This document shows, piece after piece, positions 1 through 64,000 of a DNA stretch of 64,000 nucleotides (its first letter is position 1; each line of letters opens with the position of its first letter). The notes under the pieces were generated by a model. It saw only the letters and a list, made by a program, of their open reading frames with translations. It did not search any database and had not been told where the DNA came from. The stretch is from Alphaproteobacteria bacterium. GTDB taxonomy: Bacteria; Pseudomonadota; Alphaproteobacteria; MPNO01. The translations under genes were made by a program, and so were the position numbers. The DNA is taken from positions 2,656,001 through 2,720,000 of the forward strand of contig OZ219866.1 of assembly GCA_964291675.2 (NCBI GenBank). The letters run 5' to 3'.

Positions 1-377
1 TCCGCGAGCCGGTCATCCGGCCGTCCGTCGCCCGGCATCAGCGCCAGCAGGATGCCGCGCTCGGCGGCGATCCGGGCGATCTCCTCGATGCCGTAGCGCC
101 AATAATCGAGCCCGCCCAGCAGCCGCGCCGCGACGATGCGCGATTCGGCGATCACCTCCTCGACATAGACGTCGACCGACAGCGGGTGGCGCAGCCGGCC
201 GATATTGGCGAGACGCAGCGAGGGCAGCGCGTCGCCGAGCTCGCCCGACGCCACCGTGGCGGCCGCGAGATCGGTATCGGCGAAGGACAGGAACACCATC
301 TCCGCCGGGCTCTGGCCGAGATCGACGGCGGTGTCGATCTCGTCCAGGCTGTGCGCTTCGCGGAACAGGAGATGCAT
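1..377 (-). CDS. cobN: Cobaltochelatase subunit CobN, N-terminal part (runs off the left edge)
   Basis: Manual translation from ATG at 377 (not in ORF track): MHLLFREAHSLDEIDTAVDLGQSPAEMVFLSFADTDLAA..., typical CobN N-terminus, directly downstream of cobW. Confidence 0.88.
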   Translation of the reverse strand, partial: MHLLFREAHSLDEIDTAVDLGQSPAEMVFLSFADTDLAAATVASGELGDALPSLRLANIGRLRHPLSVDVYVEEVIAESRIVAARLLGGLDYWRYGIEEIARIAAERGILLALMPGDGRPDDRLA

Positions 378-380
378 GGC

Positions 381-1418
381 TCAGGACCGGAGCGCCTCCG
401 CGATGGCGGCGCGGTCGAGCCCGGCCTGGCCGATCACCACCAGCCGGGTCCCGCGCCGCTCGCCCGCCGCCCACGGGCGGTCGAAGTGATGGTTGACCCG
501 GCGGCCGACGCCCTGGACGGCGAGGCGCATCGGCTTTCCGGCGACCGCCGCAAAGCCCTTGATGCGCAAAATGTCGTGCGCGGCGGCGACGCGGGCGAGG
601 CGCGCGGCGAAGGCGGACGGGGACCCGATTTCGCCCAGCGCGAGGTCGAAGGACTCGAAATCGTCGTGCTCGTGGTCCTCCTCGCCGTCATGGTGGGACG
701 GGCGCGCGGCGAGGTCGTCCTCCGCCGCGGCGTCGAGCCCGAGCACCACCGCCGGATCGACCGTCCCCTCGCTGGTGGCGATCATCCTGACCGGGCGGCC
801 CGCCGCGGCGGCGATCTCGTCGCGCAGCCCCGGAAGCCGCCCCGCTTCCAGCAGGTCGGTCTTGTTGAGCACCACGATGTCGGCCGCCATCAGCTGGTCT
901 TCGTAGAGCTCCTGCAACGGGTTGTCGTGGTCGATCGACGGGTCCTCGGCGCGCATCGCCTCGACGGCGTCGAGATCGTCGGCGAAGCGGCCGTCGGCGA
1001 CCGCCGGCCCGTCGATCACCGCGATCACCCCGTCGACCGTCATGCGCGAGCGGATCTCCGGCCAGTCGAAGGCCTTGATCAGCGGCTTGGGCAGCGCGAG
1101 CCCCGAGGTCTCGATCACGATGTGGTCGGGCGGCGCGTCGCGGTCGATCAGGGCGCGCATGGTGGGCAGGAAGTCGTCCGCCACGGTGCAGCACAGGCAG
1201 CCGTTGGCGAGCTCGACAATGTTCTCTTCCGGGCAGTCCTCGATGCCGCAGCTCCTCAGCGTCTCGCCGTCGACCCCCTCGGCGCCGAACTCGTTGACGA
1301 TGACGGCAAGCCGCTGGCCATTGGCGTTGCCCAGCAGGTGGCGCACCATCGTGGTCTTGCCGGCGCCCAAAAAGCCGGTGACGATGGTGGCCGGGATCTT
1401 GGCGGCGGAAAAGCTCAT
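381..1418 (-). CDS. cobW: Cobalamin biosynthesis GTPase/metallochaperone CobW (COG0523)
   Basis: MSFSAAKIPATIVTGFLGAGKTT Walker A, GCLCC metal motif, IETSGLA, NKTD, His-rich HHDGEEDHEHDDF. Confidence 0.95.
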   Translation of the reverse strand: MSFSAAKIPATIVTGFLGAGKTTMVRHLLGNANGQRLAVIVNEFGAEGVDGETLRSCGIEDCPEENIVELANGCLCCTVADDFLPTMRALIDRDAPPDHIVIETSGLALPKPLIKAFDWPEIRSRMTVDGVIAVIDGPAVADGRFADDLDAVEAMRAEDPSIDHDNPLQELYEDQLMAADIVVLNKTDLLEAGRLPGLRDEIAAAAGRPVRMIATSEGTVDPAVVLGLDAAAEDDLAARPSHHDGEEDHEHDDFESFDLALGEIGSPSAFAARLARVAAAHDILRIKGFAAVAGKPMRLAVQGVGRRVNHHFDRPWAAGERRGTRLVVIGQAGLDRAAIAEALRS

Positions 1419-1825
1419 GCGGTCTCTCGCGGTTGGGGAACGTCGTCGGGGAAGGCGGGGATGCGGGCGACGATCGCGTCGCGCAACGTGGGCGCGCGCT
1501 TCGACGGCATGACCACCCCGCTGCGCGACGCGGCATAGGTGAGCGCGTAATCGATCACGTCGTCGGCGAGCTCGGCGCCCAGGAATCCCGCGATATAGGA
1601 CCACTTGCCGGGCTGGGAGAGCGCGGCGCTGCACCCCTGTTCGCAATTGGCCATGCAGCTCACCGGGTTGACCCGGACGGCAGATTCGAGCCCGCGGCTC
1701 CGCAGACGGCGGAGCACGACTTCGTGCAGCCGTGATCCCGCGGCCGGGTCGTTCGGCGCGTCCGGCGCCAGCCCGGCCGGCCGGCAGGTCAGGCAGATAT
1801 GGAGGACCGGTCGGCTGTCGGTCAG
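1415..1825 (-). CDS. DUF1636 family Cys-rich metal-binding protein
   Basis: LHICLTCR...VSCMANCEQGCSAALSQPGKWSY matches the DUF1636 pattern common in cob operons; start uncertain (CTG after GGAG). Confidence 0.8.
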   Translation of the reverse strand: MTDSRPVLHICLTCRPAGLAPDAPNDPAAGSRLHEVVLRRLRSRGLESAVRVNPVSCMANCEQGCSAALSQPGKWSYIAGFLGAELADDVIDYALTYAASRSGVVMPSKRAPTLRDAIVARIPAFPDDVPQPRETA

Positions 1826-1938
1826 GGCTAAATCTCCCGCCGCGATTGAAGGCGGGCCGAGTTTACCCGACCGGAGGCCCCGCCTGCATTCCCCTTGCGC
1901 GCATGCTACAAGGCGGGCGGGCATTTGCGGGGGAGGAC

Positions 1939-2460
1939 ATGCCGGTCGCCGGGCTCTATCTGGTTCTCGGAGGCGCGAGGTCGGGCAAGAGCCGCCACGC
2001 CGAATCCCTCGTCGAGGCCGCCCCGCCGCCCTGGCGCTACATCGCCACCGCCGAAGCCGGCGACGCCGAGATGCGCGCGCGCATCCGCGAGCACCGGGAG
2101 CGCCGGGGCGCAAGCTGGCGGACCGTGGAAGAGCCGCTGGAGCTCGCCGCCGCCCTCGAAAGCTGCCCCGCCGAGGCGCCGGTGCTGGTCGACTGCCTAA
2201 CGCTCTGGCTGAGCAATCTGATGGCGGCGGGCCGCGCAGGCGAGGCCGAGACCGGCCGATTGGTCGCGGCGCTGGAGCGCCGCCGCGCAAAGACCGTGCT
2301 GGTCTCCAACGAGGTCGGCATGGGGATCGTCCCCGACAACCTTCTTGCGCGCGACTTCCGCGACGCCGCCGGCGCGCTGCACCGCGCGCTTGCCGCGCGC
2401 GCGGAACATGTGCACTTCATGGTCGCCGGCATCCCCATGATCGTCAAAGGCAAGCCATGA
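1939..2460 (+). CDS. cobU: Bifunctional adenosylcobinamide kinase / cobinamide-phosphate guanylyltransferase (CobU/CobP)
   Basis: [39 protein letters not shown]; GGAGG RBS before ATG 1939. Confidence 0.95.
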
Positions 2461-3068
2461 CCGAGAGCGACGACAGCGACCGCCACAAGGCGAAGATGGC
2501 CCACCGCAAGGCCGTGCAGGACGCCGAGGTCGCCTCCAAGACCGTCGAGAAGGGGCTGTTGATGGTCCATACCGGCACCGGCAAGGGCAAGTCGACGGCC
2601 GCCTTCGGGCTGGCGCTGCGGATGATCGGGCGCGGCCGCAAGGTCGGCGTCGTGCAGTTCATCAAGGGCGCCTGGTCGACCGGCGAGAAGCTGGCGCTCG
2701 AAGCGCTGGCGCCCGACATGGTCGAATGGCACGCGCTCGGCGAGGGGTTCACCTGGGAGACCCAGGACAAGGCGCGCGACATCGCCGCCTGCGAGCGGGC
2801 CTGGGAGACCGCCGTCGCGATGATGGCGAGCCCGGACTTCGGCCTCGTCGTGCTCGACGAGCTCAATATCGCGCTGCGCTACGACTACCTGCCGCTCGAC
2901 GGCGTGCTCGCCGGGCTCGCCGCCCGGCCGAAGGATCTGCACGTCGTGGTCACGGGGCGGAACGCCAAGCCGCCGCTGATCGAGGCCGCCGACCTGGTGA
3001 CCGAGATGACGCTGGTCAAGCACCACTTCAAGGCCGGGGTGAAGACCCAGGAGGGCATCGAGTACTGA
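2457..3068 (+). CDS. cobO: Cob(I)yrinic acid a,c-diamide adenosyltransferase
   Basis: [50 protein letters not shown]; ATGA overlap with cobU. Confidence 0.95.
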
Positions 3069-4531
3069 TGCCCGCGCGGGCGGTCATGCTGCAGGGCACC
3101 GGCTCGAATGTCGGCAAGTCGGTGCTCGCCGCCGGCCTGCTGCGGGCGCTCGCCGGGCGGGGCTACGCGGTCCGCCCGTTCAAGCCGCAGAACATGTCGA
3201 ACAACGCCGCGGTGGCCGCCGACGGCGGCGAGATCGGCCGCGCGCAGGCGCTCCAGGCGCGCGCCGCCCGGGTGGCGCCCAGCGTTCACATGAACCCGGT
3301 GCTGCTCAAGCCGAGCTCGGAGACCGGCGCGCAGATCGTCGTCCAGGGGCGGGTCGAGGGCACCGCGCGCGCCCGCGAGTTCCAGGAATTGAAGCGAGGT
3401 CTCAAGCCGCGGGTGATGGAGAGCTTCGCGAAGCTGCGCGCCGACGCCGATCTGATCGTCGTCGAGGGCGCCGGCAGCGCGTCGGAGACCAATCTGCGCA
3501 TCGCCGACATCGCCAATATGGGGTTCGCCGCCGCCACCGACATTCCCGTCCTGCTGGTCGGCGACATCGAACGCGGCGGCGTCATCGCCGCCCTCGTCGG
3601 CACCAGGGAGGTCATCGCGCGGTCGGACGAGGCGCTGGTCGCGGGCTTCGTCGTCAACAAGATGCGCGGCGACCCCTCGCTGTTCACCGACGGGATGGCG
3701 GAGATCGCGCGGCGCACCGGGTGGCCGGCGCTCGGGCTGGTGCCGTTCTTCGAGGACGCCCGGCTGCTCCCCGCCGAAGACGCCTACGACCTCGCCGAGC
3801 GGGGACGGCCCGCCGGAGGGGCGGGGCGCCTGCGAATCGCCGTCCCGCATCTGCCGCGGATCGCCAATTTCGACGATCTCGACCCGCTCGACGCCGAGCC
3901 GGGGGTGGAGGTGATCCTGGTCGGGCGCGGCGCGCCTCTGCCGGCGGATGCCGAGCTGGTCATCCTGCCGGGCAGCAAGGCGACGATCGCCGACCTCGCG
4001 GCGCTGCGCGAGGAGGGGTGGGACATAGACATCGCCGCGCATCGCCGCCGCGGCGGGCGCGTGCTCGGGCTGTGCGGCGGCTACCAGATGCTGGGCGCGC
4101 GCCTGTCCGATCCCGACGGGATGGAGGGCGCGCCCGGACAAGTCGCGGGGCTCGGCCTGCTCGATGTCGAGACCGTGCTGGCCGGGCCGAAGACGGTTGC
4201 CGAGGCTGCCGGGGAGACCGTGGACGGCATCCCCCTATCGGGCTACGAGATCCACATGGGCCGGACCCGCGGCCCCGATACCGGGAGACCGCTGCATCGC
4301 CTCGCCGACGGGCGCATGGACGGCGCCCGCTCGCCGGACGGGCGGGTGGCGGGGACCTATGTGCACGGGCTGTTCGCCGGCGACCGCTATCGGGCCGCAT
4401 GGCTGCGGGGGCTGGGCTCGGAGAGCGGCATCGACGATCACGACGCGCTGGTCGAGAAGACGCTGGACGGGCTCGCCGCTCATCTGGAGGCGCATCTCGA
4501 CATCGACCGGATCATCGCCATGGCGCGATAG
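3068..4531 (+). CDS. cobQ: Cobyric acid synthase
   Basis: [63 protein letters not shown]. Confidence 0.96.
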
Positions 4532-5501
4532 CGGTGAGCGCGAGGGCGACGGCGGCGATCTGGAGCGCGCAGGCGCGGCGGTAGAGAACGAGCGCCCGGT
4601 CGATGTCGTCCGCCGTCGCCTCGGCGCGGCCGTCGCCCATCCAGGAATCCTCGACCGGGCGGCCGCCATACTGACGGGGACCGCCGAGGCGGAGCCCGAG
4701 CGCGCCCGCCAGCGCCGCCTCCGGCCAGCCGGCGTTGGGCGAGCGGTGCTGCGCCGCGTCGCGCCGCACCGCCCGGATCGCGCCGCCCGGCGAGGCGCTC
4801 GGCAGGGTTGCCGCGGCCAGCACGATCCACCCCGCCGCGAGCCGCGAGGCCGGCAGGTTGACCAGGTCGTCGAGCCTGGCGGCGAAGCGGCCGAAATCGC
4901 GGTAGCGCGAGTCCGCGTGCCCGATCATGCTGTCGGCGGTGTTGATCGCCTTGTAGGCGGCCGCTCCCGGCAGGCCGAGCACGGCGCACCAGAAGGCCGG
5001 CGCCACCACGCCGTCCGAAAAATTCTCGGCCAGGCTCTCGATCCCCGCGCGCGCCACCCCGGCCTCGTCGAGCGAGGCGGGATCGCGGCCGACGACGTGG
5101 CGCACCCGGTCGCGGCCCGCCGCGAGACCGCCCGATCTCAGCCCGTCCCGCACCGCGGCGACGTGGTCGTGCAGGCTGCGCTGCGCCGGCAGCGAGGCCG
5201 CGAGGGGTGCGAGCGCGAGCGCGGCCACCCACCATTGCGCCCACAGCATCGCCGCGCCCTGCACCGCGGCCGCCGCGACGGTCGCCAGCAGCACGACCGA
5301 GAGGACGCAGCACGCGCCGTTGAGGCGCCGCCGCCGATCGGGCAAGGTCGGCCGGTTCCAGCGCCGGTCCGCGCGCTCCAGGATGCCGCCGACCCAGACC
5401 ACGGGGTGGGCGATCCGCGCGAACAGCGGCTTGGGATAACCGAAAACCGCCTCCAGCAAGAGCGCGGCGAGGAGGAGAAGCAGGTTGGTTTCGAACCACA
5501 T
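4512..5501 (-). CDS. cobD: Adenosylcobinamide-phosphate synthase CobD/CbiB
   Basis: [52 protein letters not shown]. Confidence 0.95.
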
Positions 5502-5513
5502 GGCGGCCGTCAC

Positions 5514-6512
5514 GTGATCCGCCATGGCGGGCAGCTATCGCGTCTGCGCCAGCGGTATCCGGCGGCGCCCGAGCCGCTGATCGACCTGTCGACGGGCATC
5601 AACCCCTTCCCCTACAAGCTGCCGCCGATCCCCGGGACAGCCTATACGCGCCTGCCCGAGGAGACACATATCCGCGACCTCAGGGAAGCGGCGGCGGCGG
5701 CCTATGGCGCGCAGGGCCCGGGGCTGGTCGCTGTCGCGGCGGGCACCCAGCTGCTGATCTCCTCGCTGCCCCGCATCTTTCCCGCCGCGCGCGTCTCGGT
5801 GCTGGCGCCGACCTATGGCGAGCATGCGGCGGTCTGGGCCGCCGCCGGGGCCGGGGTGACGCAGGTCTCCGCGCTGGCGGGGCTGGAGGACGGCGATGTC
5901 GCGGTGCTGTGCAACCCCAACAACCCCGACGGCCGGGCCTTCGATGCGGGTGCGATCGGCGAGCTCGCGACGCGCAAGGCGCGCCGTGGCGGGCGGCTGA
6001 TCGTCGACGAGGCGTTCGCCGAATTCGCCGAGGCGGGGCTGAGTGCCGCGCCGCTGGTGCCGCAACCCGGGCTGATCGTCCTGCGGTCCTTCGGCAAGGC
6101 CTACGGGCTGGCCGGGCTCAGGCTCGGCTTCCTGGTCGCGGAGGAGCATGTCGTCGAGCGTGTGGCGCGGGCGCTCGGCCCGTGGCCGGTCTCCGGCGTC
6201 GCCATCCACGTCGCCTGCCGGGCGCTCGCCGATTCCGCATGGCGGCGGGAGACCGGCGAGCTGCTGGCCCGGACCGGCGCCCGGCTGGACGCCGTGCTTG
6301 CGGGATACGGGCTGGAGGCGGTGGGCGGCACCTCCCTGTTCCGGCTGGTGCGCCACCGGAATGCGCCGGCGGTGGCGGACGCGCTCGGGCGCGCCGGGAT
6401 CCTGGTCCGCGACTTCGACCAACAACCCGACTGGCTGCGTTTCGCCCTGCCGCCCGACGAGGACGCCTGGTCTAGGCTCGCAGCCGCGCTGGCGAGGGTT
6501 CCAACGACCTGA
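5514..6512 (+). CDS. cobC: L-threonine-O-3-phosphate decarboxylase (PLP; CobC in P. denitrificans nomenclature)
   Basis: HGG..., DLSTGINP, PTYGEH, CNPNNPDG, VDEAF, LRSFGKAYGLAGLRLGF; GTG start at 5514 inferred. Confidence 0.9.
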   Translation: MIRHGGQLSRLRQRYPAAPEPLIDLSTGINPFPYKLPPIPGTAYTRLPEETHIRDLREAAAAAYGAQGPGLVAVAAGTQLLISSLPRIFPAARVSVLAPTYGEHAAVWAAAGAGVTQVSALAGLEDGDVAVLCNPNNPDGRAFDAGAIGELATRKARRGGRLIVDEAFAEFAEAGLSAAPLVPQPGLIVLRSFGKAYGLAGLRLGFLVAEEHVVERVARALGPWPVSGVAIHVACRALADSAWRRETGELLARTGARLDAVLAGYGLEAVGGTSLFRLVRHRNAPAVADALGRAGILVRDFDQQPDWLRFALPPDEDAWSRLAAALARVPTT

Positions 6513-6530
6513 CCGGGACATGCCGAGCCG

Positions 6531-6736
6531 GCGTCCCTCGATACGGCCCCCGCGTGGCCTACTCGGGATGAGCGAATATCTTGCGACAGACCAATCAACC
6601 CTCATCCGGGTTGCCGCTCCAGCGTCCTTCGATACGCGCCCTTCGGGCGCTACTCAGGATGAGGATGCCTTGTTGCGGCTTTCACCATTTCCCTCATCCT
6701 GAGTAGCCCGCCGGAGGCGGGCGTATCGAAGGACGC
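6531..6736. repeat. Cluster of REP-like palindromic units (about 3 full, 1 partial) in alternating orientation
   Basis: Unit CGTCC(T/C)TCGATACG-[GC stem-loop]-CTACTC(A/G)GGATGAG at about 6531-6572 and 6622-6664; inverted partial at about 6599-6610; inverted full at about 6692-6736. Confidence 0.85.
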
Positions 6737-6800
6737 GCCGGCGGTTCTGTTCGAGTCGAATACGCTTTACTGTCGTCTTCGATCGTCACGCTGTCGGGGG

Positions 6801-7322
6801 ATGTCCGGGATGAAGCTGCGTGGAACCGTCGCGGTCTTCGGCGACTACGTGTCGGGAGACGCGATCCTTCCCGCGCGCTACGCCTTCCTTCCCCCGGAGG
6901 CGATGGCGGAGCATGTGCTGGAGGAGCTCGATCCGAGCGCAAACGCGCGCGTGCGCCGGGCCGATATCCTGGTTGCCGGCGCGGCTTTCGGATACGGCAC
7001 CGGGCGCGAGTCCTCGGCGCGCGCGCTCCGCGCCGCCGGGGTGAGCGTGGCGATCGGCGGCCCGTTCGCGCGGATGTTTTATCGCAACGCCATCAACAAC
7101 GGGCTATTGGTGCTGGACTGTCCGGCGCTGGTCGGCGACGGCGTGGACGACGGCTGCGAGATGGAGATCGACACCGTCGCGGGGCATGTCCGCTGCGCCG
7201 GCCGGGCCTACACCGTGCCGCCGGTGCCCGAGCTGGTCCGCCGCATCGTGGCCGCGGGCGACCTCGTGGAATACGGCCGAAGCCGGCTGCGCGGCCGTGC
7301 AGAGGAGAGCGCGAATGGCTGA
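6801..7322 (+). CDS. 3-isopropylmalate dehydratase/homoaconitase-like small subunit (LeuD/HacB type)
   Basis: FGDYVSGDAILPARY, FGYGTGRESS, FARMFYRNAINNGL; start could be 6810. Confidence 0.85.
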   Translation: MSGMKLRGTVAVFGDYVSGDAILPARYAFLPPEAMAEHVLEELDPSANARVRRADILVAGAAFGYGTGRESSARALRAAGVSVAIGGPFARMFYRNAINNGLLVLDCPALVGDGVDDGCEMEIDTVAGHVRCAGRAYTVPPVPELVRRIVAAGDLVEYGRSRLRGRAEESANG

Positions 7323-8598
7323 GCCCGGCCTGACGCTGGCGCAGAAGATCCTCGCCCGCACCTCCGGCGTTGCCCGCCCCCATCCCGGCCGGATCGTCGA
7401 AGCGATACCCGATTTCTCCTACTCCCACGATTTCGCGGTCTACGCGATCGACGCGTTCGAACGCATGGGGGCGACCCGCGTGCTGCACCCCGACAGGGTC
7501 GCGATATGCCTGGATCACATCGTGCCGGCCGACAATGCCCGCGACGCGAACAACCACGCCCGCATCCGCAACTTCGCCAGGGCGCAGCAACTGCGCCACT
7601 TCTTCGAAGGCGGCACCGGGATCTCCCACCAGGTGATGTTCGAGCGCGGCCTCGTCGTCCCGGGCAGCCTCGTGGTGGCAAGCGATTCCCACACGCCGTC
7701 GGGCGGCGCGCTCGGGGCGCTCGCCCTCGGTGTCGGCGAGACCGAGCTGGGCTTCGCCTGGGCGACCGAACGGCTCTGGGTCAAGGTCCCCGAGACCGTT
7801 CGCATCTGCCTCGAAGGCGCGCTGCCGCAAGGGGTGCACGCCAAGGACCTGATGCTTCACATGGTAGCGACGCTCGGCGTGTTGGGCGCGGTGTACGAGG
7901 TGCTGGAATATGCCGGTCCCGCCGCCCCGTCCCTGTCGCCCTCGGAACGCTTCACGCTGTGCAACATGAGCGCAGAGCTCGGCGCCAAGACCGGCGTCTT
8001 CCCGTGCGACGATACGACCCTGGAATTCTTGCGCGACCGGGCGCAGTTCGACTACGAGCCCGTCCAATCCGACCCGGACGCGGCCTATTCGCGCGAATTG
8101 ACGATCGACCTGGCCGCGCTGGAGCCGATGGTCGCCCTGCCCGGGCGCGAGGATCGCGGCGTGAAGGTGGGCGAGGCGGCGGGGCGCAAGGTGCACCAGG
8201 TGTTCATCGGATCCTGCACCAATGCGAGGGCCGACGATCTGGCGATCGCCGCCGGGATCCTGCGCGGATGGCGGGTGCATGAAGACGTGCGCCTGATCGT
8301 GGTCCCGGCCTCGCGCGCGGTGATGGCCGAAGCGGCCGGGACCGGCGACCTCGAAGCCCTGCTCGAGGCGGGCGCGACCTTCATGCCGAGCGGCTGCGCG
8401 GTGTGCGCCGGCGTGCACCAGGGCGTGCTCGCCGACGGCGAGCTGTGCCTGTCCACCAGCAACCGCAACGCCCCGGGCCGCATGGGCAACAGGAAGGCGG
8501 AGATCGCGCTCTGCAGCCCCGCCACCGCCGCGGCCAGCGCGATTGCCGGAGTCGTGGCGGACGCGCGCGAATTCGCGACGGCCAGGAGCCCGGGCTAG
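7315..8598 (+). CDS. 3-isopropylmalate dehydratase/homoaconitase-like large subunit (LeuC/HacA type, 4Fe-4S)
   Basis: TLAQKILAR, LDHIVP, GISHQ, SDSHT, ERFTLCNMSAELGAK, FIGSCTNAR, SGCAVCAG, STSNRN..GRMG. Confidence 0.9.
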   Translation: MAEPGLTLAQKILARTSGVARPHPGRIVEAIPDFSYSHDFAVYAIDAFERMGATRVLHPDRVAICLDHIVPADNARDANNHARIRNFARAQQLRHFFEGGTGISHQVMFERGLVVPGSLVVASDSHTPSGGALGALALGVGETELGFAWATERLWVKVPETVRICLEGALPQGVHAKDLMLHMVATLGVLGAVYEVLEYAGPAAPSLSPSERFTLCNMSAELGAKTGVFPCDDTTLEFLRDRAQFDYEPVQSDPDAAYSRELTIDLAALEPMVALPGREDRGVKVGEAAGRKVHQVFIGSCTNARADDLAIAAGILRGWRVHEDVRLIVVPASRAVMAEAAGTGDLEALLEAGATFMPSGCAVCAGVHQGVLADGELCLSTSNRNAPGRMGNRKAEIALCSPATAAASAIAGVVADAREFATARSPG

Positions 8599-8639
8599 AG
8601 TCTGTCCGGTTCAGGTGGAACCGTCGACGCGCCTGAAGC

Positions 8640-8749
8640 CGTCCTTCGATACGCCCCCTGCGGGGGCTACTCAGGATGAGGAGAGGTTGGTATGGCTCAA
8701 GAAAATACCCTCATCCCGAGTAGGCGCGGAGCGCCGTATCGAGGGACGC
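8640..8749. repeat. Inverted pair of the same REP-like unit (REPIN-like doublet)
   Basis: CGTCCTTCGATACGCCCCCTGCGGGGGCTACTCAGGATGAG, about 28 nt spacer, then CCTCATCCCGAGTAGGCGCGGAGCGCCGTATCGAGGGACG. Confidence 0.85.
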
Positions 8750-8788
8750 CCCGGACGCGACGGCGCTTCCGACCAAGACTGACACGCT

Positions 8789-9385
8789 CTAACGACCGAC
8801 GCTTTCCGCGTAGCTCGCCGAGGGCAGGTTTTCCTTCGGCCACTGGTCGCCGTTCTCGAACGGCGCCACGCCCACCGCGTGGCGCGCCATGCCCGATTCC
8901 AGCATCGCCATGGACACGATCTCGGCGATGCCCAGATCGTCGATCCCGTGGTCGCGCAACGCCTGAAAATCCCGGTCTTCCGTCCCCTGGTTGAACGCGA
9001 CCTTGCGGGCGAAGCGGAGCACGTCCTTCCACATCGGATCGAGCGTCGAGGAGTTCTCGAAGTCGATGCACGCCATCACCTCGTCCATGCTCATCCCGAA
9101 ATGCTGGATCAGATGGGTCTGGTGATTGTTGATGCAGCGCGGGCAATCCACCTCCGCCGCGCAGACCAGCGAGATCGCGTTGAGCAGCGGCTTGGGGAGC
9201 GAGCCCGGGGTGGTTTGCAGGCGCTTGGTCAGCGTCCACCACCCCCTCAAGAGCTCGATGTCGAGGGCGAAGAACCCCCAGGTGGGAGTGAGAAAGTTCG
9301 CGCCCTTGGTCGCGCGGATATCGTCGAAGATCGCCGCGACCTCGTCGTCGGCGAAATCGGGTTGGACGAGCCTGACCTTTTGCAT
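8789..9385 (-). CDS. Carboxymuconolactone decarboxylase / AhpD-like peroxidase-related protein
   Basis: VAAIFDDIR...ISLVCAAEVDCPRCINNH (CxxC..H); GGGAGG RBS before ATG 9385. Confidence 0.75.
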   Translation of the reverse strand: MQKVRLVQPDFADDEVAAIFDDIRATKGANFLTPTWGFFALDIELLRGWWTLTKRLQTTPGSLPKPLLNAISLVCAAEVDCPRCINNHQTHLIQHFGMSMDEVMACIDFENSSTLDPMWKDVLRFARKVAFNQGTEDRDFQALRDHGIDDLGIAEIVSMAMLESGMARHAVGVAPFENGDQWPKENLPSASYAESVGR

Positions 9386-9523
9386 GGTTGCCTCCCGCGC
9401 CGTGCGGCGGCCCGGCCGCCGCGTCCCTCCTGGGAGCGCAGTGTAGCGCCGCCGCACGCCGCCCGCGAGCGGGCTAGCCCTGTTGACGATGGTTGGCGAA
9501 ACGCGGGTCAGCAGGGCACGGCG

Positions 9524-10153
9524 TCACCGGCGATTCGGCCGATAGTCCCGGTCATCAAGGCAGGAATTGTAGAATTCCCGATCCATGGGAATCCAGTCGG
9601 TCCGGTCGATCCCGCGCGTCGAACTCGCCCGCGGCCCCGTCGGGAAGGCCGAGGCCATCTTCAGCCAGCGGTCGCCGCTCCGCGATATGTCGCGCACCTC
9701 GCGGGCAACTTCGGCCAGGTCCTGGTCCTGACTGAACACGATCGCCACGTCGAGCTCCGCGTTCCGCGCCATGCGCACGATGTCCAGCCCGAGCCGCAAG
9801 TCGATACCCTTCTCGCGCTCGACCGGGACCTCGTGGATCGAGCCGTCCGGAAGCCGGATCCGTTCCACCCGATAGCGCAGAGGACGCGACGCGACGACGA
9901 TGCCCGCCCGCCGCATCGCGGTCAGGCGGCGCGTCCAGTACCCGTGCCACATCGGCGCCCTGTCCGCGCTCGGAACGCCGGTGTAGAAGCGGACACCGCG
10001 ATTGCGCCAGCCGCGTTCCGCGCAAACCGCATCGGCGAGCTTGCGCGGATCGAAATTGGGATGGTGGTGGCCAAAGGCGTCCTTCGCGTGCCGGTACAGG
10101 TTCTGCCCGTCGAAGAAGGAAACGGCGCGCTTGACATCCGGCTCGGCGGCCAT
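9524..10153 (-). CDS. NYN domain (LabA/DUF88, PIN-like fold) predicted ribonuclease
   Basis: FFDGQNLY, VRFYTG, REKGIDLRLGLD, FSQDQDLAE: acidic PIN/NYN active-site residues present. Confidence 0.9.
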   Translation of the reverse strand: MAAEPDVKRAVSFFDGQNLYRHAKDAFGHHHPNFDPRKLADAVCAERGWRNRGVRFYTGVPSADRAPMWHGYWTRRLTAMRRAGIVVASRPLRYRVERIRLPDGSIHEVPVEREKGIDLRLGLDIVRMARNAELDVAIVFSQDQDLAEVAREVRDISRSGDRWLKMASAFPTGPRASSTRGIDRTDWIPMDREFYNSCLDDRDYRPNRR

Positions 10154-10159
10154 GGCGGC

Positions 10160-10245
10160 AAGAAATAACCCCGCCGGGGCCGTACGGCTAGTCCGGCGGG
10201 GACCAAGTGCCGGGCATCATAGTCGCTTGCGGAGGCGATTGCCAT
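10160..10245 (-). promoter_or_regulatory. Putative sigma70 promoter and structured 5' leader of the NYN gene
   Basis: Minus strand: ATGGCA-N18-TATGAT (10245-10216), then hairpin CCCCGCCGG-ACTA-GCCG-TA-CGGC-CCCGGCGGGG followed by TTATTTCTT just before the ATG. Confidence 0.5.
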
Positions 10246-10328
10246 CAGTGAAATCCCCGCACGGATCGCCGACCCCCCTCACGCGATGCGCCGTTGGTGT
10301 AGGAGGCCAAGGTGCCCGGCAGGGAGCG

Positions 10329-11090
10329 CTAGACGCACGCCAGCAGGCCGAGGCAGGCGCCGATTTCGCTCGCCTGCTGAGTCGCGCCGAGGCAGTCGCC
10401 GGTGTATCCGCCGAGCTTCCTCTGGAACGCCGCCCGGATCGCGAAATGCCCGAGCGCGAGCCCGGCAACCACACCGAGCGTCGCTGCGGGCGTCGCCATC
10501 ACCGCCAGCGGGGCGAGGCAGGCAATCGCGGTCGCCCCGGCGAGAACGTGCGAAGCGGACGAGACCGGGCCGGCAACAGGGCTCGCAATCCCCGAATCGC
10601 GGACGTAGCGCGCGGTCGCGATCACCAGAACGACGCTCCACCGGCTGAGCCCGTGCGCGGCGACCAGCAATGCTGCGCCGATCCACAGGGGGAGCGCGGC
10701 CAGCACCAGGACCCTGACGGCGACGGCGAGGATCAGGGCGAGCACGCCGTAGGTGCCGATGTGGCTGTCGCGCATGATCTCCAGCGCGCGCTCGGCCGAC
10801 CGCCCGCCGCCGATCCCGTCCGCCGTGTCGGCGAGGCCGTCCTCGTGCAGCGCGCCGGTGACGAGCGCGGTGGCGGCGACCGCAAGCAGCGCGGCGAGCG
10901 GCGCGCCCAGCGGGGCGTGCGCGGCGGCGAACACGGCTGCGCCCACGAGGCCGACGAGCACCCCGACCAACGGGTAGTAGCGGACCGAGGCGGCTTCCGG
11001 CGGAGACGCATGGTCGGTTCCCCGCGCCGCCGGGATGCGGGTCAGCATCCGGCAGGCGAGCAGCAGCAGGTGCCATTCCCGGGCGAGCAT
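10329..11090 (-). CDS. cobS: Adenosylcobinamide-GDP ribazoletransferase (cobalamin synthase)
   Basis: LTRIP, TGALHEDGLADTADG, LEIMRDSHIGTYG, GGYTGDCLGA. Confidence 0.95.
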   Translation of the reverse strand: MLAREWHLLLLACRMLTRIPAARGTDHASPPEAASVRYYPLVGVLVGLVGAAVFAAAHAPLGAPLAALLAVAATALVTGALHEDGLADTADGIGGGRSAERALEIMRDSHIGTYGVLALILAVAVRVLVLAALPLWIGAALLVAAHGLSRWSVVLVIATARYVRDSGIASPVAGPVSSASHVLAGATAIACLAPLAVMATPAATLGVVAGLALGHFAIRAAFQRKLGGYTGDCLGATQQASEIGACLGLLACV

Positions 11091-11106
11091 CGCCGGGGCC
11101 GGGACG

Positions 11107-12132
11107 TCAGGCCGGCCCGCTGACGCCGGCGCTCTCGAAGCTCGCCATGTCGGTCAGCATCGCCGATGCGGCGCGGACAATGGGCCAGGCGAGCAGCGCC
11201 CCGGTGCCCTCGCCGAGGCGCATCTCCAGATCGAGCACCGGCCGGGCCCCCAGCGTCTCCAGCAGGATCGCGTGACCGGCCTCGGCGGAACGGTGCGCGT
11301 AGAGCAGCGCGCGTTCGACCGCCGGCTCCATGTGGAGCGCGGCCAACGCGGCCACGCCGGAGATGAACCCGTCCACCAGCACCGGCCGGTTGGACCTGGC
11401 CCCTTCGATCATCGCCCCGGCCATCATCGCGATCTCGAATCCGCCATACTCGGCCAGCGCCCTGGCGGCGTCGAGCCTCCGCGCGGTGCGTGCGGCGGCT
11501 TCTTCCAGCACGGCGCGCTTGCGGGCGACGCCCTTCTCGTCGAGACCGGTACCGCGGCCCACGAGCCCGGCAAGCGGCAGGTCGAGCAGCTTGTGTGCGA
11601 CAAGGCTCGCCGCCGACGTGTTGCCGATACCCATCTCGCCGAAACAGAGCGCATCGGCTCCGCACTCGGCCGCCAGCGCCGCGCCCGCTTTCAGGGCCGC
11701 GTCGCGCTGGGCTTCGGTCATGGCGGGCTCCAGCCGGCTGTTTCGCGTTCCGGCGCCGATTCGCCGCGACAGGAGGTCCGGGTGGACGATCGGCTCGCCG
11801 GCCACACCCGAATCCACCACCTGAACCGTTACGCCGACCGCGTCCGCGAAGACATTGGCCGCCGCGCCGCCGTGCAGGAAGTTCAGCACCATCTGACGGG
11901 TCACCGCCTGCGGGTAGACCGAAACGCCCTCGGCGGCGATGCCGTGATCGGCAGCGAATATGGTGAGCGCGCAGGTCTCGAGGCGCGGCGCCGTCTTTCC
12001 CGTCGCGCGGGCGAGTTGCAGCGCGAGCGACTCCACCAGCCCCAGGGCGCCGACGGGCTTGGTCTTGCTTTCGATCAGGGCCTGGACGGTCCTGCCGAAA
12101 TCCGGCGGAAGACCCGCGTTCCGTTCCGTCAT
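11107..12132 (-). CDS. cobT: Nicotinate-nucleotide--dimethylbenzimidazole phosphoribosyltransferase
   Basis: KTKPVGALG, FAADHG, GEMGIGNT, GGFEIA, VDGFI, MRLGEGTGA, MASFESAGVS. Confidence 0.95.
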   Translation of the reverse strand: MTERNAGLPPDFGRTVQALIESKTKPVGALGLVESLALQLARATGKTAPRLETCALTIFAADHGIAAEGVSVYPQAVTRQMVLNFLHGGAAANVFADAVGVTVQVVDSGVAGEPIVHPDLLSRRIGAGTRNSRLEPAMTEAQRDAALKAGAALAAECGADALCFGEMGIGNTSAASLVAHKLLDLPLAGLVGRGTGLDEKGVARKRAVLEEAAARTARRLDAARALAEYGGFEIAMMAGAMIEGARSNRPVLVDGFISGVAALAALHMEPAVERALLYAHRSAEAGHAILLETLGARPVLDLEMRLGEGTGALLAWPIVRAASAMLTDMASFESAGVSGPA

Positions 12133-12158
12133 GGCGCTCGCTCGCCCGGCATCCGCGT

Positions 12159-12635
12159 TCACCCCTCGGTGCCGCCCAGCCAGCGCGCGAGCGCCTTGCC
12201 GGGATCGGCGATCTCCGCGACCGAGCCGTACCACCAGGCCTCCCAGCCGGTCTCCGGCAAGCCGGTGAACAGCATCAGGTTGAGGGGGTAGGCCTCGCTG
12301 TCGGTGCAGCGGCGGAAATCGTCGCGGAACAGGAATACCGGCTTCTCCCAGGCGATCGCCATGCCGAGCTCCACCATCACCCCCTCGTCCGGCGGGCAGC
12401 CGTTGACCACCGCGAACAGCCCGTCGGCGTCGCGCACGTCGCGCAGATCCGCCTGGCCGATCCTGTAGGCCCAGCCCGGGCTCGCCCGGTCGATCTGGTT
12501 GTTGCGCTCGAACGGCTCCCAGATCTCCGCGCCCAGCGCCTCCAGCGCCGCCTTCAGCTCGCGCAGCGGCCCCCGGCTCTGCTGCGCCGAGAAGCCGTAG
12601 GGGTTCGCGAGATAGAGGGTCTTGCTCGCCGCCAT
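12159..12635 (-). CDS. Nucleoside 2-deoxyribosyltransferase-family (NDT/Rcl-like) N-glycosidase
   Basis: YLANPYGFS, WEPFE, D..DV..AD, PDEGVMVELGMAIAWEKPVFLF. Confidence 0.85.
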   Translation of the reverse strand: MAASKTLYLANPYGFSAQQSRGPLRELKAALEALGAEIWEPFERNNQIDRASPGWAYRIGQADLRDVRDADGLFAVVNGCPPDEGVMVELGMAIAWEKPVFLFRDDFRRCTDSEAYPLNLMLFTGLPETGWEAWWYGSVAEIADPGKALARWLGGTEG

Positions 12636-12729
12636 GCCCGCCCGCCTCCCTGCCGGGCCGGGCACAGCGTCGGGCGCCGCAGGGCCGGAGTCAACGTCGC
12701 TGCCCCGGCGGGCGCCGTCGATGTTCGCA

Positions 12730-14172
12730 TCACTCCGGCCGCTCGCCCGGCACAGGGGTCGCCCCGGGCGTGCCGGTCCTGAACGCGGGCTCGGGGCCGC
12801 CGAAGCGGGCGGTCAGCGCGTTCTGGTCGTCCTTGGCGCGGCGGTCGACGCGCTCGGGATCGCAGATCGCGCGGAGGATCGCCTCGTATTCCGCGACCGC
12901 CGCGGGGTCCGAGGCGGCGAGGTCGACGGTTTCCTCCGGGTCCGCCGCGAGGTCGAACAGCTCCGGCTCGTAGCCGACATAATGGATCAGCTTCCTCGTT
13001 CCCCGCCGCACCATGAAGGCGGCGCTCGGCGAGGCGGCGGCGTGGTACTCGCTGAACGCGACGCGCTCGGGATCGTAGGGTGCGGCGGCGATGTCGAACC
13101 ACGAACGCCCGGGCAGCGCCGCCTCTTCCCCGGTCGGCGCGAGCCCCGCCGTGGCAAGCACGCTCGGATAGGCATCCAGCAGCGAGACCGGCGTGCCGCA
13201 GACCGCGCCCTCGGGGATTCCGGGTCCGGCGAGGATCAGCGGAATCCCCGCCGATTCCTCGTACATGTTGGATTTGCCCCAGAGGCCGCGCGCGCCGACA
13301 TTGTCGCCGTGATCGCTGGTGTAGACGATGCGGGTGGTCCCGCCGAGCCCGACCGCGTCCAGCGACTCCAGCACCTCGCCGATCAGCGCGTCGACATAGG
13401 TGCAGAGCCCGAAATAGGCCGCCACCGCCTTCAGTCGCTCCTCCGTCGTGAGGTTGCGGTCGACCTGCTGGAAGTCGTCCATGCGCTGCAGCCAGGGGTG
13501 GCGGACATAGCCCGCCGCCGGGTCGAGCTTGCGCGCGGGCAGGCGGTCGAGCGGGTAGAGGCCGTAATACGCCTCGGGCACCACCAGCGGAAAATGCGGC
13601 GCAACGAAGCCGACATAGAGCACCCAAGGCTTCTCGTCCCGCGTCGCGGCGTCGGCGAGCCATGCCTTGGCCCGGTCGGCGACCAGCCGGTCGTAGCGGT
13701 TGTAGCTCGATTCGCCCGGCCCGATCCGGTTCAGCATCTTCGCCGGGCGCGAAGGCGGCAGCGGGTCGCGGACCGAGCCCCAGACCTGGCCGATGCCGTC
13801 CATCACGTGCATCGGCTCGATCTCGCGTCCGAACCCGGAATCGATGTCGGCGCCGCGATAGTGCAGCTTGCCGATCGCCTCGACCCGGCGCCCCTCGCGC
13901 CGCAGCCGGTGGCACCAGCTCGGGACGGCCCCGTCATAGGGGTGGGCGTTGTCCCAGTAGCGGGTGTCGTGGACGTGGCGGCCGGTGGCGAAGGCGGCGC
14001 GCGCCGGGATGCAGATCGGCGAGTTGGTGTAGGCGGCGGAAAACCGCGTGCCGCGCTCGGCCAGAAAGTCGAGATTGGGCGTCCGCACCATGCCGTGGCC
14101 GTAGCAGCCCAGCATCTTCGGGTTGTGCTCGTCCGACATGATGAACAGCAGGTTCTGGCCGTCCGGTGCCAT
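12730..14172 (-). CDS. Cys-type sulfatase (choline-sulfatase-like)
   Basis: LFIMSDEH, TPNLD, CIPARAAFATG (CxPxR), GKLH, PHFP, YTSDHGD, WGKSNMYEES. Confidence 0.92.
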   Translation of the reverse strand: MAPDGQNLLFIMSDEHNPKMLGCYGHGMVRTPNLDFLAERGTRFSAAYTNSPICIPARAAFATGRHVHDTRYWDNAHPYDGAVPSWCHRLRREGRRVEAIGKLHYRGADIDSGFGREIEPMHVMDGIGQVWGSVRDPLPPSRPAKMLNRIGPGESSYNRYDRLVADRAKAWLADAATRDEKPWVLYVGFVAPHFPLVVPEAYYGLYPLDRLPARKLDPAAGYVRHPWLQRMDDFQQVDRNLTTEERLKAVAAYFGLCTYVDALIGEVLESLDAVGLGGTTRIVYTSDHGDNVGARGLWGKSNMYEESAGIPLILAGPGIPEGAVCGTPVSLLDAYPSVLATAGLAPTGEEAALPGRSWFDIAAAPYDPERVAFSEYHAAASPSAAFMVRRGTRKLIHYVGYEPELFDLAADPEETVDLAASDPAAVAEYEAILRAICDPERVDRRAKDDQNALTARFGGPEPAFRTGTPGATPVPGERPE

Positions 14173-14173
14173 G

Positions 14174-15760
14174 TCAGCTCCCTTTCCTATCCTGGCCGTC
14201 GCGACCGCGGGCGAAGAACACGACGACGAGCACGGCGAGCGCCATGAAGGCGATCGAGATCGGGCTCGAAAACAGGAACCACGGATCGGCCCCGGTCGCC
14301 GAGAACGCCTGGCGCACCGCCTCCTCCAGATTGTTGGCGAGGATGAAGGCGATCACGAAGGGGAGGACCGAGAAGCGTAGCCTGCGCATCAGATAGCCGA
14401 CCAGGCCGAAGAACAGCGTCACATAGATCGACAGCATCTCCGGCTGCTGCGCGTAGATCGCGGTGAGCGTCAGCAGCAGCACGATGGGCAGGAGGCGCTG
14501 CTTGGGGATTCGCACCATGATCCCCATCGATCGCATGAACGCGCCGCCCACCGTCCAGTTGAGCAGGTTGGCGAACACCATGGCGGTAAACAGGCCGAAG
14601 GCGATGACCATCTCGCCGTTGACCTGGTCGGGGGTCAGGCGGAACACCGCCGGGCCGGGGTTGAAGCCGCTGATGGTCTCGGTCGCGAGGATGATGAACA
14701 CGGCGGCGACGTTGCCGGGGATGCCGAGCGAGAGGACGGGGATCAGATTGGCGCCGGAGACCGCGCTGTTCGCCGCCTCGGTGGCCGCGACCCCCTCGGG
14801 CGCGCCGTCCCCGAAGCGCACCTCGCCCCGGTGCAGCCTGCGCCCCGTCGCGTAGCCGAGCGTCGCGGCGAGTGTCGAGCCGATTCCGGGGAGCGCGCCC
14901 ACCATCGTGCCGATACCGGCGGAGAGACCGACGAAGGGCGCGATGCGCCGGATGTCGCGGAGCCCGAGCCGGTTGTCGCCGGACGCAGCCGGAGCGGAAA
15001 TGGCATCGGTCGCGCGCTTCTCGCGCCACATGTCCTCCAGCGCCGCGAACACCTCGCCCAGGATCAGCACGCCGAGCACCACGCCGATCAGCGGCAGCCC
15101 GCCGGCCAGCGCGTCCGAGCCCAGCGAGAGCCGCGGATGGTGGTCCTCGCCGGTGCCGATAAAGGCCACGAACATGCCGAACAGGGCGGCGAGGATGCCC
15201 TTCCACACCGAATCCCCTACCACCGCGGAGATGAAGGCGAGCGACAGGACGATCAGCGCCGCCTTCTCCGGGAAGCCGAGATAGGCCTCGACGGTGATCG
15301 CGAGGAAGGGTGCGCAGGTGAACAGCACGATGTCGGAGAACGTGTCGCCCGAGGCGGACGAGAAATGGGCGATGCGGAGCGCCTTGCCGGCCTCGCCCTT
15401 CCGGGTCATGGGGAACCCGTCGAGCGTGGTCATCAGCGAATCCGGCGTTCCGGGCGTGTTGAACAGGATCGCCGGCACCGCGCCGCCCACCGTCGCCCCC
15501 TTCATGATGCCGATCAGGAAGCCGAGCACGGGAAGCAGCGCGTCCGGGTTGAAGCCGAAGATGGTGATCAGGATCGGCAGCGAGATCGCCATGGCGAACG
15601 GCCCGCCGAGACCGGGCGTCGCACCGACCACGATGCCGCCGAGGAAGCCGAGGACCACCATGGCCACGGTGATCGAGACCGGCAGCCCGAACACGGTCGC
15701 GACCGGGGCTTGGGTGAACACCGCGACGACGCCGAGCCAGACGTGGTCGAGAATGCCCAT
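14174..15760 (-). CDS. tctA: Tripartite tricarboxylate transporter large permease TctA
   Basis: Highly hydrophobic; VGATPGLG, AILFNTPGTP, TTLDGFPM, ALPGIG, EGVAATEAANSA, LGIPG. Confidence 0.9.
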   Translation of the reverse strand: MGILDHVWLGVVAVFTQAPVATVFGLPVSITVAMVVLGFLGGIVVGATPGLGGPFAMAISLPILITIFGFNPDALLPVLGFLIGIMKGATVGGAVPAILFNTPGTPDSLMTTLDGFPMTRKGEAGKALRIAHFSSASGDTFSDIVLFTCAPFLAITVEAYLGFPEKAALIVLSLAFISAVVGDSVWKGILAALFGMFVAFIGTGEDHHPRLSLGSDALAGGLPLIGVVLGVLILGEVFAALEDMWREKRATDAISAPAASGDNRLGLRDIRRIAPFVGLSAGIGTMVGALPGIGSTLAATLGYATGRRLHRGEVRFGDGAPEGVAATEAANSAVSGANLIPVLSLGIPGNVAAVFIILATETISGFNPGPAVFRLTPDQVNGEMVIAFGLFTAMVFANLLNWTVGGAFMRSMGIMVRIPKQRLLPIVLLLTLTAIYAQQPEMLSIYVTLFFGLVGYLMRRLRFSVLPFVIAFILANNLEEAVRQAFSATGADPWFLFSSPISIAFMALAVLVVVFFARGRDGQDRKGS

Positions 15761-16329
15761 CACTGGTCGCCGTTGGGCGGCAGCAGGAGGTCGTCGAACG
15801 GCAGATCGTAGAGGACGATGAGGACGAGCGTCGCCAGCACGGCCGCCAGCGCCGCGCCCCGGGTCAATCGCTGCTCGACGACGGCGATCGCGCCCGCCAC
15901 CATGGCGATGCCGCCCAGCAGATAGCCGAAATACTTGTAAGGGATGGTGTCGCGCAGCTCGCGATAGCTGCCGACGGCGCCGCCGAGCGCGTTGATCGCG
16001 TCGACGACGAGCGGCCCCGTATGGCCCATCAAGGCGAGCCCGACGGCGATTGCGGCCGCGAAGCGGGCGGCGAATGTCAGGCTCTGCCTGTCGAACGCCG
16101 CCGCCTCGCGGCGGGGTTTCAGGATCGCGGAGACCGCCAGCAGCGCCGCCGCAACGAGCATGCCGATGGCGGCGACGGTGGGCGCCATGGCATCGCCGAT
16201 CACGGTGCGGCGCCGGAAGGTCTCGACGACGCCGCTCTCCACGTCGGCCGGGATCCAGACCCCCAGGGTCAGCAGGGCAAACGCGGCGACGGCCGCCGCG
16301 ATGCCCAGCGACCGGGGGTCGATACGCAT
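15760..16329 (-). CDS. TctB-like small membrane subunit
   Basis: About 5 TM segments, lies between the TctC and TctA genes, ends LFDDLLLP-like motif. Confidence 0.6.
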   Translation of the reverse strand: MRIDPRSLGIAAAVAAFALLTLGVWIPADVESGVVETFRRRTVIGDAMAPTVAAIGMLVAAALLAVSAILKPRREAAAFDRQSLTFAARFAAAIAVGLALMGHTGPLVVDAINALGGAVGSYRELRDTIPYKYFGYLLGGIAMVAGAIAVVEQRLTRGAALAAVLATLVLIVLYDLPFDDLLLPPNGDQ

Positions 16330-16357
16330 CCCGGTCCCGGCGGCCGGGCGGGTCCGC

Positions 16358-17308
16358 CTACTGGGTGGCCGCTATCAGCTTCCTGTTGTTCTCGATGCTG
16401 TCGGCGATGAGCTTTTCGAGCGCCGCGCCGGAGATCAGGCTGGGCCCGCCGAAGGCGCGCTGGACGAACTTCGCCGCCTTGGTGGACGTGTCGGTCAGCA
16501 CCGAGGCGACGGCGTCCGCCATCCCCTGGCGCGCGTCGGCCGGGATTCCCTTGGGGGCGACGATCAGGAACTTGACGCCCGCGTCGTAGGGGATGCCGAT
16601 CTCCTGCAGCGTGGGTATGTCGGGCGAGATCTTGAGCCGCGTCTTCTCCCCCGACACGAGGTTGACCAAGTCGCCCGCCTTGACGCCCTTGTTCTGGATG
16701 CCGGCCACCCAGCCGAGATCCACGTCGCCCGCGGTGATCGCGTTGAGGACCGCGCGGCCGCCGCGGAGCATGACGGTGTTGAACTCGATGCCGAACTTCT
16801 GCTCGGTCACGTAGGCGAGGTCGGCGAGCTTCGGGCCCATCGCGCCGAGCTTGAAGGTGGTGCCCGCCTTGGCCGCCGCGATCACGTCCTCGATCGACTT
16901 CCAGCCGCGCTCCGACCTGGCGACGAGCCCGATCTGGGTGCCCGCCGTCGTCGTGACGTAGGTGAAATCGTCCGCCGCATAGCCGACACTCTTCGCCGCG
17001 AGGACGTTGTAGGTGAAGGTCTGGGTGACCGCGATGCCGAAGGTCAGCCCGTCGTTCGGCTGCGTCTTCAGCTTGCGCGCCATCACCCCGCCGCCTTTGC
17101 CGGTGACGTTCTGCGGGATGATCTTCCACCCCCTGGTCTTCTCCAGCTCGGTCGCGATCAGCCGCGCCTGGGTGTCGGCGCCGCCCCCGGCGGCGAAGGC
17201 GATCATCAGGTTGACGGGACCGCTCGGCTGCCAGGCGGCGGCCGGTCCGGTGACGAAGGCCAGAGCGCCGGCCGCCGCCACCGCCGCACCGAATGACTTG
17301 AAGGACAT
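16358..17308 (-). CDS. tctC: Tripartite tricarboxylate transporter substrate-binding protein TctC (Bug family)
   Basis: Signal peptide; FAAGGGADTQAR, NVTGKGG, PNDGLT, PDIPTLQE, APKGIP. Confidence 0.9.
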   Translation of the reverse strand: MSFKSFGAAVAAAGALAFVTGPAAAWQPSGPVNLMIAFAAGGGADTQARLIATELEKTRGWKIIPQNVTGKGGGVMARKLKTQPNDGLTFGIAVTQTFTYNVLAAKSVGYAADDFTYVTTTAGTQIGLVARSERGWKSIEDVIAAAKAGTTFKLGAMGPKLADLAYVTEQKFGIEFNTVMLRGGRAVLNAITAGDVDLGWVAGIQNKGVKAGDLVNLVSGEKTRLKISPDIPTLQEIGIPYDAGVKFLIVAPKGIPADARQGMADAVASVLTDTSTKAAKFVQRAFGGPSLISGAALEKLIADSIENNRKLIAATQ

Positions 17309-17338
17309 CTCGGGTCTCCTGCTCGAAGGCTCATATTA

Positions 17339-17352
17339 GTTGTCATGACAAC
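17339..17352. promoter_or_regulatory. Perfect 14-bp palindrome GTTGTCATGACAAC, candidate MarR operator upstream of tctC
   Basis: AT-rich perfect inverted repeat 31 bp upstream of tctC; related copy at 20348. Confidence 0.65.
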
Positions 17353-17390
17353 CTTATCACCGAAACACGGTCCCCGGCAACGCGCCGCGC

Positions 17391-18278
17391 CTAGCCGGTG
17401 TGGCGCTCGGCCTCGGGTCCGCCGAGGGGGACGCGCATCAGGTCCTCGCCCCAGACGATGTTGCCGGCGAAGACTTCCGCCATCTCCGCGATCAGGCGTT
17501 CGCGCAGGCCGGGCACGTCCATCTGGTTGGAGACGTGGCTCACCACCAGCGTCCGCGCCCCGGCTTCCGCCGCGATCCGCGCGGACTCCAGATGGCCCGC
17601 CGCGCCCCGGGTCCATTCCGGGCCGGGCGCGGTGCCCGAGATCTGGTAGGTCATGTGGACCATCACGTCCGACCCGGCGGCCAGCCGCGCGAAGGCGCTG
17701 GAGGGGCCGGAATCGCCCGAATAGGCGAACGAGCCCGCCGGCGCATCGAGACGGAAGCCGAGACAGTCGAGCACCGGCTGGGCGTGCGGCACCGAGACGG
17801 TCCCGATGGTCCAGCCGTCGCCCTCGATGACGTCGCCGCTCGCGATCTCGCGCACGGCGGGTTCGGGGCCCTTGCGCGGGCGGGTGCCGCCGCGCGACTC
17901 GTAGACCTGGACGCTCGGCTCGAGCGTCGTGCGCGCCGCGATATCGGGTCCGAACACGCCGTCGGCGGCGAACAGCAGCCGGGTCATGCGCGCGGTACGC
18001 GCCGGCCCGTAGACCTGGAGCTCCGGGACCTGCCCGGCGCCCTGGTCCCAGCGCGTCATCACCAGCCGCGCGTAGTCGAGGCAGTGATCGTAGTGCAGGT
18101 GGGAGAACGCCAGATGGGTGATGTCGGTCGCCCGGTAACCCGCCTCCATCATCCGGTGATAGGCGCCGGGGCCGAAATCGAACAGGATCACGCTGGCGCC
18201 GAGATCGACCAGGTAGCTCGAGCTCGCCCGCTTGAGCGACGGCGCGGGCGTTCCCGTGCCGAGAAGGACGATTTCCAT
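17391..18278 (-). CDS. MBL-fold metallohydrolase, RNase Z / AtsA-like
   Basis: MEIVLLGTGTP, FDFGPG, SHLHYDHCLD, YSGDS, LVVSH. Confidence 0.85.
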   Translation of the reverse strand: MEIVLLGTGTPAPSLKRASSSYLVDLGASVILFDFGPGAYHRMMEAGYRATDITHLAFSHLHYDHCLDYARLVMTRWDQGAGQVPELQVYGPARTARMTRLLFAADGVFGPDIAARTTLEPSVQVYESRGGTRPRKGPEPAVREIASGDVIEGDGWTIGTVSVPHAQPVLDCLGFRLDAPAGSFAYSGDSGPSSAFARLAAGSDVMVHMTYQISGTAPGPEWTRGAAGHLESARIAAEAGARTLVVSHVSNQMDVPGLRERLIAEMAEVFAGNIVWGEDLMRVPLGGPEAERHTG

Positions 18279-18285
18279 GCCGTGA

Positions 18286-18768
18286 CTACTCCTCCGTCGC
18301 CGCCAGCAGCACCCGGGCGCGGGCGTCCAGCCCGTCGAGCAGCGTCGCCAGCCGCTCGCGTTCGGCCGCGCCGAAATCCTCGAACAGGGCCTCTTCCCGC
18401 TCGCGCGAGCGCGCCGCGATCCTGCGATGCAGCGCCCTGCCTTCCCCGGTGAGGGTCAGGATCCGGCTCCGCCCGTCGTCCGGATGGCTGGCTTGCCGCA
18501 CCAGGCCGCGCGCAGTCAGGCGGCGGACGGCCCGGCTGACATTGCTCTTGTCGAGCACCGAGAACTCGGCGACGTCGCGCGCCATCACCGGCCCCAAGGC
18601 GGCCAGGATCGACAGCACGCGCCATTCCAGCACGCTGGTGCCGAACTCCCGCCGGTAGACCCGGGCGGACCACAGCGTCAGGCGGTTGGACAACACCGCC
18701 AGCCTGTAGGCGGTTACCCGGGTCAGGTCGTAGCCGGGATCGTCGCGCGGGTCGTTGCGCACCGCCAT
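18286..18768 (-). CDS. MarR family transcriptional regulator
   Basis: EWRVLSIL, LDKSNVSRAVRRL...GLV...DDGRSRILTLT. Confidence 0.92.
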   Translation of the reverse strand: MAVRNDPRDDPGYDLTRVTAYRLAVLSNRLTLWSARVYRREFGTSVLEWRVLSILAALGPVMARDVAEFSVLDKSNVSRAVRRLTARGLVRQASHPDDGRSRILTLTGEGRALHRRIAARSREREEALFEDFGAAERERLATLLDGLDARARVLLAATEE

Positions 18769-18772
18769 GGTC

Positions 18773-20305
18773 CTATTCGCGGTGTTCGGGAAACGCGTCG
18801 AGCAACGGCCCCGGCCGGGCGCGGACCATGTCCGTCAGCTCGCGGCGCAACCCGCGCCGTCCGTCGTCGTCGAACAAATTGTCCATCTCGTCCGGGTCGT
18901 CGGCGAGGTCGTACATCTCGCCGGCGCCGGAGAGCAAGTCGACGGTGAGCTTGGCGTCCGCCGTGCGAACCGTGCGGAGCCGCAGCTCCACCCCGGCGCG
19001 GCTCGGGTGCAGGTTCCATTCGCCGTAGGCGACGTCTCGGCCTTCCCCGCCCTCGATCAGCGGCTTGAGCGACCGGCTCTGGATGTCGTCCGGGCGGTCG
19101 ATCCCGGCGTAGTCGTAGAACGTCGCCGCGAGGTCCACGGTCGAGACCGGGTCGGCGACGACGCGCCCGGCGGGGACGCCCGGCCCGCGCACGATCAGCC
19201 CGACCCTGAGCAGCCCCTCATACGGCGTCGGCCCCTTGAGGTAGAGGCCGTGATCGCCCAGCAACTCGCCGTGGTCCGCGGTGAACACCGCGAGCGTATC
19301 GTCGGCGAGGCCGAGCGCGTCCAGCCGGTCCAGTATGCGGCCGACGCCGTGGTCGATGAACGCGATCTCGCCGAAATAGTTGGCTGTCATCTCGGCCAGC
19401 TGGCGGTCGGTCTGCGGCTCGATCCGGCTGTATTCGCGGCGCAGGGTGCGCGACCGCTCGGTGCGCGCCCGCGGCTCGTTCTCCAGCGCCGCCCGGTGCC
19501 ACCACGGCCGGCGGTCGAGGTCGCGCGCATGGGTCGGCGAAATGTCCACCTCGTCGGCGCCGTGCAGCCGGCTCCACGGCTCCGGGCAGTCGAACGGGTG
19601 GTGCGGGTCCGGGTAGGAGACCCAGAGGCAGAACGGCGCTTGCGGATCGTGACCGTCGAGAAAGGCCAGCGTGCGATCCGTCACCCAGGTCGTCGAATGC
19701 CAGAGTGCCGGAAGCCTCGAAAACCAGGTCTGCGCCGCCCCGGGCGGCGGCCCGGCATCCTCCGCCCACAGCGACCACGCCTCGCCGTCGCCGCCGCGGC
19801 TCCAGAACCAGCGCTCGAAATGCTGGCCGCGCGGCGGCTTCTCGCAGGGCAGCAGATCGTGCCAGTGGCCGAGGATCATCAGCTCGACCTCGTCGAAGCC
19901 CATATAGGGACCCGTCCAGTCGTCGGGAAAGCCGGCGGACTGCCCGCGGCTCTCCGGCGCGCCGTACGGGGTCGCCGCCGGATCCTCGCCGAAATGGCCC
20001 TTGCCGATGAACTTGCCGGCATAGCCGGCATCCGCGAGACGGCGCGCCCAGCCGCGCTCGGCGGTGCGCGCGTCGAGGTCGACGAAGTTGTCGTAGGCGC
20101 CGTGGGTCAGCGGCAGCATGCCGGTCAGGATCGACGCGCGCGCCGGCTGGCACACCAGGTTGGGCGTGATCGCCGCGGAGAACCGGGTTCCCGCCGCCGC
20201 CATCCGGTCGAGCCAGGGCGTGCGGATCCGCCGCCCCTCGAAGCCGAAACAGTCCCAGCGGTGCTGGTCCGAGGTGATGAGCAGGATGTTGGGCGGTCGC
20301 GGCAC
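18773..20305 (-). CDS. Cys-type sulfatase
   Basis: PNILLITSDQH, CQPARASILTG, GKGH, PDPHHPF, FTADHGE, GLYLKG, YEGLLRV. Confidence 0.92.
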   Translation of the reverse strand: MPRPPNILLITSDQHRWDCFGFEGRRIRTPWLDRMAAAGTRFSAAITPNLVCQPARASILTGMLPLTHGAYDNFVDLDARTAERGWARRLADAGYAGKFIGKGHFGEDPAATPYGAPESRGQSAGFPDDWTGPYMGFDEVELMILGHWHDLLPCEKPPRGQHFERWFWSRGGDGEAWSLWAEDAGPPPGAAQTWFSRLPALWHSTTWVTDRTLAFLDGHDPQAPFCLWVSYPDPHHPFDCPEPWSRLHGADEVDISPTHARDLDRRPWWHRAALENEPRARTERSRTLRREYSRIEPQTDRQLAEMTANYFGEIAFIDHGVGRILDRLDALGLADDTLAVFTADHGELLGDHGLYLKGPTPYEGLLRVGLIVRGPGVPAGRVVADPVSTVDLAATFYDYAGIDRPDDIQSRSLKPLIEGGEGRDVAYGEWNLHPSRAGVELRLRTVRTADAKLTVDLLSGAGEMYDLADDPDEMDNLFDDDGRRGLRRELTDMVRARPGPLLDAFPEHRE

Positions 20306-20347
20306 GGAAGGGCTCCCCGATGGACGGGCGCAGGCTGCCGCAATCTA

Positions 20348-20361
20348 GTTGTCGCTGCAAC
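20348..20361. promoter_or_regulatory. Imperfect palindrome GTTGTCGCTGCAAC, second candidate MarR operator in the divergent intergenic region
   Basis: Shares TAGTTGTC...CAAC with the 17339 site. Confidence 0.55.
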
Positions 20362-20450
20362 CAGACACCCGCACCCATTCCGGCGCGCCTTGCCGGGCGA
20401 GGGCGTTTTCCGCAATATCGCGCGCCGTCCGACGAACGGAGACCCCGCTC

Positions 20451-21500
20451 TTGAGCCAGCGTGAGATCCACCTCTGCGGCAGCATCCCCCTGGCGAATGC
20501 CGGGGAGGTGTTCGCCACGGTCGCCGACCGCCTGGGCGGCGCGGTGAAGCGCATTCCCGACGGCGAGACCGGCGAGCGGCTGGCCTGGATCCGCTGGCAG
20601 GATCACGTGTTCAAGGACCACCCCCGGTTCGAGCCCATCGAATCGGAGGGGGACTACCGCAACCCCACCGCCTTCGCCGGCGGCGGCAGCATCGCCCATA
20701 CCACGTGGTGGCGGATCGCGGACGGCGTCTCCCCCGACGCGCTGGAGATGCGCCCGCTCGGCTACGCCGCCTGCGCCATCGAGAGCTTCGCCACCTTCGA
20801 GGCGTTGCAGGAGGCGGGGAGGGTTCCGCGCGACACAAGGTTCCTGATCGCCGTGCCGAGCCCGTTCAACGTGCTCAACTCGGCGATCGCGCCGGCCGAC
20901 CGGATACGCGTCGAGCCGGCCTACGTGGCGCGCATGATGCAGGAGATCGACGAGGTCGCCCGGGCCCTGCCGCACGGGCGGATCGCCTGGCAGTGGGACA
21001 ACGCGCACGACATGCAGGCCTTCGACGGCGCGCGGCAATGCTACTTCCCCTTCCACAGGGACGGCATCGCCGAGCGCCTGGTCGCGTGCGGCGATGCGAT
21101 CCCGGCCGGCATCGAGATGGGCTACCATCTCTGCTACGGCTCGTTCGGCGGCAGGCACTTCGTCGAGCCGCGCGACATGGGCGCCATGGTCGACCTCGCC
21201 AACCGGCTCGCCTCGGGCGTCGAGCGGTCGATCGACTGGATCCACATGCCGGTGCCGGTCGAACGCGACGACGAGGGCTATTTCGAGCCGCTGCGCGACC
21301 TCGCGCTGAAGCCGGAGACGACGCTGTTCCTCGGCCTGGTCCATGACACCGACGGCGTCGCCGGGACGCGGCGGCGGATGGCGACGGCCGACAAGCATGT
21401 CGCCGGCTACGGTATCGCCACCGAATGCGGCTTCGGCCGGCGGCCGGCGGAGACCGTGGGTCCGCTGCTCGACATCCACGCCGCGCTGGCCGGAGTCTGA
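20451..21500 (+). CDS. MetE C-terminal-like (cobalamin-independent methionine synthase / URO-D superfamily) zinc enzyme of unknown substrate
   Basis: HLCGSIPL, RIPDGETGER, HLCYG (HxC), ATECGFGRR; TTG start at 20451 inferred. Confidence 0.7.
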   Translation: MSQREIHLCGSIPLANAGEVFATVADRLGGAVKRIPDGETGERLAWIRWQDHVFKDHPRFEPIESEGDYRNPTAFAGGGSIAHTTWWRIADGVSPDALEMRPLGYAACAIESFATFEALQEAGRVPRDTRFLIAVPSPFNVLNSAIAPADRIRVEPAYVARMMQEIDEVARALPHGRIAWQWDNAHDMQAFDGARQCYFPFHRDGIAERLVACGDAIPAGIEMGYHLCYGSFGGRHFVEPRDMGAMVDLANRLASGVERSIDWIHMPVPVERDDEGYFEPLRDLALKPETTLFLGLVHDTDGVAGTRRRMATADKHVAGYGIATECGFGRRPAETVGPLLDIHAALAGV

Positions 21501-21511
21501 AAGGAACCGGG

Positions 21512-23140
21512 TTGCCCAAGCTGACCACCGGCGAGGCGATCGCCAAGTCCCTGGTCCTGCACGGCGTCGACACCGTGTTCGGGATCCCCGGCGCCCACAT
21601 GTACCACTTCACCGACGCGCTGGCGCGGGAGAGCAACCGCATCCGCTTCGTCACCACCCGCCACGAGCAGGGCGCGGGCCACATGGCGTTCGGCTACGCC
21701 AAGTCGACCGGAAAGGTGGGGGCGTACACCGTCGTGCCCGGCCCGGGCGTGCTCAACTCCTCCTCCGCCCTCAGCGTCGCCTATGGCGCGAGCGCGCCCG
21801 TGCTGTGCGTTACCGGGAACGTGATGTCCCACCTGATCGGAAGGGGGCGGGGTCAACTGCACGAGCTGCCCGACCAGCTCGCGACGCTGCGCGGCTTCAC
21901 CGGCTATGCCGAGCGCATCGACCACCCGACCCAGGCGCCCGGGATCGTCGCCCGCGCGTTCCGGGAAATGCTCGCCGGGCGGGTCCGGCCGGCGGCCGTC
22001 GAGGCGCCGTGGGACGTGTTCGGCGAGGCCGCCGAGGTCGAGCTCGCCATCGACCGCTCCCTGCCCGCCCCGCCGGCGCCCGACCCGGACGCGGTCGCGG
22101 CGGCGGCGAAGCTGGTCCGCGAAGCGCGCAACCCGCTGATCGTGGTCGGCGCGGGCGCCCAGCACGCCCCCGAGGAGGTCGCGGCGCTCGCCAAGCTGAT
22201 CCAGGCGCCGGTCACCGCGTTCCGCAGCGGCAAGGGGGTGGTGGGCAACGACAGCCCCTACGGGCTGCTCTCCACGGCGGCCTGGGAGTACTGGCCGAAA
22301 TGCGACCTGCTGATCGGCATCGGCAGCCGGCTGGAGCTGGTCCATTTCCGCTGGCGCTGGATGCCGGACGGCATCAGGACGATCCGCATCGACATCGATC
22401 CGACCGAGTTCGTCCGCATCCGCCCCGATGTCGGGATGGTCACCGACGCCAGGCTCGGCACCGCCGCGCTGATCGCGGCGCTGGAGACCTCGATCGACAA
22501 GCGGGCGTCGCGCGCGGACGAGTTCCTCGGCTACAGCGCGGCGGCGGAAGCGGCGATCGAATCGGTCCAGCCGCAGGTCGGATTTCTCAAGGCGATCCGC
22601 GCCGCGCTGCCCCGCGACGGGCTGCTGGTCGAGGAGATCACCCAGGCCGGGTTCGCCGCGCGCTTTGCCTTCCCGGTCTACGGCCCGAGGCAATACGTGA
22701 CCTGCGGCTACCAGGAGAGCCTCGGCTTCGGCTTCCAGACCGCCGTCGGCGTCAAGATCGCCAACCCCGACAAGTGCGTGGTTTCGATCACCGGGGACGG
22801 CGGCTTCATGTTCGGCATCCAGGAGCTCGCGACGGCGGTGCAGCACCGGATCAACCTGGTGACCGTGGTGTTCAACAACAACGCCTTCGGCAACGTCCAC
22901 CGCGACCAGACGACCGTGTTCGACGGCCGCCTGATCGGCGCCGAGCTGGTCAACCCCGATTTCGTCAAAGTCGCCGAGGGGTTCGGCGCCAAGGGGGTGC
23001 GGGCCTCGACCCCGGAGGCGCTGCGGACGGCGCTGGAGGAGGGGTTCGGGGAGGACGGGCCGGTGCTGATCGAGGTGCCGATCGAGACCGGCAGCGAGGC
23101 GTCGCCCTGGCCCTTCGCACACCCGGAGCGGGAGAGCTAG
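21512..23140 (+). CDS. Thiamine diphosphate-dependent enzyme (IlvB/acetolactate synthase-like family)
   Basis: GVDTVFGIPG, RHEQGAGHMA, VPGPG, TGDGGFMF...NNNAFG ThDP motif; TTG start inferred. Confidence 0.9.
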   Translation: MPKLTTGEAIAKSLVLHGVDTVFGIPGAHMYHFTDALARESNRIRFVTTRHEQGAGHMAFGYAKSTGKVGAYTVVPGPGVLNSSSALSVAYGASAPVLCVTGNVMSHLIGRGRGQLHELPDQLATLRGFTGYAERIDHPTQAPGIVARAFREMLAGRVRPAAVEAPWDVFGEAAEVELAIDRSLPAPPAPDPDAVAAAAKLVREARNPLIVVGAGAQHAPEEVAALAKLIQAPVTAFRSGKGVVGNDSPYGLLSTAAWEYWPKCDLLIGIGSRLELVHFRWRWMPDGIRTIRIDIDPTEFVRIRPDVGMVTDARLGTAALIAALETSIDKRASRADEFLGYSAAAEAAIESVQPQVGFLKAIRAALPRDGLLVEEITQAGFAARFAFPVYGPRQYVTCGYQESLGFGFQTAVGVKIANPDKCVVSITGDGGFMFGIQELATAVQHRINLVTVVFNNNAFGNVHRDQTTVFDGRLIGAELVNPDFVKVAEGFGAKGVRASTPEALRTALEEGFGEDGPVLIEVPIETGSEASPWPFAHPERES

Positions 23141-23147
23141 GCGGGAA

Positions 23148-23789
23148 GTGAAGCGCTGGTCGCCGGTTCTGTTGGCGGTGTCGCTCGCCGCGCTGTCGGC
23201 GCGGGCCGAGCCGCTCGTGCTGGGACGGTTCTCCGCGGGCGACATGGCGAACTGGCAGGTGCGCGAGTTCGAGGGCGAGACCCGCTACCGGATCGTCGAG
23301 CTCGACGGGCGGCGCGTGCTTGAGGCCGTCAGCGAGTCCTCGGCATCGAGCCTCTATCTGGAACGCGAGATCGACCTCGCGGCGACCCCGGTGCTGGAGT
23401 GGCGCTGGCGGATCGCCGGGACAGTTGGGGTGAGCGACGAGCGGGTCAAGCAGGGCGACGACTTCGCCGCCCGGGTCTATGTCGTCGCGCCCGGCGAGGG
23501 GTGGTTCTCCCTGCCGATCGCGATCAGCTATGTCTGGGCCGGCAGGGCGCGCGTCGGCGATGCCTGGCCCAACCCCTTCACCTCCAAGGTGATGATGTTC
23601 GCCCTCGATTCCGGCGACCGGCAGGCGGGGGCGTGGCGGACCCACAGGCGGGATGTGCGCGCCGACTTCAGACGCCTGTTCGGCCGCGCGGTGGACCGGC
23701 TGGAAGGGGTCGCGGTGATGACCGATTCCGACAACAGCGGACGCCGCGCCCGCGCCTGGTACAGCGACATCGCCTTTCACCCCGAGTAG
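23148..23789 (+). CDS. DUF3047 family secreted protein
   Basis: Signal peptide; TPVLEWRW, GDDFAARVYV, ISYVW, PNPFT, RDVRADF, AVMTDSDNS. Confidence 0.85.
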   Translation: MKRWSPVLLAVSLAALSARAEPLVLGRFSAGDMANWQVREFEGETRYRIVELDGRRVLEAVSESSASSLYLEREIDLAATPVLEWRWRIAGTVGVSDERVKQGDDFAARVYVVAPGEGWFSLPIAISYVWAGRARVGDAWPNPFTSKVMMFALDSGDRQAGAWRTHRRDVRADFRRLFGRAVDRLEGVAVMTDSDNSGRRARAWYSDIAFHPE

Positions 23790-23804
23790 CCGCGCCCGCC
23801 CGCG

Positions 23805-24452
23805 TCACCCGGCGTCGGCCTCGCCCGCCGCCGCTTCGTCCAGCGCGGCCGCGCGGCGATAGGCATCGCGCGTCTCCAGGCGCGACCAGTAGGTTTCGAA
23901 GGCCGGGCGCTTCTCGATCAGCTCGAATTGCAGGCCCCAGAAGACATGAGATCCGACATAGACATCGGCGGCGGAGAAGTCCTCTCCGGCGACGTAGCCC
24001 GCGCCCTCCACCGCGCGTTCCAGAGCCGCCATCACGGTCGGGAAATTGCCGTACCCCACCATCGCCTCCTTGTCCTCGGGCGGGGCCAGGCCGAAGGCGC
24101 GGTTGGTGACCGCCGCCTCCAGCGGACCGGCGGCGAAGAACAGCCAGCGGTAATAGGCGCCGCGCTCCCCGGCCGGCGGCGCGAGCCCGGCGTCGGGGAA
24201 GGCGTCCGCCAGATAGGCGCAGATCGCCGGAGCCTCGGTGACCGCGGTCGCGCCGTGGCGGATCGCCGGCACCTTGCCCATCGGGTTGATCGCCAAATAC
24301 GATTCCGACTTCATCGCCGGCTTGTATTCGAGGAGCTCGGTAAGGTAGGGCACCCCCGCCTCCTCCAGCATCCAGCGCGCGATCCGCCCGCGCGACATCG
24401 GGTTGGTGTACAGCACCAATTCTGCGTCTTGCGGTGCGTTTCCATCGAGCAA
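23805..24452 (-). CDS. Glutathione S-transferase family protein
   Basis: LYTNPMSRGRIARWMLEE, NPMGKVPAI, TEAPAICAYLAD, FSAADVY; TTG start after GGAGG. Confidence 0.92.
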   Translation of the reverse strand: MLDGNAPQDAELVLYTNPMSRGRIARWMLEEAGVPYLTELLEYKPAMKSESYLAINPMGKVPAIRHGATAVTEAPAICAYLADAFPDAGLAPPAGERGAYYRWLFFAAGPLEAAVTNRAFGLAPPEDKEAMVGYGNFPTVMAALERAVEGAGYVAGEDFSAADVYVGSHVFWGLQFELIEKRPAFETYWSRLETRDAYRRAAALDEAAAGEADAG

Positions 24453-24923
24453 GGTTCGTTCCTCCCCCGGTTCTCGATCGAATTCGCCGATTGCGTCGTG
24501 AGCCTGTCCGGCGGTTGCCGTCTCGGGACAACATGCCGAACCCCGGACTTGAGCTCGACATGGACTGTCCCCGATTTTTCCCGCACTCGACGCCGGCAAC
24601 GCCCGTCGGCCCATCGGTACAAGGATCTCGACGGCTGCGACCTTGAGCCGCTCCCGGCGGGCTTGACCGGCGCGCCTCCGGTCCCGACATGAGTATCGGG
24701 AGGCGGACGATGGCGATCCGGATACCCGAGCGCACGGCATCGGATGTTTGCGATGCATAAGTCAAATTTCGCTTTGCCGCACTGCCTCGCGGTTTTGTTT
24801 TCTTTGTCACGACCGCGCCCGTGATGGTAATTTCCCGGCCTTTTCCCGCGCATTCGCGTCCGATCGCTTCCCGCGGGAATTGCGGCGTCCGTGCCTTGCG
24901 ACCGATCGGGATGCGAGGAGGCC

Positions 24924-26948
24924 ATGCCTGACACGACGGTGACGACCCAGCCGCTGAGCCTGCCGGAAGAGCTCGTCCTGATGCTGCTCAACGAGCAGAA
25001 CGGCTATTTCCATCAGGTTCCGGGCTGGGACCTGAACTGCACCGTTGTCGGCGCGGTGCTCGCGGAACTCTCCCTCCAGGCGCGCATCGACACGGATCTG
25101 GATTCGCTGCATCTGCTGGACGCGACGGAAACCGGCGATCCCGCTCTCGATCCGGTTCTGAAGCAGATCGCCGACGAGCCGGATCGACGAAACGCCCAGT
25201 ACTGGATCGAACGCCTCGCCGGGCGGGCGGACGCGATCGTCGACCGGACCCTGGACCGCCTGGTCGAGCTGAAGATCCTGGAGCACCATGACGGCGATTT
25301 CTGGACGCTGGCGACCGCGAGGTGGTACGAGGATCTGCGCGGCGCCTCCCAGGAAGGCACGGTCGGCCAGTTCATCAAGACCCGCGTGGTCAAGGCGCTC
25401 TTCACCGACGAGATTCCCGATCCGAGAGACGTCATCGTCATCTGCCTCGTCGACGCGTGCGACGTCTTTCGCATCATGTTCGAGCTCGACGAGGAGACCG
25501 AAGAGCGCATCGCCTTCATCCGCCAGATGGACCTGATCGGCCGGTCCATAGCGGCGGCGGTGGCGCAGAACATCGCCACCCCGATGCTCAGGCGTTCCAC
25601 CCTCACCAAGAAGATACCCGTCATCGCCCTGCGCCGGCTGCTGCCGAGCCCGCATGTTCGCAGCGGCAACATTCCCGCGGTCTTGGCGGATCTCGCGAGG
25701 GAATACGGCCCGGCGTTCGAGGTCCGTCTGCCGTTCGCGAAACCGATGACCTTCCTCGCCGGGCCCGAGACCAACCGCTGGGTGCACCGGCACGGGCGGA
25801 TGCACCTGAAGGCCGGGGGCTATTTCGCCGAGTTCGAGAAGGTCTACGGCGCGCACGGCGTAATGCCGTCGCTCGACGGCGCCGATCATTTCCGGCTTCG
25901 CAAGGCGATGGGGCCGGCCCAGTCGCGCGGCAGGCTTTCCGGCCGGCTGGACGAGGTCTACCGGCTCGCCCGCGAATTCATGGCGGGCTGGACGGTGGGG
26001 AAAACCTTCCCGGTGCGCGACTGCCGGCGCATGATCAACGCGCAGCTCTCGCCGCTCTTCCTGAGCGTCGATTCGCAGGACATCATCGACGACCTGATGG
26101 ACTTCAAGGAGCGGGCGCTGACGACGCATATCATGAACGCCTTGCCGAGGTTCATGCTGAACACGCCCGGGATGAAGCGCCGCGCCAAAGCCGTCGACAC
26201 GCTGCTGGAACGGATCCAGAGCGTCCACACGCCGGTGCAGCGCGCCGGTTGCCCGCGCGACCTGGCCGACGACTGGCTGAGCCTGCACGCGAGCGATCCG
26301 CAGCTGGTGCCGGAGGCCAATTTGCGTTTCGCCCTGTCCGCGGCGCTGGTGGCCAGCGTCTATCTCGGCGACGCGCTCAGCTTCGCGGTCTACGCGCTGG
26401 CGTCCCAGCCCGCGCTCGGCAAGAGAATCCAGGAAGAAGCCGACGCCCTGTTCGGGAACCGGGACCCGGACGGCGAGGACTTCAACCAGTCGTCGATGGA
26501 GGTCACGCACCGCTTTCTGATGGAGTGCCTCAGGATGTATCCGATCGTCCCCGTGTCGATGCGGGACGTGATGAACTCCTTCGTGCTCGAAGGCTACGAG
26601 CTGCCGGTGGGGGCAAGGGTCAGTATCGCCCAGACGGCCTCGCACTACATGGAAGACGTCTTTCCCGACCCCTTCTCGTTCGACATCGACCGCTATCTGC
26701 CGCCCCGCGAAGAGCACCGCGGCCCGGGCTACGCGCCCTACGGGCTGGGCACGCACAGATGCCTGGGCTCGCGCTGGATGGACCTGCAGCTCGCGGTCAA
26801 CGTGCTGATGATCGCGCATTACTTCACCCTCGAGGTCACCCCCGCGCGCTACGCCGATGCGCTGCCGTTCAGCCCGCTGCCGTCGATGAAGCCGACCGAG
26901 AAGCTGAATTTCCTCGTCGCCGGGCAGAGGCGCGAGCTGCCGGTCTGA
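24924..26948 (+). CDS. GPP34 (GOLPH3/Vps74-like) domain fused to a cytochrome P450
   Basis: N-terminal about 215 aa LSLPEELVLMLL...GAVLAELSLQARID...TGDPALD...LDRLV (GPP34 pattern); C-terminal P450 with ECLR (ExxR), FDIDRY and YGLGTHRCLG; one uninterrupted ORF with GAGGAGG RBS. Confidence 0.85.
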   Translation: MPDTTVTTQPLSLPEELVLMLLNEQNGYFHQVPGWDLNCTVVGAVLAELSLQARIDTDLDSLHLLDATETGDPALDPVLKQIADEPDRRNAQYWIERLAGRADAIVDRTLDRLVELKILEHHDGDFWTLATARWYEDLRGASQEGTVGQFIKTRVVKALFTDEIPDPRDVIVICLVDACDVFRIMFELDEETEERIAFIRQMDLIGRSIAAAVAQNIATPMLRRSTLTKKIPVIALRRLLPSPHVRSGNIPAVLADLAREYGPAFEVRLPFAKPMTFLAGPETNRWVHRHGRMHLKAGGYFAEFEKVYGAHGVMPSLDGADHFRLRKAMGPAQSRGRLSGRLDEVYRLAREFMAGWTVGKTFPVRDCRRMINAQLSPLFLSVDSQDIIDDLMDFKERALTTHIMNALPRFMLNTPGMKRRAKAVDTLLERIQSVHTPVQRAGCPRDLADDWLSLHASDPQLVPEANLRFALSAALVASVYLGDALSFAVYALASQPALGKRIQEEADALFGNRDPDGEDFNQSSMEVTHRFLMECLRMYPIVPVSMRDVMNSFVLEGYELPVGARVSIAQTASHYMEDVFPDPFSFDIDRYLPPREEHRGPGYAPYGLGTHRCLGSRWMDLQLAVNVLMIAHYFTLEVTPARYADALPFSPLPSMKPTEKLNFLVAGQRRELPV

Positions 26949-26984
26949 CGCGGCGCACCCGCCCGGCCGTGGGCGGGACGGCGC

Positions 26985-28343
26985 TCACGCCCTCCTGAAG
27001 CGCCAGCCGTACATCATGCGCCCGTAGAAGTTGAACCACCTGCGCGCCTCAGCGTCCTCGAACGGATAGTCGGCGCCGATCTGCCGCGCCGTCGCCAGGC
27101 CCGAGACGAAACAGGTCTCCTGGCTGTTGACCAGCGTGTGGGCGCCGCAATGCCAGCTTCGCCGCCGGCCCTGAACGAAGCGGAAGAGGTGGATCAGCAG
27201 GGCCACGTGACGCACGTCGTGCACGATGTGCTGGAACCACAAGCGCTTCACGATCTTGCTCTCGTCGATGCGGCTGACCGGGTTGTAGGTCACCAGGCAG
27301 GGCTTGTCGGACCGGTTCGCCCAGGGCTGCTGGTTGTGCATGATATAGGTGATTTCGTAGTTGTCCGGCCTGGCGCCGTATTGCTCGATGTGGTTGCTCC
27401 GGCTGGCGAGCGGCTTGACCTCATTGTCCGGCAGGACGGTGGCGTCGGAATGGACCACCGTGTGGTTGTGGAGCTCGCTCTCGTAGCGGATCGCCGACAG
27501 CAGCCAGCCCTCCAGCAGGGTCGGATCGTCCAGCATCATCAGCGTCTGGTTGGCGTTGCACGCGAAGACCACGTCGTCGAACGTCTCCGTCCCGCCGCGC
27601 TCGTCCTCCACGACCACCCCGGACGCGCGCCGGTAGACCTTGCGCACCGGCCGGCCGAGATAGATCCGGTCCCGGAAGTCCGCCGACATCGCCTCGTAAA
27701 TGCGCCGCGTGCCCCGCTCCCAGGTCTGCATCGGCGTCGCGGTCTCGATGTCGAAGAACTCCAGATACCGGGCGAACAGCGATGCCGGCATGTCGAACAC
27801 GTTGCTGGCCATCAGGAAGTTGACGAACATGGGCTTCAGCACCTGGTAGCGGAAATCGCCGGAGAACCTGCCGAGATTGAGCAGCATCCCCATGCTGACG
27901 TAGTTGAACGGGTTGAGGGCATTCAGCGCCCTGGACCGCGTCCGGTTGAGCCGGCCGAACCGCTTGAGCCGCTTCAGGAGCTTCTGGAATCTCTCGATTT
28001 CCGGCTGCAGCCGCCGCCTGATGTCGGAGTCGAAATCGTGCGCGTAGACGCCGCCGCGATACCTCACGCTGTAGCTGAACCTTGTGTCGATCAGCTCGAT
28101 TCCGTGCTGGCGCATGAACAGGACGATGTGGTGGTAGACGGAGGGAATGCAGGCGGTGACGGAGATGTCGAAGGGTATCGAGCTGCCGTCGTCCTGCTTC
28201 ATGTCGGCGGTGACCGCGTTGCCGCCGAGCCGGGGCTCTGCCTCGAACAGCCGGAAATCGAAGCGGTCGGGATGCCGGCCGAGCGCCCAGGCCACGCCCA
28301 GACCCGAGACCCCGCCGCCGATTATGGCGATCCGTCTCGGCAT
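26985..28343 (-). CDS. FAD-dependent oxidoreductase (COG2907-like NAD/FAD-binding, amine-oxidase fold)
   Basis: IAIIGGGVSGL, FEAEPRLGGNA, VHSD, LVTYNP, QGRRRSWHCGAH...SGLATA. Confidence 0.8.
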   Translation of the reverse strand: MPRRIAIIGGGVSGLGVAWALGRHPDRFDFRLFEAEPRLGGNAVTADMKQDDGSSIPFDISVTACIPSVYHHIVLFMRQHGIELIDTRFSYSVRYRGGVYAHDFDSDIRRRLQPEIERFQKLLKRLKRFGRLNRTRSRALNALNPFNYVSMGMLLNLGRFSGDFRYQVLKPMFVNFLMASNVFDMPASLFARYLEFFDIETATPMQTWERGTRRIYEAMSADFRDRIYLGRPVRKVYRRASGVVVEDERGGTETFDDVVFACNANQTLMMLDDPTLLEGWLLSAIRYESELHNHTVVHSDATVLPDNEVKPLASRSNHIEQYGARPDNYEITYIMHNQQPWANRSDKPCLVTYNPVSRIDESKIVKRLWFQHIVHDVRHVALLIHLFRFVQGRRRSWHCGAHTLVNSQETCFVSGLATARQIGADYPFEDAEARRWFNFYGRMMYGWRFRRA

Positions 28344-28362
28344 CGCCGGGCCCGGCCCGGCT

Positions 28363-29184
28363 CTAGCGCACCCGCTTCAGCGCCGTCCGGGTGAAGTCGC
28401 CGAGGTCGAGGTCGGTGCCGAACTCGTAATCCGACCAGTTCAGCACGGTGCTCTTGCCCGTGAGATGGTTGCTCATGGTGATCTTGCTCGCGCGCCAGAA
28501 CCGGTCGAGATATCTCTTGTAATCCTCGACCGCCATGGTCTTGAGATGTGCGCCCCGGCGGTCGAAGAACTGGATCCGGATGCTGCGAAGCTCCTTCTTG
28601 TCGAGCCAGACCAGTTGCCGGGAATATCCCGAATCCTTGCTGAGCGGGATGCGCTCCAGGACGCTGCACCGGAGGTCGCCGCAGGCCTCGTCGCGCAGCA
28701 GGCGGTGCTTGAATTTCTCGACCTCGACGGCGCCCATGTCCTCGTAGGAGAACTCGCTGCCCATGAAGGAGCCGGACTGCTTCGACGAGCTGATGCGCTT
28801 GACCCGTTTCAGGGCGGGAAGATAGAGCCACTGCTCGTCCGGCCTGTCCTTGTGGGCGTGAACCAGGAACCCGGTCCCCCTGACATCGCGCGGGCGGTCG
28901 AACACGAAGATGGTGCGGTCGCCGTCGCCCTCGACCTCGATGGTCTTCAGGCGGATCTGACGGCGGCTTTCCTGCCCCCGCTTGGTGCGCAACACCATGG
29001 TGAGGTTGGCGGTGAAATTGCCGAAACCCTTCTGGCGCTGGCGGGATTCGGTGGCGAGCTTGCGGCCGGCTTCCTCGGCGCTGCTGTCCGCCCGGACGGA
29101 TGCCGGCTCGGCCGTCCAGGCGAAGACGGCGGCCAGGATGCCGCACCAGAGCGGCATCGGGTGGGGGAGCGAGGCGCGAGTCAC
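28363..29184 (-). CDS. Outer-membrane lipoprotein-sorting (LolA-like) periplasmic protein
   Basis: Signal peptide; FDRPRDVRGTGFL, QWLYLPALKRVKRI, SFMGSEFSYED. Confidence 0.88.
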   Translation of the reverse strand: MTRASLPHPMPLWCGILAAVFAWTAEPASVRADSSAEEAGRKLATESRQRQKGFGNFTANLTMVLRTKRGQESRRQIRLKTIEVEGDGDRTIFVFDRPRDVRGTGFLVHAHKDRPDEQWLYLPALKRVKRISSSKQSGSFMGSEFSYEDMGAVEVEKFKHRLLRDEACGDLRCSVLERIPLSKDSGYSRQLVWLDKKELRSIRIQFFDRRGAHLKTMAVEDYKRYLDRFWRASKITMSNHLTGKSTVLNWSDYEFGTDLDLGDFTRTALKRVR

Positions 29185-29281
29185 CGGTTCCTCCTGTCGG
29201 TCGCCTTCACCGCAAGCTCTTCGCGCATGCTAGCACGAATCCCGACCGGCCCGGCCTGCGGCATCCTGTCATACGCCCTGT

Positions 29282-31609
29282 CTACTCGGCCTCGCGCCGC
29301 AGCCGTTCCCTGATCTGCGCGCCGGTCTCCCGGGCGCCGTCGAGCGCCATCAGGAGCGGCGGCAGAAGCAGGAAATCCGCCAGCAATGCGACGATGACGG
29401 TTATGCCCACCAGCAGGCCGAGCGCCTGGTTGGTCGCCATCCCCGAGGTGCCGAACACCATGAAGCCGAGCGCGAACACGACGGTGGTCGCGAACAGCGC
29501 CCTGCCCACCGTGCGAAAGGCGGATTGCACCGATTCGGAAGGCAACAGCCCGCGCTTCCTCCCCTCGACGTATTTGGTCATGAAGTGGATCGTGTCGTCG
29601 ACGATGATGCCGAAGGCGATCGCCGTGACCACCGAGGCCGCGACACCGACCTCGCCCACCGCATACCCCCACAGGCCCATCGCCATGGCGGCGGGGACGA
29701 AATTGGGGATCAGGGTGATCAGGCCGAGACGCACGCTCCTGAACATGAACAGCAGCAGCAGCGAGACGATGGCCATGGCGGTGACGGTGCCGATCAGCAT
29801 GCCCTCGATGTTGCGCTGGATCGAACGCGCGCCGACCACGGCCACGCCGCTGGCCCGGGTCGCCATCTCGGGGGCGTTCTGCCGGAACCAGTCCTGCGCG
29901 CGCTCGTCGAGCGCGATCTTCTCGCTGGTCGACAGGCTCTTGAGCACCACCGTCAGCCGGGTCGACGACCGGTCCACGTCGATCAGGTTGTTGAGGTCGC
30001 GGCCGACCGGCAAAGAGAGCTCGTAGAGCAGCAGATACTGCGCGGCGAGATCGGAGCTCTCCGGAATCCTGTAGAACGCCGGATCGTCGCCATGCAGGTT
30101 CTTGTTCAGGCGCTTCAGGATGTCGGCGATGCCGAACACGTGGGCGATTTCCGGCTGCGAGCGGAACCACTCGGACAGCGCATCGACCTTGCCGAGATAC
30201 CCGACATCGGTGATGCCGCCCTCCCGCCCGGCGCCGAGCGAGTATTCGTAGGTCTCCACGCCGGTAAAATTCTTGCTGATGAAATCGGTGGACCGGCGGA
30301 ACTCGTAGCTCTCGTCGAGCAGCTCCAGCCAGTTCTCCTTGAGCTCGATCCGCGAGATGCCGGCGATCAGCACCACCACCAGCACGCTGAAGGAGATCAG
30401 CAGCGTCGTGTGGCGGGAGACCACGAACCGCCCCAGAAGGTCGAAGAAATCGGATCCGCCCGCGCGCGGCTTCCGGGCGCGCATCGGCAGGATCGACAGG
30501 AGCACCGGCAGCAGGGTCGCCGAATAGACGAAGGCGCAGAGCGCGCCGAACGCCACCATGTTGCCCATCACCTTGAACGGCGGCATCTCCGCAAAGTTCA
30601 GACTGAGGAAGCCGATCGCCGTGGTCAGCGAAGTCAGGAAGACGGGCCACAGATTGACGCGCAGCGAATGGACGACCGCCTGCCGGCGGTCCATGCCCTC
30701 GCGCAAGCCCGCGAACATGCCCTCGATCACGTGGACGGAATGCGCGACGGTGACCGCCATCAGGACGAACATCGCCGCCGCGCTCTCGCCGAACAGCTTC
30801 ATCCCGGTCCAGCCGACGAACCCCAGCGCCGACAGGATGACCGCGACCATCATCGCGACGATCGCCACGGTCCCCCAGATCGAGCGCAGCAGGATCACGG
30901 CGACGACCAGCATCGTCGCGAGGGCGATGGGGGCGAGCACCGCCATCTCGCCGTCGATGGCATCGCGCATCGCCCGGTTGAGCACGATCTCGCCGGTCAG
31001 GTGGTAGTCGACATTCGAGAACTTCTCGCGCGCCTCGACGGCGGTGTCGTAGAGGAAGTCGGTGACCTCGAGCTTTCCCTGCTCGCGGTTCTCGGGAAGC
31101 GCGACGCTGACCACCAGCCCGGCGACGCGGCCGTCGCGCGAGACGAAGCGCCCGGCGACCTCCCGGGTGGCGAGAGCGATGCGCTCGATTCGTTCGATGT
31201 CCTGGTCGCTGAGCGAGCCGGCCTCGTCGATGAGCGGTTCGACGACCAGCTCGTCCTCGCGGCCTTCGCTGTGGGTGTAGTTGGCGATCGAATCGACGCG
31301 GGTGACGTAGGGCGTCCGCCACAGCCGCTCGGTCAGGTCCTCGATGGCGACCAGGGTCTCCCGCGTGAAGATGGTGCCGCTCTTCGGCGCCACCGCGACC
31401 AGCGCGCCGTCGGAGAGCGCGTAGGTGTCCTCCAGCCGCTCCAGTGCGACGATATGCGGGTCGTCCTTGCCGAAGTGATTCCGCACGTCGACATCGACCG
31501 CGACGATCCGCCCGGCCCCCGCCGCGAGGCCGGCCATGAAGAGCAGGGAGAGCAGCATGGTCAGCCATCGCCGACCCATCACGAGCGCGACAAACGATTC
31601 CAGATTCAT
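29282..31609 (-). CDS. MMPL / RND-family lipid transporter
   Basis: Two repeats of TM bundle plus periplasmic loop; LTSLTTAIGFLSL, GIIVDDTIHF, LLLPPLL. Confidence 0.9.
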   Translation of the reverse strand: MNLESFVALVMGRRWLTMLLSLLFMAGLAAGAGRIVAVDVDVRNHFGKDDPHIVALERLEDTYALSDGALVAVAPKSGTIFTRETLVAIEDLTERLWRTPYVTRVDSIANYTHSEGREDELVVEPLIDEAGSLSDQDIERIERIALATREVAGRFVSRDGRVAGLVVSVALPENREQGKLEVTDFLYDTAVEAREKFSNVDYHLTGEIVLNRAMRDAIDGEMAVLAPIALATMLVVAVILLRSIWGTVAIVAMMVAVILSALGFVGWTGMKLFGESAAAMFVLMAVTVAHSVHVIEGMFAGLREGMDRRQAVVHSLRVNLWPVFLTSLTTAIGFLSLNFAEMPPFKVMGNMVAFGALCAFVYSATLLPVLLSILPMRARKPRAGGSDFFDLLGRFVVSRHTTLLISFSVLVVVLIAGISRIELKENWLELLDESYEFRRSTDFISKNFTGVETYEYSLGAGREGGITDVGYLGKVDALSEWFRSQPEIAHVFGIADILKRLNKNLHGDDPAFYRIPESSDLAAQYLLLYELSLPVGRDLNNLIDVDRSSTRLTVVLKSLSTSEKIALDERAQDWFRQNAPEMATRASGVAVVGARSIQRNIEGMLIGTVTAMAIVSLLLLFMFRSVRLGLITLIPNFVPAAMAMGLWGYAVGEVGVAASVVTAIAFGIIVDDTIHFMTKYVEGRKRGLLPSESVQSAFRTVGRALFATTVVFALGFMVFGTSGMATNQALGLLVGITVIVALLADFLLLPPLLMALDGARETGAQIRERLRREAE

Positions 31610-31856
31610 GCGGAATTACCGGCCGGTGAGCAGGTCCCGAGCATAGCATCTCGCAGTCGCTCCGACACCGGCATTCCCCACTCCACCCGCGACACCGTGT
31701 CTCTCGCCGTCCGCTGGCCGACACCGACCGCCATCGGCTATGATGCCGGACGAGAGCCTCGCTCGCCTTGGCCCGCTGGGCACCGTCACGATGCGGAGGG
31801 CGGTTCGATGCCCCGACCACAGATGCCGTCGCGCGATCCGCGCTGACCGAATCCCC

Positions 31857-32951
31857 GTGGAACCGCCTCGACAGGGGCGCGGATCCCCGCGGGACGCGAC
31901 CGGGGATCGCCGCGCGGGCGACGGCAACGCCGTTCTCTACCCGTTTCCCGAGGGGTGGTATTTCGTCGCCGACCGCCGCGCGCTGGCGAAGCGGAATCCG
32001 CTTCAGAGGCAGTGGCTCGGGGAGGATATCGTCGTCTGGTCCGACGACGGGGGAGCGGTCTGCGCGGCCCGCGCGGTGTGCCCCCATCTCGGCGCCTCCC
32101 TGGGTCCTGCGGCCGGCGGGCGGGTGCGCGACGGTCGCCTCGTGTGCCCGTTTCACGGCTTCGCCTACGACGCCCGCGGCGCGTGCGTCGCCACGCCCTT
32201 CGGCCCGCCGCCGCCTGCGGCGAAGCTGGAGGTGTTCGAGACGCGGGTGATCTCCGGCCTGGTCTTCGCCTGGTGGGGCATCGACGGGCGTCCGCCGCGA
32301 TGGCGCCTTCCCGAGGACCCGCCGGAAGGCGACGGGTGGGGCGGGAAGGAGATCCGCACCATCCGGTTTCCCGGCCACCCGCAGGAGACCACGGAGAACT
32401 CGGTGGACCTCGGCCATCTGCGCTACGTGCACGGCTACGACGCGGTCAAGCCGGTCGGCGAGACCGCGGTGGAGGGCGCGTATCTCCTGACCCGCTTCGA
32501 TTTCAGGCGCCGCCGCCGGATCGCCGGGTTCACCGACCTGATCTACGACATCTCGGCGACCGCCCATATCCATGGGCTGGGCTATTCGTTCGTCGAGGTC
32601 GTCGAGCGCACGATCGGCATGCACTCCCGCCTCTGGGTGCTGGCCACACCGGTCGACGGCCGGCTCATCGACATGGTCCTGGTCTCGCAGCTGCGCGAGC
32701 TGCGCGAGCCCAGGCGCCCGATCTCCGGTCTCGGTTTCCTGCCGGTGAAGCTGCGCACCCGGCTGATGAACAGGATTCTGATGTCCTCGCAGGTAAGGGA
32801 CGTTCGACAGGACGTGACGATCTGGGAAAACAAGCGATACCGGCCGCGGCCGAGCCTGTCCCGTTCCGACGGCGAGATCGGCAGGTACCGGCGCTATTGC
32901 AGGCAGTTCTATCCGTGCGGCCGCGCCGGCGGCGTGCGGGGAGAAGATTGA
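31857..32951 (+). CDS. Rieske non-heme iron oxygenase, Neverland/DAF-36/KshA/PrnD-like
   Basis: FPEGWY, CPHLGA...CPFHG Rieske ligands, ENSVDLGHLRYVH iron site, QDVTIWENKRY...DGEIGRYRRYCRQFY; start uncertain. Confidence 0.85.
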   Translation: MEPPRQGRGSPRDATGDRRAGDGNAVLYPFPEGWYFVADRRALAKRNPLQRQWLGEDIVVWSDDGGAVCAARAVCPHLGASLGPAAGGRVRDGRLVCPFHGFAYDARGACVATPFGPPPPAAKLEVFETRVISGLVFAWWGIDGRPPRWRLPEDPPEGDGWGGKEIRTIRFPGHPQETTENSVDLGHLRYVHGYDAVKPVGETAVEGAYLLTRFDFRRRRRIAGFTDLIYDISATAHIHGLGYSFVEVVERTIGMHSRLWVLATPVDGRLIDMVLVSQLRELREPRRPISGLGFLPVKLRTRLMNRILMSSQVRDVRQDVTIWENKRYRPRPSLSRSDGEIGRYRRYCRQFYPCGRAGGVRGED

Positions 32952-33014
32952 GGGGAAGCCGCGCGGGCGGCACGACGATTTCTATGCTCGGCGCATTCGA
33001 AGGAGATCTCGGCC

Positions 33015-34172
33015 ATGGGTGAAATCACGCTCGGCGTGGAAGAGGAGTTGATGATCGTCGATCCGCGCACGCGCGACGTGGTCGCCGACCCCGACGAGGG
33101 GATCATGGTCCGGGCCGTCGAGCTGGCCGGCGAGCACAAGGTGGTCAGCGAGTTCATGCGTTCGCAGATCGAAACCAATTCCCGGGTGTGCGGCTCGGTC
33201 GCCGAGGTCGAACAGAGCCTCAGGGAGACGCGGCGCTGCGCCATCGACGCCACGCGCGAGCACGGCGCCCGGGTGATCGCGTCCTCGACCCATCCCTGGG
33301 CCCGGTGGCAGGAACAGCAGGTGACGCAGAAGGAGCGCTACCAGCGCGCCGAGATCGATTTCCAGGACAGCGTGCGGCAGTTCTTCATCGGCGGGATGCA
33401 CATCCATGCCGGGTTCGACGGCGACGACCGCAGGATCGAGGTGATGTACGCGCTGCGCGGCTATCTGGCCCTGTTCCTCGTGCTCTCCTGCTCGTCGCCC
33501 TTCCATGGCGGCCGGCTGACCGGGCTCAAATCCTACCGCCAGATGGCGATCGGCGCGCTGCCGCGCACCGGGACGCCGCCGGCGATGCGCACGCGGTCCG
33601 ACTACGACGCCGTGGTGGCGCGTTACAAGTCGATCGAGGCGATCGAGGACGGCAGCGAGCTGCGCTGGGACATCCGCCCGTCGGCGAGCTACGCCACGAT
33701 CGAGCTCAGGATCTGCGACATCTGCCCCAGGATCGAGGAGGCCGTGGCCATCGCCGCCCTCTATGCCTGCCTGATCCGCAACCTGAACGCGCGGCTGGAT
33801 GCCGGAGAGCGGCTGGCGGAGATTCCGCCGGAATCGGTCGAAGAGGGGCGCTGGATCGCGCAGCGCTACGGTACCTTCGCCTTCCTGCCCTACCCGGACG
33901 GGCGAGGCGGCCGGGTCGATGTTGCCGATTTCGCGGGCGAGCTCGTGGCCGCGCTCGGCGACGATGCGCGGGCGCTCGGCTGCGAGTCGGCGCTCGCGCG
34001 GGTCGAACGAATCGTTGCTCTCGGCAACAGCGCCGACCGGCAGGAGGACGTCTACCGGCAGGCGATGCTGGACGGGGCGGACAGCGCGGAGGCGCTGCGC
34101 GCGGTGGTCGATTCGGTGATCGCCGAGACCGAGCGCGGAGTCGCGTCCGCCGACGCAGCGGCGTCCGGGTGA
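33015..34172 (+). CDS. Carboxylate-amine ligase YbdK / glutamate-cysteine ligase family 2
   Basis: TLGVEEE, QIET, STHP, GMHIHAG, SSPF, WDIRPS, TIELRICD. Confidence 0.9.
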   Translation: MGEITLGVEEELMIVDPRTRDVVADPDEGIMVRAVELAGEHKVVSEFMRSQIETNSRVCGSVAEVEQSLRETRRCAIDATREHGARVIASSTHPWARWQEQQVTQKERYQRAEIDFQDSVRQFFIGGMHIHAGFDGDDRRIEVMYALRGYLALFLVLSCSSPFHGGRLTGLKSYRQMAIGALPRTGTPPAMRTRSDYDAVVARYKSIEAIEDGSELRWDIRPSASYATIELRICDICPRIEEAVAIAALYACLIRNLNARLDAGERLAEIPPESVEEGRWIAQRYGTFAFLPYPDGRGGRVDVADFAGELVAALGDDARALGCESALARVERIVALGNSADRQEDVYRQAMLDGADSAEALRAVVDSVIAETERGVASADAAASG

Positions 34173-34205
34173 CGGCCCAATGCGGGATCGAGTGCGGACA
34201 AGCCC

Positions 34206-35063
34206 ATGAACCAAGACATGAACGGAAAAACCTGCCTGATCACCGGCGCCAACGCGGGAATCGGAAAGGCGGCGGCGCTCGGCCTCGCGCGGCTGGGCGC
34301 GACGGTGGTGCTGCTCTGCCGAAGCGAGGCCCGCGGCCGCGCGGCCGTGGCGGAGATCGAACGCCGCAGCGGCAGCCGCGCGCTCCATCTGCTGGTCGCC
34401 GACCTCGCCTCGCAGCCCGAGATCCGCCGCGTGGCGGCGGAGTACCTAGAACGCTTCGAGCGTCTCGACGTGCTGGTCAACAACGCGGCCGTGCTCGCCT
34501 GGCAGGAGCGCCGGCTCAGCGAGGACGGGCTGGAGCTCACCTTCGCTGTCAACCACCTGGCGCCGTTCCTGCTGACCGGGCTGTTGCTCGACCGGCTCAA
34601 GGCGAGCGCGCCTTCCCGCATCGTCACCGTGGCCTCGGGCGCGCACCGGAGAGCCCCGCTCGATTTCGACGACTTGCAGAACGAGCGCGACTACTCGCCG
34701 TTCGACGCCTATTGCCGGTCCAAGCTGGCCAATGTGTACTTCACCTACGAGCTCGCGCGCCGCCTCGAAGGGACCGGGGTGACGGCCAACTGCCTGCACC
34801 CGGGCGTGGTCTCGACGGCCCTGTTCCGCGACATGAGATGGTGGCAGCGGATCGCCATCTGGCTCGGCCGCCCGTTCCTCCTGACGCCGGCGCGCGGCGC
34901 CGACACGGCGGTCTATCTCGCCGCCTCGGGCGATGTCGCCGGCGTCACGGGAAAGTATTTCGAGAAGCGCGAGGCGGTCCGGTCCTCGCCCGTCTCCTAC
35001 GATGCCGAGCACGCGCGGCGCCTGTGGGAGGCGAGCGAGGCGTTGACGGAGGCCCGGGACTAG
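34206..35063 (+). CDS. Short-chain dehydrogenase, retinol-dehydrogenase-like subfamily
   Basis: TGANAGIG, DLAS, LVNNAA, AVNHLAPFLLT, YCRSK (YxxxK), LHPGVV. Confidence 0.92.
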   Translation: MNQDMNGKTCLITGANAGIGKAAALGLARLGATVVLLCRSEARGRAAVAEIERRSGSRALHLLVADLASQPEIRRVAAEYLERFERLDVLVNNAAVLAWQERRLSEDGLELTFAVNHLAPFLLTGLLLDRLKASAPSRIVTVASGAHRRAPLDFDDLQNERDYSPFDAYCRSKLANVYFTYELARRLEGTGVTANCLHPGVVSTALFRDMRWWQRIAIWLGRPFLLTPARGADTAVYLAASGDVAGVTGKYFEKREAVRSSPVSYDAEHARRLWEASEALTEARD

Positions 35064-35455
35064 CCTGCACCCGTCCGCGAGCCGGTTCGCCGCGCGAGCC
35101 ACCATGCGACCCAAACCGGCAGGCTCAGCGCGGCCGCCGCGACGGCGATGGCGACGGGTCCGAGCAGGCCGGCGAAGAGCCCGGCCGCCACGGTGAGCGC
35201 GCCGAGCCCGACACCCGCCGCCCAGGCGGATCTCCGGTAGCCCCGCCGCCACAGCGCGCGGCAGGCGAGCGCGAGCGGCAGGCCGCAGGGCGCAACGACG
35301 GCGAGGCTCCCCGCCGACATGAGCAACGTGGCCAGCCACAAGCCCGGCTCGGCCGGTGGCCCGAAGCGGAGCAGGGCGGAGGCGACGATGCCGGCCGGCA
35401 GCCACAGCAGGGCGAGCGGCCAGAACCCGTATCGCCCGGCGATCCCCGGTCTCAC
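35060..35455 (-). CDS. Small hypothetical membrane protein (about 4 TM)
   Basis: Hydrophobic ORF directly downstream of dps. Confidence 0.55.
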   Translation of the reverse strand: MRPGIAGRYGFWPLALLWLPAGIVASALLRFGPPAEPGLWLATLLMSAGSLAVVAPCGLPLALACRALWRRGYRRSAWAAGVGLGALTVAAGLFAGLLGPVAIAVAAAALSLPVWVAWWLARRTGSRTGAG

Positions 35456-35467
35456 GCCATCCCCCGG

Positions 35468-35962
35468 TCAGCGGTCGGCCTGGGCGTGCGCCTCCACCAG
35501 CCACAGGTTCTTGTCGATGTCCCGCGAGACGCCGACGAACATGTCTTCGGTATCGGCGTCGCCGATCTCCGCCGCCTCGGCGATCGCCCGGCGCACCTGC
35601 TTGGCGAACGCGGCGAGCGCCGTGCTCACCGCCTCGACGTGGTCGGCGCCGGCTCGAATCTCCAGGGGAAATTCGGGCAGCGTCGAGGCGGACGCCGCCA
35701 CCGCGGCCGTGCCGTGCGCGGTCCCGCCGAGCGCCGTGATCCGCTCCGCCATGTCATCGACATGGATCTGCACGGCGCCGTGGACGGTATCGAACAGTTC
35801 GTGCAGCGCGATGAAGCCGGGGCCCTTCACGTTCCAATGGGCCTGTTTCATCTGGCTCGACAGATCGACGCCATCGGCCAGCCTTGCGTTGAGCAGGTCG
35901 ATCGCCGCCGCGCGCAAATTGTCGGGGATGTCGATCTTCGTCCGGTGCAATGTCTGGGGCAT
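35468..35962 (-). CDS. dps: DNA starvation/stationary phase protection protein Dps
   Basis: KQAHWNVKGPGFIALHELFD, DDMAERITALGG, DKNLWLVEAH. Confidence 0.95.
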   Translation of the reverse strand: MPQTLHRTKIDIPDNLRAAAIDLLNARLADGVDLSSQMKQAHWNVKGPGFIALHELFDTVHGAVQIHVDDMAERITALGGTAHGTAAVAASASTLPEFPLEIRAGADHVEAVSTALAAFAKQVRRAIAEAAEIGDADTEDMFVGVSRDIDKNLWLVEAHAQADR

Positions 35963-36071
35963 GCTGAGCCTGCTACTTCCTTTAGAACGATTCCAAATGT
36001 GGTGTTTCGCGCGACGAATTCAAGAGCGGGGAGGCTCGCGTCTCCAGCCAGCCGTCCGCAAACCCGTCCGT

Positions 36072-36863
36072 TCAGTGCGATCGCCCGCGCCAGAACCGGG
36101 TGACGATGAACAGGGCGAGCGCCGCGACCACGATCGAGGGTCCGGACGGCGTATCGAGGCTTGCCGAGGCGAGCAGCCCGCCCGCCACCGCGACGATACC
36201 CGCGGCCGCGGCGCCGGCCGCCATGCCTTCCGGGCTCGCGGCGAAACGGCGGACCGTCGCCGCCGGGATGATCAGCAGGGCGACGATCAGGAGGACGCCT
36301 ACGATCTTGATCGCGCCGGCGATCACCGCCGCCAGCAGGATACCGAATATCAGCCGCGCGCGATCCGGCCGCAGCCCGGCCACCGATGCCAAGTCCGCGC
36401 TGACGGTCGCGGCGAGCAGAGGGCGCCAGATCCAGCGCAGAACCGCCAGGGCGATCGCGCCGCCGACCCAGACCACCGCCAGGTCGATGCGCGACACCGC
36501 GAGGAGGTCGCCGAACAGCAGCGCATGCAGGTTGAGGCGCATGCCGGGAAAGAAGGACAGAATGACCAGGCCGAGGGCGAGCCCGCCATGCGAGAGCAGG
36601 CCGAGCAGGGTGTCGGTCGGCAGAGTGTCGCGCCGTTCGAGATAGAACATCGCCAGCACGACCGCGGCGGCAACGGCGAAAATGCCGACCGCGAGGTTGA
36701 GGTCGATCAGGATGGCGAGGGCGACGCCGAGCAGCGCCGAATGGGCTATCGTCTCGCCGAAATAGGCGAGCCTGCGCCAGACGATGAAACATCCCGTGGG
36801 ACCGGTGACCAGCGCGAGCCCGATTCCGGCGATCAGGGCGCGGGTCAGGAAGTCGTCCAGCAC
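36072..36863 (-). CDS. znuB: Zinc ABC transporter permease ZnuB (copy 1)
   Basis: MLDDFLTRAL, GCFIVWRRLAYFG, LLFGDLLAV, LLIIPAAT, DTPSGPSIV. Confidence 0.9.
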   Translation of the reverse strand: MLDDFLTRALIAGIGLALVTGPTGCFIVWRRLAYFGETIAHSALLGVALAILIDLNLAVGIFAVAAAVVLAMFYLERRDTLPTDTLLGLLSHGGLALGLVILSFFPGMRLNLHALLFGDLLAVSRIDLAVVWVGGAIALAVLRWIWRPLLAATVSADLASVAGLRPDRARLIFGILLAAVIAGAIKIVGVLLIVALLIIPAATVRRFAASPEGMAAGAAAAGIVAVAGGLLASASLDTPSGPSIVVAALALFIVTRFWRGRSH

Positions 36864-36866
36864 GGC

Positions 36867-37502
36867 TCAGCCCGGCTCGTCATGCTCGTGCGGCAGGAGG
36901 ACCACGACATCGTCGCCGATCGCCATCGCTCGCTCCAGATCGTGCGAGATCAGCAGCACCCCGCAGCCGAGATCGGCGCGGATGCCCTCGATCAATTCGT
37001 GCACCACATCGGCGCCGGCGAGGTCGACCCCCTGCGCCGGTTCGTCGAGCACCAGCAGGTCGGGGCGGTGAAGCAGCGCCCGGGCCAGCAGGAGCCTCTG
37101 GAACTCGCCGCCGGACAGGGTGGTGATCGGCGGGTCGCCCAGCCGCTCGAGGCCGACGTCGCGCAGCGCATCGTCGATCTCGCCCGCGGCGAACCCGCCG
37201 GTCAGCGTCATCAGCCGGCGCAGCGTGAGCGGCAGGGTCGCGGTCAATGCCAGACGTTGCGGTACATACCCCACCCCGATCGCGGGCGAGCGCTCGACGG
37301 TCCCCTCGTCGGTTCCGATCAACCCGAGCACGGCCCTCGCGCAGGTCGACTTGCCGGCGCCGTTGGCGCCGATGAGGAACACCAGCTCGCCCCGGCCCAC
37401 CTTGAGGTCGACATGCCGGACGATCCAGCGTTCGCCCCGCCGCACGCCGATGCCTCGGGCCGCGACCAGGGTTCCGGCGTCGCCGCTCCCGGCGTCCGTC
37501 AT
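36867..37502 (-). CDS. znuC: Zinc ABC transporter ATPase ZnuC (copy 1, short C-terminus)
   Basis: GANGAGKST, GYVPQ, LSGGEFQR, LDEPAQGVD, ISHDL. Confidence 0.85.
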   Translation of the reverse strand: MTDAGSGDAGTLVAARGIGVRRGERWIVRHVDLKVGRGELVFLIGANGAGKSTCARAVLGLIGTDEGTVERSPAIGVGYVPQRLALTATLPLTLRRLMTLTGGFAAGEIDDALRDVGLERLGDPPITTLSGGEFQRLLLARALLHRPDLLVLDEPAQGVDLAGADVVHELIEGIRADLGCGVLLISHDLERAMAIGDDVVVLLPHEHDEPG

Positions 37503-37718
37503 GGCCGCTGTCCCGCTGGCGCGGGGATGGCGTCGGGGCGGCAAGTCAGGCGGAAGCCGGTGCGCATTGCATCAGCTGGTTCGCTTGCAGGGAGTGCCAC
37601 CGAGAAACTGCGCGACCGGGCGACACGGCTGGACGCTCACGCATTCGTGAATGTACAAGCTACGACGCCAGACGCAAGGCGATCCGGTCGATAGCAGACA
37701 ATCGTTGGAGCCGGTTCC

Positions 37719-38729
37719 ATGGATTTCGCCGATTCTATGTCATCGTGGACTCGTTCCGGGCTTGCCGCGGCGGCGCTCGCCGGCGGCGCGTTCGCCGGCG
37801 CCTCCGCCGCTTCCGCCGACATTCGGGTGGTCGCCTCGATCAAGCCGGTGCATTCCCTGGTGAGCGCCGTGATGGCCGGGGTCGGCGAGCCCCGCCTGCT
37901 GATGCGGGGCAGGGCCTCGCCGCACACCTTCACCCTGCGTCCGTCGGATGCCGCCGCCTTGGCGGACGCCGATGTCGTTTTCCTGATCGACGGGACGATG
38001 GAGACGTCGCTCGCCCGCTCGGTCGAGGCGCTCGCGGGTAAGGCGCGCGTGGTTGCGCTGGCCGATGCGAAGGGGCTGGTCCGCCTCCCGCTGCGGGAGG
38101 GCGGAGCCTTCGACGCGGATCCCCACCACGACCATGACGAGGACCACGCGAAGGGCAGGTCGCATACGCACGGCGATCGCGACCACGACGATGACCACGC
38201 GCGCGGCGCGTTCGACATGCATGTCTGGCTCGACCCGGTGAACGGCCGGACGATGGCGCGCGCGATCGCCCACGCCCTGTCGCAAGCCGACCCGGTGAAC
38301 GCCGCCAGCTACGAAGCCAACGCGCGGATGCTTCTCCCGAGGCTCGACGCGCTGGCCAAGCAAGTCTCCGCGGAGCTTGCCCCGGTCCGCGGCAAGCCGT
38401 TCGTCGTCTTTCATGACGGCTACCGCTATTTCGAGGATCGCTTCGGCCTCAACGCCGTCGGCTCGGTGGTGGTCAGCCCGGAGCGGTCGCCGGGCGCCAA
38501 GCGACTTCGCCGGCTGCGCGCGAAGATGCGCGAGCTCGACGTCGCCTGCGTGTTCGCCGAACCCCAGTTCAACATGCGAATCGTCGATGTCGTTCTCGAG
38601 GGCAGCAAGATCAGGTCCGGAATCGTCGACCCCCTCGGCGCCGATATCGAGGACGGTCCGGAGCTGTATTTCACGTTGCTGCGCAACATGGCCGCGGCGT
38701 TCAAGGGCTGCCTCGCGCCGGGCGCCTAA
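37719..38729 (+). CDS. znuA: Zinc ABC transporter substrate-binding protein ZnuA
   Basis: VVASIKPVHSL, ASPHTF, His/Asp-rich loop, DMHVWLDP, FHDGYRYFE, CVFAEPQF, C-terminal Cys. Confidence 0.93.
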   Translation: MDFADSMSSWTRSGLAAAALAGGAFAGASAASADIRVVASIKPVHSLVSAVMAGVGEPRLLMRGRASPHTFTLRPSDAAALADADVVFLIDGTMETSLARSVEALAGKARVVALADAKGLVRLPLREGGAFDADPHHDHDEDHAKGRSHTHGDRDHDDDHARGAFDMHVWLDPVNGRTMARAIAHALSQADPVNAASYEANARMLLPRLDALAKQVSAELAPVRGKPFVVFHDGYRYFEDRFGLNAVGSVVVSPERSPGAKRLRRLRAKMRELDVACVFAEPQFNMRIVDVVLEGSKIRSGIVDPLGADIEDGPELYFTLLRNMAAAFKGCLAPGA

Positions 38730-39520
38730 CCTCGCCCCCTGGGCACCGGGACGAGCAGGCTGGCTGCAAATATCGCGCTCGTGACCAGCACGATGGCCGG
38801 TCCGGCCGGAACGTCCCATTGGAGCGAGCCGAACAGCCCGGCGACGACGGAGACGACGCCGATCGCGGTCGCCGCCACCGCCATCCCCTCGGGCGTCGCC
38901 GTCAGGCGGCGCGCGGCCGCCGCCGGAATGATCACCAGCGCCACCACCAGCAGCATGCCGACGATCTTCATCCCCACCGCGATCACCGCGGCGACCAGCA
39001 GCAGGAGCAACATGCGGACCCGCTCCACCGGCACCCCTTCGACCGCTGCGAGATCCCGGTCCACGGCGAGAGAGAGGAGGTTGCGCCACTGCCAGGCGAT
39101 GACGGCGACGACGACGGCGGCGGTCGCGAAGATCAGCCAGAGGTCGGCGGCGCTCACCGCAAGGATGTCGCCGAACAAATATCCCAGCAGATCGACGCGC
39201 AGCCGTTCCATGAACGCAACCGCGACCAGCCCCGCCGCGAAGACGGCATGGGCGAGCACCCCGAGCAGGGCGTCGAGCGACAGGTAGCGCTGGCGTTCCA
39301 GCAGCGTCAGGCACCCCGCCAGCAGGAGACAGACCGCGAAGACCGCCAGGATCGGCTCGATGTCGAGCAGGAAGCCGAGCGCGATGCCCAGCAGCACCGC
39401 ATGCGCGAGCGCCGCCCCGAAATAGGCCATGCGGCGCCACACCACGAAGCAGCCCACCGGCCCGGCGGCCAGCGCCGCACCGATTCCGCCGCCGAGCGCG
39501 CGCAGGAAAAATTCCTCCAT
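38726..39520 (-). CDS. znuB: Zinc ABC transporter permease ZnuB (copy 2)
   Basis: MEEFFLRAL, GCFVVWRRMAYFG, YLFGDILAV, IIPAAAAR, PAGPAIV. Confidence 0.9.
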   Translation of the reverse strand: MEEFFLRALGGGIGAALAAGPVGCFVVWRRMAYFGAALAHAVLLGIALGFLLDIEPILAVFAVCLLLAGCLTLLERQRYLSLDALLGVLAHAVFAAGLVAVAFMERLRVDLLGYLFGDILAVSAADLWLIFATAAVVVAVIAWQWRNLLSLAVDRDLAAVEGVPVERVRMLLLLLVAAVIAVGMKIVGMLLVVALVIIPAAAARRLTATPEGMAVAATAIGVVSVVAGLFGSLQWDVPAGPAIVLVTSAIFAASLLVPVPRGRG

Positions 39521-40320
39521 CAGGAGCGGCCGGCGGGAGGTGCCGATTCCTCCGGCGCGCCCGGTTCCATGGACCGGGGCTCGCCCAGCGCGTCGTGGCG
39601 GTGATCGTGCATGTGGCGGTAGACCGCCAGCGTGTCCGACAGATGCGGGCCGTAGAGCGAGATGAACTCCGGGTCGCGCAGCACCGCCTGGGGATGGCCG
39701 GTGCAGCAGACATGCCCGTTGAGGCACACCACCGTGTCGGTGGCGGCCATGACCAGATGCAGGTCGTGCGAGACCAGCAGAACGCCGCAGCCGTAGCGGT
39801 CCCGGATCGCCGCGATCATCCGGTATAGCTCGCTCTGGCTGGTCAGGTCGACGCCTGCCAGCGGCTCGTCGAGCACGAGCAGCCCCGGCTCGCGCAGCAG
39901 CGCCCGGGCCAGCAGGACGCGCTGCATCTCCCCGCCCGAAAGTTCGGCCAGCGGGTCGTCGATGACCCCGCCCGCACCGACCTCTTCGAGCATCGCATCG
40001 AGCTTCCGCTGCGGCGCCGGCGCGCCCAGTGTGAGGAAACGCCGCACCGTCATCGGCATGATCGGATCGCGCTGAACCTGTTGCGGGGTGTAGCCGATGC
40101 GCAACCCCGGCGCGCGGATCACCGCTCCCGAATCCGGCCGGATTATGCCCAGGATCGCGCGGACCAGGGTCGATTTGCCCGCGCCGTTGAGCCCGACCAG
40201 GGTGACGATCTCGCTGGCATGGACGGCAAGGTCGACCCGGTCCAGAACCGTCCGCCGCCCGAAGCGGAGGCTCACGTCCCGCGCGGCCACCAGCGGCGAG
40301 GCGGGCGATGCGGAAACCAT
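39520..40320 (-). CDS. znuC: Zinc ABC transporter ATPase ZnuC (copy 2, full length)
   Basis: GLNGAGKST, LSGGEMQR, VSHDLHLVM, CLNGHVCCTGHP, YRHMHDHRHD. Confidence 0.92.
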   Translation of the reverse strand: MVSASPASPLVAARDVSLRFGRRTVLDRVDLAVHASEIVTLVGLNGAGKSTLVRAILGIIRPDSGAVIRAPGLRIGYTPQQVQRDPIMPMTVRRFLTLGAPAPQRKLDAMLEEVGAGGVIDDPLAELSGGEMQRVLLARALLREPGLLVLDEPLAGVDLTSQSELYRMIAAIRDRYGCGVLLVSHDLHLVMAATDTVVCLNGHVCCTGHPQAVLRDPEFISLYGPHLSDTLAVYRHMHDHRHDALGEPRSMEPGAPEESAPPAGRS

Positions 40321-40364
40321 GGGCGGACCCTAGCAGCACGCGGTGCAGCGCGCCACGCCCGGCG

Positions 40365-42971
40365 TCAGGCGGCGATCGACCTCCGCGCCGGGCCCGCGTC
40401 GAAGGCCAGCCCGTCCTCGCCCCGGGCGACGCGCACCGTCTCGCCGTCCTTGACCCCGCCTTCGAGGATCAGGGTGGCGAGCGGGTTCTGCAGGCTGCGC
40501 TGGATGACCCGCTTGAGCGGACGCGCGCCGTAGGCGGGGTCGTAACCCTGTTCGGCGAGCCAGGTCTTGGCGTCGTCGGCCACCGCGAGCGCGATCTTGC
40601 GGTCCTCCAGCAGCCCGGCGAGCCGGGCGAGCTGGATGTCGACGATCGCCTTCATGTGGTCGCGCCGGAGCCGCTGGAAGACCAGCATCTCGTCCAGCCG
40701 GTTGAGGAATTCGGGCCGGAAGGCGGCGCGTACGATCGCCATCACCGCCTCGCGCGAAGCCGCCGCGTCCTCGTCGTCGGCCTGCGCGGCCAGCATCTCG
40801 CCGCCCAGGTTCGATGTGAGCACGATCAGCGTGTTGCGGAAATCCACCTGCCGTCCGTGTCCGTCGGTCAATCGCCCCTCGTCGAGCACCTGGAGGAGGA
40901 TGTTGAACACGTCGGAATGGGCTTTCTCGATCTCGTCGAACAGCACCACCTGGTAGGGCCGCCGGCGCACCGCCTCGGTCAGCGACCCGCCTTCCTCGTA
41001 GCCGACATAGCCCGGCGGCGCGCCGATCAGCCGGGCGACCGAGTGCTTCTCCATGAACTCCGACATGTCGATGCGGATCATCGCCGCCTCGTCGTCGAAC
41101 AGGAACGCCGCCAGCGCCTTGGTGAGCTCGGTCTTGCCGACCCCGGTGGGGCCCAGGAACATGAACGAGCCGAGCGGGCGGTTGGGGTCCTGCAACCCGG
41201 CGCGGGCGCGGCGGACGGCGTTGGCGATCGCAGCCACCGCGTCCTCCTGGCCGACCACGCGGCGGGTGAGCGTCTCCTCCATCGCCATCAGCCGGTCGCG
41301 CTCGCCCTCCAGCATCTTGTCGACGGGAATGCCGGTCCAGCGCGACACCACGGCGGCGATGTCGCCGTCGGTGACCTCCTCCTTGAGCATCCGCCGGCCG
41401 CCGCTCTCCGCTCCCGCCCCGGCCTCGGCGAGGTCGCGCTCCAGCTCGGGGATCAGCCCGTAGGCGAGCTCGCCGGCGCGCGCGAGGTCGCCTGCCCGCT
41501 GCGCCGATTCGAGCTCCGACCGGGCCTGGTCCAGCCGTTCCTTGAGCTTCTGGCTTTGCGCGATCTTGTCCTTCTCGCGGGTCCACAGGGCGGTCAGCCC
41601 GGTCGCCTGTTCCTCCAGCTCGGCGAGCTCGCGTTCCAGCGTCGCCAGCCGCTCGCGCGCCGCCTCGTCGTTCTCCTTGCCCAGCGCCTCGCGCTCGATC
41701 TTGAGCTGGATGATGCGGCGGTCCAGTTCGTCGATCTCCTCGGGCTTGGAATCGACCGTCATCCTGAGGCGGGACGAGGCCTCGTCCACCAGGTCGATCG
41801 CCTTGTCGGGGAGAAACCGTTCGGTGATGTAGCGGTTGGCGAGCGTCGCCGCGGCGACGATGGCGCCGTCGGTGATCCGGATGCCGTGGTGAAGCTCGTA
41901 TTTCTCCTTGAGCCCGCGCAGGATCGAGATCGTGTCGGCGACCGTGGGCTCGGTGACGAAGACCGACTGGAAGCGCCTGGCGAGCGCCGCGTCCTTCTCG
42001 ATGCGCTTGCGGTGCTCGTCCAGCGTGGTCGCGCCGATACAGTGCAGCTCGCCGCGTGCCAGCATCGGCTTGAGCATGTTCGACGCGTCCATCGCCCCCT
42101 CCGCCGCCCCCGCGCCGACCAGGGTGTGGAGTTCGTCGATAAAGACGACGATATCGCCTTGCGCCGCCCTGATCTCCTCGATCACCGCCTTCAGGCGCTC
42201 CTCGAACTCGCCGCGATACTTGGCGCCGGCCACCATGGCGCCCAGGTCGAGCGCCATCAGCCGCTTGTCGCGCAGCGGTTCCGGGACGTCGCCGTTGACG
42301 ATCCGCTGGGCGAGGCCCTCGACGATCGCCGTCTTGCCGACCCCGGGCTCGCCGATCAGCACCGGGTTGTTCTTGGTGCGCCGCGCCAGCACCTGGATGG
42401 TGCGGCGGATCTCCTCGTCGCGCCCGATTACCGGGTCGAGCCTGCCCGACTCCGCCTGTTCGGTGAGGTCGGTCGCGTAGCGCTTGAGCGCGTCATAGGC
42501 CTGTTCCGCGGTGGCGCTGTCCGCGGTCCGGCCCTTGCGGAGCTGCTCGATCGCCGCGTTGAGCGATTGCGGCGTCACGCCGCTTGCGCGCAGGGCATCC
42601 GCCGCTTCCGTGCCGTTCGCGAGCGCGGCGCCGAGCAGCAGGCGCTCGACGGTGACATAGCTGTCTCCGGCCTTGTCCGCGGCCTCCTGCGCCGCCGAGA
42701 TGAGACGCGACGCCTCGGCCGTCATGTAGAGTTGGCCGTCTCCGCCCTCGACTCTGGGAAGCTTGTCCAGCGACGCCTCGGTGCGCGCGAACGCCTGCCC
42801 GGGATCGCCGCCGGCGGCCTGGATCAGCCCCGCGCACAGCCCCTCCCGGTCTTCCAGCAGGATCTTGAGAATATGTTCGGCTGTGAGGCGCTGGTGGCGG
42901 CGGGCGGCGGCCTGGGCCTGGGCCGCTTGCACGACGCCGCGCGCCCGTTCGGTGAAACGGTCGAAATCCAT
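40365..42971 (-). CDS. clpB: ATP-dependent chaperone ClpB
   Basis: [21 protein letters not shown], coiled-coil middle domain, [15 protein letters not shown]. Confidence 0.97.
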
Positions 42972-43125
42972 CGGCTGCAACTCCGGTTACAGACATTGCA
43001 TGTTGCGCCCCCTGCGACAGGCGGGCATGCCGGCGGACCCCTCGGGCGTCCGCTCGACAATCTCTATATGGAAACGCCGCTCAGGCCCTGCAAGGCCTGC
43101 GATGCCGGGGAAATGCGGCCGCGGG

Positions 43126-43569
43126 CTACTCCCGGGACTGCGGCTCCTGGGGCGGGGCTTCCGGCGAGGCCTGCGCCGACAGGCCGTTCTGCGGCGGCTG
43201 CTCGGCGTCCGTCGCGCTGCCGTTGGACGCCTCGGCGGCCTGCTGGCGCGGCGCGGCGCCGTTGCTGTCGGCCCTGGCTTCGAGCTGGGGGTTCTGGCGC
43301 TGCCCCTGGGCGTTGCGGTCCTCGCCGCCGCCATTGGCCGTCATCACCCGGTAATAGTGCTCCGCGTGCTGAAAATAGCTTTCCGCCGTGATCCGGTCGC
43401 CGACGGAAGACGCATCCCGCGCCAGCGCCAGATATTTCTCTACCACTTGCTGGGCGTTACCCCGAACCTTCACCTCGGGACCGTTGCTCTCGAAGGTCTG
43501 TGACCGGGGATGCGAATTCTTGCGTCCTGTGCGGCCGCGCAAACGCTTCGGATTGGATCCTTGTCTCAT
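43126..43569 (-). CDS. DUF4167 domain protein
   Basis: FESNGPEVKVRGNAQQVVEKYLALARDA...AESYFQHAEHYYR; usual position between prmC and clpB. Confidence 0.9.
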   Translation of the reverse strand: MRQGSNPKRLRGRTGRKNSHPRSQTFESNGPEVKVRGNAQQVVEKYLALARDASSVGDRITAESYFQHAEHYYRVMTANGGGEDRNAQGQRQNPQLEARADSNGAAPRQQAAEASNGSATDAEQPPQNGLSAQASPEAPPQEPQSRE

Positions 43570-43785
43570 GGGTCCCACTTCTCTGTTCGGGCGAGTGTCT
43601 TTCCCTCAGCTTTCCACCCTGTCGCACCTCAAGGGAGCGGCGTCTCTCGACTTGGGCGGCGTGCTGTGGGGGTGCGCCTAGTTGCGGCCTGCAGTCTCGA
43701 GCCTTCGGCTTGCTGCTGTGCCCGTTGTTCAGGCTAGACCGCGAGCCCCGTCATTCCAACTATTATCTTGTCGACCCCATGTCGA

Positions 43786-44636
43786 TCAACCCCGGCATGC
43801 GAAGCCAAGGCAGCGCATGGTGCCCGCGAGATCGGCCTCGCGGGCGAATCGCTCGAGTCCGACTTCCGCCATGATCGCCTCGACGGCGCTTTCCTGGCCG
43901 GCGCCGATCTCGACAAAGGCGGCGCCGGGGGGCGCCAGGCGCCTTGCGATCGCCGGAGCCATCCGGCGGTAGGCGTCGAGCCCGTCGGCGCCGCCGTCGA
44001 GCGCCGTCCTCGGCTCCCAGCGCGCGATTTCGGGTTCCAGCCGGTCTATCGCGGCGCCCGGAATATAGGGCGGGTTGCCGAGGACCAGGTCGAACCTGCC
44101 CTCGACGCCCGAGTCCCAGTCGGCACGGCGAAACGACGCGCGCCCCGAAAGACCGAGCGCGGCGGCGTTGCGCGCCGCCGTGGCGACCGCCCCCGCCACG
44201 ATGTCGGTGCCCACGCCCGCCGCGTGCGGCAGTTCGCTGAGCAGCGCGAGAAGCAGGCATCCGGTGCCGGTCCCGAGATCGAGCGCGCGGATCCGCCCCG
44301 ACCGGCCGGCGCGCCAGCGAAGCGCTGCGGCGACCACCGTCTCGCTGTCCGGCCGCGGGTCGAGCGTATCTTCGGAGACCGCGAATTCCAGGCTCCAGAA
44401 CTCTCGCTTCCCGAGGATGCGCGACACCGGTTCTCGCTCGGTGCGGCGGGCGATCAAGGCATCGAACCGTTGCGCCCGTTCGGCCGCGACCGGTGCTCCG
44501 GGCGCGCGGACCAGGGCTTCGGCGGGTTGGCCGAGGGCGGCCTGAAGCAACACCCGGGCCTCGCCGCGCGGCCCTTCGATGCCGGCGTTTCCAAGCCTCT
44601 GCCCGGCCTCCCGCAGCAGCGCTTCGACGGTCCGGC

Positions 44637-44640
<4 letters not shown>
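43786..44640 (-). CDS. prmC: Release factor glutamine methyltransferase
   Basis: [37 protein letters not shown]. Confidence 0.95.
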
Positions 44641-45707
<1,067 letters not shown>

Positions 45708-45729
45708 CTGCACGGGCGGCCCCGCCGGT

Positions 45730-46974
45730 TCACGAGAGTCCGGCCAGAAGGTCGGCGAGGTGGGCGAGCGGAACTTCGTCCTGGGCGCCGCTGTCAAGGT
45801 CCCTCACCGTTGCCATGTCCCGGGCGAGCTCGTCCTCGCCGAGAATGACCGCCGCGCGCGCATTGACGCGATCGGCCCGGCTCAACCGGCGGCTCAGATT
45901 GCCGCGATAACCGAGCTCGATGGCGAACCCGGCGCGACGCAGCCGGTTGGCGAGGACCAGGGTTTCGGTCTCCGCCCTCGGACCCACCGGGATCAGCGCG
46001 ATCGGCCGTGGCGGCGGTTCCGGCGCGCCGGCCAGCATCGACAGCCGCTCGATACCGCCGGCCCAGCCGACTCCCGGGGTCTCCGGCCCGCCCATCTGGC
46101 CGATCAGCCCGTCATAGCGCCCGCCGGCGATGACCGCGCCCTGCGCGCCGAGCGCGTCGGTGGTGAATTCGAACGCCGTGTGGCAGTAGTAATCGAGCCC
46201 GCGAACCAGGCGGGGGTTGACCGCGTAGGCGATCCCGAGCCGGTCGAGCCCGTCACGGACGGATGCGAAGAAATCGGCCGATTCCGCATCCAGGCTGTCG
46301 CCCAGCGCCGGGGCTCCGGCGATGGCGGCACGGTCGCCCGGGTTCTTGGAATCGAGGATTCGCAACGGGTTGCGCGCCAGGCGCTCGAGGCTGTCGCGCG
46401 ACAAATCGTCGCGCCGCGCCTCGAAATAGTCGACCAGCAACTCGCGGTAGGCCGCCCGGCTCCGCGCGTTGCCGAGCGTGTTGAGCTCAAGCGTCACCTG
46501 CCCGGCAACGCCGAGCGCGTCCAGCGTCGCCGCCCCCAGGGCCATCGCCTCGATGTCGCCGAGCGGCTCCGCGACCCCCAGCAATTCGATGCCGATCTGG
46601 TGAAACTGGCGCAGCCGGCCCTTCTGCGGGCGCTCGTAGCGGAACATCGGGCCGGCATAGAAGTACTTGAGCGGCATGTGCTGGGCGAGCCCGCCCGAGA
46701 TGACGGCGCGCGCGACTCCCGCGGTGCCCTCGGGGCGCAAGGTGATTTCCGCGCCGCTTCGGTCGGCGAAGGTGTACATCTCCTTGGTCACGATGTCGGA
46801 CGTGTCGCCCAGCGTACGCTTGAAGACCTCGGAGAACTCGAAGATCGGCGTCGCCATCTCGTGATAGCCGTAGCGCTCCGCCACCGAGCGGGCGGCATCC
46901 GCCACGCGCCGGAAGGCGCGCGCCTGATCGGGAAGCAGGTCGTGGGTCCCGCGGACCGGCTGCAGCCTGGCCAT
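45730..46974 (-). CDS. hisS: Histidine--tRNA ligase
   Basis: [44 protein letters not shown]. Confidence 0.97.
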
Positions 46975-47051
46975 GGCGACGTTTGCTCGCGCTCTTGAAC
47001 CGGCGCCTTATAGCGCAGATCGGCAAGCGGCAGAAAGCGCGCCGACCGCCC

Positions 47052-48164
47052 CTACCGTCGCAGGCCGTCCAGCGCAATATCGCGCATCACCGCCCCCGGC
47101 GGGCCGAGCGGCGGCATCGCCTTTCCGTCGACCAGCACCTCCAGGCCGCCGGCATTTCCGGTGATCAGCGTCAGACCCTGCTGCTGCGGTACGGCGTATC
47201 TCTGACCCTCGCGCAGCAGGCCCGAATAGAGCGGCGGCGCGTTGCCCGACCGGATTTCGATCCAGCTATCTGTCACCGCGCGCAGTACGAGGCCGGGAAG
47301 GGCGGCGGCCTCCGCGCCCGCCGGTCCCGGACCGTCATGGGCCTCGGCGTCGGGCGGAGGGGGAGGCGAGGGCAGGGAGGCCGTCTCCGTCTCCGCCCGG
47401 CTCTCCGATTCCGCCTGTGCCGGCTCCGGCGCGGCGGGGTTGTCGGATCCCACAGGCTCGGCCGGGGAGATCGGCTGCGGGTCCTGTTCCGCGGTTACGG
47501 CTCCGTCGTCCGAGAACGCGGCCCGGAGCTCCGGCTCCGGCTCCAGCTCCGGCGCCGAGGGCTCTCGTATCGCCACGACGGTCGCTTCGGCCTCGATGCC
47601 GCTGGAGGTGTCGCCGGCGCGGGCGCTCGATTGGGGCGTCGGCGGCGGCTCTTCCCTGGCTGGACCGGCGGGCGACGGGTCGCCGCCTCCCGCATCGGGC
47701 TCCTCGTCGAGCAAGCTGGCGAACCGGTCCGGCAGTGCCGCGACCCGTTCCATGGGATCGCCCTCGGTATTCGCCATGAAGTACCAGACCCCGTAGACCA
47801 CGATCGCGAGCAGAGCCGCCAGCAGCAGAACCGACCGGGTGGGGAGATGCCCTTCGTCGATGGGGGAAAACACCTGCAGCTCGCTGCGGTCTGCGGTGCC
47901 CGCGCGGTTGGCGCGCAGGCGTTCCGCCAGCTCCGCCCCGTCGAGACCGAGATAGTTCGCGTAGGCCCGCAGGAACCCGGTCTGGTAGGCGAGGCCCGGA
48001 AGATCTTCGAAGCGCCCCGCCTCGATCGCCTCGATATAGACCTGTCGAATGCGCAGGTCGCGCGCGACATGAGCCACGTCGCGTCCGAGGACGATCCTCG
48101 CTTCGCGCAGACTCGCGCCGACCTCGGCCGGCTCGAAATCCAGCGAAATCTCCTCACCGAACAT
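47052..48164 (-). CDS. rodZ: RodZ-like protein (HTH, TM, Pro/Glu-rich linker, DUF4115)
   Basis: VGASLREAR...YIEAIE...LPG..Y..GFLRAYANYLGL; TM; DSWIEI...GNAGGL. Confidence 0.85.
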   Translation of the reverse strand: MFGEEISLDFEPAEVGASLREARIVLGRDVAHVARDLRIRQVYIEAIEAGRFEDLPGLAYQTGFLRAYANYLGLDGAELAERLRANRAGTADRSELQVFSPIDEGHLPTRSVLLLAALLAIVVYGVWYFMANTEGDPMERVAALPDRFASLLDEEPDAGGGDPSPAGPAREEPPPTPQSSARAGDTSSGIEAEATVVAIREPSAPELEPEPELRAAFSDDGAVTAEQDPQPISPAEPVGSDNPAAPEPAQAESESRAETETASLPSPPPPPDAEAHDGPGPAGAEAAALPGLVLRAVTDSWIEIRSGNAPPLYSGLLREGQRYAVPQQQGLTLITGNAGGLEVLVDGKAMPPLGPPGAVMRDIALDGLRR

Positions 48165-48330
48165 TTCGCGGCGGGCTCTGGCGATGGGTCCACCTCCACG
48201 CATGGCGTCGACGCCGCCCGCCAGGCCGCGAAGTTCATCCCCAATGCGGTCCCCTGCGGAAACGGCATCTCAGTATAACGGGACTAGGCCACGTTGAAAG
48301 ACATGGTTTCCGCTCACCGGCGGGTGGCCT

Positions 48331-50607
48331 TCACAGCTCTGCGAGCTCGATCCCGTGGTCGATGGCGTAGTCCCGCAGGCGCTCCCGGATACTGTGATCC
48401 GGCAGGCTCAGAAGCGTCTTCATGAACCCGGCAAGCGCGCCTGCGTCGAGGCCGTTGACCATCGTCTTGACCGCCCCGAGCGTGCCTGCCGGCGCGGACA
48501 GGCTGCGGAAACCCACGCCGATCAGCGCCATCGCCTCGATCGGGCGGCCGGCCATCTCGCCGCACAGGGAAACCGCGACGCAGTCGTCGGAGCATCGGCG
48601 TGCCAGGTTCTCCAACACCGAGAGCAGGCCCGGGGAAAGCACGTCGTAGCGGTCCGCCACCAGGGGATTGCCGCGGTCGACGGCAAAGAGAAACTGGAAC
48701 AGGTCGTTGCTGCCGACCGACAGGAAGTCGACCTGCGGCAGGAGGGAGTCGAGCTGCCACATCAGGCTCGGCACTTCCAGCATCGCGCCCACCTCGAGCG
48801 GTTCGGGGATGCGCCGGCCGCGGCTCTTCGCCCGCTCGACTTCGAGGTCGAGTATGGCGCGTGCCGCCTCGAACTCCGCGACCTCGGCGATCATCGGGAA
48901 CATGACGCTCAGCGGGCTTCCGTCGCACGCCGCGATGAGGGCGCGGAGCTGCTGGCGCAGCATGCTCGGCCGGTCGAGCGCGACCCTGATCGACCGCCAG
49001 CCCATCGCCGGGTTCTGGTCGGCGGAATCGCGGAAATAGGGGAGCTGCTTGTCGCCGCCGATATCGAGCGTGCGGAACCTGACCGGCCGCCCCGCGGCGC
49101 CTTCCAGCACCCGGCGGTAAAGATCGGTTTGCGCCTCGACGCTGGGTAGCTCGGAGTGGAGCATGAACGGGATCTCGGTACGGTAGAGCCCCACCCCGTC
49201 CGCCCCGCTCGCCTCCAGCGATTGCAGGTCCATCAACAGCCCGGCGTTCACGTTGAGGCTGATATAGACGCCGTCCCTGGTGACCGCCGGCTCGTCCCGC
49301 TTGGCGCTGTAGGCCGCGAGGCGGCGCTGGCGGACGGAAAAATACTCCGCCACCGTTTGCTGGATGTCTTCCCCCGGCCGGACATAGACCTGGGAGTGGT
49401 CTCCGTCCACGATCACCGGATCCATCGGGTCGACCTGCGACAGCGCTCCCTTGACCCGGCCCACCACGGGGATGTCGAGCGCCCGGGCGACGATGGCGAC
49501 GTGCGAATTGGCCGAGCCCTCTTCCAGGATCAGGGCCTTGAGCCGCCGCGGCGCGTAGTCGAGGAGTTCCGCCGGGCCGATCGAATGGGCCACCAGGACC
49601 AGCGCCTCCGGCTGCTCCGCAAGATGCGCCGTGCGTACGTCGCCCGTCAGATGGTGCAGCATCCGGTAGGCCAGATCCTCAAGGTCCGCCATCCGTTCGC
49701 TCAGATAGGGGTCGGTGATCTGGCGCATCCGGGCGCGGGTGTCGTCGAGCACTTTCTGCACCGCGGCCTCGGCGGTCAGACCGCCGTCGATCGCTTCGCC
49801 GATGCGGCGCAACCAGCCCCGGTCCTCGGCGAACTTGCGGTAGGCGTGCAGCACGTCCAGGTGTTCGCCGGGTCGGCCGAGCGCATCCAGCGCAAGCATG
49901 TCGTCGAGCTCGCTATGCATCGACGACAGGGCTTCGGCGAGCCGCCGGTGCTCGGCCGCCGGGTCGTCGGCGACGAGCTGGGGGATGCTCACCCTCGGGG
50001 TGTGGTGCACGGCTTCCCCCGTGGCGAGGCCGCCGTTGATCCGGACTCCTTCGAGACGGATGGCGAGAATGGCGTTGCCCTGCGCCGGGGCGGTCTCCAC
50101 CGGGCTCACCAGCCCGCCGGAGGCGATCAGCTCGGCGATGACGACGGCGATCACCTCCAGCGTTTCGACCTCCTCGTCGCTGTATTGCCGCTGCGCCCGG
50201 TTCTGCACCACCAGGACGCCACGCACCCGCCCGCCCCGAATGACCGGCACGCCGAGCAGCGAGTGGAAGACCTCTTCTCCGGTCTCCGGCCGGTAGCTGA
50301 ATTGCGGGTGGCTCTGGGCATCGGGGAGGTTGAGGGGACGCGCCCGGGCCGCGACCTCGCCGACCAGCCCTTCGCCGACCCGGAGGCGGGTCAGGTGCAC
50401 CGCCGACGGGTTCAGGCCTTCGGTCGCGAACAGCTCGAGCGTTTCGCCGGCGCGCATCACGTAGACCGAGCACACCTCGGCAACCATTTCCGCCGCCACC
50501 AGCTTGACGATCTCGTCCAGGCGGTCCTGCGCCGAGCCGTCCCCGGCCATGATCGTCCGGAGCCGGCGAAGAGCCTGGCGGTGACCGCCCATGCCGGTCT
50601 GCGCCAT
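48331..50607 (-). CDS. ptsP: GAF-domain PEP--protein phosphotransferase EI-Ntr
   Basis: GAF (AEVCSVY, LFATEGL), NSHVAIVAR phospho-His, GLYRTE, FRTLDIGGDK, SVGSNDL, CGEMAG; ATG at 50607. Confidence 0.95.
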   Translation of the reverse strand: MAQTGMGGHRQALRRLRTIMAGDGSAQDRLDEIVKLVAAEMVAEVCSVYVMRAGETLELFATEGLNPSAVHLTRLRVGEGLVGEVAARARPLNLPDAQSHPQFSYRPETGEEVFHSLLGVPVIRGGRVRGVLVVQNRAQRQYSDEEVETLEVIAVVIAELIASGGLVSPVETAPAQGNAILAIRLEGVRINGGLATGEAVHHTPRVSIPQLVADDPAAEHRRLAEALSSMHSELDDMLALDALGRPGEHLDVLHAYRKFAEDRGWLRRIGEAIDGGLTAEAAVQKVLDDTRARMRQITDPYLSERMADLEDLAYRMLHHLTGDVRTAHLAEQPEALVLVAHSIGPAELLDYAPRRLKALILEEGSANSHVAIVARALDIPVVGRVKGALSQVDPMDPVIVDGDHSQVYVRPGEDIQQTVAEYFSVRQRRLAAYSAKRDEPAVTRDGVYISLNVNAGLLMDLQSLEASGADGVGLYRTEIPFMLHSELPSVEAQTDLYRRVLEGAAGRPVRFRTLDIGGDKQLPYFRDSADQNPAMGWRSIRVALDRPSMLRQQLRALIAACDGSPLSVMFPMIAEVAEFEAARAILDLEVERAKSRGRRIPEPLEVGAMLEVPSLMWQLDSLLPQVDFLSVGSNDLFQFLFAVDRGNPLVADRYDVLSPGLLSVLENLARRCSDDCVAVSLCGEMAGRPIEAMALIGVGFRSLSAPAGTLGAVKTMVNGLDAGALAGFMKTLLSLPDHSIRERLRDYAIDHGIELAEL

Positions 50608-50612
50608 CGGGA

Positions 50613-51683
50613 TCAGCCCCCGGCCGAGGCCCTCGCCTCGATGGCGGCGAGTGCCTGGTCGACCAGCTCGCCGATGATCTCCGCGGTCGGCTGCTCGCCG
50701 ACCACCATGCCGACGCTCTGTCCGGCCATCAGCGAACCCGAGTCGATGTCGCCGTCGATGACCGCGCGGCGCAGCGCGCCGGCCCAGAAATGCTCGATTT
50801 CGAGCTGCGCCTCGTCCTGCGCCATGTCGCCGGCGCGAACCTTGGCGATCACCCGTTTCTGGGTCTCGATGAAGGCCTGGGTTCCCTTGTTCTGCAGCGC
50901 CCGCACCGGGGTCACCGGAAAATCGGGGTCGACCTGCACCGAGGTCACCGCGTCGCGGGCCGAGGCCCGGATGAAGGCGCGCTTGAAATCGGGATGCGCG
51001 ATCGACTCGGTCGCGCACACGAACCGCGTGCCGAGCTGACAGCCCGACGCGCCGAGCTCCAGATATCCGAGGACCGCGTCGCCGCGCCCGATACCGCCGG
51101 CGATGAACACCGGAACCTGGTCGAGATTGGGCAGGATTTCCTGCGCCAGCACGCTGGTCGCCACCGGGCCCACATGGCCGCCCGCCTCCGCGCCCTCGAT
51201 GACGATCGCATCCGCGCCGAGCCGCACCAGCCGGCGCGCGACCGCCAGCGTCGGCGCGAAGCAGAGCACCTTCGCGCCGCTTTCCTTGATCCGGGCGATC
51301 GCCGGGCCCGGCGGCAGCCCGCCGGCGAGGATGACATGCGACACATGGTGGTCGCCGCAGACGTCGATCAGCGCGTCCAGCTGCGGATGCACGGTGATCA
51401 GGTTGACGCCGAAGGGGCGCGCGGTGAGGCGGTACGTGGCCTCGATCTCGGCGCTCAGCAGGTCGGGCGTCATCGCGCCGCAGGCGATGACGCCGAACCC
51501 GCCCGCGTTGGACAGCGCGGAGACCAGCTTGCGTTCCGACACCCAGGTCATCGCCCCGCCAAGGATGGCGTACTCGGCGCCCAGGAAAGCGCGGCCGCGG
51601 TGCCACAGGGCGTCGAGCCGCGCCCGTGCGGCGCGACGACCGGTCACCGACCTCTGACGTTCGCGGGCAGCGGTCCCGCTCAT
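50613..51683 (-). CDS. Nitronate monooxygenase / FabK-like FMN oxidoreductase
   Basis: ILGGAMTWVS, PFGVNL, EGAEAGGHVG, AGGIG, GCQLGTRF, SLMAGQSVG. Confidence 0.88.
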   Translation of the reverse strand: MSGTAARERQRSVTGRRAARARLDALWHRGRAFLGAEYAILGGAMTWVSERKLVSALSNAGGFGVIACGAMTPDLLSAEIEATYRLTARPFGVNLITVHPQLDALIDVCGDHHVSHVILAGGLPPGPAIARIKESGAKVLCFAPTLAVARRLVRLGADAIVIEGAEAGGHVGPVATSVLAQEILPNLDQVPVFIAGGIGRGDAVLGYLELGASGCQLGTRFVCATESIAHPDFKRAFIRASARDAVTSVQVDPDFPVTPVRALQNKGTQAFIETQKRVIAKVRAGDMAQDEAQLEIEHFWAGALRRAVIDGDIDSGSLMAGQSVGMVVGEQPTAEIIGELVDQALAAIEARASAGG

Positions 51684-52909
51684 GCGGTCTCGCCGTCGTC
51701 GAGACCGTAGGCGGTGTGCAGCGCACGCAGGGCGAGCTCGGTGTATTCCTCGGCCAGCAGCACGCTCACCTTGATCTCCGATGTCGATATCACCTGGATG
51801 TTGATGCCTTTCTCGGCCAGGGCGTTGAACATCTTCTGCGCGACCCCGGCATGCGACCGCATGCCGACTCCGATCACCGAGATCTTCACCACCTCCGGGT
51901 CGCCCTCGACGCGGCGGAAGCCGATCTTGTCGCGCGCCGCTTCGATCATGCCCAGCGCGCGATCGTAATCCGCCTGGGCGACGGTGAAGGTGATGTCGGT
52001 CTGCTTGCCGTCCGCCGATACGTTCTGGACGATCAGGTCGACATTGATGCTGGTCTCCGCCAGCGGGCCGAATATGCCGGCCGCGATCCCGGGGCGGTCC
52101 GGCACGCCCACGATGGTGACCTTGGCCTCGTCCCTGGTATAGGCGATGCCGCTGACGACTTGCTGTTCCACGTCCTCGTCCTCGTTGACCACGAAGGTGC
52201 CCGGCGCATCCACGAAGCTGGACAGCACCTGCAGCTCGACCCCGTGGTTCATCGCCAGCTCGACCGACCGGGTTTGCAGCACCCTGGCGCCCTGCGACGC
52301 CATCTCGAGCATCTCCTCGAAGGTGACTTTCTCGAGCTTGCGCGCCTTGGCGACGATTCGCGGGTCGGTGGTATAGATCCCGTCCACGTCGGTAAAGATG
52401 TCGCAGCGGTCGGCGCCGAGCGCGGCGGCGAGCGCCACCGCGGAGGTATCCGATCCGCCGCGCCCCAGCGTGGTGATGCGTCTCGCCGCGCTGAGACCCT
52501 GGAAGCCGGCGACGACCGGGACCTGACCCTGCGCCATGCGCCGCAACAGCTCGTCCGGGTCGATCTCGCCGATGCGGGCGCGGCCGTGCACGTCGTCGGT
52601 CAGGATCGGGACCTGCCAGCCGAGCCAGGACCGCGCGTCGACACCGGCGGCCTGGAGGGCGAGCGCCATCAGCCCCACCGTCGCCTGTTCGCCGGACGAC
52701 ACCACGACGTCGTATTCGCGCGCGTCGTGCACCGGGGCGATCTCGCGCGTCCACTCGACCAGCCGGTCGGTGGTTCCGGCCATGGCCGAGACGACGACGG
52801 CAACCTCGTTCCCGGCCGCGACCGCGTTGGCGACCCGGCCGGCGGCGGTGCGGATCCGGTCGATGTCGGCGACCGATGTTCCGCCGAATTTCTGCACGAG
52901 ACGCACCAC
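51680..52909 (-). CDS. lysC: Aspartate kinase
   Basis: VQKFGGTSV, VVSAM, TLGRGGSDT, TDVDG, two ACT domains, STSEIK. Confidence 0.96.
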   Translation of the reverse strand: MVRLVQKFGGTSVADIDRIRTAAGRVANAVAAGNEVAVVVSAMAGTTDRLVEWTREIAPVHDAREYDVVVSSGEQATVGLMALALQAAGVDARSWLGWQVPILTDDVHGRARIGEIDPDELLRRMAQGQVPVVAGFQGLSAARRITTLGRGGSDTSAVALAAALGADRCDIFTDVDGIYTTDPRIVAKARKLEKVTFEEMLEMASQGARVLQTRSVELAMNHGVELQVLSSFVDAPGTFVVNEDEDVEQQVVSGIAYTRDEAKVTIVGVPDRPGIAAGIFGPLAETSINVDLIVQNVSADGKQTDITFTVAQADYDRALGMIEAARDKIGFRRVEGDPEVVKISVIGVGMRSHAGVAQKMFNALAEKGINIQVISTSEIKVSVLLAEEYTELALRALHTAYGLDDGETA

Positions 52910-53049
52910 TCAGCGCTCCCCTGCCGCAAATGCGCCCAGGCCGGATACGCCGGGATTTCGGCCGCCGCGGAGCCATGCGGTCCGGCGCGCCGCAAGGCCG
53001 GACTCTGCATCCGGCTGGCCCTTCCGCGGGGGCGCGCATACATATACAC

Positions 53050-53808
53050 ATGATGGCTGACAAGCAACCGAAGCCCGGCCGCGTCGACCAAGCCGAGGTG
53101 GCGAGGTTCTCCGCCCTGGCCGATGCCTGGTGGGACCCCGAGGGCGCGTTCCGCCCGCTGCACAAGCTCAACCCGGTGAGAGTGCGCTACATCCGCGACG
53201 CGCTGTGCGCGGCGAACGGCCGCGGCGTAACAGCGCCGGAGCCGCTGTCGGGCATGGAGATCGTCGATGTCGGCTGCGGTGGCGGGCTGCTGTGCGAGCC
53301 CCTGGCCCGGCTCGGCGCGAAGGTGACCGGCATCGATCCGAGCGCCCGCAACATCGAAATCGCCGCCAATCACGCCGCCCGCAGCGGGCTCGATATCGCT
53401 TACCGCGTGGGCACCGTCGAGGATCTCGCCGCGGAGGGGCGGCGCTTCGACGCGGTGCTGGCGCTCGAGGTGGTCGAGCACGTGCCCGACCTCCGGGCAT
53501 TCGTCGCCGCCTGCGTGTCCGCCGCCAAGCCGGACGCCAGGCTGGTCTTCGCCACCCTCAACCGGACGCCCCGGTCCTTCCTGCTGGGGATCGTCGCGGC
53601 GGAATATGTCCTCCGCTGGCTGCCGCGCGGGACCCATGACTGGCGGCGCTTCGTGCGCCCGTCGGAGCTCGGGCGCGCGCTGGAGGCCGGCGGCGCCACG
53701 CTCACCGCGCTGGACGGGGTGCGCTACGACGTGCTGACCGACGACTGGCGGCTGACCCCGAACGTTTCGGTGAACTACATGGCGACGGCCGAACCCGCGC
53801 GAGGGTAG
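53050..53808 (+). CDS. ubiG: Ubiquinone biosynthesis O-methyltransferase
   Basis: WWDPEG.FRPLH.LNP.R, DVGCGGGLL, LEVVEH, AEYVL.WLPRGTH. Confidence 0.95.
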   Translation: MMADKQPKPGRVDQAEVARFSALADAWWDPEGAFRPLHKLNPVRVRYIRDALCAANGRGVTAPEPLSGMEIVDVGCGGGLLCEPLARLGAKVTGIDPSARNIEIAANHAARSGLDIAYRVGTVEDLAAEGRRFDAVLALEVVEHVPDLRAFVAACVSAAKPDARLVFATLNRTPRSFLLGIVAAEYVLRWLPRGTHDWRRFVRPSELGRALEAGGATLTALDGVRYDVLTDDWRLTPNVSVNYMATAEPARG

Positions 53809-53814
53809 GGGCGA

Positions 53815-54243
53815 TCAGGCGTCTTCGCGCGGGACCCAGGGAATGCGGCCGAAGGGGACGTCTTCCTCGATCAGCGCCTTGGTCTCGTCCTCGGTCGCTT
53901 CGCCGTAGATGTTGCGCTCGTCGGTCTCGCCGTTGTGGATCTTGAGCGCTTCGGTGGCGAAGTCGGGGCCGACATAGTCGCAGTTCTCTTCCACCTTGCG
54001 GCGCATCTCGCGCAACGTCTGGAGGTACTTGGTCCGCACTTGCGCCGGGTGCGGCATCTCGCCGGCGCCCTTCCTGGCGGCGCGCGACAGGCGCGGCGCC
54101 ATGATCGCCTTGCCGACGCGCACGTCGCCGCAGACCGGGCAGGCGACCTCGGCAGCCTCGACCTGACGGTCGAAGGTTCCGCTGTCCTTGAACCAGGCTT
54201 CGAACTCGTGGTCCCCGGCGCAGCGCAGGTTGTACAAGATCAT
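53815..54243 (-). CDS. DUF1178 family protein
   Basis: MILYNLRC..DHEFEAWF, CPVCG, KAIMAP, DYVG..FA.EA, IYGEA. Confidence 0.92.
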   Translation of the reverse strand: MILYNLRCAGDHEFEAWFKDSGTFDRQVEAAEVACPVCGDVRVGKAIMAPRLSRAARKGAGEMPHPAQVRTKYLQTLREMRRKVEENCDYVGPDFATEALKIHNGETDERNIYGEATEDETKALIEEDVPFGRIPWVPREDA

Positions 54244-54307
54244 CTAGGACCTACACATTGTTCCCGATGACTGAAACATCGCAGCTAATGTGGTCGATGT
54301 CGCCGCG

Positions 54308-54889
54308 ATGGGCAAGCCGTCCGTGACTCCGCACGGACGACTGGAATCGCCCTCGCCCTGGGTGCTGCGGTTCGCCCATCTGACGCCGCCAGGCGGCGGG
54401 GTGCTCGACCTTGCCTGCGGCACCGGGCGGCATGCGCGATACTTCCTGTCGCGCGGCCACAGGGTGACCGCGGTCGACCGTTACGGCGCGGGCGTCGCCG
54501 ACCTGCTGGGCCGCGCCGACTTCACGCTGATCGAGGCCGATCTCGAGGACGGCGGGGAATGGCCCGCCGGGGACCGCAAGTTCGCCGCCGTGGTGGTCGC
54601 CAACTACCTGTTCCGTCCCATCCTGCCGCACATCGTCGATGCGGTGGCAGACGGCGGCGTGCTGATCTACGAGACCTTCGCCGAGGGCAACGCGCGGTTC
54701 GGGCGGCCGCGCAACCCGGATTTCCTGCTGCGCCCGGGCGAGTTGCTGCGGGCGGTCGAGGGCGAGCTCTCGGTCGTCGCCTACGAGCACGGCGAGATCG
54801 CCCGCCCGGCGCCCGCCCTGGTGCAGCGCATCTGCGCCTGCCGCGGGTCGGGCTATTCGGCGGCGCGCAGGCTCGACGGCGGGGCGTAG
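54308..54889 (+). CDS. Class I SAM-dependent methyltransferase (TehB-like)
   Basis: PSPWV, VLDLACGTGRH, ADLE, VVANYL.RP, YETF, PDFLLRPGEL. Confidence 0.85.
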   Translation: MGKPSVTPHGRLESPSPWVLRFAHLTPPGGGVLDLACGTGRHARYFLSRGHRVTAVDRYGAGVADLLGRADFTLIEADLEDGGEWPAGDRKFAAVVVANYLFRPILPHIVDAVADGGVLIYETFAEGNARFGRPRNPDFLLRPGELLRAVEGELSVVAYEHGEIARPAPALVQRICACRGSGYSAARRLDGGA

Positions 54890-55698
54890 CGCCGGGCGTT
54901 GGCGAGCGCCGGCAGCGCCGCCCGGGCCTCGCGCACCCTGGCGGGCTCGATTTCCGCCAGCACGAACCCCGCCTCCTCGCCGCCGTCGGCGACGATGCCG
55001 CCCCACGGCTCGACCACCAGCGAGTGCCCGTAGCTCTCGCGCCGGCCCGCGTGGTCGCCGCACTGCGCGGGCGCGATGACGTAGCAGCCGGTCTCGATGG
55101 CGCGTGCCCGCAGCAGCGCGTGCCAATGCGCCCGACCGGTAATCCGGGTGAACGCCGAGGGCACCGCGAGGAAATCCGCGCCCGCCTGCGCGAGGTCCCA
55201 GTAGAGCGCCGGGAAGCGGAGATCGTAGCATACCGTCATCCCGAGCCCGCCCCACGGCAGCGCCGCCACGACGGCCGCCGTGCCCGCTTCGTAGCGCTCG
55301 GACTCACGCGACCGCCGCCCGTCCGGCAGGTCGACGTCGAACAGGTGGATCTTGTCGTAGCGCGCCGCGACCCGGCCATGCGGATCGACCATAAAGGACC
55401 GGTTGGCGAGCCTGCCGCCGCCAAGCCCCACGGTGAGCGAGCCGACCAGGAGCCAGACGCCGGAGGCGGCGGCGAACGCCCTGAAGGCGGCGAGCGCCCG
55501 GTGATCGCTCTCGCCGCGCGCCTCGGCCGCCAGCGCCGCGCGGTCCGGCTCGATCAGCCCGACGACCTCGGGAAAGGCGATCAGATCCGCTCCGGCGGCG
55601 TGGGCGTCGCGCGCCAGCGCGAGCGCGGCCGTGAGGTTCGCGGACGCGTCGTTGCCGGTGTTCGTCTGGATGCAGGCGACCGTGAACGGTGCCGTCAC
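54853..55698 (-). CDS. Carbon-nitrogen hydrolase (Nit1-like deaminated glutathione amidase)
   Basis: FPE, YDKIHLFDV, VCYDLRFP, RARAIE, YGHSL. Confidence 0.92.
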   Translation of the reverse strand: MTAPFTVACIQTNTGNDASANLTAALALARDAHAAGADLIAFPEVVGLIEPDRAALAAEARGESDHRALAAFRAFAAASGVWLLVGSLTVGLGGGRLANRSFMVDPHGRVAARYDKIHLFDVDLPDGRRSRESERYEAGTAAVVAALPWGGLGMTVCYDLRFPALYWDLAQAGADFLAVPSAFTRITGRAHWHALLRARAIETGCYVIAPAQCGDHAGRRESYGHSLVVEPWGGIVADGGEEAGFVLAEIEPARVREARAALPALANARRYAPPSSLRAAE

Positions 55699-55958
55699 CG
55701 GCCGATCCCGAGCAAAGCGTCGAGCTCGCCTGCGCGTTCCAGATCCGCGAGGTCGTCCGAGCCGCCGACATGGCGGCCGTCGATGAAGATCTGCGGCACG
55801 GTTCGGCGCCCGCCCGCGCGCTGCATCATCTGCTGGCGCAGATTGGGGTCGCGGTCGACGTCGATCTCCTCATAGGCGACGCCCTTGCGGTTCAGCAAAG
55901 CCTTGGCCCGGCTGCAGAACGGGCACCAAAGGCTGGAATAGACTTCAATCCGGCTCAC
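55695..55958 (-). CDS. grxC: Glutaredoxin 3
   Basis: CPFC, TVPQIFI, GGSDDL. Confidence 0.93.
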   Translation of the reverse strand: MSRIEVYSSLWCPFCSRAKALLNRKGVAYEEIDVDRDPNLRQQMMQRAGGRRTVPQIFIDGRHVGGSDDLADLERAGELDALLGIGR

Positions 55959-56011
55959 CGTTACGACCCCGCGATCTCCCGCTTCCAATATGCCTTTCCG
56001 CGGCCGATTTT

Positions 56012-56773
56012 CTACCCGTTTCCCGTACCGTCCTGCGAGGTGACGCGGGCGAGGGCCAAAACGTCCACCCCGTCCGCGCCGGCGCGCCGCAATGCGCTCG
56101 CGCACGCCTCGGCCGTCGCCCCCGTCGTCAGCACGTCGTCGATCAGCAGCACCCGGCGTCCGGCGACCGCCGCCTTGCCCGCCGCGGTCACGGAGAACGC
56201 GCCGCCCACATTGCGCCGGCGCTCGGCCGGGCTCAACCGCCCCTGCGGCCGGGTCTTGCGGTGTCTCGCGAGCCCGTCCGGCAGCCATTCGAGCCCGGCG
56301 ACCCGGGCGAGGCCTGCGGCGAGCAGGGCCGACTGGTTGTAGCGCCTGGCGAACAGCCGCGCCCGGTGCAGCGGCACCGGCGCCAGGACCGGGGCGCCGT
56401 CGAGCAGCTCGCCCGCCGCGTTGGCCAGCCAGCGCGCGAATACCGGGGCCGCGTCCGTGCGGTCGCCGTGCTTGAACTTGAGCACCAGGCCGCGCGAGGC
56501 TTCGTCGTAGCGCAGCACCGCGCGCGCCCGGTCGAAGCGCGGCGGACGGCCGAGGCATCCCGCGCAAACCGTCTCGCCCGGCACTTCGTAGACGAACGGC
56601 TCGCCGCAGACCGCGCAGAACGGCGCGGCGATGAAGGTGAGCGCGGGCCAGCAGGCACCGCACAACGTGCCCGGGTCGCTCACCGCCACGCCGCAGGCGA
56701 GACAGCGCGCGGGCAGGACGAGGTCGACCAGCGCCCGCCCGGCGGCGACGGCGGTGGTGGCGAGGCCGCTCAC
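56012..56773 (-). CDS. comF: ComF family amidophosphoribosyltransferase-like protein
   Basis: Double zinc ribbon CxxC motifs, PVPLH, RRYNQ, LIDDVLTTGAT. Confidence 0.9.
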   Translation of the reverse strand: MSGLATTAVAAGRALVDLVLPARCLACGVAVSDPGTLCGACWPALTFIAAPFCAVCGEPFVYEVPGETVCAGCLGRPPRFDRARAVLRYDEASRGLVLKFKHGDRTDAAPVFARWLANAAGELLDGAPVLAPVPLHRARLFARRYNQSALLAAGLARVAGLEWLPDGLARHRKTRPQGRLSPAERRRNVGGAFSVTAAGKAAVAGRRVLLIDDVLTTGATAEACASALRRAGADGVDVLALARVTSQDGTGNG

Positions 56774-58353
56774 CCGTCGAACCGGCGGAACCGGGCGGTG
56801 CCGTCGGCTTCGAGCTGCGCGACCAGCTGCAGCTCCCATTCGAGATAGGCGTTCATCGCCTGGACCACGTCGCCGCCCCGGTCATAGGGCCTGAGCCAGA
56901 CATCGTCGGGGCGGTCCAGCATCGACTCCTCGCCGTCTCTGAGCGGCTTGCCCGCCGCCGCCCAGGCCTCGGTTCCGCCTTCGAGACAGGCGAATTCGCC
57001 GCCGCGCTCGGAAGCGGCCAGCCGGGCGAGCCGCCCGTCAGCCGAGGTCAACACCACCGTCCCTGCCTTCGGCAGCTTGTCCAGCACGCCATCCAGCCGC
57101 GATCTGAGCGCGAAACCAGCGCCCGGGATGTGTCCCGCCAGATAGGCACGGCTGCCGCCGAGATCGACCGCGGCCATGCTGCCGTCCGCGAGGCCCGCCG
57201 CAAGCGCCTCCACCCCGACCGAGCGGGCCTCCGCCCGGTCCAGACCGAGCAGGGCGGGCTGCCAGGCACCGGTTTCGATCTCGTCCGCCTCCGGGTCGAG
57301 GCGGTAGAGGGCGACCTCGGGCCAGCCCATCTCGACCAGCCAGGAGGCCGTCATCGTCGCCCGCACCCCGGTGTCGTCGATCAGCACGACCCGCGCATTG
57401 CGGGTGCCGATCACCGCGTCCGTCGTCTGCACGAGCTGGCCGCCCGGGATCGGGCGCGAGCCGGCGAGGTGGCCGGCCTCGTATTCGTCGACGCCGCGCA
57501 CGTCGAGCAGAAACAGAGAGCGCCGGTCCGCCTCGGCGCGCCTTGCGGCCAGCCCGTCGCGGTCGATGGTCTCGATGCCGCTTCCGGCCGCGACCCGGGA
57601 CGCACAGGATTGGGCCCGGGCAAGGCCCTGCGGGCTGACCGCGGGCGGCGGGCGTTCGTTGCCGCGTTCCAGCGTGAAACCGGCCAGCGCCCAGCCCATG
57701 GTGCCGTTGCGCAGCGCCATCACCCTGTTGGGAATGCCCGCCTTGATCAGCGACTGCGCGCCGATGATGCTGCGCGTCCGCCCGGCGCAGTTGACCACCA
57801 CCGTGGTGTCGGGGGAGGGCGCGATGTCGTGCACCCGGTAGGCGAGCTCGGCGCCCGGCACGTCGATCGCGGTCGGGATGTTCATGCGGCGGAATTCGTC
57901 CATCGGGCGGCTGTCGAGGACCACGAGGTCGTCGCCCGCGTCGAGCCGCGCCTTGAGCTCCTCGGCGGTGATGTTGGGGGTGTGGCAGGTCTCCTCGACA
58001 TACTCGCCGAACGCCTTGCTCGGGACGTAGACGCCGCTGAACAGCACATACCCCGCGCGCTCCCACGCGCCGGTGCCGCCGTCGAGGATCGAGACATCGG
58101 TGTAGCCGAGATCGGCGAGCCGGTCCGCCGCGCGCTCCGCCAGCCCGTCGCCGTCGTCGCACAGGACGACGCGCGCGGCCCGCCGGGGAACCAGCGCGTC
58201 GATGCCGAATTCGAGCCGGCTGAGCGGAAGCGAGCTCGCGAACAGGAGGTGGGAGTCCGAAAACACTCCTTCCTCGCGAACGTCGAGCAGCGCGAGCTCG
58301 CCGCCGTCGAGCAGCATCGCGCGCAGCTCCTGCGCGGTGACCGTGTTCGCCAT
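56770..58353 (-). CDS. Multi-domain (about 4x) rhodanese / sulfurtransferase
   Basis: LLDVRE, VLDSRP, VNCAGRTRS, LLDVRG..EY..GH, GHIPGA, YLEWE. Confidence 0.85.
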   Translation of the reverse strand: MANTVTAQELRAMLLDGGELALLDVREEGVFSDSHLLFASSLPLSRLEFGIDALVPRRAARVVLCDDGDGLAERAADRLADLGYTDVSILDGGTGAWERAGYVLFSGVYVPSKAFGEYVEETCHTPNITAEELKARLDAGDDLVVLDSRPMDEFRRMNIPTAIDVPGAELAYRVHDIAPSPDTTVVVNCAGRTRSIIGAQSLIKAGIPNRVMALRNGTMGWALAGFTLERGNERPPPAVSPQGLARAQSCASRVAAGSGIETIDRDGLAARRAEADRRSLFLLDVRGVDEYEAGHLAGSRPIPGGQLVQTTDAVIGTRNARVVLIDDTGVRATMTASWLVEMGWPEVALYRLDPEADEIETGAWQPALLGLDRAEARSVGVEALAAGLADGSMAAVDLGGSRAYLAGHIPGAGFALRSRLDGVLDKLPKAGTVVLTSADGRLARLAASERGGEFACLEGGTEAWAAAGKPLRDGEESMLDRPDDVWLRPYDRGGDVVQAMNAYLEWELQLVAQLEADGTARFRRFDG

Positions 58354-58460
58354 CGTCCGCACCTCCCAAGGCTTGCCCGGCGGAATTTAGCCGATTTGCG
58401 CCCGGCATTGCATGCCGGGAACCGATTGAGCGCCGGCCGCCCGGGTGCGATAACGATGCG

Positions 58461-59363
58461 ATGGCCGGGCCCGTCACCGTCTTCGACCGTCCAGCCGTGC
58501 GCCGCCGGCGGGAACGCAGCGCCCGGCTCGGCGAGCGGGCGACATTCCTGCACGACGAGATCGCCGAACGCCTCGCCGACCGGCTGGACGATTTCGACCG
58601 GGTGTTCCGCCGCGTGCTCGTGCTGGGCGCCCTGAGCGACCGCCTGTGCGGCCTCGTCGCCGCGCGCACCGGGGTCGAGCTGGTCGCGGTCGCCGACGCC
58701 GCCGAGGCGCTGGCCAAGGGCCGCACCGGCATGGCGGTCGTCGCCGACGAGGAGGCCATCCCCTTCGCGCCCGGGAGCTTCGACCTCGTGCTCGCCGCGC
58801 TCAGCCTGCACGCGGTCAACGATCTCCCCGGCGCGCTGGCGCAAGTCCGCGATATCCTGGTCCCGGACGGGCTTTTGCTCGCCGCCCTGTTCGGCGGCGG
58901 GACCCTGCGCGAGCTGCGCCGCGTTCTGCTGGACGCGGAGAGCGAGGTCGCGGACGGCGCGAGCCCCCGCGTCGCGCCGTTCGCCGACACGCGCGACGCC
59001 GGCGCGCTGCTCCAGCGCGCGGGCTTCGCCCTGCCGGTTGCGGACAGCGACACGCTCTCCGTCACCTGGCCGGACGCGCTCGCCCTGATGCGCGACCTGC
59101 GCGCGATGGGCGAGGCGAATGCGCTGGCGGCGCGCAGCCGCACCCCCACGAGGCGGGCGGTCTTCGCGGCGGCGGCGGCGCGCTACCGGGCGCTGTTCGG
59201 CGACGCGGAAGGGCGTATCCCCGCCACCTTCCAGATCCTGTTCCTGACCGGCTGGGCGCCGTCCGCCGACCAGCAGCGCCCGCTCCGTCCCGGCAGCGCC
59301 GCCGCGCGGCTGGCCGAAGCGCTCGGCACCGAGGAACGTTCCGCCGGCGAACGGGCGGGCTAG
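58461..59363 (+). CDS. SAM-dependent methyltransferase (BioC/NDUFAF5-like)
   Basis: FDR...R, VVADEE.IPF, LHAVNDLPG, DLRAMGE, PATF.IL.L.GW.P. Confidence 0.88.
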   Translation: MAGPVTVFDRPAVRRRRERSARLGERATFLHDEIAERLADRLDDFDRVFRRVLVLGALSDRLCGLVAARTGVELVAVADAAEALAKGRTGMAVVADEEAIPFAPGSFDLVLAALSLHAVNDLPGALAQVRDILVPDGLLLAALFGGGTLRELRRVLLDAESEVADGASPRVAPFADTRDAGALLQRAGFALPVADSDTLSVTWPDALALMRDLRAMGEANALAARSRTPTRRAVFAAAAARYRALFGDAEGRIPATFQILFLTGWAPSADQQRPLRPGSAAARLAEALGTEERSAGERAG

Positions 59364-60604
59364 GCCGGGGCGGGCAGGGGCACGCCCATCCGGGGACGCT
59401 TTTCGTCCGGCTCCTCGCGGACCAGGAGGGCGAGCGCGGCGGCGAGCAGCGCGAGGCCGAGCGAGATCAGCCATACCCCCTCGTAACGCGCCGTGAGGTC
59501 GTAGAAGTAGCCGCCGAAGGCCGCGCCGAGCGCGGCGCCGATCGAATGCACGCCGAAGATCAGCCCCATCGACAAACCCATCATGCGGATCCCGACATGG
59601 GAGGCGATCAGGCTGGCAATCGGGGCGAGCGTCGCGAAGTTGAGGACGCCGAAGGCGACGGTGAAGACGAACAGGAGCGTCAGGCTCCCCGTCGTGTTGA
59701 GCAGGAGCACGAAGAGCAGCGCGCGCGCCGCGTACATCGCGGCCAGCAAACGAGCCCGGTGGAACCGGTCGGACAGCCAGCCGAACAGGATCAGCCCGAT
59801 CATGTTGCCGGCGCCGTGCGCGCCATGCGCCGCGGTCGAATCGACCAGGGCGAAGCCGCAACTCACCGCGTAGGGAACGAAATGGACGTCGAACACCCCC
59901 GCCGTGGTGAAGCCGCAGAGCACGAAAGAGCAGGACAGCAACACGAAGGTCCGGTTGCGCATCAGGATGGCGAGCCGGGCAACGAAGGTCGCCGCATCCG
60001 CATCGCCTTGCGCGCGTTCGCGGGGCCCGCGCCCCACCCCCTTGAGCAACAGCCAGGCGAGCGGGATCAGCGCCAGCAGCCCGAGCCCGAAGCTCAGATA
60101 GGCGCCGCGCCAGCCCAGCGCGACCACCAGCAGCGCCAGCAGCGTCAGCACCGGGAGCTGGCCCGCGGTCGAGCCCGACAGCGCGAAACCCGTCAACAGC
60201 CCGCTATGCCGTTTCAGCAGCTGTGCCATCATGGCGGTGACCAGCGGCAAGGAGATCGCGCCGTGGCCGACGCCGCCGATCACGCCGAACAGGAGCAGGA
60301 ACTCCCACTCGCGGGAGATCTGCGAGCTCGCCGCGATCGCCCCGCCCATGAAGACCAGCCCGCCCGCGAAGACGTGGCGCGGCCCGAAGCGGTCGATGAT
60401 GTCGCCCGCGACCGGGGAGATCAGCCCCATGATCACCAGCACCAGCGAGCTGCCGGTCGAGCTGAGGCCGCGCGACCAGCCGAGCTCGACCTCCCAGATC
60501 GGCATCAGCACGCCGACCGACGAGCGCGACGCGAAGGTGAGGCCGAGCGCGCAGAAGCAGAGCGCGATGATCGCCCAGACGCGGAGCGCCGAGGGTCCGG
60601 TCAC
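59360..60604 (-). CDS. MFS transporter
   Basis: About 12 TM; GDIIDRFGPR, GWLSDRF motif A; GTG start overlapping the mutT stop. Confidence 0.88.
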   Translation of the reverse strand: MTGPSALRVWAIIALCFCALGLTFASRSSVGVLMPIWEVELGWSRGLSSTGSSLVLVIMGLISPVAGDIIDRFGPRHVFAGGLVFMGGAIAASSQISREWEFLLLFGVIGGVGHGAISLPLVTAMMAQLLKRHSGLLTGFALSGSTAGQLPVLTLLALLVVALGWRGAYLSFGLGLLALIPLAWLLLKGVGRGPRERAQGDADAATFVARLAILMRNRTFVLLSCSFVLCGFTTAGVFDVHFVPYAVSCGFALVDSTAAHGAHGAGNMIGLILFGWLSDRFHRARLLAAMYAARALLFVLLLNTTGSLTLLFVFTVAFGVLNFATLAPIASLIASHVGIRMMGLSMGLIFGVHSIGAALGAAFGGYFYDLTARYEGVWLISLGLALLAAALALLVREEPDEKRPRMGVPLPAPA

Positions 60605-61020
60605 AGCAAATCCCGCAGCATCGCGACCAGCGGCCGGTCGGCGGGCGGCATCGGGTAGTCGCCGAGCCGCACCGGCCGGACCCATTTGAGGGCCTGGCCC
60701 TCGAGTGGACGCACCGAGCCGTTCCACACCCGGCAGACGAAGAGCGGCATCAGCAGGTGGAAGTCTTCGTAGCGGTGGGACGCGAAGGTGAAGGGGGCGA
60801 GGCAGTTCGCGGCGACGTCGATCCCGAGCTCCTCGCCGAGCTCGCGGATCAGCGCGCGTTCGGGAGTCTCGCCCGGGCCGACCTTGCCGCCCGGGAACTC
60901 CCACAGCCCGGCCATGGTCTTGCCTTCGGGGCGCTGCGCGATCAGCACCCGCCCGTCGGCGTCGACCAGCGCGGCGGCGGCGACCAGGACGACCGGGAGG
61001 TCAACTTCGGTAGTCGGCAT
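60601..61020 (-). CDS. mutT: 8-oxo-dGTP diphosphatase MutT (Nudix)
   Basis: WEFPGGKV..GETPE.ALIREL.EELG Nudix box. Confidence 0.92.
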   Translation of the reverse strand: MPTTEVDLPVVLVAAAALVDADGRVLIAQRPEGKTMAGLWEFPGGKVGPGETPERALIRELGEELGIDVAANCLAPFTFASHRYEDFHLLMPLFVCRVWNGSVRPLEGQALKWVRPVRLGDYPMPPADRPLVAMLRDLL

Positions 61021-62230
61021 TGATGTCGATATAGCCGTGCGTGAGGTCGCAGGTCCAAACCGTGGCCCGGCCGCGCCCCACCCCGACATCGATGCCGATC
61101 TCCACCTCCGAGCCGGCCAGATGCGCCGCCACCGGGGTCTCGTCATAGCCCTCGACCACCGCCTCGCCGTCGGTGATCTGCACGCCGCCCATGGAGATGG
61201 CGAGCGCGCCCACGTCGATGCGTTCGCGGGTCTTGCCCAGCGCGGCGACGATACGGCCCCAGTTGGCGTCGCTGCCGGCGATCGCTGTCTTGACCAGGGG
61301 GGAGTTGGCGACGGTAAGACCGATGCGCCGCGCCGCGGCCTCCGAGGTCGCGCCGGTCACGTGGATGGTGACGAGCTTGGTCGCCCCCTCGCCGTCGCGG
61401 ACGATCTGCCGGGCGAGGTCGCCGCAGACCGCGCCGAGCGCCTCCCGGAACGGGGAGAGGCGCGAATCGCGCCAATCGTCGATCGCCTCGTTGCCCGCCA
61501 GCCCGGTCGCGAACAGGAGCGCCATGTCGCTGGTCGAGGTGTCGCCGTCCACGGTGATCGCGTTGAACGAGCGGTTCACCGCCTGGCGCAGCAGCCGGTC
61601 CAGAACCGGCGCCGGAAGGCGGGCATCGGTGAACACGAAGGCGAGCATGGTCGCCATGTCGGGTGCGATCATGCCCGATCCCTTGGCGATTCCGGCGACC
61701 GTGACCGGCGCGTCCCCGATCCGGGCCGTCGCGCCGGCGCCCTTGGCGAAGGTATCGGTGGTGCGGATCGCCCCCGCCGCCCGCTCCCAGCCATCGTCGG
61801 CGAGCGACGCGGCGAGCGTCGGGATCGCCCCGGCGATGCGATCTATATTCGGCCGCACCCCGATCACCCCGGTGGAGGCCACCGCGACCGCGCGCTCGCC
61901 GCAGCGCAGCGCCGCGGCGGCGGCGCAAGCGGTGGCGGCGACGCACTCCGCGCCCGCCGGCCCGGTGAAGGCGTTGGCGTTGCCGGCATTGACCACCAGC
62001 GCCGCGGCGCGGCCCTCGGCCAGCATCGCGCGGGTCCACAGAACCGGCGGCGCGGCCGTCCTGGAGCGCGTGGTGACGCCGGCCACGGCCGTCCCCGGGG
62101 CGAGCTCGACCAGCAGCAGATCGTCGCGCCCGGCGTAGCGTTCGCCGCTGGCCCCGGCGGCAAGCCGGACGCCCGGAACCGGATCCAGCGCTGGAAAGCG
62201 GTCCGGCGCCAAGGGAGAAATATTCGCCAC
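61001..62230 (-). CDS. argJ: Bifunctional ornithine acetyltransferase / N-acetylglutamate synthase
   Basis: NAGNANA.TG, STGVIG, TTDTF.K, KGSGMIAPDMATML, DTSTSD, RDGEGA, TCDLT..YI.IN. Confidence 0.96.
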   Translation of the reverse strand: MANISPLAPDRFPALDPVPGVRLAAGASGERYAGRDDLLLVELAPGTAVAGVTTRSRTAAPPVLWTRAMLAEGRAAALVVNAGNANAFTGPAGAECVAATACAAAAALRCGERAVAVASTGVIGVRPNIDRIAGAIPTLAASLADDGWERAAGAIRTTDTFAKGAGATARIGDAPVTVAGIAKGSGMIAPDMATMLAFVFTDARLPAPVLDRLLRQAVNRSFNAITVDGDTSTSDMALLFATGLAGNEAIDDWRDSRLSPFREALGAVCGDLARQIVRDGEGATKLVTIHVTGATSEAAARRIGLTVANSPLVKTAIAGSDANWGRIVAALGKTRERIDVGALAISMGGVQITDGEAVVEGYDETPVAAHLAGSEVEIGIDVGVGRGRATVWTCDLTHGYIDINADYRS

Positions 62231-62445
62231 GGCTAGGGTTTCCCGATGCGGAGGTTTGTCGGATCGAAGGCTTATGCCGCGCCGCAGCGGCGATGTCCAT
62301 GGCGGCGCGGCGGCGGACCGATCGTCACACCCGCAGCCCTGTCCCTGGCGCCTCGTTGACAGCGCAATGAGGTACTCTTATCTGTGGAGAACCCCGGGAT
62401 CGCGCTCGCCCCGATACACCCGACAGCTCAGTCCGAGGAATCCCG

Positions 62446-64000
<1,555 letters not shown>

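Follow-up and report, generated by a model that had tools for sequence, protein, structure and literature searches.

A gene in a 64,000-nucleotide stretch of alphaproteobacterial DNA (contig OZ219866.1, positions 2,656,001 to 2,720,000; hereafter the window) raises the question of what a domain with the fold of the eukaryotic Golgi adaptor GOLPH3 does when joined to the N-terminus of a bacterial cytochrome P450. The first-pass annotation had suggested that this domain docks the enzyme to membranes or delivers lipid to it in place of a transmembrane anchor, and that the fusion was not known to be characterised. The latter statement holds in part: no biochemistry on a GPP34-P450 fusion was found in the literature searched, but the architecture has already been described as GPP34_L of sponge symbionts, where it makes up 656 of 663 long forms (Microbiome 2025;13:4, PMC11706023). 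The window protein shares the architecture and length (about 670 aa) described there and is another member of that family, with no difference in kind. The shared lineages are Alphaproteobacteria, Chloroflexota, Acidimicrobiia, Gemmatimonadota, Latescibacterota and others, and in both cases a short GPP34 protein co-occurs in the same genome. The main text of that paper mentions neither sterols, nor methyltransferases, nor MMPL proteins.

Integrity of the fusion gene

The open frame extends uninterrupted from 24,891 to 26,948 on the plus strand, and the ATG chosen, preceded by a Shine-Dalgarno-like motif (Table 1), yields a 674-aa protein, confirming the single frame without internal stop reported at first pass and in keeping with the 672-674 aa typical of most of the 120 database relatives listed. 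All 120 carry both Pfam domains, and the full-length fusion is encoded at 77 distinct loci in species-representative genomes of at least eight phyla, with 59-91% identity. The domain junction is furthermore bridged by contigs from two sequencing runs, namely record 4 of run X1 (25,422-25,871, 12 differences in 450 positions; X1 is possibly the source sample, hence perhaps not independent) and record 26 of run X3 (25,401-25,693, 25 differences in 293). The fusion, recovered both in homologues and in run contigs, is genuine and no assembly artefact. Contigs of an RNA library (run X14) overlap parts of the gene with about 85-93% identity; since they derive from relatives and DNA carry-over is possible, they were rejected as evidence of transcription. 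Most sequencing runs contain less than 0.13 of the sampled words and therefore say nothing on habitat. The AlphaFold model of the full-length protein reached a pLDDT of 89.5 and a pTM of 0.87, the pLDDT dropping to about 63 at residues 221-230 of the linker.

Table 1. Positions of the fusion gene, its parts and neighbouring genes in the window.
Feature	Position	Strand	Remarks
GPP34-P450 fusion gene, GPP34_L family member	24924..26948	+	674 aa
Shine-Dalgarno-like GAGGAGG	24915..24921	+	2 bases 5' of ATG 24924, read directly
GPP34 (GOLPH3/Vps74-fold) domain	24960..25565	+	residues 13-214, PF05719
Basic linker	25578..25655	+	residues 219-244, 6 K/R, no D/E
Cytochrome P450 domain	25656..26846	+	residues 245-641, PF00067
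Non-canonical I-helix A477-S-V-Y-L-G-D483	26352..26372	+	replaces A/G-G-x-D/E-T acid-alcohol pair
FAD amine-oxidase-fold oxidoreductase	26985..28343	-	convergent with fusion gene; recurring neighbour
LolA_like (PF17131) periplasmic lipid/lipoprotein-carrier-like protein	28363..29184	-	
MMPL/RND-superfamily (HAE3-like) transporter	29282..31609	-	
Rieske [2Fe-2S] oxygenase, KshA_C catalytic domain	31740..32951	+	true start possibly downstream of 31740

The GPP34 and P450 domains

The GPP34 pattern noticed at the N-terminus, including the LSLPEELVLMLL motif at residues 11-22, is borne out by both profile and fold. The PF05719 match (E 2.6e-30, 106.4 bits against a cut-off of 29.1) covers profile positions 1-199 of 201, and the domain profile retrieved human GOLPH3 (3kn1, E 1e-9; 9qpq, 2e-9) and yeast Vps74 (2zii, 1e-7) among solved structures. 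When the domain was folded alone (pLDDT 81) and compared by Foldseek, only eight matches fell at E ≤ 0.001, all of them GOLPH3/Vps74 (E 4.8e-9 to 2.8e-6, TM 0.45-0.66), with rank 9 falling to E 0.09. The fold and the whole-profile match are thus shared with GOLPH3/Vps74 (3kn1, 9qpq, 2zih), although identity is just 15-21%, and the window domain lacks both the 10-residue insertion that precedes R171 in GOLPH3 and the N-terminal COPI-binding tail, being fused to an enzyme instead.

In GOLPH3, PI4P is bound by W81, R90, R171 and R174 (PMC2806290). A sequence alignment pairs these residues with P33, V42, D103 and V106 of the window protein, with high confidence at R90 and R174 and moderate confidence at W81 and R171; over 79 clade members the same positions hold P (R in at least three), V/I/A, E/D and I/V. 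By this alignment the PI4P pocket is replaced in the window protein and across its clade. The region of residues 1-218 is moreover strongly acidic, with a pI of 4.36, 19 K+R against 40 D+E and a net charge of about -20; over 74 members of the clade the median net charge of the domain is -20, and over the 41 diverse fusions it is -14. The client-binding face of GOLPH3 is likewise acidic, the comparison being for the window domain one of overall net charge (about -21). Given the replaced pocket and the net charge, binding of PI4P or of anionic membranes in the manner of GOLPH3 is unlikely, and the charge in itself argues against direct electrostatic attachment to the anionic bacterial membrane.

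Two β-hairpins predicted in the AlphaFold model at residues 119-129 and 132-145 (putative equivalents of GOLPH3 β3/β4, the hydrophobic hairpin of which would serve peripheral membrane binding) bear the aromatic residues F126, W127, W134 and Y135. The translated N-terminus, MPDTTVTTQPLSLPEE..., shows on inspection no hydrophobic stretch resembling a signal peptide. The two domains are conserved alike (median identity 0.69 for GPP34 and 0.71 for P450, 60 rows). Residues C39, C179, C200 and H122 are kept in the close clade, and a metal or Fe-S site was considered but rejected, as the window protein has R200 and none of the four is conserved in the 41 diverse fusions. Complex prediction between the GPP34 domain and the haem-loaded P450 domain gave scores of 0.00, 0.42 and 0.09, which speak neither for nor against binding.

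The remainder of the protein is, as first annotated, a P450, with a PF00067 match (E 3.8e-34, 118.7 bits), the ExxR motif (E534/R537) and the haem-ligand loop (pattern FxxGxxxCxG) YGLGTHRCLG containing C613; when 41 diverse fusions were aligned, none of E534, R537, G607, H611 and C613 varied. The I-helix departs from the usual form. The acid-alcohol pair found there is used in O2 activation and is typical of P450s, though not obligatory. The 41 aligned fusions carry D/E-T in 22 cases and H-T in five, whereas among the 79 rows listed for the clade 70 have A-S-[VAM]-Y-[LF]-G-D; judged from these alignments, the pair has been lost in the clade of the window, and the clade-specific replacement of D/E-T by Y-L suggests that oxygen or protons are handled in an unusual way.

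Structural neighbours of the P450 are mixed (CYP184A1, CYP51, BM3 and CYP120, with 16-20% identity), which counts against a sterol substrate. The nearest named stand-alone relative carries the annotation 'P450 120', CYP120 being a retinoid hydroxylase, and CYP97 carotenoid hydroxylases are also among the relatives. The sterol 14α-demethylase CYP51 (6mi0, 7jj1, 6mcw, 7snm) provided the best sequence match among solved structures (E 1.2e-17) and ranks among the top structural matches (TMt 0.80), but identity is about 20%, the match is limited to residues 472-645, and the I-helix has Y-L where CYP51 has H-T. Identity and I-helix signature place the fusion P450 outside the CYP51 family. The CYP51-ferredoxin of Methylococcus capsulatus, a fusion protein built on a bacterial sterol P450, differs in that the partner fused in the window protein is no redox domain, and sterol clusters of sponge MAGs carry a separate CYP51 (ERG24-CYP51-LSS; PMC9531527).

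Distribution and gene neighbourhood of the family

The nearest named relatives of the window protein are encoded by Defluviicoccus sp. MAGs (91%), and all 77 loci come from MAGs, some of which bear taxon names derived from sponges. Because of the phylogenetic relatedness of these loci, counts over them are not counts of independent events. A FastTree phylogeny of 74 rows requires seven phylum changes, the minimum possible, so recent exchange between phyla is not shown and rampant transfer of that kind was rejected. The nesting of Actinomycetota among Chloroflexota, the occurrence of Latescibacterota in two places and the position of Bdellovibrionota among Pseudomonadota, combined with the 59-71% identity of non-proteobacterial loci to the window protein, suggests limited older transfer between lineages. 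Only two of ten distant fusion clusters are named (a Caldilineaceae MAG and Candidatus Poriferisodalis), and exclusivity to sponges is therefore neither refuted nor independently confirmed.

Clustering of the ORFs within about 10 kb of the fusion gene at the 77 loci defined a recurring gene set, of which at least one member lies within about 10 kb in 74 loci and immediately adjacent in 70. It comprises a sterol C-methyltransferase (SMT; 34 loci, adjacent in 30, the adjacency spanning four named phyla), a KshA-like Rieske oxygenase (44 loci by clustering, 53 by tblastn), an LkcE-like flavoprotein (35 and 37, respectively) and an RND-type transporter (62 loci). Sterol_MT_C was matched by all 37 SMT cluster members scanned, including the copy in the window's own genome. 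The transporter type tracks phylum: MMPL occurs at 18 of 29 Pseudomonadota loci, with a LolA-like protein in nine, MMPL with sterol-sensing-domain matches at 21 of 24 Chloroflexota and all seven Actinomycetota loci, and AcrB at all six Gemmatimonadota and all three Latescibacterota loci. Such sterol-sensing-domain matches are expected for many RND-type proteins. Further lipid-related neighbours are an LprG-like lipoprotein with an MFS protein (seven loci) and FA_hydroxylase (four loci); no ferredoxin or reductase recurs beside the fusion gene in the neighbourhoods of related loci.

In the window, the 24-32 kb stretch has a G+C content of 65-67%, against about 71% in its surroundings. Its MMPL protein matched only PF03176 in Pfam and shows weak similarity to HpnN. 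The flavoprotein has the amine-oxidase/phytoene-desaturase fold, and its best and sole close solved relative, LkcE (E 6.5e-25), acts on a polyketide and not on a sterol, which counts against a sterol substrate. The best solved relatives of the Rieske protein are 3-ketosteroid 9α-hydroxylases (KshA; E 8e-22), and it shares the Rieske and KshA_C domains of KshA (4qdc, 2zyl); the phmmer match, however, extends only over its residues 59-232, a KshB-like reductase is not among its recurring neighbours, and the surroundings are not those of a steroid-catabolic operon. With pI values of 10.0 and 9.45, the Rieske protein and flavoprotein of the window might have paired with the acidic GPP34 domain, an idea rejected as too weak, the homologues having a median net charge of just +4 over conserved columns (range -5 to +15).

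No SMT adjoins the fusion gene in the window, which likewise counts against a sterol substrate; the single SMT of this genome lies about 283 kb away (G000:C2:2373053), and an SMT does adjoin the second fusion copy in the genome of the closest relative. The only cyclase of the window's genome is a squalene-hopene cyclase (TIGR01507, 751.8 bits; osq_cycl, 263.8). Among 50 carrier genomes of unreported completeness, a match at the level of oxidosqualene cyclase (OSC) was present in ten and absent in 40, and a cyclase-level match was absent in 29; as most carriers lack an oxidosqualene cyclase, the host is the probable source of the substrate.

Published sterol gene sets of sponge symbionts (SMT with sdmA/sdmB, PMC10070321; ERG24-CYP51-LSS, PMC9531527) agree with the present set in habitat, phyla and SMT family, and also in a Rieske oxygenase beside the SMT and in the horizontal spread noted. 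They differ in that the Rieske protein of the window is no SdmA equivalog, falling far under the cut-off (NF052579, 31.4 bits against 600), and in that most carrier genomes lack a cyclase. Neither paper mentions a GPP34 or P450 fusion: P450, Golgi, GPP34, Rieske and MMPL are all absent from the text and seven supplements of PMC10070321, as are GPP34 and Golgi from PMC9531527.

Possible function and its implications

Building on the architecture, fold, residue replacements, charge, synteny and cyclase survey observed directly, the reading we favour, with a probability of about one half, is that the fusion is a cytoplasmic P450 tailoring sterol-like, probably host-derived lipids, its GPP34 domain positioning it at membrane machinery. 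The GOLPH3/Vps74-fold domain would replace the membrane anchor by which eukaryotic P450s are held, and the haem-thiolate enzyme would act within a gene set that recurs, having spread among unrelated lineages of sponge symbionts, and that tailors and moves a sterol-like lipid by means of the SMT, the KshA-like Rieske oxygenase, the LkcE-like flavoprotein and an RND-type lipid transporter. The latter would vary with the type of cell envelope, being an MMPL protein with a LolA-like carrier in the window, and the substrate would probably be drawn from the host. The electronegative face of GOLPH3 binds basic client tails (bioRxiv 10.1101/2025.06.26.661719), and from this and the acidity of the window domain we infer that GPP34 positions the P450, perhaps by holding on to basic stretches of partner or membrane proteins, by insertion of its aromatic hairpin into the membrane, or by both. 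The docking role proposed at first pass is partly supported, agreeing with the lipid- and sterol-related neighbourhood, while the replaced pocket and the net charge of about -20 tell against a GOLPH3-type mode of attachment. GPP34 has also been reported fused to a Rieske domain (two genomes) and to an ABC ATPase (five genomes) (PMC11706023), in keeping with its being an accessory module of general use to membrane-lipid enzymes.

More tentatively, the set may be a transferable one by which symbionts of many phyla import host sterols and re-tailor them. The SMT would alkylate C-24, among other changes, while the Rieske protein, the flavoprotein and a GPP34-P450 with non-canonical I-helix chemistry would oxidise or desaturate the sterol. 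GPP34 would then be the bacterial equivalent of the eukaryotic Golgi adaptor, put to new use in assembling lipid-modifying enzymes at the membrane. That the substrate of the same gene set is instead a non-sterol, such as a hopanoid, a carotenoid or retinoid, a sponge terpenoid or a polyketide-like amide, seems rather unlikely. The squalene-hopene cyclase of the window's genome, the weakly HpnN-like MMPL, the CYP120 and CYP97 relatives, the fold and LkcE resemblance of the flavoprotein and the missing adjacent SMT would suit such a substrate, yet a Sterol_MT_C methyltransferase is the immediate neighbour at 30 of 77 loci, the Rieske protein is closest to steroid-acting enzymes, and with 29 of 50 carrier genomes lacking any triterpene cyclase match a hopanoid of the carriers' own making cannot be what the set generally acts on. 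SMT-family enzymes of sponge symbionts, moreover, methylate desmosterol and 24-methylenecholesterol in vitro (PMC10070321).

It is improbable that GPP34 acts on the P450 itself, either through intramolecular regulation or oligomerisation, or by covering the redox-partner face and so allowing ferredoxin-free, peroxide-driven or isomerase-type chemistry. Vps74 is a tetramer, P450 redox partners are typically acidic, as is this domain, and tandem GPP34-GPP34-P450 and GPP34-GPP34 proteins exist (P0134, P0196); the pTM of the model suggests a fixed two-domain arrangement, and the loss of the acid-alcohol pair in the clade and the lack of a recurring ferredoxin or reductase nearby point the same way. 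Retention of D/E-T in 22 and H-T in five of the 41 diverse fusions, however, indicates that the fusion arose on ordinary monooxygenases, and the Rieske and ABC fusions (PMC11706023) imply a more general role. Least probable, in our estimate, is the proposal of the same paper that the symbiont secretes GPP34 proteins, the P450-fused long form among them, as effectors which bind host PI4P on phagosomes and block phagosome maturation, so that it escapes digestion. The family is reported there only from sponge (and coral) symbionts, with absence from free-living relatives and with expression of short and long forms in sponge metatranscriptomes; the exclusive MAG origin of the 77 loci and the fold match to a eukaryotic PI4P effector are in line with this. 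The proposal is nevertheless not supported by the residue and charge comparisons, all four pocket residues appearing replaced in a strongly acidic domain. The N-terminus shows on inspection no signal-peptide-like stretch, a P450 requires haem and, usually, electron donors, and 70 of 77 loci adjoin a lipid enzyme or transporter of the recurring set and not a secretion system.

Few symbiont-specific genes in sponges are as widespread as this family, and its sole published function hypothesis, the secreted PI4P effector, is founded on the eukaryotic protein after which it is named. The replacement of the PI4P pocket, the acidity of the domain, the loss of the I-helix pair, the recurring gene set and the cyclase survey are new in this analysis, and the evidence from residues, charge and neighbourhood points to lipid, probably sterol, metabolism over such an effector. 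If the reading of a membrane-positioned, lipid-tailoring P450 is true, a role would be assigned to a prokaryotic GOLPH3-fold domain, and docking of a P450 by an adaptor domain, not by a transmembrane helix, would be a new mode of membrane placement. Should the more tentative reading of a transferable set hold, bacteria without sterol synthesis of their own would contribute to the unusual sterols of sponges, including the side-chain-alkylated sterols that serve as fossil biomarkers. A role in sterol metabolism would in any case bear on who makes or modifies sponge sterols and hence on the reading of 24-isopropylcholestane-type fossils (PMC10070321).

Domain architecture of the fusion protein

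Pfam analysis placed a GPP34 domain (PF05719) at residues 13-214 of the window protein (profile positions 1-199 of 201, E 2.6e-30) and a P450 domain (PF00067) at residues 245-641 (E 3.8e-34), both in one open reading frame. Translation from the ATG behind the GAGGAGG motif yields 674 aa, most close relatives having 672-674 aa. The ExxR motif (E534, R537) and the haem loop YGLGTHRCLG (C613), motifs named in the first-pass annotation, are present and invariant across an alignment of 41 diverse GPP34-P450 fusions; several NCBIfam P450 equivalogs were matched as well, all weakly and below threshold. A profile built from 23 N-domains and searched against all solved chains matched GOLPH3 (3kn1, E 1e-9; 9qpq, 2e-9) and Vps74 (1e-7), no other chain scoring better than E 0.14. 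The full-length AlphaFold2 model, computed from a 41-row alignment, reached a pLDDT of 89.5 and a pTM of 0.87, and the N-domain by itself a pLDDT of 81. Foldseek returned eight matches at E ≤ 0.001 for the N-domain model, all of them GOLPH3 or Vps74, and, for the whole model, the P450s CYP184A1, a Methylococcus CYP51-ferredoxin protein, BM3 and CYP120A1 (16-20% identity). The GPP34-P450 order originally read from the sequence is thus upheld by Pfam, profile search and structural modelling.

Features of the fusion locus and related genes elsewhere in the same genome (G000, contig C2; L082-L084, own-genome loci; unprefixed positions refer to the window)
Feature	Position	Strand	Remark
Open frame of the fusion	24891-26948	+	ORF reading
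GAGGAGG before start codon	24915-24921	+	Direct reading; ATG at 24924
FAD amine-oxidase-fold gene (flavoprotein)	26985-28343	-	Convergent with fusion
LolA_like gene		-	Past flavoprotein gene
MMPL transporter		-	Past LolA_like gene
Rieske/KshA_C oxygenase	31740-32951	+	Past MMPL
SMT-family gene	G000:C2:2373053-2373241 (L082:10047-11078)	-	Only one in genome; ~283 kb from fusion
Short GPP34 protein	G000:C2:1198773-1199369 (L084:9494-10411)	+	305-aa ORF; GPP34 at residues 94-292, E 2.5e-40
Squalene-hopene cyclase	G000:C2:2921869-2922819 (L083:9827-12907)	-	Single cyclase of genome

Distribution and conservation of the family

The architecture is already published but uncharacterised, and the window gene is a new member. 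According to the accessible part of PMC11706023 (Microbiome 2025;13:4), in which the two forms are designated GPP34_S (short) and GPP34_L (long), 656 of 663 long forms combine GPP34 with P450, while GPP34-Rieske and GPP34-ABC ATPase fusions occur in two and five genomes, respectively. The terms "sterol", "methyltransferase" and "MMPL" do not occur in its main text, and beyond this paper our literature search returned no relevant work on a GPP34-P450 fusion or on GPP34 with sterol.

Both Pfam domains were present in all 120 of the matches listed from a 90%-clustered database, and 382 proteins with E < 1e-30 were found among 50%-identity representatives, many being full-length fusions with 27-57% identity. 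Scanning a single genome for each species gave 214 stretches encoding a relative, the best 80 of which provided 77 distinct loci (59-91% identity to the window protein). An assembly artefact, the concern raised in the first-pass annotation, can be dismissed, since the two-domain form is common to relatives and the domain junction is spanned by contigs from two sequencing runs, one of them possibly the source sample. The 77 loci, all from MAGs, belong to Alphaproteobacteria, Dehalococcoidia, Acidimicrobiia, Gemmatimonadota, Latescibacterota, Rhodothermaceae, Opitutales, Bacteriovoracales and Gammaproteobacteria, some under names such as Poriferihabitaceae and Spongiisocius, a spread that agrees with the distribution in PMC11706023.

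The GPP34 and catalytic domains are equally well conserved (median identities of 0.69 and 0.71, respectively, in the 60 rows below 80% identity). Among related proteins, P0134 (872 aa) has a tandem GPP34-GPP34-P450 arrangement, and P0196 (444 aa) consists of GPP34-GPP34 without P450. In one Candidatus Palauibacter genome (locus L034), two paralogous fusions with 43% and 71% identity to the window protein (1062-3005, -, and 10001-12016, +) flank HlyD, AcrB and SMT genes. An unrooted tree of 74 full-length proteins, built by the quick FastTree method, resolved phyla as near-clades with seven label changes, the lowest number possible, and short branches between phyla; Actinomycetota were nested inside a Chloroflexota group, Latescibacterota appeared in two places, and Bdellovibrionota fell among Pseudomonadota. 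Since non-proteobacterial loci share 59-71% identity with the window protein (exceptions L017, 76%, and L027, 73%), and the same gene set surrounds the fusion in shuffled order, the data point to a small number of early transfers with vertical inheritance thereafter, rather than to free recent exchange.

The I-helix of the window P450 reads A477-S-V-Y-L-G-D483, where A/G-G-x-D/E-T is usual in P450s, and alignment to CYP51 opens a gap at this site. The pattern A-S-[VAM]-Y-[LF]-G-D was found in 70 of the 79 listed rows of the close-relative clade. The one-residue gap is absent from 30 of the 41 diverse fusions (D/E-T in 22, H-T in 4, other pairs in 4), and one of the 11 gapped rows (P0130) carries H-x-T. 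Because acid/threonine pairs prevail in ungapped fusions, the fusion must have originated with ordinary monooxygenases, the proton-delivery residues changing later in the widespread clade.

Genomic context and the probable source of a putative sterol substrate

For the 77 loci, ORFs were called and clustered, clusters were named by Pfam, and gene orders were listed and counted. SMT genes occur in 34 loci and directly adjoin the fusion in 30, the Rieske oxygenase occurs in 44 (53 by tblastn), the flavoprotein in 35 (37 by tblastn), LolA_like in 9 (13 by tblastn), and an RND-type transporter of some kind in 62. At least one enzyme or transporter gene of this set is present in 74 loci, and a set gene directly adjoins the fusion in 70. 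Each of the 37 aligned methyltransferases, own-genome copy included, matched Sterol_MT_C, and their consensus contains FGWGESLHFAP, which we take to resemble the sterol-binding Region I of SMTs. The closest solved relatives of the Rieske gene are KshA steroid hydroxylases (E 8e-22), its score lying far under the SdmA model cut-off, and that of the flavoprotein is LkcE. The transporter type tracks envelope or phylum: MMPL in 18 of 29 Pseudomonadota loci (LolA_like in 9), a distinct MMPL in 21/24 Chloroflexota and 7/7 Actinomycetota loci, and AcrB in 6/6 Gemmatimonadota and 3/3 Latescibacterota loci, with HlyD alongside in five of these nine. The sterol-sensing domain model was matched by 33 of 34 MMPLs scanned, but the relatedness of RND-type proteins to this domain makes the evidence weak; the window's own MMPL matched PF03176 only. 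In seven Chloroflexota loci, an LprG-like (LppX_LprAFG-type) lipoprotein (e.g., L073:104-877, +) and an adjacent MFS transporter lie near the fusion, presumably resembling the mycobacterial LprG-P55 lipid-export pair. An FA_hydroxylase (PF04116) membrane oxygenase, which we take to belong to the superfamily of sterol desaturases and C-4 methyl oxidases, precedes flavoprotein-Rieske-fusion in L025 (3767-4828, +) and three other Paracoccaceae loci. No recurrent ferredoxin or reductase was found beside the fusion among the clustered neighbours of the 77 loci. Overall, the gene context is one of lipid metabolism and transport, the lipid being probably a sterol.

In the window, G+C is 65-67% over positions 24001-32000 vs ~71% on either side (~70% for the whole), and this stretch corresponds to the genes for the fusion, the flavoprotein, the LolA-like protein, the MMPL transporter and the Rieske oxygenase. 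The genes at 14174-20305 and 33015-38729 look like ordinary housekeeping/uptake functions (TctABC tricarboxylate transporter, metallo-beta-lactamase-fold protein, MarR regulator, sulfatase, YbdK-type carboxylate-amine ligase, SDR, ferritin-like protein and ZnuABC-type metal uptake). The Rieske ORF begins ~60 codons ahead of its KshA-aligning region and is longer than its tblastn matches in relatives; its real start probably lies downstream of the listed one.

The genome to which the window belongs (4.81 Mb, 93.7% complete) contains a single copy each of the fusion gene, the short GPP34 gene and the SMT gene. Among the neighbours of the SMT are two 2OG-Fe(II) oxygenases, a luciferase-like monooxygenase and a gamma-glutamyltranspeptidase, with a Rieske/VanA_C oxygenase ~5 kb off; the short GPP34 gene is flanked by a TRAP-transporter DctP gene on one side and a STAS-domain gene on the other, P450 being absent nearby. 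The cyclase scores 751.8 bits with TIGR01507 (cut-off 431) and 263.8 with osq_cycl; its longest ORF has 1026 aa, and the true start is probably later because cyclase domains begin only at residue 398-400. No oxidosqualene cyclase (OSC) was found in this genome, nor was ERG24, for which the same search gave no match in control genomes either. A survey of the genomes of 50 of the 77 carrier loci gave OSC-level matches in 10 (714-755 bits, under the curated 851 and well apart from the rest), hopene-cyclase-level matches only in 11 (158-266 bits), fragments only in 2 (<30 bits) and no match in 27; thus 40 lack an OSC-level match and 29 any cyclase-level match, genome completeness being unreported. 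Since 40 of 50 carrier genomes lack an OSC-level match, the substrate, if a sterol, would usually have to be acquired from the surroundings of the cell, the host being the most plausible source. In vitro, desmosterol and 24-methylenecholesterol were alkylated by SMTs of sponge symbionts (Brown et al., 2023, PMC10070321), a paper whose text and seven readable supplements make no mention of P450, Golgi, GPP34, Rieske or MMPL; the accessible part of Kelly et al. (2022, PMC9531527) describes ERG24-CYP51-LSS clusters in sponge MAGs, without GPP34.

Possible role of the GPP34 domain

The first-pass annotation suggested that GPP34 may be a membrane- or lipid-docking module that replaces a transmembrane anchor and brings lipid substrate to the P450. 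The set genes provide the lipid context for this idea, which holds up in altered form. The PI4P pocket of GOLPH3 consists of W81, R90, R171 and R174 (Wood et al., 2009, PMC2806290), to which P33, V42, D103 and V106 correspond in the window protein by HMM alignment to 9qpq (native GOLPH3 numbering); GOLPH3 has a 10-residue insertion ahead of R171 that the window protein lacks. The 79 clade members carry P (R in at least three), V/I/A, E/D and I/V at these positions. Residues 1-218 have a pI of 4.36 (K+R 19, D+E 40), and the domain's net charge has a median of -20 among 74 clade members and of -14 among the 41 diverse fusions, the 26-residue linker being basic (+6 in the window protein; clade median +5). 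PI4P binding is therefore unlikely, and the acidity argues against simple electrostatic membrane binding.

These features also bear on the proposal in PMC11706023 that secreted GPP34 binds host PI4P and stops phagosome maturation. That the long form is, per the accessible part of that paper, known solely from sponge symbionts, with both forms expressed, speaks for such an effector; the four replaced pocket residues and the acidic domain make the PI4P model, judged from sequence, a poor fit, and inspection by eye, without a predictor, revealed no signal-peptide-like hydrophobic stretch at the N-terminus. We consider a secreted effector improbable, and less likely than a sterol-tailoring enzyme. 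In GOLPH3, an electronegative face grips Golgi enzymes by their short basic tails (bioRxiv 10.1101/2025.06.26.661719, accessible part); judged from its net charge, the bacterial domain may likewise have an acidic client-binding character, though not the lipid pocket. The best reading, to which we assign a probability of about one half, is a cytoplasmic P450 that would tailor a sterol, with GPP34 acting as an adaptor-like domain that would hold it at the membrane machinery.

Follow-up and report, generated by a model that had tools for sequence, protein, structure and literature searches.

A GPP34-cytochrome P450 fusion in a gene set that spreads horizontally among sponge-associated bacteria and is predicted to tailor and transport sterols

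BstABC is the sterol transport system of Methylococcus and HpnN transports hopanoids; among steroid Rieske enzymes, KshA is the 3-ketosteroid 9alpha-hydroxylase, with Neverland/DAF-36 and SdmA as others, and in actinobacteria P450s initiate the degradation of the cholesterol side chain. Sponge symbionts are known to encode sterol methyltransferases, with assayed enzymes (Brown et al. 2023, PMC10070321), and sterol gene clusters with an ERG24-CYP51-LSS core, which are reported to be enriched in these bacteria and to move horizontally (Kelly et al. 2022, PMC9531527). A protein joining a GPP34 domain to a cytochrome P450 (GPP34_L) has been described as a hallmark of sponge symbionts with a proposed role in the host phagosome; its authors present it as a secreted PI4P-binding effector, reported only from sponge symbionts and expressed in hospite (Ferreira et al. 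2025, Microbiome 13:4, PMC11706023). Rhodobacter sphaeroides makes furan fatty acids through UfaM-UfaD-UfaO, in which an FAD desaturase is paired with a SAM methylase from the CFA/SMT superfamily (Lemke et al. 2020, PMC7380195), and in Thalassolituus oleivorans TOL_3187 combines MMPL and LolA-like families in one protein, induced 42-fold on C28 alkane and proposed to have an uptake-related transport role (Gregson et al. 2018, PMC6304351).

The locus described here lies in a window of 64,000 nucleotides from an alphaproteobacterial genome (G000; contig OZ219866.1) whose closest relatives are sponge symbionts. Eight genes, previously proposed in a sequence-only reading to form an integrated sterol or lipid uptake-and-modification locus, were all confirmed in place by Pfam and NCBIfam, and third-position GC of 0.85-0.93 in each of the eight ORFs supports the coding frame:

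23805-24758, minus strand: glutathione S-transferase (GST; Pfam GST_N_2, E 1.5e-13)
24924..26948, plus strand: GPP34-cytochrome P450 fusion, 674 aa (Pfam GPP34, E 2.7e-30, and p450, E 4.1e-34, in one frame)
26985..28343, minus strand: FAD enzyme of the amine-oxidase/phytoene-desaturase superfamily, UfaD-like (Pfam Amino_oxidase, E 1.9e-17)
28363..29184, minus strand: LolA_like periplasmic protein with a signal-peptide-like N-terminus (PF17131, E 1.1e-60)
29282..31609, minus strand: MMPL/RND-superfamily inner-membrane transporter (PF03176, E 6.9e-40)
31740..32951, plus strand: Rieske non-heme iron oxygenase with a KshA-type catalytic domain (Rieske, E 2.3e-19; KshA_C, E 1.6e-22)
33015..34172, plus strand: YbdK-family carboxylate-amine ligase (Pfam GCS2, E 3.2e-46; TIGR02050, 259.3 bits, above cut-off)
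34206..35063, plus strand: short-chain dehydrogenase (SDR; adh_short, E 1.9e-34)

The GST domain begins at residue 114 of the called ORF, so the true start is probably further inside it; the Rieske gene, too, probably starts downstream of 31740. The fusion is convergent with an MMPL-LolA-FAD operon, in which the MMPL gene comes first and the intergenic gaps are 97 and 19 nt, and 36 nt separate the stop codons. Between 24 and 31 kb the GC content falls to 0.64-0.68, compared with 0.70-0.71 on either side, in keeping with horizontal transfer. We give slightly better than even chances to the explanation that 24.9-33.0 kb of the window is a copy of a horizontally shared set of sponge-associated bacteria, predicted to tailor sterols, likely host-derived, and to move them across the envelope.

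Linkage was assessed within 10 kb on either side of the fusion in 78 loci, comprising the window and 77 fusion relatives from about ten phyla, which are not independent, many being kin. A Rieske gene was found near the fusion at 54 of the 78 loci, an FAD gene at 38 (copies in 37 relatives being 71-94% identical to that of the window), and a Sterol_MT_C sterol methyltransferase (SMT) beside it at 36. Some RND pump was present at 62 loci (MMPL 21, SSD-bearing MMPL 31, AcrB-type 10), the three non-orthologous types occupying the same slot in different phyla, while a LolA-like gene adjoined the fusion at 12 loci, labelled Alpha- or Gammaproteobacteria, Poriferihabitaceae or without a phylum label. 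Gene order is rearranged within the genus, yet the fusion, FAD, LolA-like, MMPL and Rieske genes remain together, and the fusion and Rieske trees have a deep split in common. These five of the eight genes occur together non-randomly, both in the genus and across phyla, and to that extent the proposed integrated locus stands. It does not extend to the remaining three, which are bystander neighbours outside the conserved set: among the 77 related loci, GCS2 was found near the fusion at none, an SDR at five, with weak matches only (27-32% identity), and a GST at one, that of the nearest relative. As these three genes are not carried along with the others, the conjugation branch that had been attached to the pathway is unsupported.

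Judged by its sequence, the window fusion is a member of the published GPP34_L group, having the same two domains in the same order (PMC11706023) and relatives from sponge MAGs at 59-91% identity; an identical 674-aa protein was found in the protein collection (P0001). The P450 ExxR motif and heme Cys loop are kept in at least 95% of 74 fusion relatives; the I-helix of the window protein reads A-S-V-Y-L-G and distant family members retain A-G-x-D/E-T. An AlphaFold2 model (mean pLDDT 88.4, pTM 0.83) has two confidently packed domains. The best PDB match for the P450 domain is CYP51. We consider it very unlikely that the fusion is a secreted effector whose GPP34 domain binds host PI4P and blocks phagosome maturation, its neighbours being unrelated to that role. 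GPP34 membership by Pfam, the reported restriction to sponge symbionts with expression in hospite, and the retention, in 40 of 56 sequences, of the Trp that corresponds to W81 of GOLPH3 are consistent with such an effector. However, neither an N-terminal signal nor a membrane span was detected in the fusion, the position aligned to the PI4P-binding residue R90 of GOLPH3 is Arg in none of the 56 sequences, and the domain is fused to a heme enzyme with intact catalytic motifs and conserved beside pumps and lipid enzymes (62 loci).

The gene content of the carriers bears on where a sterol substrate might come from. G000 encodes an SMT, 283 kb from the window set rather than adjacent to it, and a single cyclase, which is a hopene cyclase (751.8 bits; 263.8 with the oxidosqualene cyclase (OSC) model, cut-off 851); an OSC was not found in this genome, which is 93.7% complete. 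The presence of SMT and hopene cyclase without an OSC therefore favours modification of sterols that G000 would be unable to make itself, which fits the earlier suggestion of a host-derived sterol in a symbiont, as do the sponge-MAG titles of relatives. Two other genomes (G004 and G009) likewise hold the set with no OSC-level match found. Of 12 genomes in the genus, 10 have both fusion and SMT, and neither was found in the other two. Among 50 fusion-bearing genomes an SMT was found in 44 and an OSC-level cyclase in 10, with none found in the other 40, although the completeness of the 50 is not given and MAG gaps weaken the count without OSC. Three congeners (G008, G010 and G006) have an SMT/OSC/P450 cluster 2-10 kb away from the fusion, and in G008 and G010 this cluster is of the kind described by Brown et al. 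and Kelly et al. We regard as unlikely a role for the set as an accessory to sterol synthesis de novo by the bacterium, in which the pump would act like BstA or HpnN and deliver the cell's own lipid to the outer membrane. These three clusters argue for it, as do the ten OSC-bearing carriers, in which sterol could be the bacterium's own product, and the published enrichment and mobility of sterol clusters in sponge symbionts (PMC9531527). The carriers in which no OSC-level match was found argue against it, including G000, where sterol would need an outside source and where ERG24 was not found either, though the same control search matched in no genome.

The fusion-linked methyltransferases match Sterol_MT_C at 55.9-63.3 bits (cut-off 21.7) and are predicted SMTs by domain. 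They form a divergent branch, to which the fusion-type SMT of G000 also belongs, with lower Sterol_MT_C scores (about 57-67 against about 76-90 bits) and 49% identity to the OSC-linked SMT of G008. They resemble the published systems in being Sterol_MT_C methyltransferases of uncultured sponge bacteria, whose sterol genes move across phyla (PMC10070321; PMC9531527). In monoderm phyla the window-type MMPL is replaced by the SSD-bearing MMPL, with Sterol-sensing (50.3-55.2 bits, cut-off 22.3) and Patched matches, which scores 31.6 bits with the BstA model (cut-off 1400). At the level of comparative genomics, the SMT at 36 loci, this pump at 31 and the proximity of the fusion to SMT, OSC and P450 genes in three congeners bear out the proposed link to sterols.

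The window MMPL has about 12 hydrophobic spans and NCBIfam matches to HAE3 (173.6 bits) and HpnN (113 bits, cut-off 751.85), both under cut-off; no BstA match was present at E <= 1e-5 (NCBIfam), nor a Sterol-sensing match at E <= 0.001 (Pfam). As in BstABC and HpnN, an RND inner-membrane protein and a periplasmic carrier are linked to genes for making or modifying a polycyclic triterpenoid, the proposed cargo, but the window partner is LolA_like rather than a BstB-type binding protein. This partner matches PDB entry 3bk5 (E 4.9e-80), annotated as an 'outer membrane lipoprotein-sorting protein' and uncharacterised. TOL_3187 similarly unites MMPL and LolA-like families in one unit for a very hydrophobic substrate, but that substrate is a C28 alkane and the proposed transport uptake-related, the likeness to the window being by domain families (PMC6304351). 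RND precedents favour outward transport by the pump, and uptake, as first proposed, was not borne out.

The best PDB match of the flavin enzyme is LkcE (E 6.5e-25), and over its whole length (431 aa, E 4e-49) it is 29% identical to the gene of a relative (G037) placed as ortholog of the fatty-acyl desaturase UfaD by synteny alone. The enzyme shares its superfamily with the desaturase of the Ufa pathway (PMC7380195); the differences are the lack of DUF1365 (UfaO) in the window set, a partner methyltransferase with a sterol-type C-terminal domain, and the proposed substrate, a sterol side chain where the Ufa pathway uses the acyl chain of a phospholipid. We think it decidedly unlikely that the set acts on a different membrane lipid, be it a hopanoid, a carotenoid, a terpenoid from the host or a fatty acid of the methyl-branched or furan type, which a relative of sterol methyltransferases would methylate. 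Such a lipid would accord with the action of UfaD, the nearest studied-type relative, on fatty acyl chains (PMC7380195), with the hopene cyclase of G000, which leaves room for a hopanoid, with the divergence of the linked methyltransferases, with the partial HAE3/HpnN-like matches of the window MMPL, with the reported alkane response of Thalassolituus (PMC6304351), and with CYP184A1 bound to oleic acid among the top fold matches of the P450 domain. Set against this are Sterol_MT_C above cut-off in the linked methyltransferases, the Sterol-sensing/Patched matches in the monoderm pump, the fusion adjoining OSC in some genomes, and DUF1365 not being among the conserved clusters near the fusion.

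The window Rieske gene is the sole ortholog in its genome, and its protein stands with the nearest relative on a long branch of the Rieske tree. The motifs CPH..CPFHG and ENSVDxxHxxxxH are kept in at least 95% of 54 sequences, with the iron ligands conserved, and KshA (4qdc, E 8.3e-22) is the best solved match. It is extremely improbable, in our estimate, that the set degrades host sterols for carbon, with a ring hydroxylase resembling KshA acting alongside a dehydrogenase and a P450 that attacks the side chain. The KshA match and the actinobacterial P450s mentioned at the outset point that way, but the match is confined to residues 66-232 (the first 170 residues matched), the KshA equivalog model is unmatched (NCBIfam), a methyltransferase that would build side chains travels with the set, and no beta-oxidation, Hsa-type or Mce-type genes were found among the conserved clusters near the fusion. 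The SdmA model gives 31.4 bits (cut-off 600), and no ferredoxin or reductase gene, including the KshB type, was found conserved in the set across loci.

Across phyla the set proteins share 59-91% identity, whereas release factor 1 (RF1) reaches 48-56%. The window fusion is 67-76% identical to copies in five genomes of other phyla, in which RF1 is 48-56% and HisRS 33-42% identical (HisRS being found in four of the five). Since the set is conserved between phyla much more closely than housekeeping proteins are, sequence comparison indicates that it moves horizontally between them. Fusion relatives from many phyla carry sponge-MAG titles, the label sponge metagenome attaches to 14 of the 22 holder runs, and three sponge runs and the best holder cover 30 of 30 bins at a likeness of at least 85%.

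Under the preferred explanation, sterol tailoring and transport, the cytoplasmic GPP34 domain would stand in for the membrane anchor that P450s of the eukaryote type have, holding the enzyme at the membrane of the bacterium itself, in which the sterol resides. Oxidation or desaturation of the sterol would fall to the P450 and the Rieske enzyme, and the flavin enzyme, working with the distantly encoded methyltransferase, may form a C=C bond, a step modelled on UfaD, whose substrate is the methyl-branched compound that a SAM methylase produces and which it desaturates. Carriage of the sterol between inner membrane and outer envelope would be the task of the MMPL pump with its LolA-like partner.

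The locus had been called undescribed, which is only partly right: PMC11706023 reported the fusion in 2025, and SMTs and sterol clusters of sponge symbionts had appeared in 2022-2023 (PMC9531527, PMC10070321). The link of the fusion to sterol genes and pumps was not found in the literature searched. In the accessible part of PMC11706023 flanks were examined for the short GPP34 form only, and the words sterol and MMPL are absent from one supplement, whereas the present analysis connects the long form with a Rieske oxygenase, a flavin enzyme, an SMT and RND pumps; the main text of Brown et al. names sdmA/sdmB and no GPP34-P450, the words P450 and Rieske being absent (PMC10070321). If the set does tailor sterols, it would bear on who makes the unusual 'sponge' sterols.

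The genes that the sequence-only reading had named for this locus are all present where it had placed them, as judged from Pfam and NCBIfam scans of the ORFs, with coding frames recognised by a third-position GC of 0.85–0.93.

Genes of the locus (window coordinates, strand, domain content and source of the assignment)
23805–24758, minus strand, GST (Pfam and NCBIfam)
24924–26948, plus strand, GPP34 (E 2.7e-30) followed by p450 (E 4.1e-34) in a single frame of 674 aa (Pfam)
26985–28343, minus strand, Amino_oxidase-type FAD enzyme (Pfam and NCBIfam)
28363–29184, minus strand, LolA_like protein (Pfam and NCBIfam)
29282–31609, minus strand, MMPL protein (Pfam and NCBIfam)
31740–32951, plus strand, Rieske with KshA_C (Pfam and NCBIfam)
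33015–34172, plus strand, GCS2/YbdK (Pfam and NCBIfam)
34206–35063, plus strand, SDR (Pfam and NCBIfam)

The MMPL, LolA-like and FAD genes run in one direction, separated by 97 and 19 nt, and the GPP34-P450 gene (hereafter the fusion) is convergent with this trio. The window is chromosomal and of high GC (approximately 0.70), with values of 0.64–0.68 across 24–31 kb compared with 0.70–0.71 in the flanks. The latter are ordinary chromosome, carrying cobalamin genes, two sulfatases, TctABC, a TPP enzyme, Dps, Znu-type ABC systems, ClpB, release factor 1, HisRS and SecA. The cobalamin run (381–12234) comprises CobW, CobO/BtuR, CobQ, CobD, CobS and a CobT-type phosphoribosyltransferase, while the sulfatases (12730–14172 and 18773–20305, both on the minus strand) bracket a tripartite tricarboxylate transporter (TctA/TctC, 14174–17308) and a MarR regulator (18286–18768); sulfatase-rich loci are a hallmark of sponge symbionts. 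A scan of 24400–35400 returned one promoter-like and three terminator-like sites, not above shuffled sequence, and operon ends are not placed; a scan of the window found no tRNA, and hence no tRNA-linked island border. The source assembly, 4.8 Mb in two contigs, is 93.7% complete.

In one ORF the fusion combines PF05719 (106.4 bits, cut-off 29.1; residues 24–225) and PF00067 (118.6 bits, cut-off 22.8; residues 256–652). This is the architecture of GPP34_L, described in the available parts of Ferreira et al. (2025, PMC11706023) as a monophyletic group of 656 GPP34+P450 proteins restricted to sponge symbionts and with expression in hospite; those authors propose that it is secreted, binds PI4P and acts as an effector that stops phagosomes from maturing. 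Neither a signal peptide nor an N-terminal span was predicted for the window's fusion. We take W81, R90, R171 and R174 of human GOLPH3 to be its PI4P pocket residues. In a weak alignment to GOLPH3 (phmmer to 3kn1/9qpq, E 0.03) that covers the W81 and R90 positions but not R171/R174, the equivalent of W81 is W35, a Trp in 40 of 56 family members, and the equivalent of R90 is V42, a position that is Arg in none of the 56. The AlphaFold2 model (pLDDT 88.4) has a pTM of 0.83, which suggests a fixed packing of the two domains, and contains a beta-hairpin at 119–129 followed by a disordered loop at 133–144. Stand-alone GPP34 genes, 35–45% identical to the N-terminal domain of the fusion, occur at one to several per genome in the genus, even in the two genus genomes that lack the fusion. 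One congener (G006:C17:208148–210446, locus L020) has the fusion as two separate ORFs, one for GPP34 and one for P450, whose query ranges overlap (17–342 and 311–685), next to an SMT (sterol methyltransferase) gene and a 168-bit fragment of an oxidosqualene cyclase (OSC); either decay of the copy or faulty assembly may explain this.

Canonical O2-activating P450s combine a heme-thiolate loop, ExxR and an I-helix acid–alcohol pair (A/G-G-x-D/E-T). The Cys loop and ExxR are invariant among the fusion relatives compared; the pair is absent from the window's fusion, where the I-helix reads A-S-V-Y-L-G. A-G-x-D/E-T is kept by 13–14 of 56 distant family members, position 480 being Y in 37 and D/E in 13, and position 481 L in 31 and T in 14. 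As aligned, therefore, the usual proton-relay (acid–alcohol) pair is lost in the window's fusion branch. A search for conserved small ORFs (55–135 aa, ferredoxin-size) within 7 kb on either side of the fusion, across the loci of 77 relatives and the window, found no redox partner; its best cluster (8 loci) overlies the 3' end of the fusion and is probably a shadow frame. Given the lost pair and a set without a redox partner, this branch may run peroxide-type or substrate-assisted chemistry in place of ordinary hydroxylation. The best PDB match of the P450 domain, weak and partial, is CYP51 (E 5.5e-18, C-terminal 174 residues only), which falls short of CYP51 orthology, with approximately 20% identity in the fold match and no CYP51 model among the NCBIfam matches. 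Foldseek with the whole model listed 500 matches, all P450s (CYP184A1, CYP51-ferredoxin and BM3 among them; TM 0.74–0.83) with no clear best, the GPP34 domain being crowded out.

Relatives of the fusion were sought by scanning one genome per species, which gave 214, and 77 distinct loci (59–91% identity) were kept. Going by record titles, they belong to Alpha- and Gammaproteobacteria, Dehalococcoidia/SAR202, Acidimicrobiia, Gemmatimonadota, Latescibacterota, Opitutales, Bacteriovoracales, Rhodothermaceae, 'Ca. Poriferihabitaceae' and 'Ca. Spongiisocius'; some of the titles name sponges, and the range agrees with the many phyla of sponge-symbiont bacteria in GPP34_L. When window proteins were compared with the 77 loci by tblastn (E <= 1e-8, at least 50% coverage), the Rieske enzyme was recovered in 53, the FAD enzyme in 37, the MMPL protein in 20 and the LolA-like protein in 13. 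GCS2 was recovered in none, the SDR in five at 27–32% identity, and the GST in one. The sequence-only reading had envisaged one integrated pathway of transport, oxidation and conjugation; the fusion, FAD enzyme, LolA-like protein, MMPL protein and Rieske enzyme are indeed linked, and the conjugation branch finds no backing in the comparative counts. All ORFs of at least 110 aa in the 77 loci and the window were also clustered blindly, with Pfam assignments made on cluster representatives.

Clusters recurring beside the fusion (78 loci, window included)
Rieske enzyme, 54 of 78 loci
FAD enzyme, 38 of 78 loci
Methyltransferase with Methyltransf_11 and Sterol_MT_C, 36 of 78 loci
MMPL protein of approximately 830 aa with Sterol-sensing and Patched matches, 31 of 78 loci, Chloroflexota and Acidimicrobiia
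MMPL protein of the window's type, 21 of 78 loci
LolA-like protein, 12 of 78 loci, none labelled as a monoderm phylum
AcrB-type pump, 10 of 78 loci, Gemmatimonadota, Latescibacterota and Opitutales

These counts are lower bounds, since several loci are short contigs, and the 78 loci are not independent, many being kin. The three pump types never overlap, such that some RND pump lies beside the fusion in 62 of 78 loci. Members of the genus keep these genes together, though in differing orders: G009, the nearest relative, has the window's order, G004 and G011 have MMPL-LolA / fusion-Rieske / FAD, G007 has FAD / Rieske ... fusion, and G005 and G010 have fusion-MMPL. That three non-orthologous pumps occupy one slot, and that linkage survives rearrangement, argues for a neighbourhood conserved through function rather than chance. 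Three further clusters were set aside: 'o120' (13 loci), which overlaps the SMT gene on the opposite strand, as a shadow ORF; an ABC-ATPase cluster (15 loci), as a mixture that in Acidimicrobiia is an Opp/Dpp peptide importer and so a lineage neighbour; and a GNAT cluster (9 loci) confined to the Acidimicrobiia lineage. G009 has two fusion copies (L023 and L024; 91% and 89% identity), one in the window's layout and the other with an adjacent SMT; the window's own genome retains the first type only, plus an SMT elsewhere.

The Rieske enzyme belongs at the level of domains to the KshA type (PF00355, 69.5 bits; PF19298, 81.1 bits, cut-off 23.3), its activity being predicted, and three relatives gave the same result. 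The motifs for the [2Fe-2S] cluster and the mononuclear iron are kept in at least 95% of 54 sequences. KshA is also the best PDB match, weak and partial at E 8.3e-22. The SdmA equivalog model (NF052579.1) reached 31.4 bits against a cut-off of 600, through the Rieske domain only, and did not match a relative of the L026 type at E <= 1e-6. A search for longer Rieske forms, whose length range leaves out GPP34-Rieske forms (approximately 590 aa), returned one 675-aa record (P0271) with MMPL, Rieske and KshA_C domains and 55% identity to the module's Rieske enzyme; it is either a pump–oxygenase fusion or a gene-calling artefact, and as a single sequence is not counted as a class.

The flavin enzyme has LkcE as its best solved match (90.9 bits) and only generic 'FAD-dependent oxidoreductase' clusters in the ESM Atlas. 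The relative G037 encodes a closer homologue (161 bits, 29% identity over 431 aa, E 4e-49) as the first gene of an Amino_oxidase-DUF1365-CMAS-MFS-DUF3833 operon, with an ECF sigma and a ChrR-like gene alongside, a layout that matches the ufaD-ufaO operon of R. sphaeroides. There, according to the available text of PMC7380195, the SAM methylase UfaM yields a methyl-branched product into which UfaD introduces a double bond, and DUF1365 is the domain of UfaO. Unlike the UfaD operon, neither the window nor the conserved clusters yielded DUF1365 (UfaO) or CFA-type methylase partners.

The window's MMPL protein matches Pfam MMPL (137.4 bits, cut-off 20.5) and falls below the cut-offs of named RND lipid transporters (HAE3, 173.6 against 351.9 bits; HpnN TIGR03480, 113 against 751.85; HpnN equivalog, 40.9 against 1100), with no BstA match in NCBIfam. 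Its solved matches, MmpL4/5 and HpnN, are weak. The LolA-like protein has a signal-like N-terminus and matches an uncharacterised structure, 3bk5 (E 4.9e-80). The window's genome has further MMPL (41–54% identity) and LolA-like (54–58%) paralogs, at C2:2814965–2818026 and near 1164688, 1690397 and 1705519, one pair being adjacent; this pump type is thus a multi-copy family there. HpnN, BstA, MmpL3 and AcrB all transport outward. Such precedents favour outward movement, and an AcrB-type pump can fill the slot; the 'uptake' of the sequence-only reading is not backed. Against these stands a Thalassolituus MMPL and LolA-like protein induced, in the available text of PMC6304351, on a C28 alkane imported by the cell, so that by analogy transport may run either way.

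Several lines point to sterols. Fusion-linked methyltransferases score 55.9–63.3 bits on Sterol_MT_C (cut-off 21.7), and the monoderm pump scores 50.3–55.2 bits on Sterol-sensing (cut-off 22.3) alongside its Patched matches. In three congeners (G006, G008 and G010) the fusion lies 2–10 kb from an SMT, a second P450 and an OSC-level cyclase, meaning 713–747 bits on TIGR03463, where hopene cyclases reach approximately 250; the OSC-adjacent P450 of G008 is 24% identical to the fusion. Of 12 genomes in the genus, 10 have both the fusion (full or split) and an SMT, and G001 and G003 yielded neither. Beyond the genus set, 50 of 76 carrier genomes were searched, with long contigs preferred and genome completeness not given. 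An SMT above cut-off was present in 44; an OSC-level cyclase was found in 10, a cyclase of hopene level only in 11, and neither in 29. The window's own genome has a single cyclase, of the hopene type (TIGR01507, 751.8 bits, cut-off 431; OSC model, 263.8 bits, cut-off 851), and a single putative SMT, assigned by domains, at C2:2373053 (Methyltransf_11 and Sterol_MT_C, the latter at 59.5 bits, cut-off 21.7), which is 88% identical to the fusion-adjacent SMT of G009. An ERG24 family search of this genome gave no match, from which absence does not follow since the control matched in no genome. Around the SMT (locus L103, C2:2363000–2382999; SMT at 10048–11079, minus strand) lie two 2OG-Fe(II) oxygenases, a 3Beta_HSD/epimerase-family gene, a luciferase-like monooxygenase, a GST, a VanA-type Rieske oxygenase and a creatininase, which could be further lipid-tailoring genes or mere neighbours. 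With no OSC-level cyclase found in this genome or in 40 of the 50 carriers, the sterol substrate comes most likely from the host or from neighbours. The earlier suggestions of a sterol substrate, a host origin and a coupling to transport thus have comparative sequence evidence behind them, so that the sequence-only interpretation holds in part.

Between the window and five genomes labelled Dehalococcoidia, Acidimicrobiia, Palauibacter, Latescibacteria and Opitutales, identity is 67–76% for the fusion, 48–56% for release factor 1, and 33–42% for HisRS, found in four of the five. The flavin enzyme is 71–94% identical to the window copy in all 37 relatives. Identities so far above those of the two housekeeping proteins point to horizontal spread of the set. 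FastTree phylogenies of 74 fusions and 54 Rieske proteins, unrooted and with SH-like support only, both split diderms from a Chloroflexota group, with Acidimicrobiia nested within the latter and short branches between phyla. The Rieske enzyme of the window and its nearest relative sits on a long branch (0.43), yet is still the sole ortholog in its genome.

Fourteen of 22 sequencing runs holding part of the stretch are labelled sponge metagenome, and in four runs (two sponge metagenomes, one sponge metatranscriptome library and the best holder) all 30 bins are covered at 85% likeness or above. Summed contig depth, taken from the two sponge metagenomes and the best holder, peaks on the flavin gene (27193–27946) at approximately 2,450–4,950, compared with tens to hundreds over most of the stretch; this fits the conservation of that gene across taxa, and near-identical copies in many community members are the likely cause. 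Short, near-identical contigs from an RNA library (run X22) at 31001–31237 and 33131–33369 were not accepted as proof of transcription, being Logan contigs from a library that possibly contains DNA.

The components are in part already published: the fusion (2025), bacterial SMTs (2023) and sponge-symbiont sterol clusters (2022). In the available text, SMTs from sponge symbionts were active in vitro, adding alkyl groups to sterol side chains (Brown et al. 2023, PMC10070321), and ERG24-CYP51-LSS clusters move horizontally among sponge symbionts (Kelly et al. 2022, PMC9531527); neither text, so far as available, mentions GPP34-P450. The flank analysis of PMC11706023 covered, in its available parts, the short GPP34 form only, with no mention of MMPL or amine oxidase in the main text, or of sterol or MMPL in one supplement. 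Our literature search, with subscription journals largely uncovered, found no report tying the fusion to the Rieske enzyme, the UfaD-like enzyme, the SMT branch or RND pumps, nor a functional reading drawn from that tie. The description 'undescribed' therefore suits the module, and not the fusion, which is GPP34_L.

In the mechanism that we propose, sterol partitions into the bacterial membrane, and the P450 would be kept at the inner face of that membrane by its cytoplasmic GPP34 domain; oxidation or desaturation of the sterol would fall to the P450 and the Rieske enzyme. The UfaD-like enzyme would make or restore the double bond required by the SMT for alkylation. Movement of substrate or product, from inner membrane to envelope or exterior or the reverse, would be the work of the RND pump, joined in diderms by the LolA-like carrier. 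It is possible, if rather unlikely as a whole, that the sponge-specific GPP34-P450 is not a host-membrane effector but sits docked on the membrane at the centre of a mobile island for remodelling sterol side chains and exporting what results, with which non-sterol-making bacteria of many phyla rework host sterols using a divergent SMT, a UfaD-like desaturase and a KshA-like oxygenase, and that part of the odd 'sponge' sterols, including precursors of fossil biomarkers, is bacterial.

Sponge sterols with unusual side chains serve as the oldest chemical evidence of animals, and the bacterial contribution to them is, in the available text of PMC10070321, an open dispute. A putative SMT, three oxidoreductases and a lipid pump, in a set that spreads across many phyla of sponge symbionts, most carriers being without an OSC, would bring concrete enzymes to that dispute. 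Sterol chemistry at the bacterial membrane would also be an alternative to phagosome evasion, the sole published function of GPP34-P450, and the fusion may represent a natural case of a lipid-binding domain replacing the membrane anchor of a P450.
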